From Macrostomum lignano (Eukaryota): DNA of 64,000 nt. Numbering within the stretch: the stretch's first letter is position 1; every line of letters starts with the position of its first letter. The stretch covers positions 113,148 through 177,147 of the forward strand of contig NIVC01002409.1 of assembly GCA_002269645.1 (NCBI GenBank). The letters run 5' to 3'. The notes under the pieces were generated by a model that was not told where the DNA came from, searched no databases, and worked only from the letters and a program-made list of their open reading frames with translations. The translations under genes and the position numbers were made by a program. Below, piece after piece: positions 1-64,000 of this stretch.

Positions 1-749
1 CCCAGCCTCAAGCGAGTCCCATCCCAGTCTCAAGCGAGTCCCATCCCAGCCTCAAGCGAGTCCCATCCCAGCCTCAAGCGAGTCCCATCCCAGCCTCAAG
101 CGAGTCCCATCCCAGCCTCAAGCGAGTCCCATCCCAGCCTCAAGCGAGTCCAATCCCAGCCTCAAGCGAGTCCCATCCCAGCCTCAAGCGAGTCCCATCC
201 CAGCCTCAAGCGAGTCCCATCCCAGCCTCAAGCGAGTCCCATCTCAGTCTCAAGCGAGTCCTATCCCAGCCTCAAGCGAGTCCAATCTCAGCCTCAAGCG
301 AGTCCCATCCCAGCCTCAAGCGAGTCCTATCCCAGCCTCAAGCGAGTCCCATCCCAGCCTCAAGCGAGTCCCATCCCAGTCTCAAGCGAGTCACATCCCA
401 GCCTCAAGCGAGTCCCATCCCAGTCTCAAGCGAGTCCCATCCCAGCCTCAAGCGAGTCCCATCCCAGTCTCAAGCGAGTCACATCCCAGCCTCAAGCGAG
501 TCCCATCCCAGCCTCAAGCGAGTCCCATCCCAGTCTCAAGCGAGTCCCATCCCAGCCTCAAGCGAGTCCCATCCCAGCCTCAAGCGAGTCCCATCCCAGC
601 CTCAAGCGAGTCCCATCCCAGTCTCAAGCGAGTCCCATTCCAGCCTCAAGCGAGTCCCATCCCAGTCTCAAGCGAGTCCCATCCCAGCCTCAAGCGAGTC
701 CCATCCCAGCCTTAAGCGAGTCCCATCCCAGCCTCAAGCGAGTCCCATC
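1..749. repeat. 22-bp minisatellite (CCCAGCCTCAAGCGAGTCCCAT)n, about 34 units, continues off the window start
   Basis: Unit read directly from the sequence; few substitutions. Confidence 0.97.
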
Positions 750-1286
750 TCTCATTTTACCCCCAGAGCTGCGGCAGTTGACAAAGTTCCCCTTGCACTT
801 CAGGCCAGGTTGATGAATAATTAATGAGCCAGACGGGTTTCCCGCCATTGATATGTGGCGAAGCTTAAGGGCGATGCGATGCAAATTTAATGAGCCGCGA
901 TGGCCGGACCTTCTTTGGCAAAATTCCTTCACAGCCTCCCCCATCCGAGATGAAGCTCTGTCGCACTGAGAGGGGTCGCTGCAGTCGCCTGGGGAAAGTA
1001 AAAGCCGAGTAGGGGATTTCTGCGGAGAGCGCCTCGGGCCGTGCGTCATCGCATGGATTCTCGTGCTAATCCCAACCCCCTGCGGCTCTGATCCCAACGA
1101 TTTATGTCAATCCCAGGCAGGTATTTTTAGCGCCCCCTGCGAAATTATCCCATAATGGGAGACTGGCTTGCTTCTGACAAATATTTAATAATGCCCAGGC
1201 ACTGCGCACGTAATTGCGCGCGTTTTGGAGCTAAAAATTCGGGATAATGGAGGCGGGGATGACAGCTGGGCTGGCCTTTTTGGCAG

Positions 1287-1776
<490 letters not shown>

Positions 1777-2107
1777 AGATATTCCAAAAGTCAGTTTTCG
1801 TTGCCTCATAGATGCCTCAAGGTCTCTTTTAGAAGGCAGGAATTCCCCAAGCTCAGCATTTCTCCTCCATCTGGAAGAACACCCCCACCATCCCCTACGT
1901 CCCCTCCGTCTGGAAGAATTTCCCGATCAATTATTCTCCCTCACGCATGTGAGAAGCCGGACCGCTACTTGCGTTTAAGTGGTCCATTTTATAGAAATTT
2001 AATAAGCAGAAAAAAGCAGCAGCAGCTACTATCAGTTAGTGAGTAGGTAGCTGCGGTTTCATAGTGAACTGTCGGTCACATAGGGTAGGGTAACAATACA
2101 TATAGTG

Positions 2108-4524
2108 GATTTGCAATCCATCTCACAGATTAGCAATCCATCTCATTGATTAGCAATCCATCTCACAGATTAGCAATCCATCTCACAGATTAGCAATCCA
2201 GGTCACAGATTAGCAATCCAGCTTACAGATTAGCAATCCATCTCACAGATTAGCAATCCAGCTTACAGATTAGCAATCCAGCTCACAGATTAGCAATCCA
2301 TCTCACAGATTTGCAATCTAGCTCACAGATTAGCAATCCAGCTCACAGATTAGCAATCCAGCTCACAGATTAGCAATCCATCTCATAGATTAGCAATCCA
2401 GCTCACAGATTAGCAATCCATCTCATAGGTTAGCAATCCATCTCACAGATTAGCAATCCATCTCACAGATTAGCAATCCATCTCACAGATTAGCAATCCA
2501 GGTCACAGATTAGCAATCCAGCTTACAGATTAGCAATCCATCTCACAGATTAGCAATCCAGCTTACAGATTAGCAATCCAGCTCACAGATTAGCGATCCA
2601 GCTCACAGATTAACAATCCAGCTCACAGATTAGCAATCCATCTCACAGATTTGCAATCTAGCTCACAGATTAGCAATCCAGCTCACAGATTAGCAATCCA
2701 GCTCACAAATCAGCAATCCATCTCACAGATTAGCAATCCATCTCATAGATTAGCAATCCAGCTCACAGATTAGCAATCCATCTCATAGGTTAGCAATCCA
2801 TCTCACAGATTAGCAATCTAGCTCACAGATTAGCAATCCATCTCACAGATTAGCAATCCATCTCACAGATTAGCAATCCATCTCACAGATTAGCAATCCA
2901 GCTCACAGATTAGCAATCCATCTCACAGATTAGCAATCCATCTTACAGATTAGCAATCCAGCTCACAGATTAGCAATCCATCTCACAGATTAGCGATCCA
3001 TCTCACAGATTAGCAATCCATCTCACAGGTTAGCAATCCATCTCACAGATTAGCGATCCATCTCACAGATTAGCAATCCAGCTCACAGATTAGGGATCCA
3101 GCTCACAGATTAACAATCCAGCTCACAGATTAGCAATCCATCTTATAGATAAGCAATCCATCTTACAGATTAGCAATCCATCTCACAAATGAGCAATCCA
3201 TCTCACAGGTTAGCAATCCATCTCACAGATTAGCAATCCATCTCATAGATTAGCAATCTAGCTCACAGATTAGCAATCCATCTCACAGATTAGCAATCCA
3301 TCTCATAGATTAGCAATCCATCTCATAGGTTAGCAATCCATCTCACAGATTAGCAATCCAGCTCACAGATTAGCAATCCAGCTCACAGATTAACAATCCA
3401 GCTCACAGATTAGCAATCCATCTCACAGATTAGCAATCCATCTCACAGATTAGCAATCCATCTCACAGATTAGCAATCCATCTCATAGATAAGCAATCCA
3501 TCTCACAGATTAGCAATCCATCTCATAGATTAGCAATCCATCTCACAGTTTAGCAATCCATCTCATAGATAAGCAATCCATCTCACAGATTAGCAATCCA
3601 TCTCATAGATTAGCGATCCATCTCATAGATTAGCAATCCATCTCATAGATTAGCAATCCAGCTCACAGATTAGCGATCCATCTCACAGATTAGCAATCCA
3701 TCTCATAGATTAGCAATCCATCTCACAGTTTAGCAATCCATCTCACAGATTAGCAATCCATCTTATAGATAAGCAATCCATCTCGTAGATTAGCAATCCA
3801 GCTCACAGATTAGCGATCCATCTCACAGATTAGCAATCCATCTCATAGATTAGCAATCCATCTCACAGATTAGCGATCCATCTCACAGATTAGCAATCCA
3901 TCTCACAGATTAGCAATCCATCTCACAGATTAGCAATCCATCTCATAGATAAGCAATCCATCTCACAGATTAGCAATCCATCTCATAGATTAGCAATCCA
4001 TCTCACAGTTTAGCAATCCATCTCATAGATAAGCAATCCATCTCACAGATTAGCAATCCATCTCATAGATTAGCGATCCATCTCATAGATTAGCAATCCA
4101 TCTCATAGATTAGCAATCCAGCTCACAGATTAGCGATCCATCTCACAGATTAGCAATCCATCTCATAGATTAGCAATCCATCTCACAGTTTAGCAATCCA
4201 TCTCACAGATTAGCAATCCATCTTATAGATAAGCAATCCATCTCGTAGATTAGCAATCCAGCTCACAGATTAGCGATCCATCTCATAGATTAGCAATCCA
4301 TCTCATAGATTAGCAATCCAGCTCACAGATTAGCGATCCATCTCACAGATTAGCAATCCATCTCATAGATTAGCAATCCATCTCATAGTTTAGCAATCCA
4401 TCTCATAGATTAGCAATCCATCTCACAGTTTAGCAATCAATCTCACAGATTAGCAATCGAGCTCACAGATTAGCAATCCATCTCACAGATTAGCAATCCA
4501 TCTCACAGATTAGCAATCCATCTC
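2108..4524. repeat. 20-bp satellite (GATTAGCAATCCATCTCACA)n, about 120 units
   Basis: Direct; variant units recur in blocks, suggesting higher-order duplication. Confidence 0.98.
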
Positions 4525-4833
4525 CAAAGCCGCTAGCTGTGCGATAGCTGTCTTTATGCTCAAATCCACTCCGGAGAACTCTTCAAGAGCAGACAGGGTT
4601 TGAGCAGACGCTTGCTTGCACCCAGTGTTGACTGTGGGATTCTCTGCGTGCTTCCCCATCCATTTGGCCTCCCGGCTGTTGACTCAGACGGTGGGGAGGC
4701 CGCCGCCTGCCAAAACCGGTGGTGGGAAAAACTGGGCGTTTATGACGGGATGAGCCAAGGAGAATTTGAACCAGGATGTGGAGTGCCAGCTATTCCATTA
4801 ATCAGAATTCAAATGGAATCCAATTACACTGGC

Positions 4834-5447
4834 ACAATGCCATTCCAGCTTGAGTTCACACTGCCATTCCAGCTTGAGTTCACAATGCCATTCCAGCTTG
4901 AGTTCACAATGCCATTCCAGCTTGAGTTCACAATGCCATTCCAGCTTGAGTTCACAATGCCATTCCAGCTTGAGTTCACACTGCCATTCCAGCTTGAGTT
5001 CACACTGCCATTCCAGCTTGAGTTCACACTGCCACAATGTCATTCCAGCTTGAGTTCAAACTGCCATTCCAGCTTGAGTTCACACTGCCATTCCAGCTTG
5101 AGTTCACACTGCCACAATGTCATTCCAGCTTGAGTTCACACTGCCACAATGCCATTCCAGCTTGAATTCACACTTCCACAATGTCATTCCAGCTTGAGTT
5201 CACACTGCCACAATGTCATTCCAGCTTGAGTTCACACTGCCACAATGTCACTCCAGCTTGAATTCACACTGCCACAATGTCACTCCAGCTTGAGTTCACG
5301 CTGCCACAATGTCACTCCAGCTTGAGTTCACACTGCCACAATGTCACTCCAGCTTGAATTCACACTGCCACAATGTCACTCCAGCTTGAGTTCACGCTGC
5401 CACAATGTCACTCCAGCTTGAGTTCACACTGCCACAATGTCACTCCA
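4834..5447. repeat. 24-bp minisatellite (CCATTCCAGCTTGAGTTCACAMTG) switching to a 32-bp variant with an 8-bp insert
   Basis: Direct. Confidence 0.95.
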
Positions 5448-6269
5448 GTTTCCAATCTACCGGGTGCTGCTTTGAGAAATGCCTGGGTTGGGGAGAGCAG
5501 CTCTCCAGATCCCGCTTCGAAGACTCCTCGGATGAGCGCGGCGACTCATTTTAAAGTGGAGTCGCTGCCCGACCTGCCCACCTGCGCCTCATCTTGCTGG
5601 CGACAGAAATTCAACCTGCCTCTGTCTGGCTCTCTCTTCCACTCTCTCCCTCTCTCTCTCTCAGGTCTTCTGTTTGCCGGCTCATGCGCTGCTCGTGGCC
5701 ATCAAATACAGCCGTCACCTACCTCTCTTTTCTCTCTCGGCTCTACGGTGCATGCGTGAGTACTGAGCATGGTGAGCAGTGGGTGTACTCACGGCCCCCC
5801 TGCCCACTGAATCCCATTCTCCGTCCTGAGCCAGCTCAGCTCCCCCCCCCCGCACGAACCCCGCCGCCCCGCCCCGGCAAGTACGATGGAGGACGGCGGG
5901 AAACACAGGCAGAGACCACAAGACAAACACCACCCCACCCCCCCATTCCTGTCCTCAGCCAACTCCGGAGAACAATCGCTTCAATAAGAAACTCAAAAAG
6001 CGAGTCTGCAGCTTCGACCCTCGCCCAGGCACCCCTCCAATATTATTCGGCTGTTCTTTGCATTCTCTATTGTCAACTCGTCTCTGCGGGTCTGAGCTCC
6101 CCCCGCGTCTCCCGCGTATTTCAGTTTATATTGTCTGCCGATAGTCTCGGCGAGAGTCAGGTCCAGTCGGCTCGACACTCAAGGAAGCAGAGTTTTTTAT
6201 TATTCTTAAGAAGCGCAAGCTACGAAAGCAAATTGCCAAATTCTAGGAATGCGTCAGAGAAGCGCCACA

Positions 6270-11530
<5,261 letters not shown>

Positions 11531-12562
11531 ACCTGCCTCAAGAGACTGCATGGGCTTATGCGAGCTGCGGCATCAACAATTTACTGCGGGATTTTGATAC
11601 CCTAATTGTTCGCTTTTGCTCGACAGCGGGGGTTGTTTTTATTTCGAAGCGCCATGGAATTTGTTATAATCATGGCCCCAAGTTCATCGGCATGTCCGCC
11701 TGACCATCGCCCAGTGTACATGTTTGCCGCACATATATGAGTTCAGTGAACTCATCCGATATTAACTATTGTATACCTGGCAACACGTATTATTGAAAAT
11801 TTTAAAACACGTCTTTAACCAATCTCGTTCTACTGCGATTCGATTCTCCAATGCTGCTGTTTACGATAAATTTCCTATTATATATCCATTTTTGATTAAC
11901 TGAAATTCGATAAATTTTATGTAGTAGATTCTTTCCGATAGATTCACGACAAAAGGTTGCGTCCTGCACTGCCACATGCGCGGTGCACTGGATTGACTGC
12001 TAATTAAGTTCAAGCAGGTGACTGTCTTCAAAGATAAGCGCTCTATCGATTTTGTACAAATTTCATTTTTAATTACTTTTTTATCTCAACGTTTCAATGG
12101 TCTAATCTGCTATCTAAGCTCGTATGCATGTACTTTTATCGGTGTATGTATTTTGGCACTAATTTAAATAGTGATTTTGTCGAATTTTCTTTCCTTTTAG
12201 ATTTAGATCTAGTTGAAACTTTAACAAACATACTTTTAGCTTTTTGAAATTGAGAAAGCCAATCTAAGTTCAAATTTATTTAAAATTTCTCTCCTATTTT
12301 TAAAACAGGTGTTTTTGTTAATTGTACCTCGCCCGATTTTAACTAACACTGCTTATCCAGAATGAAATAAATATACTGTTCATGCCTCCCAGGTGGTTCA
12401 ACTCAGCCGATGGCATTCTTAACGCCGCTGCATGAGCGCCTGTAAAGATCCAACCAATTGAACTCCACATAATTACGGGTATTTGATAGTGTTCATTTAC
12501 AAACCTTGCCATTTTTCTTCTAGGAGTCTGCATGAGAGTTTACTTAGCTGTCCACGCACCAC

Positions 12563-14036
12563 CGTCCCCTCCCCTGCCATCCCTCACCATCCCCTTCCCT
12601 GCCATCCCTCACAATCCCCTCCCCTGCCATCCCTCACCATCCCCTTCCCTGCCATCCCTCACAATCCCCTCCCCTGCCATCCCTCACCATCCCCTTCCCT
12701 GCCATCCCTCACTCACCATCCCCTCCCCTGCCATCCCTCACCATCCCCTTCCCTGCCATCCCTCACTCACCATCCCCTCCCCTGCCATCCCTCACCATCC
12801 CCTTCCCTGCCATCCCTCACCATCCCCTTCCCTGCCATCCCTCACTCACCATCCCCTCCCCTGCCATCCCTCACCATCCCCTTCCCTGCCATCCCTCACC
12901 ATCCCCTCCCCTGCCATCCCTCACTCACCATCCCCTCCCCTGTCATCCCTTCCCTCACCATCCCCTCCCCTGCCATCCCTCACCATCCCCTCCCCTGCCA
13001 TCCCTCACCATCCCCTCCCCTGCCATCCCTCACCATCCCCTTCCCTGCCATCCCTCACCATCCCCTTCCCTGCCATCCCTCACCATACCCTTCCCTGCCA
13101 TCCCTCACCATCCCCTTCCCTGCCATCCCTCACCATCCCCTTCCCTGCCATCCCTCACCATCCCCTTCCCTGCCATCCCTCACCATCCCCTTCCCTGCCA
13201 TCCCTCACTCACCATCCCCTTCCCTGCCATCCCTCACCATCCCCTTCCCTGCCATCCCTCACCATCCCCTTCCCTGCCATCCCTCACCATCCCCTTCCCT
13301 GCCATCCCTCACCATCCCCTTCCCTGCCATCCCTCACCATCCCCTTCCCTGCCATCCCTCACCATCCCCTTCCCTGCCATCCCTCACCATCCCCTTCCCT
13401 GCCATCCCTCACCATCCCCTTCCCTGCCATCCCTCACTCACCATCCCCTTCCCTGCCATCCCTCACTCACCATCCCCTTCCCTGCCATCCCTCACCATCC
13501 CCTTCCCTGCCATCCCTCACCATCCCCTTCCCTGCCATCCCTCACCATCCCCTTCCCTGCCATCCCTCACCATCCCCTCCCCTGCCATCCCCTTCCCTGC
13601 CATCCCTCACACACCATCCCCTTCCCTGCCATCCCTCACTCACCATCCCCTTCCCTGCCATCCCTCACTCACCATCCCCTTCCCTGCCATCCCTCACCAT
13701 CCCCTTCCCTGCCATCCCTCACCATCCCCTTCCCTGCCATCCCTCACCATCCCTTCCCTGCCATCCCTCACCATCCCCTTCCCTGCCATCCCTCACCATC
13801 CCCTTCCCTGCCATCCCTCACTCACCATCCCCTTCCCTGCCATCCCTCACCATCCCCTTCCCTGCCATCCCTCACCATCCCCTTCCCTGCCATCCCTCAC
13901 CATCCCCTTCCCTGCCATCCCTCACCATCCCCTTCCCTGCCATCCCTCACCATCCCCTTCCCTGCCATCCCTCACCATCCCCTTCCCTGCCATCCCTCAC
14001 CATCCCCTTCCCTGCCATCCCTCACCACCCCCCCCC
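12563..14036. repeat. C-rich 25-bp satellite (CCCTGCCATCCCTCACCATCCCCTT)n
   Basis: Direct; explains the 550/514-aa Pro-rich ORFs. Confidence 0.97.
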
Positions 14037-14496
14037 AGGATCAACAGGAACAGGACCAACAAACAAAGGCAGGTAAAAAGTGCTTCGAGCAGACGCTACC
14101 AGTTGGAGGCCCCTCTGAACAGCTCGAATATCTGATTAATGTGACAGAGAAGGTGGCCAATCAAACAAGATAATATTCAGGAATTTTTTATTTAGCAAAG
14201 TCAAAAATGGATTTATAAGAAGAATGTGTTGATAATTTTTATATTAGTAGTTGAGTAATTTTTTGAAATTAACTTGTCCTAAAGCTACTCTAGCAAATGG
14301 AACAGGATTATAAGTAGTGCGGATCACAATTGAAAGTTCTACAACATCAATAATATTCTTCTATGCAAGGTGTAATTCAATTGTAGACAAATATAACAGA
14401 ATAAATACTTACACAGTACAGACATACGCTCTATTTTGCTAATCATTTTACTGTTAGTAATAAGCACAGTACTCTAATAAGCCTTTAATAACATAA

Positions 14497-15751
14497 GCCC
14501 GTTGAAAACGATACTGTGCCTAGAATTGCTATACGAGCGTGAAATATGTTGCAAACAACATTAGCGACTCTGGGGCGACTCTCGTGACCTTTTAACGACT
14601 CAGACGCGTCTAATGCAACAGAGAGGCGACTGTTGCGTCCGGAGCAATCACTAAATAGTCGTCCAGAAACCATTGTGTTGGCGCTTAACTTCGCTAGAGA
14701 TGCGACTCTAATTCAAAAAATGCGTTTCAAACACAACTCAGTAACTCAACAGTGACTCTGTTGTTGTTGTCTGTTTGTGTTGTTGTTGATGTCTGTTTGT
14801 GTTGATGTTGATGTCTGTTTGTGTTGATGTTGATGTCTGTTTGTGTTGTTGTCTATGTATGCCTGTGTTGTTGTTGATGCCTGTTTGTGTTGTTGTTGAT
14901 GTCTGTTTGTGTTGTTGATGTTGTCTGCTTGTGTTGTTGTTGTTGATGCCTGTTTGTGTTCTTCTTGATGTCTGTTTGTGTTGCTGATGTCTGTTTGTGT
15001 TGCTGATGTCTGTTTGTGTTGTTGATGTCTGTTTGTGTTGTTGATGTCTGTTTGTGTTGTTGTTGATGTCTGTTTGTGTTGTTGATGTCTTATTGTGTTG
15101 TTGTCTATGTATGCCTGTGTTGTTGTTGATGCCTGTTTGTGTTGTTGTTGATGTCTGTTTGTGTTGTTGATGTTGTCTGCTTGTGTTGTTGTTGTTGTTG
15201 TCTGTTTGTGTTGTTGTTTATGCCTGTTTGTGTTGTTGTTGATGTCTGTTTGTGTTGTTGATGCTGTCTGCTTGTGTTGTTGTTGTTGTTGTCTGTTTGT
15301 GTTGTTGTTGCTGTCTGTTTGTGTTGTTGTTGATGTCTGTTTGTGTTGTTGTCTATGTATGCCTGTGTTGTTGTTGATGCCTGTTTGTGTTGTTGTTGAT
15401 GTCTGTTTGTGTTGTTGATGTTGTCTGCTTGTGTTGTTGTTGTTGTTGTCTGTTTGTGTTGTTGTTGATGTCTGTTTGTGTTGTTGATGTTGTCTGCTTG
15501 TGTTGTTGTTGTTGCTGTCTGTTTGTGTTGTTGTTGCTGTCTGTTTGTGTTGTTGTTGCTGTCTGTTTGTGTTGTTGTTGCTGTCTGTTTGTGTTGTCTG
15601 TTTGCTGCTATCTTTAGTGACTTGTACCGCGACATATCGTCGTTATAGAGTCACTTCTTTCCTATTTTACGAGCCTGTGTCACCTGCAACGACGCTGGGG
15701 CGACGCAAGTGACTGGGGCGACTCTCGGCCTCGGTACCGTTTTCATCGGGC
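14497..15751. mobile_element. Candidate non-autonomous TIR element with a GTT-rich microsatellite core
   Basis: Imperfect 24-bp inverted ends GCCCGTTGAAAACGATACTGTGCC (14497) versus revcomp GCCCGATGAAAACGGTACCGAGGC (ends 15751); GGGGCGACTCTC motif in both arms; no clean TSD. Confidence 0.5.
14758..15605. repeat. Compound (GTT)n / GTCTGTTTGT microsatellite
   Basis: Direct. Confidence 0.95.
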
Positions 15752-16231
15752 ATTGTCTGTTCAAAAACACGACACGAGAGCGATTAAAACCAGGAAAAGG
15801 AGCGCATATTAGCGACTAAAGTACATAACCAGAGTAAAGAGGAGCGTACAATCAATTTAGTCAATTAAGGGAGAAAAATAAAACAGCAAATGAAATTCTG
15901 CAGAGCCACCAGAACGCTGATAAAGAACTGAATACACAGAGGGAATAATTGAACAGGTTATTATGCAGAGATGTGGTTGACGCCACACACACAAACAATA
16001 ACGGGCGTTTGATCTAAAAAGTGCCATAGGACTTCTTTAAGCATGGGATTTACAGGACAGACAGCAGTTCAAACCCTGAATACCAAACTTGAGTGTTGAT
16101 AAGACTCCAAAAGATTACATTCTTCATGTGAACTGCTAAGATTTCCGCGAAAAAAGATGCGGGCTTCTAGGAAAACTTCCTTTATTAGACTAGATGCAGC
16201 CAACTTGCCAATTCTGATGCTCAAACCAATT

Positions 16232-16627
16232 CTCAGTGGCTAATGTACATTCTCAGTGGCTAATGTACATTCTCAGTGGCTAATGTACATTCTCAGTAAC
16301 TACTGTGCATTTTCAGTTGGCTAATGTAATTCTCAGTTGGCTAATGTACATTCTCAGTGGCTAATGTACATTCTCTGTAACTACTGTACATTCTTAGTGG
16401 CTAATGTACATTCTCAGTAACTACTGTACATTTTCAGTTGGCTAATGTAATTCTCAGTTGGCTAATGTACATTCTCAGTGGCTAATGTACATTCTCTGTA
16501 ACTACTGTACATTCTTAGTGGCTAATGTACATTCTCAGTAACTACTGTACATTCTCAGTAACTACTGTACATTCTCAGGGGCTAATGTACATTCTCAGTA
16601 ACTACTGTACATTCTCAGTGGCTAATG
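16232..16627. repeat. 20-bp minisatellite (GGCTAATGTACATTCTCAGT), just 3' of ATP6AP2
   Basis: Direct. Confidence 0.93.
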
Positions 16628-16806
16628 CACACACTCATTCAGCTTACGTGAGCTTCATTTCAGCCACTTCAACTAGCTGCCGTGCAGGACACTCATCTTG
16701 AACTGCCACAAGCGACATTATGCCCAAAACAGTTTCTAAAACCCATGTTCCAGTCAACCATAAAGTTACTATAGTCCATAATTAGCATAAATTTACTAAT
16801 TTATGA

Positions 16807-19800
16807 TTAGTCCTTCTTGGCGTGGGCGTAGCCCCTCCTGTAGATGATGCTGTCCTTGCCCGGGTCGATGTTCCACAGCCCGTAGGCCACGGCGTACACG
16901 GCCAGCGCCAGCACCACCGACAGCCACAGGATGAGGTTGAACATCACCGGGAAGTCCGACTTGTAGTTGTCGGCCAGCCGCATGCCGTCGTCTTCGGCGG
17001 CGGCGGCCTCCTTCGGGGCGGCCATCAGCGAGCGGCCAACGCGGATGAGCTCGGCGGCCGGGCCGGACACGGTTGCCATGGCAACAAAGGCCCGCTGGGG
17101 CCCGGCGGCGTCGGCCAGCCGGCCGGCCAGCTTGACGGCGAACTCAACAACCCGGCGGCGGGCGTCGGCGGTCAGGCCGACTGTCGGGATGTCGACACGG
17201 AGGGCGTCGGGCTGCGAGTCGGCCAGCAGACCGGAAGCCACCGCCCGGTCGGCGAGGGCGCGGGCGAGACGAAGCTGCCGCCGGATCTCCGCGGGCAGGC
17301 TGGAGTCGTCAGACAGGGCGGCCGGCAGCGAGTCGGCGGCCTGGGGGTTTTCGGATTGCGCAACATTCGACTGAATTTCAGTTTGAGATGCGATTTCCGA
17401 GCACTGAACACCTCCCATCACTGAAACACACCTGACAGCTTATCACTGAAATCCACACCTGACACCCCATCACTGAAACCCACACCTGACACCCCATCAC
17501 TGAAACCCACACCTGACAGCCCATCACTGAAACCCACACCTGACAGCCCATCACTGAAACCCACACCTGACACCCCATCACAGAAACCACACCTGACAGG
17601 CCATCACAGAAACCACACCTGACAGGCCATCACTGAAACCCATACCTGACAGCCCATCACAGAAACCACACCTGACAGCCCATCCTGAAACCCATACCTG
17701 ACAGCCCATCACAGAAACCACACCTGACAGCCCATCCTGAAACCCATACCTGACAGCCCATCACAGAAACCCACACCTGACAGCCCATCACTGAAACCCA
17801 CACACCCACATCATCTGACACCAGCACCGCAGAAAACTACATTTCTAACACGAAACAAGTAGCACTGATACACCTGACCTGACACCAACCCCGCTGACAC
17901 CCACACCGCTAAAACCTGACCCCGGAGTCTCTTGATTACCTCAGCGCCGGCGAACAGGCCCGGGTGCGACGAGTCGGCGAGGTCGCTGGAGCCGGCCAGC
18001 AGCGACTTGGACAGGCCGGCACGGGCCGCAGCTTCGGCCAGACCAGTAGGCTGGTAGGTCAGCGCATCGTCGCTGCCGTCGAGGCGGAAGCTTCGCTGGG
18101 CAGAGGCGCCGGAAATGGCAGCGCGGATGTCGGAGTCGACCTCGGCGCAGGCGTCTCCGCAGGCAAAAGCGATGATGGCCAGGAGGCTGGGACGGCGGAA
18201 AAACGACACGTCGGAGACCAGGCCCGACTGTGTCTGTGGGGCGGGAAGTTCAGCGAACTGATGAGCTCTGCAGCCACCGCCTAGGAGCTGGGAGGCTGGC
18301 CCAGCAACTGAGGATCTGGGAGGCTGGCCCAGCAACTGAAAATCTGGGAGGCTGGCCCAGCAACTGAGGATCTGGGAGACTGGCCCAGCAACTGAGGATC
18401 TGGCAGGCTGGCTTAGCAACTGAGGATCTGGGAGGCTGGCCCAGCAACTGAAGATCTGGGAGGCTGGCCCAGCAACTGAGGATCTGGGAGGCTGGCCCTG
18501 CAACTGAGGATCTGGGAGGCTGGCCAAGCAACTGAGGATCTGGGAGGCTGGCCCTGCAACTGAGGATCTGGGAGGCTGGCCCAGCAACTGAGGATCTGGG
18601 AGGCTGGCCCAGCAACTGAGGATCTGGGAGGCTGGCCCAGCAACTGAGGATCTGGGAGGCTGGCCCTGCAACTGAGGATCTGGGAGGCTGGCCCAGCAAC
18701 TGAGGATCTGGGAGGCTGGCCCAGCAACTGAGGATCTGGGAGGCTGGCCCTGCAACTGAGGATCTGGGAGGCTGGCCCAGCAACTGAGGATCTGGGAGGC
18801 TGGCTTAGCAACTGAGGATATGGGAGACTGGCCCAGCAACTGAGGATCTCTCTCAACACAACAGGCAGCAGAGTCAAGTAAATACAGTAAAATTATTACT
18901 AATCAGCAAGAAATCAAGCGAACCTCATCCAGGCCAAATAGTTGAAGGGGCAGCGCCCGCACATCAGCAAGTGAGGCTTGTTTAGAACTGCTCAGTTTAA
19001 CACCAGATGGAACATTCACTACTGTCAGCTGATTGCCCAGTGCATCTAAAAGTTGATAAAATGATAGATTATATTCTGATTGATTTGTAGATTGTTACTC
19101 AAACTATGCAGCAAAAGGATAGTGAGACTAAGTAGCTTTATGAAGAGGCCATTTTATTGCATATCAGCATATATACAATAAAATATTATGAGTAACCTCA
19201 GCAAAAGCCAGTCAATTTCCTTCAGGGATTAGAAGACTAAATAATGTTTAAATATGTTCATCTCAGCAATTCCCCCATTCCATCAGCATTGACATCTCAG
19301 CAATTCCCCCATTCCATCAGCATTGACATCTCAGCAATTCCCCCATTCCATCAGCATTGACATCTCAGCAATTCCGCCATTCCATCAGCATTGACATCTC
19401 AGCAATTCCCCCATTCCATCAGCCTTGACATCTCAGCCATTCCCCCATCAGCATTGACATCTCAGCAATTCCCCCATCAGCATTGAAATCTCAGCAATTC
19501 CCCCATTCCATCAGCATTGACATCTCAGCAATTCCCCCATCAGCATTGAAATCTCAGCAATTCCCCCATTCCATCAGCATTGACATCTCAGCAATTCCCC
19601 CATTCCATCAGCATTGACATCTCAGCAATTCCCCCATCAGCATTGAAATCTCAGCAATTCCCCCATTCCATCAGCATTGACATCTCAGCAATTCCCCCAT
19701 CAGCATTGAAATCTCAGCAATTCCCCCATTCCATCAGCATTGACATCTCAGCAATTCCCCCATTCCATCAGCATTGACATCTCAGCAATTCCCCCATCAG

Positions 19801-22800
19801 CATTGACATCTCAGCAATTCCCCCATCAGCATTGACATCTCAGCAATTCCCCCATCAGCATTGACATCTCAGCAATTCCCCCATCAGCATTGACATCTCA
19901 GCAATTCCTCCATCCCATCAGCTTGAAATCTCAGCAATTCCCCCATTCCATCAACATTGACATCTCAGCAATTCACCCATTCCATCAGCCTTGACATCTC
20001 AGCCATTCCCCTTCCCCCATCAGCATTGAAATCTCAGCAATTCCCCCATTCCATCAGCATTGAAATCTCAGCAATTCCCCCATTCCATCAGCATTGACAT
20101 CTCAGCAATTCCCCCATTCCATCAGCATTGACATCTCAGCAATTCCCCCATCAGCATTGAAATCTCAGCAATTCCCCCATTCCATCAGCATTGACATCTC
20201 AGCAATTCCCCCATTATATCAGCATTGACATCTCAGCAATTCCCCCATTCCATCAGCATTGACATCTCAGCAATTCCCCCATCAGCATTGAAATCTCAGC
20301 AATTCCCCCATTCCATCAGCATTGACATCTCAGCAATTCCCCCCATCAGCATTGAAATCTCAGCAATTCCCCCATTCCATCAGCATTGACATCTCAGCAA
20401 TTCCCCCATCAGCATTGAAATCTCAGCAATTCCCCCATTCCATCAGCATTGACATCTCAGCAATTCCCCATTCCATCAGCATTGACATCTCAGCAATTCC
20501 CCATCAGCATTGAAATCTCAGCAATTCCCCCATTCCATCAGCATTGACATCTCAGCAATTCCCCCATTATATCAGCATTGACATCTCAGCAATTCCCCCA
20601 TTCCATCAGCATTGACATCTCAGCAATTCCCCCATCAGCATTGAAATCTCAGCAATTCCCCCATTCCATCAGCATTGACATCTCAGCAATTCCCCCCATC
20701 AGCATTGAAATCTCAGCAATTCCCCCATTCCATCAGCATTGACATCTCAGCAAAAATCTTCAAAATCTTCAACAAAAATGCGATGTCTTGGCCAATGGCC
20801 AAATGATAAGTTTTTGGCCAAAAATGCAACTTACACATGTAAAAAACCCTAAAGCAAAATTAACGCAACTTTGGGTAAGCAGCAGGAGTAACTATGACTG
20901 TCTTATTATGACAATATGCATTATCAGCTACTTAGTACTACTACTAGGGTATTTTTTCGGGTGGGCATTTTTGCAACCTCCTTGGTTGGCCGCTAAATCA
21001 ATTGGCCAGATCGGCCAACTTGGCTGACTGCTGCGCATGTATGTCAGCAAAAATGTTTTTTTTTACTTTAAAGGAAAGGGAATAGAAGATTAGAGATGAG
21101 CAAACAAAGAAGAGGCGAAAGATATGATAAGAGAAAAGATAGAAGAGGAGAGAACAGCTGAGTGAGAATGAGGAGAGATGAAAGAGAAGAGGAAATGAGA
21201 GGAGAGAGGAGATGATAGATGATATCAGAAAAGAGAAGGAACAGGAAAGAAGAGAGAAGACATAAAAGAGCAGCGAGAAGAGGAGAAAGGAGAGGAAAGA
21301 GTAGATGAAAGGAGGATAAAGAGGATATGAGAGGAAAGAAAAGAGATGAGAGAGTAGAAAAGAGAGGAGATGGAAAAGAGAAAAGATTAGAGATCAGAGA
21401 GAGGAGATTAGATAAGAGAGTAGAGTTGAGAGACAAGAGGAGAGCTGATGGGAGTGTAGAAAAGAGATACAATAGAAAAGGGATGAGAGAAAAGAAAAGA
21501 GGAGAGAGATAAAAGTTTGAAGAGAGAAGAGAAGTTTCTGTTAAAATGTCTTCAACTCTTAATTTAACATGTACTCCCATTTTTGTTTGCCTTTTTCCTA
21601 ACTATCAACAAGTTTTTGTTTGAGCATGACTTAAAAATCTGCATGTTTTAATAGCTTGTATCTTTACTAGATTCATATTCTGCTTCTGATGAGCCATTTG
21701 AATCAGGGCTCTTATCTTTTAGGCCAAATTGTCTAGCAAGTGGAATTATTGATTCTTATATATGAGGTTAAGAATAAGTCTTGATTTGATAAATTATTTA
21801 CATATATATTTCATTTATTCTGAGGGTTAAATGAACTATATAAATAAAGTCACAGACAATAATTTTTTACTTTAATACTAAAATAAAAAGTCCGCAGCTA
21901 TGCATTTTGTTAAAACACTTGAAAAACCTATTGATTTTAAATTGAATAAAATTCATTATAAAATAATATATTAGAGGTTATAAAGTAATTAGACTATTGA
22001 AATATCAAGCAGCAACTATTTCTTTATTTTGATAAATTGATATATTTTAAAGAATTCCACTAACTAATTAATGGATTATATTATATGGACTTGGACCCAA
22101 ACCAATATCCAATTTAAAACTTTTTATTAATTTTAACACATTAAATTTCAAGTTTAAGTAGGCCTACCAGTGTTGGGCACCATTAATGAAAATCTTAACT
22201 TCCGTTAATAGCAAAAGCGTTAGCATTAAAACAAAAAATCTTAACTTTTTAACTCCTAAGTTTGTTAAGTTAACTGAAAGTTAATTGATAATCATTAATA
22301 AGTGTTAATCCGTTACAGTTAACACAGAAAGTACAGAAATCTTGCACATTTTTTCCAAAACAGACTTCGTATTACACATCTTTGCTATTCCATCTTTTTA
22401 GCGAAACACAGAGGTCATCTAAGCGATTTGAAAGCTAAAAAATAATAAATAATCATTTTAAAAAAATTGCATGCATAATACTACTAAAAGTAAAGCATAT
22501 GGTAAAAAAATAACTTATTTTATTTGAAACTTCAAAGCTAATAGCGAGAAATTCATAATTAAATATGCATAGGAAGGTTGTTTCAGTACTATTAGCAGGC
22601 GTAGCAGAAGGTTGCGAAAGATTGGGACAGAAGTGAATCAAAGCGATCGATGCTCACACGCAAGAAATAAAGTTTCACACTATTTTAATTCATTATTTTA
22701 AAGTTTATTTGTAAGAAGTTGTTAATTACATGTACATCTGTATGATCATTGTCATAAATAAAGAGATTATATTTAGGCATATAGGCAAGCTCAAATACAT

Positions 22801-23848
22801 TTGTAATGTTTAAACTTTTTGTAAGACTTCTATTTTTCGTTCTTTCTTTGCGTCTTTGGTCTTCAAAATTTTTAACGCAAATTTGTTAATCCATTAGTTC
22901 AAAAAAATCTTAACAACAGTCTATTAACATTAATGAAAAATCTTAACGCTTATTAACGTTTATTAACAGATTACTGCTTATTAACGGACTAGTGCCCAAC
23001 ACTGAGGCCTACATAAAATGGGTACTCCAGTCTGTAAATTAGCAAATATCAAAATGGCATTAGTCTGGGTCCACATCCAAGTCCATAAATTAGTTATAAA
23101 GGAAAATTCACTGAAATGGCCTAACATTGTCAGTTGTCACCAAAGTGACAATTGCAAAATTGTTTTGTCACCAAAATTTCCATTGCTAAAGTGACAAGTA
23201 GCCATCTACCTATAGTACTAATTAGATAATAAAACATGTAGCCTTCAAAATATTGTTATAGATTAGTAATTCCTGCTATTTATCCAACAATATATTTATT
23301 TTGCTTTGCTTTCTTTTTTTAGTAAGTTGAATTTTTGGCTGAAATTGACTATAACAAACAATTAGATATTGAACAATTAATTTGTTTATATGTTTTATAT
23401 TTTAGACCTCTAAAACTAAAATTAAAAAAGGAATCAAATTCAAGAGAAAAAAACTTAAAAATTGATTCTATAGGATAGGCCTAAAGCATAAGAAGGCCTA
23501 TAAGCATAAAACAAATAATTGTTATTTCCATTATTTAATATTTAAAACAAAACATCATTCATTGATCCATTTGAAATTTAATAAGGTTTGTCAGGAAATA
23601 GGCCTAAACTCTAGATTTTTTATACATACCAACTATTATCAATACAAAATTACACAGCAAAAATGCTTAAATGTATCTCTGTAGTAGTTTCAATTTCTGA
23701 TAGTTTTATATCTTATAAAGGAACATAAGGAAAGGAATAAGGAATAAGAAATAAAGGAATATAAAGGAACAATATTACACATACACCTACCTTGAATGCA
23801 AACGATAACAATCATTAGCAAAGAAAGAGCTACAATAGAGCACTTCAT
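16807..23848 (-). CDS. ATP6AP2: (Pro)renin receptor / V-ATPase accessory protein 2, 343 aa, 4 exons
   Basis: Exons 23848-23791 (MKCSIVALSLLMIVIVCIQ, donor GTAGGT), 19045-18924 (ALGNQLTVVNVPSGVKL..LFGLDE), 18257-17940 (..SFFRRPSLLAIIAF..), 17340-16807. Total 1032 nt, phases compatible. C-terminus LADNYKSDFPVMFNLILW..WNIDPGKDSIIYRR matches the family TM and tail (human ..VVFNMVLW..WNMDPGYDSIIYRM); RVGR occupies the furin-site position. Exon 1 assignment is less certain than the rest. Confidence 0.88.
17416..17812. repeat. 27-bp minisatellite in ATP6AP2 intron 3
   Basis: Unit CATCACTGAAACCCACACCTGACAGCC. Confidence 0.93.
18286..18849. repeat. 28-bp minisatellite in ATP6AP2 intron 2
   Basis: Unit CAGCAACTGAGGATCTGGGAGGCTGGCC, about 20 copies. 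Confidence 0.95.
19260..20752. repeat. Compound 34/29-bp satellite in ATP6AP2 intron 1
   Basis: Units GACATCTCAGCAATTCCCCCATTCCATCAGCATT and a 5-bp-shorter variant, alternating. Confidence 0.96.
21075..21535. repeat. Purine-rich (AG) low-complexity tract
   Basis: Direct. Confidence 0.9.
22168..23004. mobile_element. Non-autonomous hAT-type element (837 bp) with a perfect 8-bp TSD
   Basis: TIR CAGTGTTGGGCAC / GTGCCCAACACTG; TSD AGGCCTAC at 22160-22167 and 23005-23012; TTAAC subterminal repeats. An 8-bp TSD with CAG termini is the established hAT signature. Confidence 0.88.
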
Positions 23849-24212
23849 CTTTTATTATATCTATTTAACGTTTAGAGGCAACAAAAAGTTGCAAATTTAA
23901 TTCTGTGCTTTACAATGAAGAAGGCACAGACAAAATATACTAATTTTGGGTGGGTAGATAGATTATAAACGAATATGATCATGCAATATTGACTAGTAAT
24001 AAATATATTTTTAACATTTGAATTATTTTTTGTTTTAAACAAAATTTTTTACTTTGATTATAAAAAACGCATCTAAAATTGTGTATTTTTGGTCAATAAG
24101 TTAATTAAAAGTAAATAACACTAACTAGCAGTTAATAAAGTAAAGTTTTTATAACATTAAGCACGAACACTTTTAACTTTAATTAGGGCTTTCATTTTTC
24201 GACCTAAAAAAC

Positions 24213-25059
24213 GGTATCCACGCTTTTCGGTGCCTGTGCTTTTCGGTGCCCGTCATTTCGGTGCCCCAGCTTGCTTTTCGGTGCCCAAATTATACATTAG
24301 AATTGGACACAAAATATAGAGATTGAGCTCTAATTTAGCAGTAAGTGCTTTGTCTTTGCGGTACTTATTTACTTAAAAAAATAAAGTATTATTCATTTAG
24401 TTAAGCTGACCTGCTGTTTTAATGAATTCAAAATATGGTTTTCGATTAGGCCTACTCGATTCGATTTACTTCCATGTCGCTATAGCCGCGCGTCTCAGCC
24501 GCGTCAAAATTTTAAACTAATGCCCCAAATGCGCTTGTAATAAAATCTTATAGATTTAGATTATGGTCCAATAGTTATGCCCAAAAAGATTTCAGTTCAT
24601 TAAATAATACTCGCTTCATTTCCTAGGCAGTTTTATGAAGTAAAACATGATCGGGTGATTCAAAAAATCAATACTAACTAAAATACATGTAGACTTGTCA
24701 CATTTCATAATTTCGATCAAAACTATATATAGCATTGTTGATGGATTTTAACTTTACTAACTAAGTCTTCATAGCACTAGCACGCTTGCTGAGTGCAGCC
24801 AGCTTATATTGTATATACAGGATACAGCAACTGTGCAATTAAATTGAACAGATTTTTCCAATTTAAAAAAAACATGCCAGTTTAACAAAATTAATACTGC
24901 TTTTATTAAAAATATCAAACATTTTGTAAAGTATTTATTATATTATAGGTTTTTTAGTATCATCATTTTGGCGTAATATAAACTGGGGCACCGAAAGGCA
25001 ATCTGGGGCACCGAAATGCCAGGCACCGAAAAGCACAGGCACTGAAATGCATGGAAACC
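24213..25059. mobile_element. Non-autonomous TIR element (847 bp) with about 85-bp arms built of TTTCGGTGCC repeats
   Basis: Left arm GGTATCCACGCTTTTCGGTGCCTGTGC.. aligns to the reverse complement of the right arm; AAAAAAC flanks both sides (24206-24212, 25060-25066). Confidence 0.78.
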
Positions 25060-26335
25060 AAAAAACAGCCTGTTTCACTGATGTTAAGAATGGTATGATG
25101 TGAACGAGCCTTTAATCCTAACTTCAACACGACTGCTTGAATCACTCTGTTATTTAATGAATCATGAACAAGTCAGATATACTGAGAATTAGCAAATAAA
25201 ATACAAACTAGAATAAAGTTGAAATTTTTCACAAGGGGGCCTAGTGCCCTAATGCCAATTGCTAAAAAAACTTACATATTAGTCTTACTACTAACAATAA
25301 TAAAAAAATTAATATTATGTCTATGCATTTTTGATTCAGTCACTGAGAAACCTAAAAAAATAGTATTAAGTTTTTATAGAATAGTTCTTAAATGCAAAAA
25401 TAATTGCAATAATCAAAGTTTTCACTTTTTAAACTTTCCTTGTCCTCCTTAATGTTATCAATGATCTACACTCAGAAAGTTTATTAGAATTTTCAATATA
25501 CCATTAGATATTTTAGCCATTTGTGTATTCTAGTGCTCATGCTCATTGGCATAGAGAGGGGGGATAGGGGATGTACCCCCAAAGAGCCTGACCAAAACCT
25601 ATTTGTTGCCCTTTGTTGCTATATATGCTACCATATGACTCTGTCATAGCATTTTTACTTTGGTATGTATATCCCCCTGTAGGAAATTCCTGGCTATGCT
25701 CTTGCCAAAGCTACAAGGTTTGTCCTCAAGAAAAATCCAAATTCAAGCTATAACACAGTTTTGAATTATGTGACATACTCATGGACAAACACAAACCTTG
25801 GAAGGATTGGATGTTTTGTTTCTAGCCCAAACAGTGCTTGTTTTTTTCTATCTAAATTTATTTTGCTGTTGATACCTAATTTAGTTTGTTTGTTGAATTT
25901 TAACTGGCTCTTATTTATAGTAGTTTTTTGCTTATCAATTAAAGCAAAGATAATATGTGTGTAGAATATATAAAATATACAAAATATTTCTAAAATTTAT
26001 ACAGTATATTGTATAATAAAATGGCCAAGCTTCGAAATCATACAGTTCTAAAAAAAGTTGTATATTAAAAATGAAGCCTAATTCTAATATGTTATTATTG
26101 GAACTAAGCATTTGTAACTAGTGCTTAAAATTTTGAAATTTGATTTTTAAAAATGGTTTAGATAATGCATCAAGACCTTTGTAATTTCTATCAGTATTTT
26201 CTTGACTAAGCTATATCTAACTATAATTTAAGTTGTTTCAATTGGTGATTGCATTTAAAGATTTGTGTTTGATACTTTTAATGTTTAGTAAGTAGGTATT
26301 ATAAAGGCAGTGATTATTTAGTTAGTACCAGTCAA

Positions 26336-26525
26336 ATAGGGAATACAAAATCCCAAGTTTTGCTAATCCAAGATTTTTGGGATCAGGATATCCCAGACTT
26401 AAAAAATTCTAGGATTCTTGGGATCGGGATATCCTAGACCTTGCCAATCCTGGGATCCTGGCACAAATTAATAATAAAGTAGAATAGAACAAAATATTCT
26501 GGGATCCTAGGATTGTATTCCCTAT
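26336..26525. mobile_element. 190-bp MITE
   Basis: Ends ATAGGGAATACAA / TTGTATTCCCTAT; CAGTCAA direct repeat on both flanks (26329-26335, 26526-26532); internal GGGAT/ATCC repeats. Confidence 0.75.
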
Positions 26526-26639
26526 CAGTCAAATAAGTTTGCTACTATTTAGCTGGCACTAATAAAATAAGCTTGTTACTATTTAGCTGCAGTGGTCCTC
26601 CACTACTGGTCAAATGAGCTCATCACTATTTAGCTGGCA

Positions 26640-26890
26640 GAAAGAGTAGAGAAGAGGGGAGAGTATAGAGAAGAGAGTGAAGCAAGAAAAGAGAAGAAGG
26701 GAAAGAAGAGAGAGATGAGAAAAGAGATGACAGAGTAGAGAAAAGAGATAATAGGAGACAGAAGAGATGAGAGGGAAGAGTAAGGAGGAGAGATGAGAGA
26801 GAAAAGACAAAGTAGAGAGGAGAGAGTAGAGATGAGAGTGCAGAGATGAGAGATGATATATGATAGATAAGAGAGTAGCAATAAGAGAGG
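26640..26890. repeat. Purine-rich (AG) low-complexity tract
   Basis: Direct. Confidence 0.88.
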
Positions 26891-27422
26891 TCAAGAGATA
26901 ATAATTAATCACTTGTCATTGCAACCGTCACAATCATCCTCTTTCATTGCTTTAATAATGTACTTGACCTGAAGGCAGCTCATTTATGGCCTCAGTAGAC
27001 AGTGTGGAATTCTTTAGCTAGTCAGCATAGAGTAGAACATTTGTATCTATCTGCTATTCAATCATGCTTGGGCGCAACTTTGGGATTCACTCGGCCATTT
27101 CTATTGGCAACACACACATGTAAGTTGCTATTGGACAGAATAGTAGTCAGACTGCTCTTAGCCAATAGTGACTTACATGTGTGTGTTGCCAATAGAAACA
27201 GCCGGGTGATTCCCAAGGTTGCGCATGTGTGTATTCAATGCTGACCTGCTAAAATTATTCATAACCTTGTGTCTACTATCAACATCTATTGCTGCTGTCA
27301 CAATGTAAACTAAAGAACATTGCATAGTTAACTCATCTTGGCAGTACTGTTATAGGCAACTGATAGTAAAGACTTGTTGGTTTGCTTTTCTGAAGCATCC
27401 ATAGCTATAGCTATTCCAGCTA

Positions 27423-30400
27423 ATGCCAAGCATGTCAACATTTCAAGCAAATTCATTGCAGACTGTAGCGCAGAGTGCCAAGCATGTAGCACAGAAACCA
27501 TCTGAAAAGACAGAAAGGCTGGTTAAAGATTGGTTAAAGGCCTCGCTACTCGATGAGTGTGATTCTTCCACTCCATTGACCATTAGCAAACCGAAGTCCT
27601 TCGATCATCATGCCACCAAAGGACTGGCTTCGAAAAAAAAGTGTAAGAGCTGGAAAGGTACTAAAAAAATCCAGGTCATCAATTCAAAAAAAGATTTGCT
27701 TAACCAGAATTTTTAAGCAACAATCCAAAAGGATGCAACTGGTGGACTTTAAACGTCAGCGTCAGTGTATAAATAAACAACGAGACTTAACGCGGTTAAT
27801 CCACCCAACTGCTAAATCAGGTCAAAATCAACTAGCACGGGCACGGAGCCATTGTTCTGCATCAACTGTCCAAGCAAAGTTAAGCGCCCTGGATCCCATT
27901 GTAGCCGCTTCTTTCGATCCTGATGGAATACCAACAGTTGACCATGTTGGAAGGACTTCTTTGCACATTGCTATGGGGTCTTTGCACAAGTCAACACTGG
28001 AATTTACAATTGAAGTATTCAAAGAACGAAACATGCTGGCGTGTCGTGATAATGCTAATTTTACTCCGCTGCACATGGCTTGCTCCATTGGAAACTATGA
28101 AGCTGCAAAGCTATTGCTTAGAGCAGGTGCTTCACCAAATGAGTATGGGGGAGATAACAGTACAACTCCTCTTTACGAAGCCGTTTGCAAGGCACATCTA
28201 AATATTGTAAAGCTTCTGGTTGAGTTCGGCACAGACATTGCAGCAAAGGACAAAGCCGGAAAATCTATTGTTGAAATTGAAACTTCCACCGAAGTCCGTG
28301 ATTATATTCGATGTGTGTTGGCTGATAATGCCACTGGTAGTGCTACTGAATCAGGGGCCTACACGCCTATAGTTGGCGAAAAAAGACTACCGACTATTTA
28401 TGTTCTCAACTCAGTTAATTCGATGGATACCAGGCCTTTTATGTTACTTTCGGAGTTGTGCACTTCTTTGAATCTGTCAGAGAATTGCTTCAAACGAATT
28501 TATCAACAGAGCCTCGACTTCGTGACAATGGACAACGAATCAATCGCTAGTCGTATTATCAATCCATTTCTAAGAGACTCGTTTGAAAGATCTTCTGTCA
28601 GTGTCTCTAGCTGCCTTGTTGAAGTGAATTCATTTCTGAGAGATTTGCTTGGAAATACTAGCAAAAATTACGACTCTGGGTCTCAGGATATCGATGCGCC
28701 AGAGAAAGCGCAATCTTACGACTCGGAAGAAACAGTCGAAATGGTCTTCAATAGTTTTCGCAGCGAGCACGAGATTGAAATGCGCTCAGACGACATGAAG
28801 CGTCTTAAATTCTCAATTCAGAACAATGAATCGCATGGAAACTCACATTCAGACATCCCGTCTCAAAATCACCTTGATAGCAGCACTTCAAAAACTATAT
28901 TTCGACACAACCCACTCAGTGGTCAAGTATTGCTACCTGGTTTTATCTCCGCCTCTTGCCACTCATCGACAGGTCATCATATTGATGCCTTGCCTAATGT
29001 TGACCTAGATCTGGACGCTGATGAGGAAATCAGAGTGCCACCTAAAGTCTTGAAATCCTCAAAGCAGAAGTCACATCCATTACTTTCTTCATCTAGCAGC
29101 AGAATACCCGACGTAGTTGGCGCACCTAAGTCACTTGTATCTCTTGTGCCTGCTACTCCGCCTTGTGACTTGCTACTGCCTAACTCGTCTTTAACTCCGG
29201 AAAATGATTCTGCTATGGTTCGACCGTCGGATGATATCTCTGCGTCTCTTGGTATGTAGTTTCTTTTAACTAACGGCTGTTTATAAAAAAGTATTCATAG
29301 CATAAAAATACAACACATTTCTATTTTCTTGTTTCTAGCTCCGCATGTTATAGAAGCTGCAGATTTGTCAAGCAAGCAAGACGCCATTCCATTCGTTTTT
29401 ACACGGGGCCATTCATCATCAGCGTGCTGTGTTCAAGGTCAGTTGTTACTGGCGTATTGTTGCCTCTTCGAACATATTTGGAATATTGTCTAGTTTGGAT
29501 CAGTAAAACTAATTAAAATCCTAAAATCAACTCAGAAGTAAAGGCTCTAGTCTACACACTATAGTGTTCCATAGATGATTAAATGAAAGTATTAAAATAA
29601 ATATGTGCTCCGAAGTTCAGCTTCGTCTTCATATTTTTTAGAAGCAGCGCTTGCACCAGAGTCTATCCCAGGTTATCCTGATGACCAGTGTGTCCGCCAA
29701 TCGGCTTCTTCAATCAGTTCAGGTATGAAAGCATTTTACACAAGTGCTACGTGTATGCTTTAATAAAAGGTGCTTGAGCTGTGGGTAGGTTTCTACCCTC
29801 AGATGGCATTAAACTACTGACGCTGACATACCCACCGCTTCACCGCATGTCCATCCTAAAACTGTGCACAGCCTCGCCAGGCCACTGCAGAGGCTTGTCA
29901 AGATTCTTGCTCGGGATATTCTGCGGAGCCTCATCTTGGAGATGCTGCATAGAGTTGCTGCCATGTTGCTTGTCCAGGGAGGCCATTCTCGTTTAGTATT
30001 CGAGTTTTTAAACGAATAAAACCTATCTTGATTCATTCACCCTCCCATATTTATTTGCTCTCGTATCTGACTAAGGTGTAAGTTGCATCGTTTTCCGAGG
30101 TTGAAATGTAAAGGCTCGTTCGGGAGGGCCGTAGCCTAGTAGTCCAGCGGCCGAGGCTCGATTCCAAGTGCAGCCACATTTATTTGGGGATAATTTGAAT
30201 CTTGGCTTGGCTCTGCCTGGAGGGCCGACCCCCAAGGCACAGTAAAGTGTACATGCCTAACGATAAATATAAAGTTTGGGTCGCTGTACACTCCTGTGTG
30301 AATGTGTGCCTGTGCGTATGAATGCGTCAATGTCGCTTAAAGTGCGTCAGGGTGTACACAGCCCCCTGCCTCCAACAACAAACGACAAAGGCTCGTTATA

Positions 30401-30678
30401 ATAAAATGTGACAGATATTTGCGTGACCAAACGGCTTGTACATATCAGTGATTTATTGATGCTCAGAGTTGGAAATGTTGAATGTTGTTCTCAGTATAAA
30501 TGGAATTCTAATTTTAGATGGCTTTTCTACCGCTGCCAACCGAGAAAGCACGAAGGCGAACCGGAAAACAAAGTTTGCCTTCGACTTAAAACGCCGTCAT
30601 CCCGGAGACATTTATGCGGTCACTGGAGTGAAGGCTGGTTCAGCATTTAGCATGCTTGATGTGCGCAACATCGAGTGA
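27423..30678 (+). CDS. Ankyrin-repeat protein with a BCOR/BCORL1-type PUFD-like domain; apparent 1-nt frameshift near 27710
   Basis: ORF 27610-29259 has three ankyrin repeats (GRTSLHIA, RDNANFTPLHMACSIG, TTPLYEAVCKAH..GKSI) followed by LPTIYVL..RPFMLLSELCTSLNLSENCF..FVTMD..LVEVNSFLRDLLG, which recalls the BCOR PUFD pattern (LPCYNIQ..WLLLSDVLKKLKMS..F..IVTI..LVEFTNEIQTLLG). Phase-compatible downstream exons 29339-29437, 29642-29722 and probably 30518-30678. Upstream ORF 27423-27716 joins if one T is removed from AATTTTTAAG. True start uncertain. Confidence 0.62.
30122..30360 (+). mobile_element. Candidate tRNA-derived SINE head and body
   Basis: A-box-like TAGCCTAGTAG and B-box-like GGCTCGATTCC too close together for a real tRNA (no anticodon arm), followed by unique body sequence. 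No TSD identified. Confidence 0.35.
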
Positions 30679-32743
30679 AATCAAGTGGCAGCTGACAAAG
30701 CTGTTTAAGCCTGAGAAGAGACTAAAAAAGTTTTCACGCTTTTTACGAAATTCTCGAGCTCAGGTGTCTTAGTTTGAATCTCGACCTCAATTCTTATTTA
30801 TCCGAATAAGTTTACGTGACTCATGTTGTAATGCCTGTCTGTCTACATACGTCTTTTTCGTCTCTTACGAGTATTGTGTTATGTCCGTTTATTCAAAGCT
30901 AAAAGGTCAATGTCCAAATTTGTCTAGTTTTAGATTCATTGTAGGAAAACATTGCGTTAGTATTTCTAGGAAATGGATCAGAAAGAGCACACAATAGCGC
31001 TCGTACCTAAATTCATAATTTTCGTAAAATTTAGTAAAAATGAATGTAAAGGTTCAGTTTTAGTTCAAATGCATTGACCATATTTAGCTACATATATATG
31101 TGATTCTTTTACATTTTCTATTTTGTACTTTATTCTTTGCGTGAATTTTAGCAGCCTGCTCCATGCTACCTGATTATAAATATTCATATTTTGTTACTGA
31201 GAGCCACATTTATCAATCAGCTGTGCATTTCTTCCTCTGTAAATTGTATCTTTGCATTGCTCCAAAATGTTCCGCATAGCTGCGGAACAAAATCTGCGTT
31301 GCAAAATATTCTATATGATCTTTTGCTCGGAAAATTTTGGCAAGTAAGAGAAATTTAGAGCTTGTTCCCGCAGTATTGTTTTGCTTTTGAAAAATAGCGA
31401 GAAAAAATGTCAATTACCTGTAGTCAGCAATATATGACAGCTTCATTAGGAATTAGTTTTCTTCAAATATACTTCTCTGTTTGATGCTGCAAGACTTCCT
31501 CAGCAAGCAAGTAGCGCAGGATTCTTCTGTTGCTTGTCTAAGATCTAAAATTGTTAATGTACCACTCGTACATCACCGCTTCATGTATTGCCTTGAGGTA
31601 GCGCATGGGTGGCTTATGGGTGACCCGGAGGTAGCGCATGAGCTGATTTTATTCAGCGGTTTCGCCACCTGAATTGCAGAAACTGCAGTTCGCGTTGCTG
31701 GTATGCCCTGCCTGCGGGTTACATGTGCTGGTGCCTGGTAAAGCGGCCGTCACCTGAGAGGGTCATATGGTGGTAGCCCGGATGTCTCTGCGAGAGGCGC
31801 AATCAGAGGAGCTTCCGGCGCTGGTGAGAGCTGGGAGACAGAGCCTCTGGATTGCCTGCAGGTAGTGTAGTTCGCTCATGTTGAATGGTGCTGCTGGGTC
31901 CTGATGCGCGAGTCGATGACGCAGCTCTTGGCTGGGTAAAAACTGCAGACACAAAAATTTGGAATTCCAAATGCACCAGCGAAAACAAACTTTCCGTGCT
32001 GGCATCCATCCAATTCTACGAAAACCGGGTAGTTTCCTGTATGTACTTTAGTTGTTCGAGGAGGCACTTTTTCTCGAACGTCGTTCTCACTGCATTATCA
32101 ACTTCTCGGCCTAGAACGTCGTTCTTACTGCATTATCAACTTCTCGGCCATCAAATAATTATGGTCTGAGCAACTCTTATCTGAAGATCCGAGCAACTCT
32201 CATCTGAAGATCTGAGCAACTCTCATCTGAAGATCCGAGCAACTCTTGCCTGAAGGTTTGAGTACGAACAAGCAATTAGTTAACATGTACATGTACAAAA
32301 TTTTAATTGGGAAACCTCGTCTGCATGCAAGTCGGAATTAAACTCAAGGACCACTAAGAATACTTCGTTCTAGTAGTCCTTGGGACTCCTTGATTAAACC
32401 ATAGGCCTGTGCCCAAACACAGGGAGGCCCTTAGCTGCGCATACAAGGAATAAACGGCCTGTTTTAAACAAGGAAGAATGCAGCAAATTACTACTCCATA
32501 TACTCCTAGAAGAGAGCCTAAAACAGATGGTTTTTTTTCGTTAAAAGTTTTCACTGCGTTGAGAGAATTGCCTACTGGCAGCTTTGCCCCATTTGAGCTC
32601 ATTCATCAGCTGTTTCATTAATTTTGCATAGCAGTGGCTGAGCTGCGAGAGTGCAGGCGCAGTCAAGAACAGCTCGCAGTCGTCAGATGCATGAAAAGCT
32701 GCTTCGTTCTTCCAATTAATTGGCAAGTGAAGCTGTGAGCTGC

Positions 32744-32960
32744 AGTATAGACATGGACTACTCAAACACCGGGACAGAAACTAGGAATTTTTTACGAGGC
32801 TGGTCTTTTTAAGCAGCTGACGGGGCTGGCTGGCTTATTTTCATTAGAGCGATGCTGTGTTACTTTGTTGTCTAGGGTTATTTTCTACTGCTGCTAAAGG
32901 ACCAGCCTCTTAAAAAATTCCTAGCTTACCGTCCCGGTGTTTGAGTAGTTCCTGAGTACA
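32744..32960. mobile_element. Nested fold-back MITE pair upstream of lectin copy 1
   Basis: Outer 19-bp perfect arms ACTACTCAAACACCGGGAC (32757-32775 / 32931-32949); inner arms GGAATTTTTTACGAGGCTGGTC (32784-32921) flanked by CTAG on both sides; whole insert flanked by GAGCTGC; empty site GAGTTGC at 36845-36851 in the paralogue. Confidence 0.85.
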
Positions 32961-33019
32961 GAGCTGCTTCTTCCGTGTCTCTGTCGTCATGACAAACAAA
33001 AAAGAGGCGTTGTCTACGC

Positions 33020-33062
33020 AGCCAATCAAGGAAGCCGCTGCGGATGAGGGCGAGAGTATTAA
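33020..33062 (+). promoter_or_regulatory. CCAAT box plus TATA-like element of lectin copy 1
   Basis: AGCCAATCA (NF-Y consensus) and TATTAA, conserved in all three paralogues (also 36905-36949 and 42668-42701) amid diverged flanks, 50-80 nt before the ATG. Confidence 0.6.
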
Positions 33063-33137
33063 GCCAGCCGTTCTTCTCCAGGAAAGCTGCAGATGCCCGA
33101 ATCCAGTCAAGCGCCACCGACTCAACTCCCGGCAAGA

Positions 33138-33907
33138 ATGGCTGCCGCTCACCTCCTGGCCTTCCTGATTCTGCTGGCCGGCTCGGTGCCGCGGCCGGCG
33201 GTGCGGGCCGGACTGGCCCAGCAGTTCCACAGCGTGAACGGCAGCCTGTGCATCGGCAGCGAGTTCACTGAGACCCACAGCACCGGCTCCGAGCGCGAGT
33301 GCGCCATGCTGTGCAGCGACAGCCAGCGCTGCCAGGCCTTCACCACGGCTGACGGTCCGTGCCAGCTGTTCGTGTTCGACAGGTGCAGCAAGTCGGTGCG
33401 GGACTGCGGCTGCTCCCGGAGAGGCCGCCTGTTCGTGAAGCGGCAGCCGGGACTCGAGCCGGGCGCGCTGTGTCCTCCTGGCTACGGAGACGAGCTGTGT
33501 GGAGTGAAGTACCGCACCATCAGCACCATGCCGCATCCTGGTCGGCCAGCAGGCAGCTGTGCGAGTCGGAGCCGGGCCTGGTGATCATGGCTGACGTGAT
33601 GGACTCAACCGAGATGGAGCACGTAGAGAGCCTGTACAACAAGACCTACCCAGGTGGTTCGATGTGGCTGGGAGGCCTCCAGCTGCCGGGCAGCTCGGAG
33701 CCGGCGGACGGCTGGGTCTGGGCGAGCTGCGGCGGCAGCCTCAGCGCCAGCCTGTGGGCCAGCGGGGAGCCAAGCAATGGCGGTGGCAATGGCATAGAGA
33801 ACGTCACATTGAGGTACAAAACAAAAGCCGGCCTTACGGACGTAAGAGACGACTTAACGGGCATCCCAGTCGGTGTGCTGTGCGAGTGCGTGTCGCCTTT
33901 TGATTGA
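33138..33907 (+). CDS. Secreted PAN/apple + C-type lectin protein, copy 1 (-1 frameshift at about 33527)
   Basis: Signal peptide MAAAHLLAFLILLAG; PAN Cys pattern C..ECAMLCSDSQRCQAF..CQL; long-form CTLD start CPPGYGDELC. The lectin continues in another frame (SWSASRQLCES..WLGG..W..GEPS..CECVSPFD). No intron. Confidence 0.82.
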
Positions 33908-35230
33908 CCGAGTGCTCGAACAACTTCAGTAATGTCAATATAATTACACTTTTGAGACTTGAGTGCCTCGGTTAGTTTTGTGCCTTTCCTCCATCCATAA
34001 TGCAGAGTAGACCCACATCACAGACTGTACACTCAAACTGTTCTATCGATTCTAATCCCGATTATGAGAATAAATATACACCTATTGCTAAACAACTGCA
34101 GTACTAAACACATAATGACTTTTACAGTGTACATGCTATACTTTATTTATGTTTAAATCAGTATTCAGGAGCATGCAATTTTTGTCAGCTGAAGATTTTA
34201 ACTCTCCTCTATTGATGTAGAATGGAATTTACATGTACATGCGTTTCCAATATACTACTAGTAAGGAGAATTTTGTAAGTAGTTGAAACGAGGGATACTT
34301 GCGAGGGGGGGGGGGGTTGATTTGATTGCAGTGAAGATTTTATGCTCGAAAACTTTTAGTGTTTGATTTTTCTGCTCTTCTTGCCGTTGATGCACTCCGC
34401 AACATCCAACATTTTTCAACACCGAAACGGTGCAAAAAGTTATCAAGGTTTGCATGGTATGCTTTGGCCTTAGACAAGGAAACTAACTGAAAATTTGTAG
34501 TGGCTGTATTTTTTAAGTTTCTGTCTATCTTCAGTTAGGCTTGGCCTCAATGCTTTTAAACGAATTTTATACCTTTTTTTCACCATGATTATCGAGTTTA
34601 CCGTCTTGAGTGATTGAGTTGCCCTTGCCTGCTAGTAAAGCGGCAGGTACAAGCAGGGCAGGGGCGGGCGCAGGTGATCAGCTGTGCATTTCTTCCCCTG
34701 TAAATTGTATGTTTTTGCATTGCTCTACATTGTTCCACACACAGCTGCACGTATTCGGCTGCAAAATATAGTCTACATGATCTTGTAGACTAGAGCTGAG
34801 AAACTTAAAGCTTGCATCCCGCAGTATTGTTCTGCTTTTGAAAAAGAGCGACAGCAATGTCAATTACCGGTAGTCAGCAATATTACAGCATAAATAAATA
34901 TGGAATGAGGTCTCTTCAAATAGTTTGATAGTGCAAGACTTCCTCAGCAACAAGCACAGGATTCTTCTGTTGCTAGACTCTTAAATGTTAGTCTAGCTAA
35001 TGTGTCACCCTCCATGTATAGCCTGGCCTGAGCTACTTGGTGCACTTCAATATGCTTGGTGCAGCTGATCAAAGGGCGCTGGGAGACAGGCCTCTTGATT
35101 GCCTGCAGGTAGTGCGGTTCGGCCATGCTGAGCGGTGCTGCTGGGTCCTGATCCACGCTTTGATGCGCGAGTCGATAAAGAAACTCTTCACTAGGTAAAA
35201 AACTGCAGTCACAAAAATCGCCTGAAGGTC

Positions 35231-36450
35231 TGAGCAGCTCCCATCTGGAGATTTGTGCAGCTCCCATCTGGAGATTTAAGCAGCTCCCATCTGGAGACTT
35301 GAGCAGCTCCCATCTGGAGACTTGAGCAGCTCCCATCTGGAGACTTGAGCAGCTCCCATCTGGAGATTTAAGCAGCTCCCATCTGGAGATTTGTGCAGCT
35401 CCCATCTGGAGACTTGAGCAGCTCCCATCTGGAGATTTAAGCAGCTCCCATCTGGAGATTTAAGCAGCTCCCATCTGGAGACTTGAGCAGCTCCCATCTG
35501 GAGACTTGAGTAGCTCCCATCTGGAGACTTGAGCAGCTCCCATCTGGAGATTTGAGCAGCTCCCATCTGGAGATTTAAGCAGCTCCCATCTGGAGATTTA
35601 AGCAGCTCCCATCTGGACATTTAAGCAGCTCCCATCTGGACATTTGAGAAGCTCCCATCTGGAGATTTAAGCAGCTCCCATCTGGAGATTTAAGCAGCTC
35701 CCATCTGGAGATTTAAGCAGCTCCCATCTGGACATTTAAGCAGCTCCCATCTGGACATTTGAGAAGCTCCCATCTGGAGATTTAAGCAGCTCCCATCTGG
35801 AGATTTGTGCAGCTCCCATCTGGAGACTTGAGCAGCTCCCATCTGGAGATTTAAGCAGCTCCCATCTGGAGATTTAAGCAGCTCCCATCTGGAGACTTGA
35901 GCAGCTCCCATCTGGAGACTTGAGTAGCTCCCATCTGGAGACTTGAGCAGCTCCCATCTGGAGATTTGAGCAGCTCCCATCTGGAGATTTAAGCAGCTCC
36001 CATCTGGAGATTTAAGCAGCTCCCATCTGGAGATTTAAGCAGCTCCCATTTGGACATTTAAGCAGCTCCCATCTGGACATTTGAGAAGCTCCCATCTGGA
36101 GATTTAAGCAGCTCCCATCTGGAGATTTGAGCAGCTCCCATCTGGAGATTTGAGTAGCTCCCATCTGGAGATTTGAATAGCACCCATCTGGAGATTTGAG
36201 TAGCTCCCATCTGGAGATTTGAATGGCTCACATCTGGAGATTTGAGTAGCTCACATCTGGAGATTTGAGTAGCTCCCATCTGCAGATTTGAGCAGCTCCC
36301 ATCTGCAGATTTGAGCAGCTCCCATCTGGAGATTTGAGCAGCTCCCATCTGGAGATTTGAGCAGCTCCCATCTGGAGATTTGAGTGGCTCCCATCTGGAG
36401 ATTTGAATAGCTCCCATCTGAAGGTCTGAGCAGTTCTCACTTGAAGATCT
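35231..36450. repeat. 23-bp satellite (GAGCAGCTCCCATCTGGAGATTT)n, about 53 units
   Basis: Direct; homologous to about 4 units at 32166-32260. Confidence 0.96.
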
Positions 36451-36997
36451 GAATACGAACAAGCAAGTTAACATGTACTATATTTTAATTGGCAAACCTC
36501 GTCAGCAAGTCTGAATTGAGCCATACGCCAGTGCCCAGACACTGACGGGCCGCTGCGCATACAAGGAATAACGGCGTGCTGCTCAAATTTGCTGCTCAAA
36601 TATGCAGCAAATTACTATACCAAATACTCCCAGAAGAGAGCCTAAAACAGAAATGGTTTTTTCGTTGAAAAGTTTCCTGCGTGGAGAGAATTGGCTAGCA
36701 GCTTTGCCCCATTGAAGCTATTCAGCTGTTTTATAAATTTTGCATAGCAGTGGCTGAGCTGCCAGCGCAGTCAACAACAGCTCGCAGTCATCAGATGCAT
36801 GAAAAGCTGCTTTGTACTTACAATTAATTGGCAAGTGAATCTGTGAGTTGCTTCTTCCACGTCTTTATCGCCTTGACAACCAGTGAAAGAGGCAGTGTCC
36901 ACACAGCCAATCAAGGTATAGCTGCTGAGGATGACGCCGAGGGTATTAAGCACGCTGCTCTTCCCCAAGCGCCACAGCCACAACTCCCAGCAATTGA

Positions 36998-37752
36998 ATG
37001 GCTGCCGCTCACCTCCTGGCCTTCCTGATTCTGCTGGCCGGCTCGGTGCCGCGGCCGGCGGTGCGGGCCGGACTGGCCCAGCAGTTCCACAGCGTGAACG
37101 GCAGCCTGTGCATCGGCAGCGAGTTCACTGAGACCCACAGCGCCGGCTCCGAGCGCGAGTGCGCCATGCTGTGCAGCGACAGCCAGCGCTGCCAGGCCTT
37201 CACCACGGCTGACGGTCCGTGCCAGCTGTTCGTGTTCGACAGGTGCAGCAAGTCGGTGCGGGACTGCGGCTGCTCCCGGAGAGGCCGCCTGTTCGTGAAG
37301 CGGCAGCCGGGACTCGAGCCGGGCGCGCTGTGTCCTGGCTACGGAGACGAGCTGTGCGGAGTGAAGTACCGCACCATCAGCACCATGCCGCATCCTGGTC
37401 GGCCAGCAGGCAGCTGTGCGAGTCGGAGCCGGGCCTGGTGATCATGGCTGACGTGATGGACTCAACCGAGATGGAGCACGTAGAGAGCCTGTACAACAAG
37501 ACCTACCCAGGTGGTTCGATGTGGCTGGGAGGCCTCCAGCTGCCGGGCAGCTCGGAGCCGGCGGACGGCTGGGTCTGGGCGAGCTGCGGCGGCAGCCTGA
37601 GCGCCAGCCTGTGGGCCAGCGGGGAGCCAAGTAATAGCTGGGGTGTCGAGAACGTCACCGTCAGGTACCAACCAAAAGTCGGCATCACAGACTTTCCCGA
37701 CACGGGGGTGGTAGTTGGTGCTCTCTGCGAGTGCGTGTCGCCTTTTGAGTGA
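36998..37752 (+). CDS. Secreted PAN/apple + C-type lectin protein, copy 2 (same -1 frameshift at about 37384)
   Basis: Nearly identical to copy 1 up to GEPS (3-nt deletion CPPG to CPG), then a divergent lectin tip SNSWGVENVTVRYQPKVGITDFPDTG. Confidence 0.82.
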
Positions 37753-39444
37753 CTGAGAGCTCGAACAATTTCAATGTCAATATAAATCACACTTCTGAGA
37801 CTGAGAATACCTCGTGTAGGTACAGGACAGTTGGCATCGGCAAAGTACGTTGCTCTTAAAATGAATTTTCGAAAATTCCCCCCCCTAAAGTTTTGTCACA
37901 GCAGGCAAGCAGGAGCTGGTGTTGCTATGTGATTAGCGCTGATTTTGATGAGGCATCGACCTGTTTTCCCGTTTCGAATGTTTGGCTGTTGGCTGTTGCC
38001 TTGACCTCTTTGCGATCGAAGTTTTCAATATGCGTATTTCTGTTTTTCTGTCTCACCCTGCAGACTCACTTGCACTCGTCTTATCGTCTTAACTTTTCCA
38101 CCTGTAAGTTAAAATTGCGACCAAGCATCCCAATTGTTTAGCCAATGTAAACCTATGGTTCACAGTGCCAGCAACGCAAATTTGCTTTTTATTCATAATG
38201 CAGAGCAGACCCACACTGTACAGACTCTCTAAAATCAAACTGCCGAATCGATTGTAATCCCGTTTATGAGAATAAATATGCACCTATTACTAAACCACTG
38301 TCATCTACAAAATTCATGGTAGAATTACTTTTTTTATACACATCATGCATTAATTATGTTTAAATTAGTGCACAATGCATGCAGAGTGTGTCTGCTGTGG
38401 CTCCGCTTATACTTGAATATGTTTACTAACATAACATTATAAACCTGTAGTATGAAATTTACATGTACATGCGATTATAGACTACTAGTAATGAGAATTT
38501 TGTAAGTCGTTGAAACGCAAGGGGGTTTGATGTGATAGCAGTGAAGATTATCTGCTTTTAAAACTTTTGGCGCTCGGCTTTTCTGCTCTTGCCGTTTGTA
38601 CTCAGTGACAAGTATCAGCCGGTTTATGAGATTTTCTGACGTTGACGGCTCTCAGAGAGCCACTTGTGTCCCAGGAATGACGCCCAGCTGCTAAACGGGG
38701 GCGAAATCATTATGCTACTCAAGGGCGCAGGCAGGGAGAGGGGCCCGCAGCCTCCATTGCAAAGCATGCGGCGCCCCCTTTTCCAGCAGGCTTGACGTCC
38801 CCCCCTCCTCACATTCGTTTCTGATTGGTTTTGCTGATTTATTGCATACTTGCAAGACATTCTTGCATCAATATTCTATCAATATTCTTGCATATGTTTA
38901 TGTTTGCTATCATAACATAACCTGTACATTTAGTTTTGGGCTTTTATGTACAAACGCATATAGACTACTAGTAATGAGAACTTTGTAAGTAGTTGAAACG
39001 CGTGATACTTTTGCGAGGTGGATATGATGTGATTGCAGTGAAGATCGACAAGGTTTATCTCTGCAGGATCAAAATTTGCGGATTTCAACAGGTTGTCCTT
39101 TTTATTTATATTTCATATCTTCGCGCCCTGCCTCAGGGGTTTCAACAAACAATCACACGAAACGCATCTCCGGTTTTACACATTAAACTAGCCTGTTGCT
39201 ACGAGAGCGAGGCTGGATTAGTTCGGGTTTTTTGCTTTGCCTTGGTTGAGTTCGAGCGATTGCAGGAGATCAGTCATTGAGTCTTTTTCCGCTCTTTCGC
39301 GCGCGTCGGTTCGCAGGTCCAGTTGCTACGCAACTCGGGGTTGACTAGCTGTCGGTTTTCTTGGGGGCGCCCGCTGCTCCTCCTCCCCTTTCGGCGGACT
39401 CCGGGCCGTGGAGCAGGTGGGGACAACTCACTGAGCTGCACAGA

Positions 39445-40095
39445 AGAGTTGGGAATCTGAAAGATCACTAAAGAGCGCCAGAGCAAGCAAAAGAGCAAAG
39501 CTAAACGGGCGCCAGCCAGCATAAGTAATGAGACACGTCCTGAGCCACTCCATCGTTTCTGGCAGCCAGACCGACCCGGGGGAGACCGGCCACAGCAATT
39601 ATAATGGTAAAAGGGTTTAGCAACCCTGATGAAGGGTAAGCCCAAACGCCACCAAACCAGTCAGTTGCTAGGGCGATCCGCTCTGCCCTCGCAGGGGTTG
39701 TGGCGGAGTGGGTTGGCTAGCGCACTGGTTGAGTTAGAAGCGGCTCTCCCCTTCCCTTGGCTTCAGTCCCTCACAAATCTCCCAGTCCATGCCCGTCAGC
39801 AGTACATTGTTCTGCGAGGGGGTTCTGGAGGGGGTCCGGTGTTCTCCATCTCGTCCCGTTGCCATGCGAGTTCCGCGGCCGCCATCGATCGGTTGTTTTC
39901 CGCGGGCATCTCCCCCCCCCGGCTGTGGCCACGTCTCCTCCCGGGCGGGCTGGCTGTCTGACACGATGGAGTGGGATCAGGGAATGTCACATTAACTCAT
40001 GCTGGCGTCCGTTTTGCTCTCCTCTTTGCTTGTTAGTTTTTATCATCAGGTTGCTCTGAACCTCTCTAGTTATCTTTATAGAGTTCCAACTCATA
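39445..40095. repeat. About 150-bp diverged inverted repeat pair (39445-39598 / 39920-40095), possibly a retroelement relic
   Basis: CCACTCCATCGTTTCTGGCAGCCAGACCGACCCGGGGGAGACCGGCCACAGC aligns with the reverse complement of 39922-39985; similarity extends outward. Confidence 0.7.
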
Positions 40096-40605
40096 CTGCA
40101 GTGGCAGATGCTGGACGCGAGACTCATGGAGTTGCTGACATGCAAGACAAAGACAATTGAAGTTTGTGATCTTGTTCAACTTCATGCATCACAATGCGTG
40201 GCCTGTGCAACTTTTGTTCTGATTCAAGATTCACGGTATTCACGCAGCAGCTCAAGAACCAGGGATGGAACCTAAGTTCAACCGCGGACGTGACGGACTG
40301 GAGCCGACAACTGGCCACCCAGTCGACTGAATGCACCTAAATATTCAGGGTCCATGGAGAGATAAAGGGCAAGATAAAAGAAGGAAGCCGCTCTCACCGG
40401 CCTTCGCTTCAACTTGGCTCGCAGCCGAAGTACTTTCAGTCTCCTCTGAACCACCGTCGATGAGTCTCAGCCCAGCAGCAGTTCTTAGTGCAACGATAGC
40501 TGACTGCCCCATTTCTAGCGCTGTCCTGCGCATAAATTACTGATCCGATTCTGTGTCCTTGGATTGGCTTCACCGAATTTCAAACACTAACTAAGTTTGC
40601 CCCCA

Positions 40606-40818
40606 AGCCAGAGCAGTTGAGTCAAGCCAAGCACCCAAGCCAGAGCAGTTGAGTCAAGCCAAGCCCCCAAGCCAGAGCAGTTGAGTCAAGCCAAGCCCTC
40701 AAAGCCAGAGCAGCTGAGTCAAGCCAAGCCCTCAAAGCCAGAGCAGCTGAGTCAAGCCAAGCCCTCAAAGCCAGAGCAGCTGAGTCAAGCCAAGCCCTCA
40801 AAGCCAGAGCAGCTGAGT
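40606..40818. repeat. 33-bp minisatellite (AGAGCAGCTGAGTCAAGCCAAGCCCTCAAAGCC)
   Basis: Direct, about 6 units. Confidence 0.92.
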
Positions 40819-41487
40819 CAAATTCAGTCAAAGTGCGCGCCTATCAAGTCAAATATGCGCTCCTGCGCCAAAGCTGATCGACAGCGCGTTTATGCCAAAA
40901 GTGCGCGCCTCTGCCTTCAAGGAGGGCCAGTCTCAATCCTCCGCAGTCTCCCAGCTTCAACACATGCCCCCCATGCGCGCCAACCCTGGCCCTAACCAGA
41001 GCTTAACCTGGAAGGTTCTCAACGACTGCTTTTCTTGGCCAGGGGGATTCAATCCAATTAAATTCCCACCAGCCTGCGGCACCGCAGCTGCTGGGCTCAG
41101 GGTTGGCAGACAGTCAATTCAAATTGGCGCGGAGGCCTGGGCAGCAACTGCTGCCAGCACCGCTCCTCAGCTTCCACCAGCATCCCCGCTTGTGCTTTTA
41201 TGACAATTAATAACAACTCTAACTGAACCCTAGCGGGTCTGTGGGGCTCAGTTCTGCCACAGCGCTAATAATTTATGAGCTACAGATCGGATAAGTCATA
41301 TGTATATTATATATTTTTATTTGAATATCAGACTGAAGTTATAAAAATGCACGTTATTCATTGTAATTTTTTGGGCTAAAAATATTAAACTACTAATTCT
41401 TTTGCGAAAAAATTTTGCGGAGCGACTTGCAAGGAGAAGCAGGAGAGCGGGAAATGAAACTAGGTCGTTGCTGCACTCGACATCATT

Positions 41488-41796
41488 GGGCCGTATGTAT
41501 AAAGCCTTGTCCAGACTAGCTAGTCCGGACTTGGGTAGTTCAGTCTATAGTCTATGGTCTAGCTACCTTAGTTCTGTCTATAGTAGACCTATAGACAGAC
41601 CTATATGTCTATTAAACCCCTATGTGCCCTGCCCTGGAATTTGTCTATGTCTAACAGACCTATAGACAGATCTATAGTAGACCTATGCCTAGACCTATAG
41701 ACAGAACCAAGGTAGCTAGACCATAGACTATACATGTAGACTGAGCTACCCAAGTCCGGACTAGCTAGTCTGGACTAGGCTTTATACATACGGCCC
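41488..41796. mobile_element. 309-bp fold-back MITE, PIF/Harbinger-like
   Basis: About 100-bp TIRs starting GGGCCGTATGTATAAAGCC; 3-bp TSD ATT (41485-41487, 41797-41799). GGGCC ends with a 3-bp AT-rich TSD fit Harbinger. Confidence 0.85.
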
Positions 41797-42767
41797 ATTG
41801 ACTAACGATTTCACTGTTATCTTTTAGTTAAACCATAGACAGCTGTGTTGTCTCACTCCTGTGGGGTAGGAATTGAACCAAACCCAGTTCGATTTAAGCA
41901 ACGAAGCGAGCGCGTCCAAAATGCAGCCCAAATTAATCGGCTGCTAAACTTAAGCTACTTTCCAAACGAGTGAGTGAGCGAGTTGGATTTCGTCTAGAGC
42001 AAAATTGCAAAATTACGGGTCACAAGCAGACCAGGACAGTTCAGAGGTTAGTAAAACGGACGACATGCATAAATTTTTTTCTCTGCTACCTTTATGCCTT
42101 TCTTCGCTGCCCAAGAGCCGGACCCAAAAGTGGTCGTGCCTGTCACCAAGCTCGGACCTGTTTCGTCCCGTCAGCACCTTATGAATCAGGTGATCGACGT
42201 GGATTCCACAAACGTAGAAGGCGTTTTCGCGTTTCAGCGTTTTCGCTTGACGTCAATGGAACTTTTGCTAACTGCGTGTTCAATTTCAAGCCTTAGGATG
42301 CAACCTGACATCGTCAATGCTACCTAAACTGGAAAAAAACTACTAAGTTTTGCCGACATTTGTTTTAATAGTTGACATTGATTACTGGATCAGTTTCCAG
42401 TTGAACTTAAATAATCCAAATATACTAAATCTCTAAGGTTTGTATGCTTGCTTGCTTGTCCATAATAAGTATTCTAAAAATAGAAGCGTGCTTGTCTCAA
42501 AAGCTGAGAACTGGACAACCATTGCAGCGCTGTCTATGGCCGAGCTGGGTGCCCTCATCACATTCTTCAACCTTACGGTAAGGCTACAGTATGGCCATCA
42601 TACTAGAGCCGCTGCTTCTATCGAGTCTGTCGCCATGACAACCAAGGGAAAGAGGGATTGTCCACAGAGCCAATCAAGGGAGATGGGGGCGAGAGTATTA
42701 AGCCAGCTGCTCTTCCCCCAAGAAGCCGGAACCCAGGCAAGCGCCACAGCCTCAACTCCCAGCAAGA

Positions 42768-43800
42768 ATGGCTGCCGCTCACCTGCTGGCCTTCCTGATT
42801 CTGCTGGCCGGCTCGGTGCCGCGGCCGGCGGTGCGGGCCGGACTGGCCCAGCAGTTCCACAGCGTGAACGGCAGCCTGTGCATCGGCAGCGAGTTCACTG
42901 AGACCCACAGCGCCGGCTCCGAGCGCGAGTGCGCCATGCTGTGCAGCGACAGCCAGCGCTGCCAGGCCTTCACCACGGCTGACGGTCCGTGCCAGCTGTT
43001 CGTGTTCGACAGGTGCAGCAAGTCGGTGCGGGACTGCGGCTGCTCCCGGAGAGGCCGCCTGTTCGTGAAGCGGCAGCCGGGACTCGAGCCGGGCGCGCTG
43101 TGCCCGCCTGGCTACGGAGACGAGCGCTGCGGAGTGAAGTACCGCCTGATCAACAGCACCGCCACCTGGTCAGCCCAGAAGCTCAGGTGCGAGGCGGGAA
43201 TTCTGCTATCGGGGTTTCTGCGATCCGCTTCACATTCCCCGGGTTTGGCCCCATTTGTTCGGGGTTGTCACGTATAGCTGACCTGAATTTTGCGCAATTT
43301 TCACTCACTAATAAAAGCCAACCCCAAGGCGTAGAGTGAGCACACTGCCGGAGGATGAAAGTCAGGGTAGATTAAGACTCGGTGGGTGTTTCCGTGTCCG
43401 AATGATCCATGCATAATCGGAAATGGTAGCAGAAACGGCTCACGGGCCCTCCGCAACTGACTGAACTGACAGGTGCGAGTCGGATTCCGGCCTGGCGATG
43501 CTGGCCGATGTCACTGACTCGTCTGAGATGAGCCACGTGGACGCCATGTACACCGCGCTCAGCCCGGGAGTCGCTGTCTACCTGGGCGGCTACCGCGTGT
43601 CTCCTGGGGCCGCTCAGACCGACGGCTGGCTCTGGGCGGCCTGCAACATCACGGTGGACAAGACGCTCTGGGCCTCTGGCGAGCCCAATGTGTTTGAGGA
43701 GAAGGCAACGCTCCGGTACCAGACAGTGCCGAAGCTGGTGGACATCACGGATTCGGGAGCCTACGGTGCGATCTGCGAGTGTGTGTCGCCTTTTGACTGA
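42768..43800 (+). CDS. Secreted PAN/apple + C-type lectin protein, copy 3 (intact, 2 exons)
   Basis: Exons 42768-43186 and 43473-43800; splicing AG|GT..AG|G gives in-frame ..TWSAQKLRCESDSGLAMLADV..YLGG..W..GEPNVFEE..ICECVSPFD. Confidence 0.86.
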
Positions 43801-44081
43801 TCGAGCTGGCCAAGCCCGTGAAGTAGAATATTTGAAACAGGTTAAAGTTAACTGAAATTGAGGCAGTGACCTGATATTGAAGCAAGGTGTGAATTCCTCT
43901 GTTTACATGTAATAGTGAATTGGCAGTCCTTGATGTACTGCTGAACTTGCTTAGAGTTTTCGGCGGAGCCATGGGTATCTATAATTAGATAGGCTTCACT
44001 CAAATTTCTGTTTCTTGTTCGATTCTATTGCCGCAAAATGCTTTAGCGTGATGGGAAGTTTTCAGTCTTTCTGAAACACGA

Positions 44082-44179
44082 AACGCCCGCCTGGCTTCGG
44101 AGACAAGCTGTGCGGAGTGAAGTACTGCGCCATCAGCACCCACCGCATTCTGGGCTGGGTCTGGGCGAGCTGCGGCGGC
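44082..44179 (+). pseudogene. Relic of a fourth PAN-CTL copy with an internal deletion
   Basis: CGCCCGCCTGGCTTCGGAGACAAGCTGTGCGGAGTGAAGTAC.. fused directly to GCTGGGTCTGGGCGAGCTGCGGCGGC, which lies about 175 nt further on in copies 1 and 2. Confidence 0.8.
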
Positions 44180-45139
44180 CAAGGACTACTCAAGTAACAT
44201 ATAGGACGCTACACTCTATAGGACGTAAATGTTGGAAGGCAACTTTTCGACGAAAATTTTCAGCACAAAAATTGTTACTGCTTTTGATAGGAGGCAGATC
44301 CAGTGTTCATCTTTTGATGTGTTGTGCCGTTCTTATTGCTCTATCGATATTCGTAAAGCTTTTTGTTCAGAAAATTACTTGTAGGATTATACGTTAATTT
44401 TTTATTCTACGTACAATTGCACATGTCCTGTGCCTAAAAACCATTAAAACAACACGGCTCGGCTCATTGGTTTTATGAATCTGTTTTGTCTTTCCTCGCT
44501 GACTGTGTAGCAATATGTGAAACAGAGATGATAAAATTGATTCATAAAACCAAAGATTCGAGCTGTGCCATGCATTTTTTTATGATTTTTTAGGTACAGG
44601 AAAGATACGAAGATTAAAAAATTAACACAGAATCCTAACTTGCTGAACAAAAAGCTTTATGAATATCAATAGAGCTACAAGAAAGGCACAACATATCAAA
44701 ATATGAACATATCTCGGTAATGTATTCTCTATAGTTTCGACAAAGTAGATAGGTAAGCAGGAGCTGGTGTATAGTAGGTGATTAGCGCTGATTCTGATGA
44801 GGCATCGACCTGTTTTCCCGTTTCGAATGTTTTACAGTACTTTCAAAAACTGGCCTAGACTGTTGCGAGCATATCGAAGTTTTCAATTTGCGTATTTTGT
44901 TTTTCAACTTTTCTGTCTCACCCCGCACTCGCCTTTGAGTTTTCCACGAAAATTAGAAGTGTTATTCAATGCTTCAGTGATATGTACATGCAAATATCCT
45001 ATCTAAGCATAAATTACATAAAAGCAATTTGCTAGATGTGTGTCATTCCTGGAATAGACGCTCGCTGTCCTCTATTGAATTCATAGCAAAAATGAATCGA
45101 TTTTATATTTGTTATATTTAATTAGCCCGGTTGAAAAAC

Positions 45140-46010
45140 TTAGCGGGCCTCAGTGGGCTTTTGAGCGGGCCATTAGCGGGCCGAAGCGAATCGGCCCGTA
45201 TTACAGGCCTTTTACAACAAATTGGCCCGCTGAAACTCGGCCTGCTCTGAAGCCCGCTGATTAGCCCGCTAATGGCCCGCTCGAAACCGATCCGCAGATC
45301 GGCCCGCTGATTAGCCCGCTGGTTGGCCCGCTCACTGGCCCGTTCTAAACCGGCCCGCTGCGCGGCCCACTGGTTGGCCCGCTGGTTGGCCCGTTCTAAA
45401 CCGGCCCGCTGGTTGGCCCGTTGGTTGGCCCGCTCAATGGCCCGTTCTAAACCGGCCAGCTGCTCGGCCCACTAGTTGGCCCGCTCACTGGCCCGCTGGT
45501 TGGCCCGTTCTAAACCGGCCCGCTGGTTGGCCCGTTGGTTGGCCCGCTCAATGGCCCGTTCTAAACCGGCCAGCTGCTCGGCCCACTAGTTGGCCCGCTC
45601 ACTGGCCCGCTGGTTGGCCCGTTCTAAACCGGCCCGCTGGTTGGCCCGCTGGTTGGCCCGCTCAATGGTCCGTTCTAAACCGGCCAGCTGCTCGGCCCAC
45701 TAGTTGGCCCGCTCACTGGCCCGTTCTAAACCGGCCCGCTGGTTGGCCCGCTGGTTGGCCCGCTCAATGGTCCGTTCTAAACCGGCCCGCTGCACGGCCC
45801 GCTGGTTGGCCCGCTCACTGGCCCGATCTAAACCGGCCCGCTGCTCGGCCCACTAGTTGGCCCGCTGGTTGGCCCGCTGGTTGGCCCGTTCTAAACCGGC
45901 CCGCTGGTTGGCCCGCTGGTTGGCCCGCTGGTTGGCCCGTTCTAAACCGGCCCGCTGGTTGGCCCGCTGGTTGGCCCGCTCAATGGTCCGTTCTAAACCG
46001 GCCCGCTGAC
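45140..46010. repeat. Left subterminal repeat array (GGTTGGCCCGCT / GGCCCGTTCTAAACC motifs)
   Basis: Direct; inverse of the right array. Confidence 0.95.
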
Positions 46011-46541
46011 TTGTTGTGAACGTGATAATCTTATCAAATGGTGTATAAACTTGTACGTGTAAACTTTTGCGGTGTCTTGGCGCTCGGGCAATTATTTGAT
46101 TTGTAGAGCACTAATGCTGTCCAATAAACTGTGCATACACAAATTTCATGATGACATGTACAATGAGTGTGTCAATTTTATTTATTTTTATCGCCTTATA
46201 CGCCCACAGCAATTTGTATATCGCGCTACGTTGTGACGTATGTACTTCAGATATCACCCAGTTTAGTGTGAAACCATTGCTTCGCCCTTTGTTGGCTCTT
46301 GGGCTAAGATAGCAAACTGATTTAAACTGATAGTAGAATGATGGTATTTGTTAATTAACAATTTTAGTACGGATTCTCTCCTAGTCACACAGGTATTCAA
46401 TTTCTTCATTTTCAGTCACTTGAACGACTAAAAGAGCTCGACAAGAAGTCAGTTGCCATCGCACGGCGCTTCAGTCGACTCAAAGAATCACTCAGACAGA
46501 CAGTTGCGGCGACAGCCCGTCCGACACGAGCAGAAGCTTCA

Positions 46542-49196
46542 GTGAGCCATTTACTAACTGCAACTCGGACCACTCATGACGTACCAACCACTCATGACGC
46601 GCAAACAAGCAACAGTGTAGCCAGTGTTGGCAGCAGCTGGCAGCCAGCATTGGCAACAGGTGGATGTAGCAGTGGCGTCCAGACTCCCATGGTCGTCGAG
46701 CCTACCGGCTCGCAGTATTCAGACAACGACGATGAGGACGTATCTTCTAGATCTATCGTTGAGGAACCAGGCGAAGAAGCTCCAGATGACGACTATTGGA
46801 GTGGCGCTCCAATGGCGTTGGACGCCATCGAGCAGTGCGACGATTGTGAGGACTTCACTGAAGATGACCGCCCACCAGAGGATGAGGATGTACCGTGTGT
46901 TGGCAATGGAGCCACCCATAACCCAGAAGCTATGGATATGCAGCCGCGTAGGAGAAATGGAGCCGCACTTTTCCTAGACTCTCCGTTGACCTACGATTCG
47001 TTTGCGGCCTATGTGCATTTGTTCAGCGAGCGCCAGTCTCTGCCAAGGAAAGGCATAGCTGACCTGCTTCGCCTCTTCCATGCAGCTGTGCCAGTCGGTA
47101 GCAACCTGCCTGGTAGTGTATATTTACTACGGAAAACAGTCCAGGCATTCGCGAACGACTTTACATCGCCACCCCGACTGTTCTGTTCCTCCTGTAGTGC
47201 TGAGGTCACGTCAGCACAGGCTCAGAACCGTGAAAATTGCACTTATTGTAACAAGGAACTGTCGCCGGCCGGCGTATCCAAGTTTTATACCACCGACTTT
47301 AAATTGCAAATCAGACAGTTAATTGAACAGTGCCGGCTTCTACAGAGCGTAACTTTCCCTGTCGATTTGTCATCTGAAGATCGTAATTTTGTCTCAGTAT
47401 CCAGTTGCGACGAGTATCGGCATTTCAAGCGTTCAGTTCGGCTACACTTGAAGCAAGATCTGTCGTATACTGTGAACATCGACGGCTTTCCAGTATTTGC
47501 AGACGCGCTGATGGAAATGTGCCCAGTGTACTTGAGTATCAACGAAGTACACGAAGCAATGAAATCGCGTTTCATCGTCGTATGTGGTTTCTGGGCTGCA
47601 AAGTCGAAAGTCAAGACATCCACCTTCCTTCCCGGCCTTGTTAGAGAGCTGAATGAGCTCCGGTCTATCGGGATCACCTACAGCACAGGTGGTGGCACTG
47701 AAGGCGACGCGCCTGGTCTTCTTCGACTGCACCCGTACCTATTCGTCTTGGATGCCCCACAGAGAGCTGAGGTTGTCGGTCTAAAGCGTCACAATGCAGA
47801 GTTCGGCTGCGACAACTGCTATGTGAAGACGCAGAGATCATTGGGTGCCAATCGGTACCCAGTCAGTGGCAAAGAAGAGGCGGTTGCGCTGGCAACCGCA
47901 GTCGGTTGTATTACACCGCACGCTCGTAGCTTGCGAGACACGCGCCTACTGGCGCACAACATCCCGGTCGGCAAGGACAACTATCTGGGCGTTATGTGCG
48001 TGTCAGTGTTGGACCAGTTAAACGGTTTCGACTACATGCATGGGTGTCCACCGTGTCTGCTTCATCAGTGCTATCTTGGACTCGTTCACTGGATTTTGAA
48101 ACAGCTGTTTCATCCTAAGAAACCAGACATGTACCACGCGCATAACCCCAATCTAGTTTCGCGACGTGCAGATGTGGACCTTGCCTCTTCGCGGATTCAC
48201 GTACCCCTGTCTCATCAACGTGCTCCCCGAAGTTTCCATGAACTCGGCATGTTTCGGGGCCACGAACTTGAGGCATGGTTAATCGTCTACGGCCCTATGG
48301 TGATGGAAGGCATCCTGCCCGACCGCTACTACTGGCACCTTCAGCTACTGTCCACGGCCATGTTCTGGCTTACATTGGATGGAGCGCCTCTAATGGAAGT
48401 GATGAAAGCCAGCCGGCTTCTGCACTACTTTTACAGTCAGCTGCCTCAGATGTACTCCAACATGGCCCTTACGTACAATGCACACCAAGTTTGTGAGCAC
48501 TTTGTATCGTACGTAACTTTATACGGGCCAATGTGGAGGATGTCTGCGGGCTTGTTTGAGTCGTCGCATGCGAATCTTCGCACCAAAATTCACGGCTCCA
48601 GGAATGTTGACACCGAAGTTGCCGGCCTCCTACAGCGCCAATTGGCGCGAAGGCAAATGATGGCCGAATTGCAACTCCCCAACATCTTCAGCGAGGGACC
48701 ACCAAATGGTGAGGTTCGACTGCCGGATGGTGTGCGACTGCGCAATCCTATTCGCCGCCAATTGGCGGGCGGTGACACACGGTATGGCAAAGCAGTACTG
48801 ACCAGCGGGCTACGCATTGAAATATTCTTGCCTCGCCTGATCCACCAGCGCGCCGCCTCGTGCTTTGTTACTGTCCTCATCCCTAACTGTCGTCAGCCGT
48901 TTGAATTCGCACGAATTGAGGAAATTCAACTCCGGGACAATTGCGCATGGGTTCGCCTACGCCGCCTTCTGACTGTGGAGCCGCACGAGGACAATCATCC
49001 GTTGTACCGCTTGACTGGCGAACCGGACCACGGCGGATGCTCAGTCGCACACGTTCGGCGCCTGCGTGCCAATCCATTTTGCGCAGTTGACAAATACTAC
49101 TTCGAAATCCCTGCTAACGACGTACTCGCTACGTGTTGTGTGAACGACCGCTACGTAGCATTCCTCCCCCATATTCAGTTTTCTTACGCAGCGTGA
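46542..49196 (+). CDS. CACTA/EnSpm-family DDE transposase (TnpD-like)
   Basis: Uninterrupted 884-codon ORF, also open upstream to an acceptor at 46415. Motifs YTVNIDG (D), LDAPQRA (D), GCDNC, CLLH..LG, R.PRS, ELEAWL..YGP, H..YV..YGP, FES (E), plus an N-terminal CxxC..CxxC pair. Confidence 0.9.
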   Translation: MSHLLTATRTTHDVPTTHDAQTSNSVASVGSSWQPALATGGCSSGVQTPMVVEPTGSQYSDNDDEDVSSRSIVEEPGEEAPDDDYWSGAPMALDAIEQCDDCEDFTEDDRPPEDEDVPCVGNGATHNPEAMDMQPRRRNGAALFLDSPLTYDSFAAYVHLFSERQSLPRKGIADLLRLFHAAVPVGSNLPGSVYLLRKTVQAFANDFTSPPRLFCSSCSAEVTSAQAQNRENCTYCNKELSPAGVSKFYTTDFKLQIRQLIEQCRLLQSVTFPVDLSSEDRNFVSVSSCDEYRHFKRSVRLHLKQDLSYTVNIDGFPVFADALMEMCPVYLSINEVHEAMKSRFIVVCGFWAAKSKVKTSTFLPGLVRELNELRSIGITYSTGGGTEGDAPGLLRLHPYLFVLDAPQRAEVVGLKRHNAEFGCDNCYVKTQRSLGANRYPVSGKEEAVALATAVGCITPHARSLRDTRLLAHNIPVGKDNYLGVMCVSVLDQLNGFDYMHGCPPCLLHQCYLGLVHWILKQLFHPKKPDMYHAHNPNLVSRRADVDLASSRIHVPLSHQRAPRSFHELGMFRGHELEAWLIVYGPMVMEGILPDRYYWHLQLLSTAMFWLTLDGAPLMEVMKASRLLHYFYSQLPQMYSNMALTYNAHQVCEHFVSYVTLYGPMWRMSAGLFESSHANLRTKIHGSRNVDTEVAGLLQRQLARRQMMAELQLPNIFSEGPPNGEVRLPDGVRLRNPIRRQLAGGDTRYGKAVLTSGLRIEIFLPRLIHQRAASCFVTVLIPNCRQPFEFARIEEIQLRDNCAWVRLRRLLTVEPHEDNHPLYRLTGEPDHGGCSVAHVRRLRANPFCAVDKYYFEIPANDVLATCCVNDRYVAFLPHIQFSYAA

Positions 49197-49709
49197 GAAT
49201 TGTATGTACTCATTGTACGTAGGGTGTCCCAATAAGAAGGAAAAATCGTTGCACAGGCTTTCTGGTAAAACAATATAATTTCTTAGAACTCACATCACTA
49301 TAGTAAGTAAACATTCGAAAGTTCTAAAGCTTTTTAAATTGAGTAGAAATGTCACCTGTTCATTCAAAACTTATGACTACAGTTTACAACAAGGGGTGAG
49401 GGCTAGAGGACACCCTCGCTCAAACGGGACGGGATATGCCATAATTGCTCTTTTCCAGCATGCCTTCTTCAACTGTGTTTTGCTTTTATTGCTTTTATAT
49501 ATAATATATATATTGCTTATACTGCTTACTACTGCACATTGCTATGTGGTATCATAGGAAATTATATTTATATTTAGTAACAAACGTCGGTCACATGACG
49601 TCTATATCCATATGTTGCCTTCCTTTACGCCTTTATTTCTACCTGACAATATAGTAGGTTACAACCGGTACGCAGCTGTCCTTTTGTTCCAATAATCACG
49701 GTTTGTCCG

Positions 49710-50081
49710 TTGGCCCTGACAAAATTGGAAGCCGCAGCAGTTGAAATGCGAAAAGCCGCAAACAATAACAAGATTCACAGACGAGCCATTCGGCTAGTCA
49801 TACTTGCTGTGTGCCCTGAGCAAGACCTGCGAACCGCATCTTGGGCTGGTCGACAGGTGAAAGGAGAGAAAGCGGCCAACCGGGTTGAGCTGGATAGCTC
49901 TAAGAAGGCGGCCATACGGTCCTACCTGGCCAGTAAACTGGTCTCAGAGGAGGACAAAAAACTATTCACAGACGCCGAACTCGGCGAGGTCTTTTGCCGT
50001 ACAGCCAGGACCGTACGGGATCGGGAGAGTTCGTCTGCGAAAAGTGGCGCCTGCGCAGAAAATGAAGAGGAAAGCGAGTAG
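49710..50081 (+). CDS. Second transposon ORF/exon with a BEN-domain-like sequence
   Basis: AIRLVILAVCPEQDLRTASWAGRQVK..RVELDSSKKAAIRSYL..EVFCRTARTVRDR resembles the BEN pattern (R.L...F.EE.L...S..G....R..LD..K..AIR.Y). Recognised by eye only; start and splicing unresolved. Confidence 0.55.
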   Translation: MALTKLEAAAVEMRKAANNNKIHRRAIRLVILAVCPEQDLRTASWAGRQVKGEKAANRVELDSSKKAAIRSYLASKLVSEEDKKLFTDAELGEVFCRTARTVRDRESSSAKSGACAENEEESE

Positions 50082-50399
50082 TAGAGACTAGGCCTCGATT
50101 GTGGTGACAATTTTTCACTATGCTGACAAACATTACTTTGGGTTGAGAATAGACTCTGAGGCTAGGGTTGCTCTTTTATATATTAGCTCTTTTAGCTCTA
50201 TTAGCTATATTAGCTCTTTTAGCTATTCGTGCCACCATGAAAAAATACTAGTATTCAATTTTAACCTTAACATCACTTTGTTTTTACCAGATCCGATGAT
50301 GTATATTCCCGGTTTTTATAAAAAAGCTAATTGTACGGCTCATCGGTCTGACTTAGAAATCTCATGCTTATTTTGCTTCTTTACTTATTTTTTTTGTTC

Positions 50400-51580
50400 G
50401 TTCAGCGGGCCAACCAGAGGGCCGGTTTAGAACGGGCCAACCAGCGGGCCAACCAACAGGACAGCCAGCGGGCCGGTTTAGAACGGGCCAATGAGCGGGC
50501 CGGTTTAGAACGGGCCAATGAGCGGGCTGGTTTAGAACGGGCCAATGAGCGGGCCAGCCAGCAGGCCGGTTTACAACGGGTCAATGAGTGGGCCAGTGAG
50601 CGGGCCAACCAGCGGGCCAACCAACGGGCCAACCAGCGGGCCGGTTTAGAACGGGCCAACCAGCGGGCCAACCAACGGGCCAGCCAGCGGGCTGGTTTAG
50701 AACGGGCCAATGAGCGGGCCAGCCAGCAGGCCGGTTTACAACGGGTCAATGAGTGGGCCAATGAGCGGGCCAACCAACGGGCCAACCAGCGGGCCGGTTA
50801 AGAACGGGCCAATCAGCGGGCCAACCAACGGGCCAACCAGCGGGCCGGTTTAGAACGGGCCAATCAGCGGGCCAGCCAGCAGGCCGGTTTAGAACGGGTC
50901 AATGAGTGGGCCAGTGAGCGGGCCAACCAACGGGCCAGCCAGCGGGCCAAACAACGGGCCAGCCAGCGGGCCGGTTTAGAACGGGCCAGTGAGCGGGCCA
51001 GCCAGCGGGCCAACCAACGGGCCAACCAGCGGGCCGGTTTAGAACGGGCCAACCAGCGGGCCAACCAACGGGCCAGCCAGCGGGCCGGTTTAGAACGGGC
51101 CAATGAGCGGGCCGGTTTAGAACGGGCCAATGAGCGGGCTGGTTTAGAACGGGCCAATGAGCGGGCCAGCCAGCAGGCCGGTTTACAACGGGTCAATGAG
51201 TGGGCCAATGAGCGGGCCAACCAACGTGCCAACCAGCGGGCCGGTTAAGAACGGGCCAATCAGCGGGCCAACCAACGGGCCAACCAGCGGGCCGGTTTAG
51301 AACGGGCCAATGAGGGGGCCAATCAGCGGGCCAGCCAGCAGGCCGGTTTAGAACGGGTCAATGAGTGGGCCAGTGAGCGGGCCAACCAACGGGCCAGCCA
51401 GCGGGCCAAACAACGGGCCAGCCAGCGGGCCGGTTTAGAACGGGCCAGTGAGCGGGCCAGCCAGCGGGCCCAGAAGCGGGCCGTGGAACGGGCCGATTTG
51501 AGAGACTCGTTGATTTGGAAAAATGAGCGGGCTTTTAGAGCGGGCTTTTCTGACACGAAGTGGCCGATGAGCGGGCCAAT
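50400..51580. repeat. Right subterminal repeat array (AGCGGGCCAACC / GGTTTAGAACGGGCC motifs)
   Basis: Direct; explains the ERANQRAG ORFs. Confidence 0.95.
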
Positions 51581-51966
51581 TTCAATGGGCTAATCCAGTA
51601 TTTTTTTCAACCGGGTAGTTGTTTAAATTCGTGTACACGTGCATGCAGATCTTTTCTGCCGCAGCTCCGGTATGAGTAACATACGAGTACACCATGCCTA
51701 ACCCTGCAGTTATGGGGGGCTTCACATCTATATATGCACATGTAGACTACTAGTAATAACTGTCAGTAGTTGAGAAGCGTGATACTTCAGCAAGGAGGGG
51801 GGGGGGGTAAGGGTAACTGATTAACCATCCAGACAGCCTTTGAGACAGTGGAGGGAGCAGATATACTCGTAAATTTGAATGGAACAGGATTTCAAGTTTT
51901 GAGTTTAAAATGGTACACGACGAAGCTTGAGTGCGCGTATCAGACATTAAAAAACCGACTATACCG

Positions 51967-53125
51967 TCTCACTGAGTGACCAGACCAATAACCAATCGTC
52001 ACTGAGTAACCAGACCAGTAACCAATTGTCACTGAGTGACCAGACCAATAACCAATCGTCACTGAGTGACCAGACCAGTAACCAATTGTCACTGAGTGAC
52101 CAGACCAGTAACCAATTGTCACTGAGTAACCAGACCAGTAACCAATTGTCACTGAGTGACCAGACCAGTAACCAATTGTCACTGAGTAACCAGACCAGTA
52201 ACCAATTGTCACTGGGTGACCAGACCAGTAACCAATTGTCACTGGGTGACCAGACCAGTAACCAATTGTCACTGGGTGACCAGACCAGTAACCAATTGTC
52301 ACTGAGTAACCAGACCAGTAACCAATCGTCACTGAGTGACCAGACCAGTAACCAATTGTCACTGAGTGACCAGACCAGTAACCAATTGTCACTGAGTAAC
52401 CAGACCAGTAACCAATTGTCACTGGGTGACCAGACCAGTAACCAATTGTCACTGGGTGACCAGACCAGTAACCAATTGTCACTGGGTGACCAGACCAGTA
52501 ACCAATTGTCACTGGGTGACCAGACCAGTAACCAATTGTCACTGAGTGACCAGACCAGTAACCAATTGTGACTGGGTGACCAGACCAGTAACCAATTGTC
52601 ACTGAGTGACCAGACCAGTAACCAATTGTCACTGAGTGACCAGACCAGTAACCAATTGTCACTGAGTGACCAGACCAGTAACCAATTGTCACTGAGTGAC
52701 CAGACCAGTAACCAATTGTCACTGAGTGACCAGACCAGTAACCAATTGTCACTGAGTGACCAGACCAGTAACCAATTGTCACTGAGTGACCAGACCAGTA
52801 ACCAATTGTCACTGAGTGACGAGACCAGTAACCAATTGTCACTGAGTAACCAGACCAGTAACCAATTGTCACTGAGTAACCAGACCAGTAACCAATTGTC
52901 ACTGGGTGACCAGACCAGTAACCAATTGTCACTGAGTGACCAGACCAGTAACCAATTGTCACTGAGTAACCAGACCAGTAACCAATTGTCACTGAGTAAC
53001 CAGACCAGTAACCAATTGTCACTGAGTAACCAGACCAGTAACCAATTGTCACTGAGTGACCAGACCAGTAACCAATTGTCACTGGGTGACCAGACCAGTA
53101 ACCAATTGTCACTGAGTGACCAGAC
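51967..53125. repeat. 30-bp satellite (GTCACTGAGTGACCAGACCAGTAACCAATT)n, about 38 units
   Basis: Direct. Confidence 0.97.
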
Positions 53126-53989
53126 TAAATTTAAACAAAATTATCTGCTTTATAGCTCCCATTTCTTCGACGCTCACCGCAGACGCTTGCTACTAAAACT
53201 GTGCATGTGTCATGAAGACTCAAACAAGAAACGAACGGTGATGCAGAACGCAGAAAACCTAATATTAACGACATTTCTTCACTCGCCATGCAAGCTTTTC
53301 GCGTCAAAATCTCTACTTTCTACTTACATGCATCAGTAGACAAATTAGACCGATTGGCCACCGATCAACGATCGCTCCTCCCGTAAGACCCAATTAAATC
53401 AACAATTAAGCAGGCACTGCTATCAGCCAGTTTTGTTTTAAATAGGCAATTAATAATTTATTAGACGCAAATGTTCGGAGTGAGCAGGCCAGAGGCCAGC
53501 AGCAGTTACAAGCGCGAGTTGTTTTTGTTAATGTTAGCGCGAGTCCACTTCATCCTCAGAGCAAGGCACTGATGGGCCAAAGCGAAGATTCTGGATGGCA
53601 GCAAGATGTTTCTTGAATGTTGGCAGATTGAGTGAGTTTCCCTTTGAATTTAAATTTTTCCTGCAATATGCGCATCAGCTACTGAATAAAGAATAGCTTA
53701 TGGCCGGCAGTTCTTGCTGATATCCCGAAATCTTTGTATCAAACTAAGGAAACAAAACAATGTGATATTTAATAATAAATAAATAAATATCAGTAAATAA
53801 CGAGCTAGTGTGATGAGCGAGTGTGAAGAACCCCCCCCCCCAATAGAACTATTCGAACCGAAAGAATGAACTTGAACTTCGAATCGAGTCCCACAGGGGC
53901 TTATAGCGGCATTTGATCCCCATTCAGAGTTTATGCAGTAATGAAACAGGAAATAAAATCAGTTTGTGGCTCAGCGGGTGATGAGGGGG

Positions 53990-54470
53990 TCAATTGCCGC
54001 CCTTCTTGGAGTCTTTGTCCTTCTTCTTGCGGCCGGAGAACATGCGGAACAGGCTGCTGCTCTTCTTCTTGTCCTTGGAGTCCTGGGCAGCCGACTCGCC
54101 TGCGGGTTCAAGTGGCAGCGGTGGAGTCTGGAAACGGCTGCTCATGACTGAGCACTGCGAGCGCTGTTTGTTGAGCAACAGCTTGTGGTTTCACATTTTA
54201 AATCGGCGATGCTTATAATTGACACACTGGGATAAAACTCGGTCTCTGAGCACAACAGGGTACTGTGAGCTCATGTAGAAAAATACTTGCTTCCATTGTT
54301 CTCCAGTACGCCATTTAACCTGTTGATCTATTTAAAGCACGGAAAATCGTTACGCTGATTGAATATTCACTAAAGGCTGCTTAATTCTGAAAAGTTGCCT
54401 CCATATGGTTTAGAAGTTATTACACAGTTTGAATTTGTAGTTCTGCGCCACCCTGTATTCACAATCACTA

Positions 54471-54511
<41 letters not shown>

Positions 54512-57500
54512 CACAGACAGACAGACAGACGGAGAAAGTTCCCATTTATCGGTAGTGCATTTTTCTCGCAAGGCCTGCTATCAAAGGTGTTTCTAAGAAA
54601 GCAAGTTTCTAGTCCTCGCACGAGACAAATGAAGGAACTCAAAACAGGCCAGGAGCCCACCTGTGGACACACAGCCGCATGGTGAACATGCAGTGCATAG
54701 AACACATACAACAGAAGTTACTTGGAATATTTCAGTGTGTCAATTGTAGGAATCGCCGCGTTAAAACAAAACACAAGTTGGCTGATTGAGTGCTGCAGCT
54801 ACTCTGGAATCTCAGCCTACAACACAAAATGCAACATAAATGCGCATAAAGCCTACTGCCCCAGAGCCCAGACCAGGGATCAGCAAACTTTTTATCTCAA
54901 GGGCCAGACAGAACCTAGCGCGTTACTGCGGGCCAGCGGATGGGAAAAGGAGAGGAAATAGAGAAGAGAGAAGAGAGGGGAGAAAGGAGAAGAGAGATAA
55001 GAGAAGGGAGAGGAGAGGAGAGAGATGAGGAGAGAAGAGAGAAGAGAGGGGAGGGAAAAGAGAAGAGAGGGGAGGGAAAAGAGAAGAGAGGGGAGGGAAA
55101 AGAGAAGAGAGGGGAGGGAAAAGAGAAGAGAGGGCAGGGAAAAGAGAAGAGAGGGGAGGGAGAAGAGAGGGGAGGGAAAAGAGAAGAGAGGGGAGGGAAA
55201 AGAGAAGAGAGGGCAGGGAAAAGAGAAGAGAGGGGAGGGAGAAGAGAAGAGAGGGGAGGGAAAAGAGAAGAGAGGGAGGGAAAAGAGAAGAGAGGGGAGG
55301 GAGAAGAGAAGAGAGGGGAGGGAGAAGAGAAGAGAGGGGAGGGAAAAGAGAAGAGAGGGCAGGGAAAAGAGAAGAGAGGGGAGGGAGAAGAGAGGGGAGG
55401 GAAAAGAGAAGAGAGGGGAGGGAAAAGAGAAGAGAGGGCAGGGAAAAGAGAAGAGAGGGGAGGGAAAAGAGAAGAGAGGGGAGGGAGAAGAGAAGAGAGG
55501 GGAGGGAAAAGAGAAGAGAGGGGAGGCAAAAGAGAAGAGAGGTGAGATTCCACTAGAGAGTTGAGAAGAGACTCAAACCCTGAGCGGGCCGGACTGCAGT
55601 TTCAAAGGACCCGAGGGCCGGACAGAGAGGCATTGCGGTCCGCAGTTTGCCGACCCCTGGCCTACTAGACCATGAGCAGTGCACACAGAGCAAAAAAGCG
55701 AGTTTCCGCGCCCCATACCGGACACATCGGCTGACACCGCCACCCGAGGAAGAGTCTGAGACACCTGCTGGCCGGCTGGGGACCGGGGCTCTGCACGCGA
55801 ACAGTGAAGGCACAGCGGGGGGTCGGTGAGTGACACAATGCATGAGTAAATTTAGCCTAGCATGCGCAAACTGTACTACTAAAAATGAGTATAGACAACA
55901 AGTAGAGTGAAGCGTAAAAAATAAGTTTTATAAGGCAAATAAGGCAAAAACATCACTTTAAGGTTATGCAAAGTTAAGGTTTGACACCCAAAGCTGGTTT
56001 GAGGTTAGTTTAGGTTTTAGTACACAACACAGAGGTAAGCGGCATGCAAACAGAGGTGTAAAATCTGCATCAATAATGAAATAAAATTTATTTTTAGCTG
56101 ACAAACCTTCGTCTGAGGATGAATCGCCATCGGCTGCGGCAATGAAAAAGCAGAGATTGCAGACAAAGCAGAGTTACTCATAGCAGCTGAGCGCAAACTT
56201 GATAATATATCAATAACTTTAGCACTTTGCTCGCGAAATTGTCTAACTAGGTGCGCCCGGAACTCGGGTGATTAATCTTTGCTTTACCTAATCCGCTTCC
56301 TCTAATCTGATTCCGATTAGAGATTATCGGAATCAGAATCTACTAATAATCCGCTTTCTCTAATATGCTTACTCTAATCTGCTTCCGATAATCCAATTGT
56401 ATTTATTTGCTTCCGATAATCCAATTCCTCTAATCTGCTTCCGATAATCCAATTCCTCTAATCTGCTTCCGATAATCCAATTCCTCTAATCTGCTTTCGA
56501 TAATCCACTTCCTCTAATCTGCTTCCGATAATCCAATTGTCTTTATTTGCTTCTGATAATCGAATTCCCATAATCCGCTTCCCGCTCACCTTTGCCGCCG
56601 GCAGCGCCGCCCTCCTCAGCCCGAAGCTGGGCGGCCCGCGACTTGCCAGACGAGGCAGTCGAGACAGACGCCGTCGGAGTGGCGCCGGCAACGGAGGCGG
56701 CCCTTGGCGAGCCGGAGGCGGCCAGGGTGGCGGATTTTCGCTCTGTCGGGACCGGCGCGGCCGCAGCCGGGGAGGCCGGCGGGGTTCCCGAGGTCACGTG
56801 ACTGGCCGGCCTCGGGCTGGCGGCCACGCTGGCGTGCTTGATGCCACTGGCGCCGCCGCTGCCCCGCAGCGACACCTCCAGGCTGACGGTGGTGTCGTCG
56901 GCGTCGAACTTGTCATCAACATCGTCGGCAGCGCCGCCGCCCTCGGTGACGTCCTCGTCGGCCTCCTGGCGGATATCGGCGAGCTGCCTGCTGGGATCCA
57001 GGCTGGCCTTGAAGCTGATCTGGCCCTGCCAGGTCAGGCAGTCCTGGGCGGTGGGCAGCATCAGCAGGTACAGCGAGCCGTCGCGCAGGTGCAGCCGCAG
57101 GGCGTGCCGGTGCTCGGCGTCCATCTCGCAGCGGCAGCCGTGGATCATGAGGGTGTGCTGGGCGGTGTCCCCGGTCACGTGAGCTGGCACACCGGCAGAG
57201 GGGGAGAGACAAGCGTTAGACTTTACTGACAGTAGGTTAGATTGATTTTTATTAATTCATATCTTTGTATATTAAATTAATTTATTAATTAAGCTGCTAA
57301 TGGCAGCTACAGTGGCTGAGAACTGGAATTTGGGGGGCATTCGATACGCGCCCATCTTGAGCGCCACAAGAGCGCAAAAATCAGATTGCAGTACATTGCG
57401 CGCGAATTTCCGATGCGCTGCGCTCTTGCGCTCCCAAATTTGTGCTCCACAATCTCCACTGTTCCATATTAGCCTTCGTAATCTGCCTTCGTTCGCCTTC

Positions 57501-60500
57501 CGATAATCAAATCTCACTAATCAGCTACCGATAATCCGCTTTCACTAATCTGTCTCCGATAATTCGCTTCCACTAATCTGCTTCCGATAATCCACTTCCA
57601 CTAATCTGCTTCCGAAAATCCACTTTCACTAATCTGCTTCCGAAAATCCACTTCCACTAATCTGCTTCCGAAAATCCACTTTCACTAATCTGCTTCCGAT
57701 AATCCACTTCCACTAATCTGTCTCCGATAATCCACTTCCACTAATCTGTCTCCGATAATTCGCTTCCACTAATCTGCTTCCGATAATTCGCTTCCTCTAA
57801 TCTGCTTCCGATAATCCACTTCCACTAATCTGCTTCCGATAATCCGCTTCCACTAATCTGCTTCCGATAATCCGCTTCCTCTAATCTGCTTCCGATAATC
57901 CGCTTCCACTAATCTGCTTCCGATAATCCGCTTCCACTAATCTGCTTCCGATAATCCGCTTCCACTACCCAAAGACGCGCTTATGCCCGATCCGCTGCGC
58001 TATTTCGGCCAACCATCACAAGGCGCACAAATCCCACAGATTAGTGGCACTCAGCACACAGCCAGCCACTAGAACTGGCGGTTAAATCAAACTACTTAGA
58101 ATTAGGTCTAACGGTGATCGTTATGCAAATCAAACCTCTCAGGTACGAGAGGTACATTAGTGAATGATTAGCCTTGGCGTGAATGATTTTGGTGAACTGC
58201 GCAAGATAAATTGCACAGACAAAAACAGAAAAATTATCGCAGTAGACTCTGTCGCCAAACGAAAATAGAAACGCGAGTGGAAGTCAAATCGGTAAAGAAA
58301 GAATTCGATTATTTTCCGGTTATAAAAACACGATTACACAAAAATGCGCCAGTTAGCTACTATGAGTAGCTTGATAAAAATGACGCGGGTTTAAAAAACA
58401 CAAAATCAGAGGACTCGGGCTGGCCCGGTCGAGACAGACGACTGGTGACGACATACCGGCTGAAATGGGGCGCAAAGGTGTGGGCGGGAGTGAAGCACCT
58501 GCCTGTGCTGAATGCGTGAGCGGCGCTCTCAGCCAATCACACGGGCAATTAATATTCATTAGGCAATCAGGTGACTTTATTGAATGGAAAATCTGATATT
58601 TCAATCATTACGGCTTGCTTTGATTGGGCAATTTTGCCGGCTGCATTAAAATTACACTTACCAGCTACAAAGGAGAAAATTTGGAATAAAAATATAATGG
58701 GGAAATGTTTAAATATTGTCAATAATTATGAGATAAGTAGCTTATAAATATGCATATAGGTATGTATTGTTTCTCATTCAGTACAAAACTCCGACACTTA
58801 CTAATACAATAATATTGCGGCAAGCAAACACTGGATGGCCTACTGCAAGTAGTATTGTGTTGAACAGGCGCATGCAAATTCACATATACAATACAATATA
58901 AAACACGGATTGAGCGGTCATTGTTTAACATTTTAAATTTGTTTAAGTCTAAAAAGCTGGCAGCACATCTTTTTATCCAACAAAAATCTGAGCTTTCTGG
59001 AATAAAAATTTACAAGCAGCACCAACTTCCTGCCCAGTAACTTCCGCACTACAGCTCCCAGCACCTCTAATACCCCCCCCCTACCCCTACCCCACAACTA
59101 CCTCCCCCACACCCTAAGCTCCCCCACACCTTCAGCTCCCCCACACCTTCAGCTCCACCACCCCACCTCCCCCACCTCAGCTCCTCCTCAGCTCCCCCAC
59201 ACCCCAGCTCCCCCACAACCCCAGCTCCCCCACACCCTCAGCTCCCCTACAACCCCAGCTCCCCACACCCTCAGCTCCCCCACACCCTCAGCTCCCCACA
59301 ACCCCAGCTCACCCACACCCTCAGCTCCCCCACACCCTCAGCTCCCCCACAACCCCAGCTCCCCACACCCTCAGCTCCCCCACACCCTCAGCTCCCCCAC
59401 ACCCTCAGCCCCCCACACCCCAGCTCCCCACACCCTCAGCTCCCCACCAGCAGCTCCCCACCCCAGCTCACCGCTCTTGTCCTTGAACACGGCCAGCTGG
59501 TGGCCGCACAGGGCCGCGAACCGCTTCTTCCACTTCTTGATTGGGAATTTCTGGCCGCCAGCCTGCAGGTCCTGCCGGATCTCCAGCTCGCCTTCGATTG
59601 ACGGCGGCATCAGGTCTGACAGGCGGCTGCGCGACTTGCTGCCGCTGCTCTTCTTGGTGTTGAAGGTGTGCGACTTGTTCAGGCCGGGCTTGCGGGGCGT
59701 CGGCTGCTGGGCAGCTCGGAAGCCTTGGCTGCGGCTGAGGCTGCCGATTCTTCGGCGATGCTCTGCGGCCGCGTCAGCTGCGGCCTCGATCGCGCTGCCA
59801 CCTCCTCGGAGATGGGCGGCGTGTGCGGCTGCTGCTGCTGCTGGCGCATCGTCTCCCGCTTCTTCACCCCGGCTGTCAGCTCGTTGTAGGCCATCGACTT
59901 GCTCCGCTTGGCGCTGTCGGTGCGCCGCTGCTCCTCGAACCGGCGCTCCAGCAGCGTCAGCTCCGTCAGGGCGTCCACGCGCGGCTTCTGCGCGCTCAGC
60001 AGGGCGGCCAGCTCTTCGCTGCGCTTGCCTCTGACCTCCAGCTGCTCGAGCCCGTACTCAAAGCCCGGCGCGCAGCCGCTGAACTCCCGGCCGAAGTCGT
60101 CCAACCAGCGGTTCATCCGCTGGCAGCCGTCCAGCACCCGGCGGATGTCGGCGTTCTCCACGTACAACTCGTGGCGCCTCTTCTGGGCGGACACGACCTG
60201 CTCGCAGAGCTGCGCCACCGCCGCCTGCTTGGCGTCGATGAAGTCCGACATGAACGGGCAGTCGCGCCGGCACTTGGCCGCCACCCGGGCGAACTCCTGC
60301 GCCTGCGACTCGCGCTGCTTGGCCTCCTTGCCGCGCTGGGCGCTGCGCTCCACCTTCAGTTCGAGTTTTGTTGCTTTATGAGCTGCCTAATACGATTTGA
60401 GCAATCTTTGAGCGGTAATGCAAACCGGCCTAAGCCAGTACACAGCTTGAACCGGCCTAAGCCAGTACACAGCCTGAACCGGCTAAGCCAGTACACAGCT

Positions 60501-63397
60501 TGAACCGGCCAAAGCCAGTACACAGCCTGAACCGGCCTAAGCCAGTACACAGCCTGAACCGGCCTAAGCCAGTACACAGCCTGAACCGGCCTAAGCCAGT
60601 ACACAGCCTGAACCGGCCTAAACCAGTACACAATCTGAACTGGCCTAAACCAGTACACAATCTGAACTGGCCTAAACCAGTATACATTCGAATTTGAGTA
60701 TAAAGAATTTCGAACGCGTGGCGTTTGCAGGTGAGTTCCCAGCTCAGCCACTGGTTCCTACCCCTGACAATCTTTATGCTGCAGACCTGCAGCTCGAAGT
60801 TCTCACCTGTTCCACAGCCAGCTTGTAGCTGGGGGCCAAGTCCTCGGCCAGGATCTGGTTGAGCAGCTGCTGCAGTGCCTGGAGCAGGTCCGAGAACTTC
60901 AACAGGCCCGTGTGAGCCTCCTTGGCGGCCATCAGGTCCGCTCGCTTCTCCTCCGCCGTCTGGGTCAGCTCCTGCCACAGCCGCTCCACCGCGCTGACGT
61001 CCTCGTTGATGACCTGCGGTGCAGAGCGGGAAGGATTGACAGAATAGAGAGCAGAAATACAAAGACTACAGAGAGTAGACACAGACTACAAAGTAGACAC
61101 AGACTACAGATAGTAGACACAAAGACTACAAATAGTAGACACAAAGACCAGATTAAAGACACCAAGACTAGAAGAAACACAAAGATTACAGAGAGAATAG
61201 ATACAAAGACTACAGAGAGAATAGATACAAAGATTACAGAGAGAATAGATACAAAGATTACAGAGAGAATAGATACAAAGATTACAGAGAGAAGAGATAC
61301 AAAGACTAGAGAGAATAGATACAAAGACTACAGAGAGAATAGATACAAAGACTACAGAGAGAATAGATAAAGATTACAGAGAATAGATACAAAGATTACA
61401 GAGAGAAGAGATACAAAGACTAGAGAGAATAGATACAAAGACTACAGAGAGAATAGATACTAAGACTACAGAGAGAATAGATACAAAGACTACAGAGAGA
61501 ATAGATACAAATATTACAGAGAGAATAGATACAAAGACTACACAGAGAATAGATACAAAGACTACAGAGAGAATAGATACAAAGATTACAGAGAGAATAG
61601 ATACAAAGACTACAGAGAGAATAGATACAAAGATTACAGAGAGAATAGATACAAAGACTACAGAGAGAAGAGATACAAAGACTACAGAGAGAATAGATAC
61701 AAAGATTACAGAGAGAATAGATACAAAGACTACAGAGAGAATAGATACAAAGATTACAGAGAGAATAGATACAAAGACTACAGAGAGAATAGATACAAAG
61801 ATTACAGAGAGAATAGATACAAAGACTACAGAGAGAATAGATACAAAGACTACAGAGGGTAAACACTGAAAATTTCCGACGGTCGGCAGCACTCACCGTC
61901 TCGGCATCGGATCCCTTGAACTCATCCATAAGCTGGCGTCCCCTCTTATCCAAGTTGTCGCGCCGCTGTCCCAAGGGCCTGAGCTCGCTCTCCGTGAGCA
62001 GGTCGAGGCCCCGGAGCAGCTCCTCGTTGGAGGTGAGGGTGATGCCGAACTGCGCCAAAGACTGCAGCTCGTGCAGCGTCTCGTCCAGAGCCTCGTGCAG
62101 GCCGCCGGCCTCGTGCAGCAGCTTGTGGATCTTCTTGGAGTCCAGCAGCGATTTGTGGAGGTCCCTGGCGCTCAGGTGCACGTTGGCCAGCCGGGTCTTC
62201 AGCGCGTCGCGCAGCGCCTTGGCCTCCTCAAGGCGGCAGTTCTTCTCCGACTGTAGGCCGGCGAAGTTGGCGTCCAGCTGGTCCATCTGCGACTGCCGGC
62301 TGCGCAGCGCGCTCTGCGCCTGGCCGCATTTCTCGATGGCGCGTTCGCAGGACTCCTCGTCGCTACCAGCCTCGATGGACTTCAGCACGATCTCCTGGGA
62401 CCTGTCGGCAAATGGTGCGGAGCCTCAAATCAGCCAGTGCCAACTATGAACAGCTTCACCAATCTATGAAATGGTTTGAACAGCCTAAAAATGGTCTTAC
62501 CTATCTACAAAAATGGTCTGACTAATCTACAAAATGGTCTGATTAATCTACAAAAAGATTTGACCAATATACAAACGATTCTGAATAATCTATAAAATGA
62601 TTGGACTAATCTATAAAATGATTTGACCAATCTGTAAAATGATTTGACCAATCTATAAAATGATCTGACCAATCTGTAAAATGATTTGACCAATCTACAG
62701 AATGAACTGATCAATCTAAAAAATGTTCGGACCAAATTCAAAACGGATTGACCAATCCTCGGAATGATTTGACCAATCAGAAAATCAATCGGCTCAATCT
62801 ACAATTAGACCCCACAAGCGCACCTCAGCCAGGAGTCGAACTCGTCCACCTGCTCCTTGAAGGCGAAGTATTTGAGATTCTCGTCCAACCGGCGCTTGTG
62901 CAGCTTGAGCAGCTGTGTGAGGCTGTCCAGCAGGTTCTGCACCTCGGCCTGGCTCTTGAACACCGCCTGCTCGTCCAGACGACTGGCCACCTCGGCCAGC
63001 TCGGCGACTCGCTCCTCCACCTTCTCGACATCGGCGGCCAGAGTCTCCACAGTCTTGCAGCGGGACAGGCAGACGAACTGATCGGCCCCGGGTTCCAGGG
63101 TTCGAACCGCGGCCAGCTTTTCTTCTATCCAGCCTCTTAGCCTCGGCCAGATCTTCCAGGTAGGCGAATCGAACCCGGGCCGCCTCCAGGCGCTCGGCCC
63201 GCCCTTGGTGAGCCGGGTGAGGCTGGAATAGGCGGCCTGCAGCTGGTTGAGCTGGCGGCGGCGTCTCGTCTTCGCGGAAGGAGCAGCAAGTCGGGCAGCG
63301 CTGGCCCGGCTGTCCACGGAGTCAGAGCGGTTGCGGTAGGCCTCCGAGCTGCCGAGTCCAGCAGCCCCTGGCCCACTTCGAGGACGCCATGGATCAC
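53990..63397 (-). CDS. Beta-heavy-spectrin-like gene, 3' part (spectrin repeats, PH domain, basic tail); 5' end beyond the window; several apparent frameshifts
   Basis: Exons 63397-62824, 62401-61897, 61013-60807, 60353-59472, 57183-56590, 54147-53990, GT-AG with compatible junction phases. Spectrin-repeat signatures (GWIEEK, FDSWLR, LTELTLLERRFEE); split PH domain IEGELEIRQDLQAGGQKFPIKKWKKRFAALCGHQLAVFKD..HALRLHLRDGSLYLLMLPT..W of the beta/beta-heavy spectrin type; tail KKSSSLFRMFSGRKKK. Frame switches around 63340-63135 and about 59730. Confidence 0.8.
54474..54530. repeat. (GACA)n microsatellite
   Basis: Direct. Confidence 0.93.
54874..55659. mobile_element. hAT-type MITE carrying an AG-rich satellite core (54945-55545)
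   Basis: Ends CAGGGATCAGCAAAC / GTTTGCCGACCCCTG (CAGGGGTCGGCAAAC-type hAT TIR); flanks GCCCAGAC and GCCTACTAGAC could derive from a degenerate GCCTAGAC TSD. Confidence 0.62.
56290..56580. repeat. 28-bp minisatellite (TAATCTGCTTCCGATAATCCAATTCCTC)
   Basis: Direct; same family as 57500-57965. Confidence 0.88.
57500..57965. repeat. 28-bp minisatellite (TAATCTGCTTCCGATAATCCACTTCCAC)
   Basis: Direct. Confidence 0.93.
59095..59468. repeat. C-rich minisatellite (CCCACACCCTCAGCTCC variants), G-rich on the transcribed strand
   Basis: Direct; starts right after the spectrin donor at 59471. Confidence 0.92.
60424..60680. repeat. 27-bp minisatellite (AACCGGCCTAAGCCAGTACACAGCCTG)
   Basis: Direct. Confidence 0.94.
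61050..61858. repeat. 24-bp minisatellite (AGAGAGAATAGATACAAAGAYTAC)
   Basis: Direct. Confidence 0.96.
62515..62780. repeat. Degenerate 21-bp repeat (AAAATGATTTGACCAATCTAT-like)
   Basis: Direct. Confidence 0.8.
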
Positions 63398-63727
63398 CTG
63401 GACGATAGGGGTGAGCGGTTGCGAAACAGATCGATTGAATTTACATGCATCTACAGGTTCAAAATAGCTGCCTAGGTGCCTAGAGATCACGAAGAGTCGT
63501 GAATCTTTGGGATAATAGAAGAAACATTTAAGATCATCCTTAGCGATATCTACTGACAATAAATACAGATTTACAGATAGACAGAGACCCACAGGTCATA
63601 TGCAAAGATTTAAAGATCATAGACAGATATACAGATCACAGATAGATCTATAGTTCTGGATATTTCACACATTATGGACAGATCTATAGATCATAGACAC
63701 ATATCTACACACCATATAAACAGATCT

Positions 63728-64000
63728 ACAGATCATAGACCTCGATCTACAGATTCATAGACTCGATCTACAGATCATAGACCTCGATCTACAGATCATA
63801 GACCTCGATCTACAGATCATAGACCTCGATCTACAGATCATAGACCTCGATCTACAGATCATAGACCTCGATCTACAGATCATAGACCTCGATCTACAGA
63901 TCATAGACCTCGATCTACAGATCATAGACCTCGATCTACAGATCATAGACCTCGATCTACAGATCATAGACCTCGATCTACAGATCATAGACCTCGATCT
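63728..64000. repeat. 21-bp minisatellite (ATCTACAGATCATAGACCTCG)n, continues off the window end
   Basis: Direct. Confidence 0.96.

What the first reader, a model, noticed from the sequence alone, without database searches (positions are those of the whole stretch)
43184..43479. Apparent recent intron gain: a 286-nt intron unique to copy 3, bounded by a 10-bp direct repeat containing AG|GT
Seen: CAGGTGCGAG occurs at 43184-43193 and again at 43470-43479. Splicing from the GT in the first copy (43187) to the AG in the second (43472), which is preceded by branch-like CTGAC/CTGAAC words, restores the frame exactly. Copies 1 and 2 have no intron here (CAG CTG TGC GAG TCG). Established: duplication of an AG/GT proto-splice site by an insertion or staggered-break repair is a proposed route to intron gain (introners, Daphnia-type gains). 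Inference: a new intron whose splice sites come from its own target-site duplication. No true TIRs are visible, only an offset TTCTGCTA/TAGCAGAA pair, so the source is unclear.
Basis: partly seen in the sequence, partly recalled or inferred. Interest (0 to 1): 0.75.

Follow-up and report, generated by a model that had tools for sequence, protein, structure and literature searches.

The report
Possible new intron in flatworm lectin gene
A 276-base piece of unique DNA has been inserted into one copy of a flatworm (Macrostomum) lectin gene, and its duplicated 10-base target supplies a GT and an AG that could splice it out exactly; this is a credible but unproven example of a rare event, an animal gene gaining an intron.

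Summary
CAGGTGCGAG occurs only at 43184-43193 and 43470-43479 (0.13 expected per window). It flanks 276 nt that are absent from both paralogues in the window and from two more distant homologues.

Removing 43187-43472 (GT...AG, 286 nt, phase 2) is the only GT-AG choice that restores the full 248-aa secreted PAN + C-type-lectin protein. Its closest relatives are Macrostomum lignano lectins that read AQKLRCESDSGL straight across the junction.

So this is a derived insertion with a 10-bp (perhaps 14-bp) target duplication. The duplication contains one of only two AGGT sites in the gene, a 2-3% chance for a random hit.

Splicing cannot be tested here. The donor GTGCG departs at +4 from the species motif GT[G/A]AG; the acceptor CAG fits.

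I found no second copy of the insert, no terminal inverted repeats, no RNA family, and no coding or bacterial source. An introner family is therefore not supported. The pattern best matches Daphnia-type new introns made by repair of staggered breaks.

Caveats: copies 1 and 2 are old paralogues (43% identity in that half), both frameshifted about 30 nt upstream. Copy 3's 5' half is a gene-conversion tract.

Estimate: spliced new intron about 55%, plain disrupting insertion about 35%.

The parts
42670..42703 (+). Conserved promoter-like motifs of copy 3: CCAATCAAGG (42670-42679) and GTATTAAGC (42695-42703), about 70-100 nt upstream of the ATG
   Evidence: Both motifs are identical in all three copies. 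Their role as a promoter is inferred, not tested.
42768..43186 (+). Exon 1 of copy 3 (419 nt, ends in phase 2): signal-peptide-like N-terminus, PAN/apple-like domain and the start of the C-type lectin domain
   Evidence: Translation. The PAN match to EtMIC5 (1hky) has E=3.9e-4; the Pfam PAN_4 match is weak, below its cut-off. The family profile matches C-type lectin structures from profile position about 114 onwards.
42735..43120 (+). Tract about 100% identical to copies 1 and 2 (gene-conversion tract); it ends 60-80 nt upstream of the insertion
   Evidence: Identity in 30-nt windows of alignment A1 is 30/30 from 42793 to 43092, then falls to 50-70%. dS is 0.02 in the first 118 codons and 0.85 afterwards.
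43184..43193 (+). Left copy of the duplicated target CAGGTGCGAG; supplies the exon end CAG and the donor GTGCGAG (possibly extends to 43197)
43187..43472 (+). Putative phase-2 GT-AG intron, 286 nt (one repeat copy plus the insert)
   Evidence: Its removal restores the 248-aa ORF and the alignment with relatives across KLR|CES. GC is 52%, against 64-69% in the exons. Splicing itself was not tested.
43194..43469 (+). Inserted DNA proper, 276 nt, source unknown
   Evidence: - Absent from copies 1 and 2, L001 and L002.
- No second copy in the window.
- No Rfam or tRNA match.
- Folding is no more stable than shuffles, z = 0.39 and 1.39.
- No protein, plasmid, phage, metagenome or prokaryote match.
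43195..43224 (+). Imperfect 15-nt tandem repeat at the very start of the insert: CGGGAATTCTGCTAT / CGGGGTTTCTGCGAT (12 of 15 match)
   Evidence: 0 of 300 shuffles of the insert reach it.
43439..43461 (+). Candidate branch sites: CTCAC (A at 43442, 30 nt from the acceptor) and CTGAC (A at 43460, 12 nt). The last 30 intron bases are only 53% pyrimidine.
43470..43479 (+). Right copy of the duplicated target; supplies the acceptor CAG (43470-43472) and the first exon-2 bases GTGCGAG (possibly extends to 43483)
43473..43800 (+). Exon 2 of copy 3: the rest of the C-type lectin domain and the stop TGA at 43798-43800
   Evidence: The frame is open, and copy 3 keeps every residue that is invariant across the family alignment.
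33138..33907 (+). Copy 1 of the gene. No insertion at the site. Frameshift within ACCATGCCGCATCC (33525-33538), so the ORF from the ATG ends at 33584.
36998..37752 (+). Copy 2 of the gene. No insertion at the site. Same frameshift (37382-37395), so the ORF from the ATG ends at 37441.

Best explanation
**Shown**
- Copy 3 is a single-exon-type gene for a secreted PAN + C-type-lectin protein of a Macrostomum flatworm.
- It received a 276-nt insertion of unique, non-coding DNA within codon 140, just before the first conserved cysteine of the lectin domain.
- The insertion was made with a staggered cut that duplicated 10 bp (perhaps 14 bp) of target, CAGGTGCGAG.
- The duplicated target holds AG|GT. 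The left copy therefore offers a donor (CAG|GTGCGA) and the right copy an acceptor (ACAG|G). Using them removes the insert plus one repeat copy and leaves the mRNA exactly as it was before the insertion.

**Inferred**
- The spliceosome does use these sites, so the insertion persists as a new phase-2 intron rather than as a null allele.
- The insert contributes only the branch site and spacing.
- The most likely origin is repair of a staggered double-strand break with captured filler DNA (the Daphnia-type route), or a single-copy fragment of a mobile element, rather than a proliferating introner family.
For: - **Repeat and geometry.**
- **The insertion is derived.** It is absent from copies 1 and 2 in the same window and from homologous contigs L001 and L002. 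In all of these the coding sequence runs straight through the site.
- **Against an old intron.** The intron's first 7 bases (10 of 11 with the extension) repeat the first bases of exon 2. About 4^-5 would be expected by chance beyond the GT.
- **AGGT capture.** Only 2 AGGT sites exist in the 744-nt coding sequence. A random 10-14-bp target would include one in 1.9-3.0% of positions. Capture of an AGGT is therefore about 30-fold more likely if the insertion survived, or was targeted, because it is spliceable.
- **Splice signals.** The exon end CAG, +3 G, +5 G and the acceptor CAG agree with the M. lignano motifs GT[G/A]AG and CAG (PMC8629364). A yTnAy word lies 30 nt from the acceptor. The length of 286 nt is unremarkable for this genome (PMC5730564).
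- **Exon 2 is intact.** It keeps every family-invariant residue. M. lignano proteins about 91% identical in this half read AQKLRCESDSGLAMLADV across the junction.
- **Precedent.** Daphnia new introns carry 4-12-bp direct repeats of the adjacent exon end at the opposite intron end, and 61% carry internal direct repeats (PMC4202315). Here the repeat is 10 bp, and there is a significant internal 15-nt tandem.
Against: - There is no RNA evidence at all.
- The donor has C at +4, outside the GT[G/A]AG motif found at about 65% of M. lignano donors.
- The pyrimidine tract is weak, 53%.
- Copies 1 and 2 carry a frameshift about 30 nt upstream. As their first ORF, all three copies encode a PAN-only product cut at nearly the same place. 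Only the PAN-coding 5' part is homogenised by conversion. This fits a cluster whose lectin half is dispensable and decaying.
- An intact exon 2 is uninformative if the insertion is young.
- An AATAAA lies inside the insert (43310-43315).
- L001 and L002 may be transcript-derived contigs, in which case they say nothing about introns.
Confidence: 0.55

Rival explanations
1. It is a plain disrupting insertion in a redundant, decaying tandem paralogue. The 276 nt went in by the same mechanism, but they are not removed from the mRNA, or only inefficiently. Copy 3 then encodes a truncated PAN-only protein (169-aa ORF 42768-43277) or nothing useful. The AG|GT in the duplicated target is a coincidence.
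For: - Copies 1 and 2 are already frameshifted about 30 nt upstream.
- The three first ORFs all end just after the PAN domain, at 33584, 37441 and 43277.
- Conversion homogenises only the 5' part.
- The donor is off-motif at +4 and the pyrimidine tract is weak.
Against: - The chance that a random 10-14-bp target contains AGGT is only 2-3%.
- The context is better than a bare AGGT: CAG on the exon side, G at +3 and +5, a CAG acceptor and branch-like words.
- Exon 2 has no stop, no frameshift and no change at invariant residues.
- The lectin frame also stays open in copies 1 and 2. There dN/dS is 0.34 and the indels are multiples of three in the region where the two copies differ. The lectin half was therefore under constraint until recently.
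Confidence: 0.35
2. It is an ancestral intron that was lost from the other family members, by precise microhomology-mediated genomic deletion between the flanking repeats or by recombination with cDNA. Copy 3 would keep the old state.
For: - Short direct repeats at intron ends are the substrate proposed for precise genomic intron deletion (PMC3020277, listed).
- The gene structures of the closest relatives are unknown.
Against: - It would need independent losses in at least the copy 1/2 lineage and in the lineages of L001 and L002.
- None of those sequences keeps CAGGTGCGAG or even AGGT at the site. They read CAGCTGTGCGAG, CGCAAGTGCCAA and GCCAAGTGCGAC.
- A 10-nt match (13 of 14) between the intron start and the exon-2 start is far longer than splice consensus gives.
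- Every homologue whose DNA could be read has a coding sequence with no intron at all.
Confidence: 0.04
3. On the source of the insert (this is compatible with splicing): it is a copy of a mobile element, either an introner-like non-autonomous transposon or a 5'-truncated LINE/SINE inserted by target-primed reverse transcription. Other copies would then exist elsewhere in the genome, some of them also acting as introns.
For: - A target duplication of 10-14 bp without terminal inverted repeats is typical of retroposed inserts (my own knowledge).
- The insert's 3' end carries CTGA three times, at 43457, 43461 and 43466. This could be a microsatellite-like LINE tail, but that is only a lead.
- Introner families that take both splice sites from the insertion site are documented, for example in Florenciella (PMC9860276).
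- A large transposon-like unit lies 2 kb downstream.
Against: - No second copy in 64 kb.
- No hit of its six-frame translation in 5.8 billion proteins at E<=10.
- No poly(A) tail, no tRNA-like head and no Rfam match.
- No terminal inverted repeats.
- No similarity to the neighbouring transposon-like unit.
- No flatworm is named in the main text of the two introner surveys read.
Confidence: 0.3
4. It is an assembly artefact: a chimeric or mis-joined read consensus placed foreign sequence between two copies of a short repeat.
For: - The M. lignano genome is very repetitive and partly duplicated, and is known to be hard to assemble (PMC5730564).
- The shared frameshift in copies 1 and 2 could itself be a consensus error: ATGGCC read as ATGCC.
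Against: - A clean 10-bp duplication with an otherwise perfect restoration of the gene is the signature of a biological insertion, not of a mis-join.
- The flanks are collinear with the paralogues on both sides.
Confidence: 0.03

Closest known systems
Daphnia pulex new introns formed by repair of staggered double-strand breaks (Li et al. 2009; PMC4202315)
   Same: - An insertion of unique sequence into an exon.
[quoted passage not shown]
- A source that usually cannot be traced.
- Internal direct repeats in the new intron, here a 15-nt tandem at 43195-43224.
- Exact restoration of the mRNA.
   Different: - The Daphnia cases are proven by presence/absence polymorphism and transcripts. This is a single locus with no population or RNA data.
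- The host is a flatworm.
- The repeat may be 14 bp, beyond the reported range.
Introners that co-opt splice sites from the target duplication or insertion site (Micromonas, Aureococcus, Symbiodinium, Florenciella; PMC9860276, PMC12130899)
   Same: A target duplication provides splice-site nucleotides. In some families both sites come from the insertion site, and splicing leaves the mRNA length unchanged.
   Different: - Introners are defined as families of many near-identical introns. No second copy was found here.
- Reported duplications are 3-9 bp.
- No terminal inverted repeats are present.
- No flatworm is named in the main text of the surveys read.
Intron creation by tandem duplication of an AGGT-containing exon segment (Rogers model; my own knowledge)
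   Same: Both splice sites derive from duplication of one AGGT, and splicing restores the original message.
   Different: In that model the whole intron is duplicated exon sequence. Here only 10-14 nt are duplicated, and the 276 nt between them have no similarity to the gene.
Ordinary retroposon or filler-DNA insertion that disrupts an exon
   Same: A variable-length target duplication of 10-14 bp, no terminal inverted repeats, and an insert GC content (52%) below that of the gene (64-69%).
   Different: The duplicated target carries a well-formed AG|GT in a gene with only two such sites, and no repeat family or tail is recognisable.

Membership tests
U2-type GT-AG spliceosomal intron | GT at the 5' end and AG at the 3' end | tested here: met
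   GT at 43187-88 and AG at 43471-72.
U2-type GT-AG spliceosomal intron | Removal restores an open frame that is collinear with homologous proteins | tested here: met
   The 248-aa ORF aligns without a gap across KLR|CES with P0001, P0002 and P0006. It is the only GT-AG pair that gives the full length.
U2-type GT-AG spliceosomal intron | Splice sites fit the species' motifs (M. lignano donor GT[G/A]AG, acceptor CAG) | tested here: inconclusive
   The donor is GTGCG: +3 and +5 fit, +4 is C rather than A. The acceptor CAG fits.
U2-type GT-AG spliceosomal intron | Branch site and pyrimidine tract upstream of the acceptor | tested here: inconclusive
   yTnAy words have their A at -30 and -12. The last 30 nt are only 53% pyrimidine.
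U2-type GT-AG spliceosomal intron | Actually removed from the transcript | not testable with these tools
   No RNA-seq is accessible. The exact spliced and unspliced products are not in the protein collection.
Introner / introner-like element family | Many near-identical copies serving as introns in unrelated genes | tested here: inconclusive
   No other copy in the 64-kb window, and no translated match in 5.8 billion proteins. The host genome itself could not be searched.
Introner / introner-like element family | Target-site duplication that contributes splice-site bases | tested here: met
   A 10-bp duplication holds both the GT and the AG.
Introner / MITE-type DNA transposon | Terminal inverted repeats | tested here: not met
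   The best terminal alignment is 12 of 25. The only 8-nt inverted repeat is subterminal and was reached in 152 of 500 shuffles.
Daphnia-type new intron (staggered-break repair) | [quoted passage not shown] | tested here: met
   10 bp exact, or 13 of 14 with the extension. The reported range is 4-12 bp.
Daphnia-type new intron (staggered-break repair) | Intron absent from orthologues or alleles (presence/absence) | tested here: inconclusive
   Absent from the two window paralogues and from L001 and L002. No DNA is available for the true orthologues or alleles.
Daphnia-type new intron (staggered-break repair) | Insert is unique sequence, often with internal direct repeats | tested here: met
   No other copy was found. 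The 15-nt tandem at 43195-43224 was reached in 0 of 300 shuffles.
Intron by tandem exon duplication (Rogers model) | Intron body is a duplicate of flanking exon sequence | tested here: not met
   BLASTN with word size 7 finds no similarity between the insert and the gene beyond the 10-14-nt repeat.
SINE / LINE retroposon | Poly(A) or simple-repeat 3' tail; tRNA-, 7SL- or 5S-like head for SINEs | tested here: not met
   No A-rich end on either strand, and no tRNA or Rfam match in the insert. CTGA three times at the 3' end is only a lead.
PAN/apple + C-type lectin domain protein (the host gene) | Recognisable PAN and C-type lectin domains | tested here: met
   - The family profile matches codakine 2vuv (E=7e-6), mosGCTL-1 (5e-5) and selectins over profile positions about 114-253.
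- The single copy-3 sequence matches the PAN domain of EtMIC5 (E=3.9e-4).
- Pfam hits are below the curated cut-offs.
- UniRef names the relatives C-type lectin domain-containing proteins.

The most novel reading that the evidence does not exclude
The insert is one copy of a still-unrecognised mobile element of Macrostomum. It lands with a 10-bp staggered cut at AGGT-containing targets and so makes ready-to-splice introns, taking both splice sites from its own target duplication. That would be a flatworm introner, and an active source of intron gain in a bilaterian animal.
Probability: 0.1. Interest if true: 0.75.

Novelty: new member of a known kind. Interest (0 to 1): 0.45.

Why it matters
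Intron gains caught close to their origin are rare in animals. Most convincing cases come from Daphnia, and from introner families in protists and fungi. If it is spliced, this insertion shows the simplest route from insertion to intron in one locus. A staggered cut through an AGGT duplicates both splice sites, so any filler DNA becomes removable without changing the protein. M. lignano is a laboratory model with transgenesis, RNA-seq and several sequenced relatives, so the claim can be tested quickly. If other copies exist, the source mechanism could be studied experimentally. If it is not spliced, this is an ordinary pseudogenising insertion in a tandem lectin cluster.

Tried and rejected
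- **Other copies of the insert.**
  - BLASTN at word size 7 against the window found only chance 11-14-mers.
  - A concatenated six-frame translation searched against 5.8 billion proteins found nothing at E<=10.
  - Exact 28-mers in JGI metagenomes and in prokaryote genomes gave no match.
  - Distant BLASTN against plasmids and phages gave no match, so the insert is not vector or bacterial DNA.
- **Structured or known RNA in the insert.** Rfam at gathering and at E<=10 found nothing inside it. ARAGORN found nothing. Folding z-scores were 0.39 and 1.39. One C-box-like AGGATGA plus CTGA words were seen, but with no convincing terminal stem; I dropped this as chance.
- **Terminal inverted repeats.** Rejected by shuffles.
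- **Exon-duplication origin.** Rejected.
- **Genomic DNA of the closest relatives.** P0001, P0002 and P0003 are not on record as genes. A metagenome scan with the family profile found no relative. Literature searches for the two Logan run accessions found nothing, so whether L001 and L002 are DNA or RNA stays unknown.
- **Exact look-up of window proteins.** None is in the collection, so the assembly and species could not be pinned down. The M. lignano spliced-leader sequence is not in the window.
- **dN/dS as a test of life after insertion.** It is uninformative. Family values are 0.3-0.6, and the only close relatives are proteins without DNA.
- **Literature.** There is no paper on introners or intron gain in Macrostomum.

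Full report
**What is in the sequence.**
- The 10-mer CAGGTGCGAG occurs exactly twice in the 64-kb window, at 43184-43193 and 43470-43479. The expected count is 0.13, and none of 100 shuffles gave two matches.
- The match extends to 14 nt with one mismatch, CAGGTGCGAGgCGG versus CAGGTGCGAGtCGG.
- Joining 43186 to 43473 removes 286 nt that begin with GT and end with AG. This yields a 248-codon ORF from ATG 42768 to TGA 43798-43800. Unspliced, the frame stops at 43275-43277.
- The intron would be in phase 2, inside codon 140 (AG|G, Arg).
- Among 29 GT-AG pairs nearby that leave an open frame, only 43187/43472 gives the full-length product.

**The gene and its organism.**
- The spliced product has a signal-peptide-like N-terminus.
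- It has a PAN/apple-like domain: the match to EtMIC5 (1hky) has E=3.9e-4, and the Pfam PAN hits are below cut-off.
- It has a C-type lectin domain: the family profile matches codakine (7e-6), mosGCTL-1 (5e-5) and selectins over profile positions about 114-253.
- The only relatives among 5.8 billion proteins are four UniRef C-type lectin domain-containing proteins of Macrostomum lignano and two unnamed Logan contig products.
- A0A1I8J208, A0A1I8HHC9 and A0A1I8HBZ5 are about 91% identical to copy 3 from residue about 65 onward. They read ...TWSAQKLRCESDSGLAMLADVT... without interruption across the junction.
- None of the window's ORFs is in the collection by exact match. The window therefore comes from M. 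lignano or a very close relative, in an assembly the tools do not hold.

**The paralogues.**
- Copy 1 (33138-33907) and copy 2 (36998-37752) lack the 276 nt. They read ...GGCAGCTGTGCGAGTCGG....
- They are not close comparators. From about 42735 to 43120 copy 3 is practically identical to them (dS 0.02). Beyond that, identity drops to 50-70% of nucleotides and 43% of amino acids (dS about 0.85).
- The M. lignano proteins that match copy 3's 3' half have a different N-terminus. Copy 3 is therefore best read as a conversion chimera whose 5' 390 nt were overwritten from a copy-1/2-type donor. The tract ends 60-80 nt upstream of the insertion.
- Copies 1 and 2 share a frameshift within ACCATGCCGCATCC (33525-33538 and 37382-37395). 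It is +2 nt or, more simply, -1 nt (ATGGCC to ATGCC). The ORF from their ATG ends at 33584 and 37441, and the lectin domain lies in another frame, which remains open.

**The insertion is derived.**
- Besides copies 1 and 2, two more distant homologues (44-48% identity) can be read as DNA: L001 (Logan SRR31628392) and L002 (Logan SRR24204725). Both have a coding sequence with no interruption anywhere. At the site they read CGCAAGTGCCAA and GCCAAGTGCGAC.
- L002 carries 261 nt upstream of the ATG, with a TATA-like AATAAAAG at about the same distance as the GTATTAAGC of the window copies. It is therefore probably genomic, but I could not verify whether these runs are DNA or RNA.
- Independent of the homologues, the first seven intron bases (GTGCGAG), and 10 of the first 11, repeat the first bases of exon 2. 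An old intron would show this only by a chance of roughly 4^-5.
- An ancestral intron lost elsewhere would also need several independent precise losses. None of the intron-less sequences keeps AGGT at the site. I put that rival at about 4%.

**What the insert is not.**
- The insert has 52% GC, against 64-69% in the exons.
- It has no second copy in the window.
- It has no terminal inverted repeat. The best 8-nt inverted repeat is subterminal and was matched in 152 of 500 shuffles.
- It has no tRNA or Rfam match, and its folding is no more stable than shuffles.
- Its six-frame translation has no match at E<=10 in 5.8 billion proteins.
- It has no match in plasmids or phages (distant BLASTN), and single exact 28-mers from it have none in JGI metagenomes or prokaryote genomes.
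- It is not duplicated exon sequence, which excludes the tandem-duplication route.
- Its one internal feature above chance is an imperfect 15-nt tandem at its very first bases: 43195-43224, 12 of 15 matching, reached in 0 of 300 shuffles.

**Is it an intron?**
This cannot be tested here, so I weigh the sequence.

In favour:
- The coding sequence has only two AGGT sites. A random 10-14-bp target would contain one at 1.9-3.0% of positions. That is a likelihood ratio of about 30 for "kept or targeted because spliceable" over "random hit".
- The context is better than a bare AGGT. It has CAG at the exon end, G at +3 and +5, and a CAG acceptor. M. lignano's enriched motifs are GT[G/A]AG at donors and CAG at acceptors (PMC8629364). 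A CTCAC has its A 30 nt from the acceptor.
- Exon 2 is intact and keeps all family-invariant residues.
- A 286-nt intron is unremarkable in a genome averaging about 5 introns per gene with a mean length of about 1.1-1.4 kb (PMC5730564).

Against:
- C at +4 is off-motif, and the pyrimidine tract is weak at 53%.
- An AATAAA lies inside the insert.
- The cluster looks partly dead. All three copies, read from their ATG, give PAN-only products that end within about 40 codons of one another, and only the PAN-coding part is homogenised. However, the lectin frame of copies 1 and 2 stays open, with dN/dS 0.34 and indels in multiples of three where the two copies differ. Any decay must therefore be recent.

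I settle at about 55% for a spliced new intron and about 35% for a plain disrupting insertion.

**Mechanism and closest known cases.**
- The anatomy fits the "single staggered break plus insertion" class of Daphnia pulex new introns. In that class a 4-12-bp direct repeat of the exon end appears at the other end of the intron, the source is usually untraceable, and 61% carry internal direct repeats (PMC4202315).
- It also works like those introners that take their splice sites from the target duplication or insertion site (PMC9860276).
- Membership of an introner family fails for now on the defining feature, multiple copies. That test was weak, because the genome could not be searched.
- A retroposed fragment (a 5'-truncated LINE or SINE) is compatible with a 10-14-bp duplication without inverted repeats. 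No tail or head motif supports it, however. CTGA three times at the 3' end is only a lead.
- No flatworm is named in the main text of the two introner surveys I read, and no paper links Macrostomum to intron gain.

**Verdict.**
- The insertion with its target duplication is real and derived.
- Intron status is plausible and quickly testable, but unproven.
- "Recent" is not established.
- An introner family is not supported.
- This is a new member of a known kind of event, of moderate interest.

Noticed in passing
window 33525-33538 and 37382-37395: Copies 1 and 2 of the lectin gene share a frameshift in ACCATGCCGCATCC (+2 nt, or a lost G in ATGGCC). Their ATG-initiated ORFs end at 33584 and 37441, while the lectin-domain frame stays open. 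This is either a recent pseudogenising mutation spread by conversion or a consensus error of the assembly.
   Followed up: partly
window 42735-43120 versus 33105-33490 and 36965-37350: There is a gene-conversion tract. About 390 nt of copy 3 (end of the 5' UTR plus codons 1 to about 118) are practically identical to copies 1 and 2. The rest of the gene is 50-70% identical. The closest M. lignano proteins have a different N-terminus, so copy 3 is a chimera.
   Followed up: partly
window 45218-51545: An 884-aa ORF (46542-49196, + strand) has no Pfam or PDB match. It is flanked by inverted arrays of roughly 50-110-nt tandem repeats at 45218-46011 and 50402-51545. It looks like a large DNA transposon with subterminal repeat arrays. 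From memory, the C-terminal half resembles TNP2/KDZ-type transposases, but this is untested.
   Followed up: partly
window 43195-43224: An imperfect 15-nt tandem (CGGGAATTCTGCTAT / CGGGGTTTCTGCGAT) sits at the first bases of the insert and is above chance (0 of 300 shuffles). It could be a footprint of iterative repair synthesis, or a terminal repeat of an unknown element.
   Followed up: partly
window 43010-43013: The only other AGGT in copy 3's coding sequence (GACAG|GTGCAGC) resembles the duplicated target (CAGGTGC is shared) and is present in all three copies. Together with the new acceptor at 43472 it could act as a cryptic out-of-frame donor.
   Followed up: no
window 1-21600, 35222-36455, 51969-53128 and elsewhere: The window is unusually rich in satellite-like tandem arrays, for example 2086-4524, 9125-10085, 12560-14036, 19259-20753, 35222-36455 and 51969-53128. 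The two ARAGORN tRNA calls (9212-9302, 9381-9471) lie inside one such array and are probably false.
   Followed up: no
window 27610-29259 and 8146-9117: Other apparent genes: a 549-aa ankyrin-repeat ORF with much lower GC (43%) than the lectin genes, and a fasciclin-domain ORF that runs into a tandem array.
   Followed up: no
window 59680-63440, minus strand: Several high-GC3 ORF pieces on the minus strand (59682-60386, 60777-61085, 62808-63440) look like exons of a coiled-coil protein gene separated by introns that contain satellites. They could serve as local reference introns.
   Followed up: no
L001 725-925: Downstream of the homologous lectin gene, contig L001 carries a stretch that translates to a LINE reverse-transcriptase-like peptide (VLLHGCKTWTL...). 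This hints that the contig is genomic or that the 3' UTR holds a transposon fragment.
   Followed up: no
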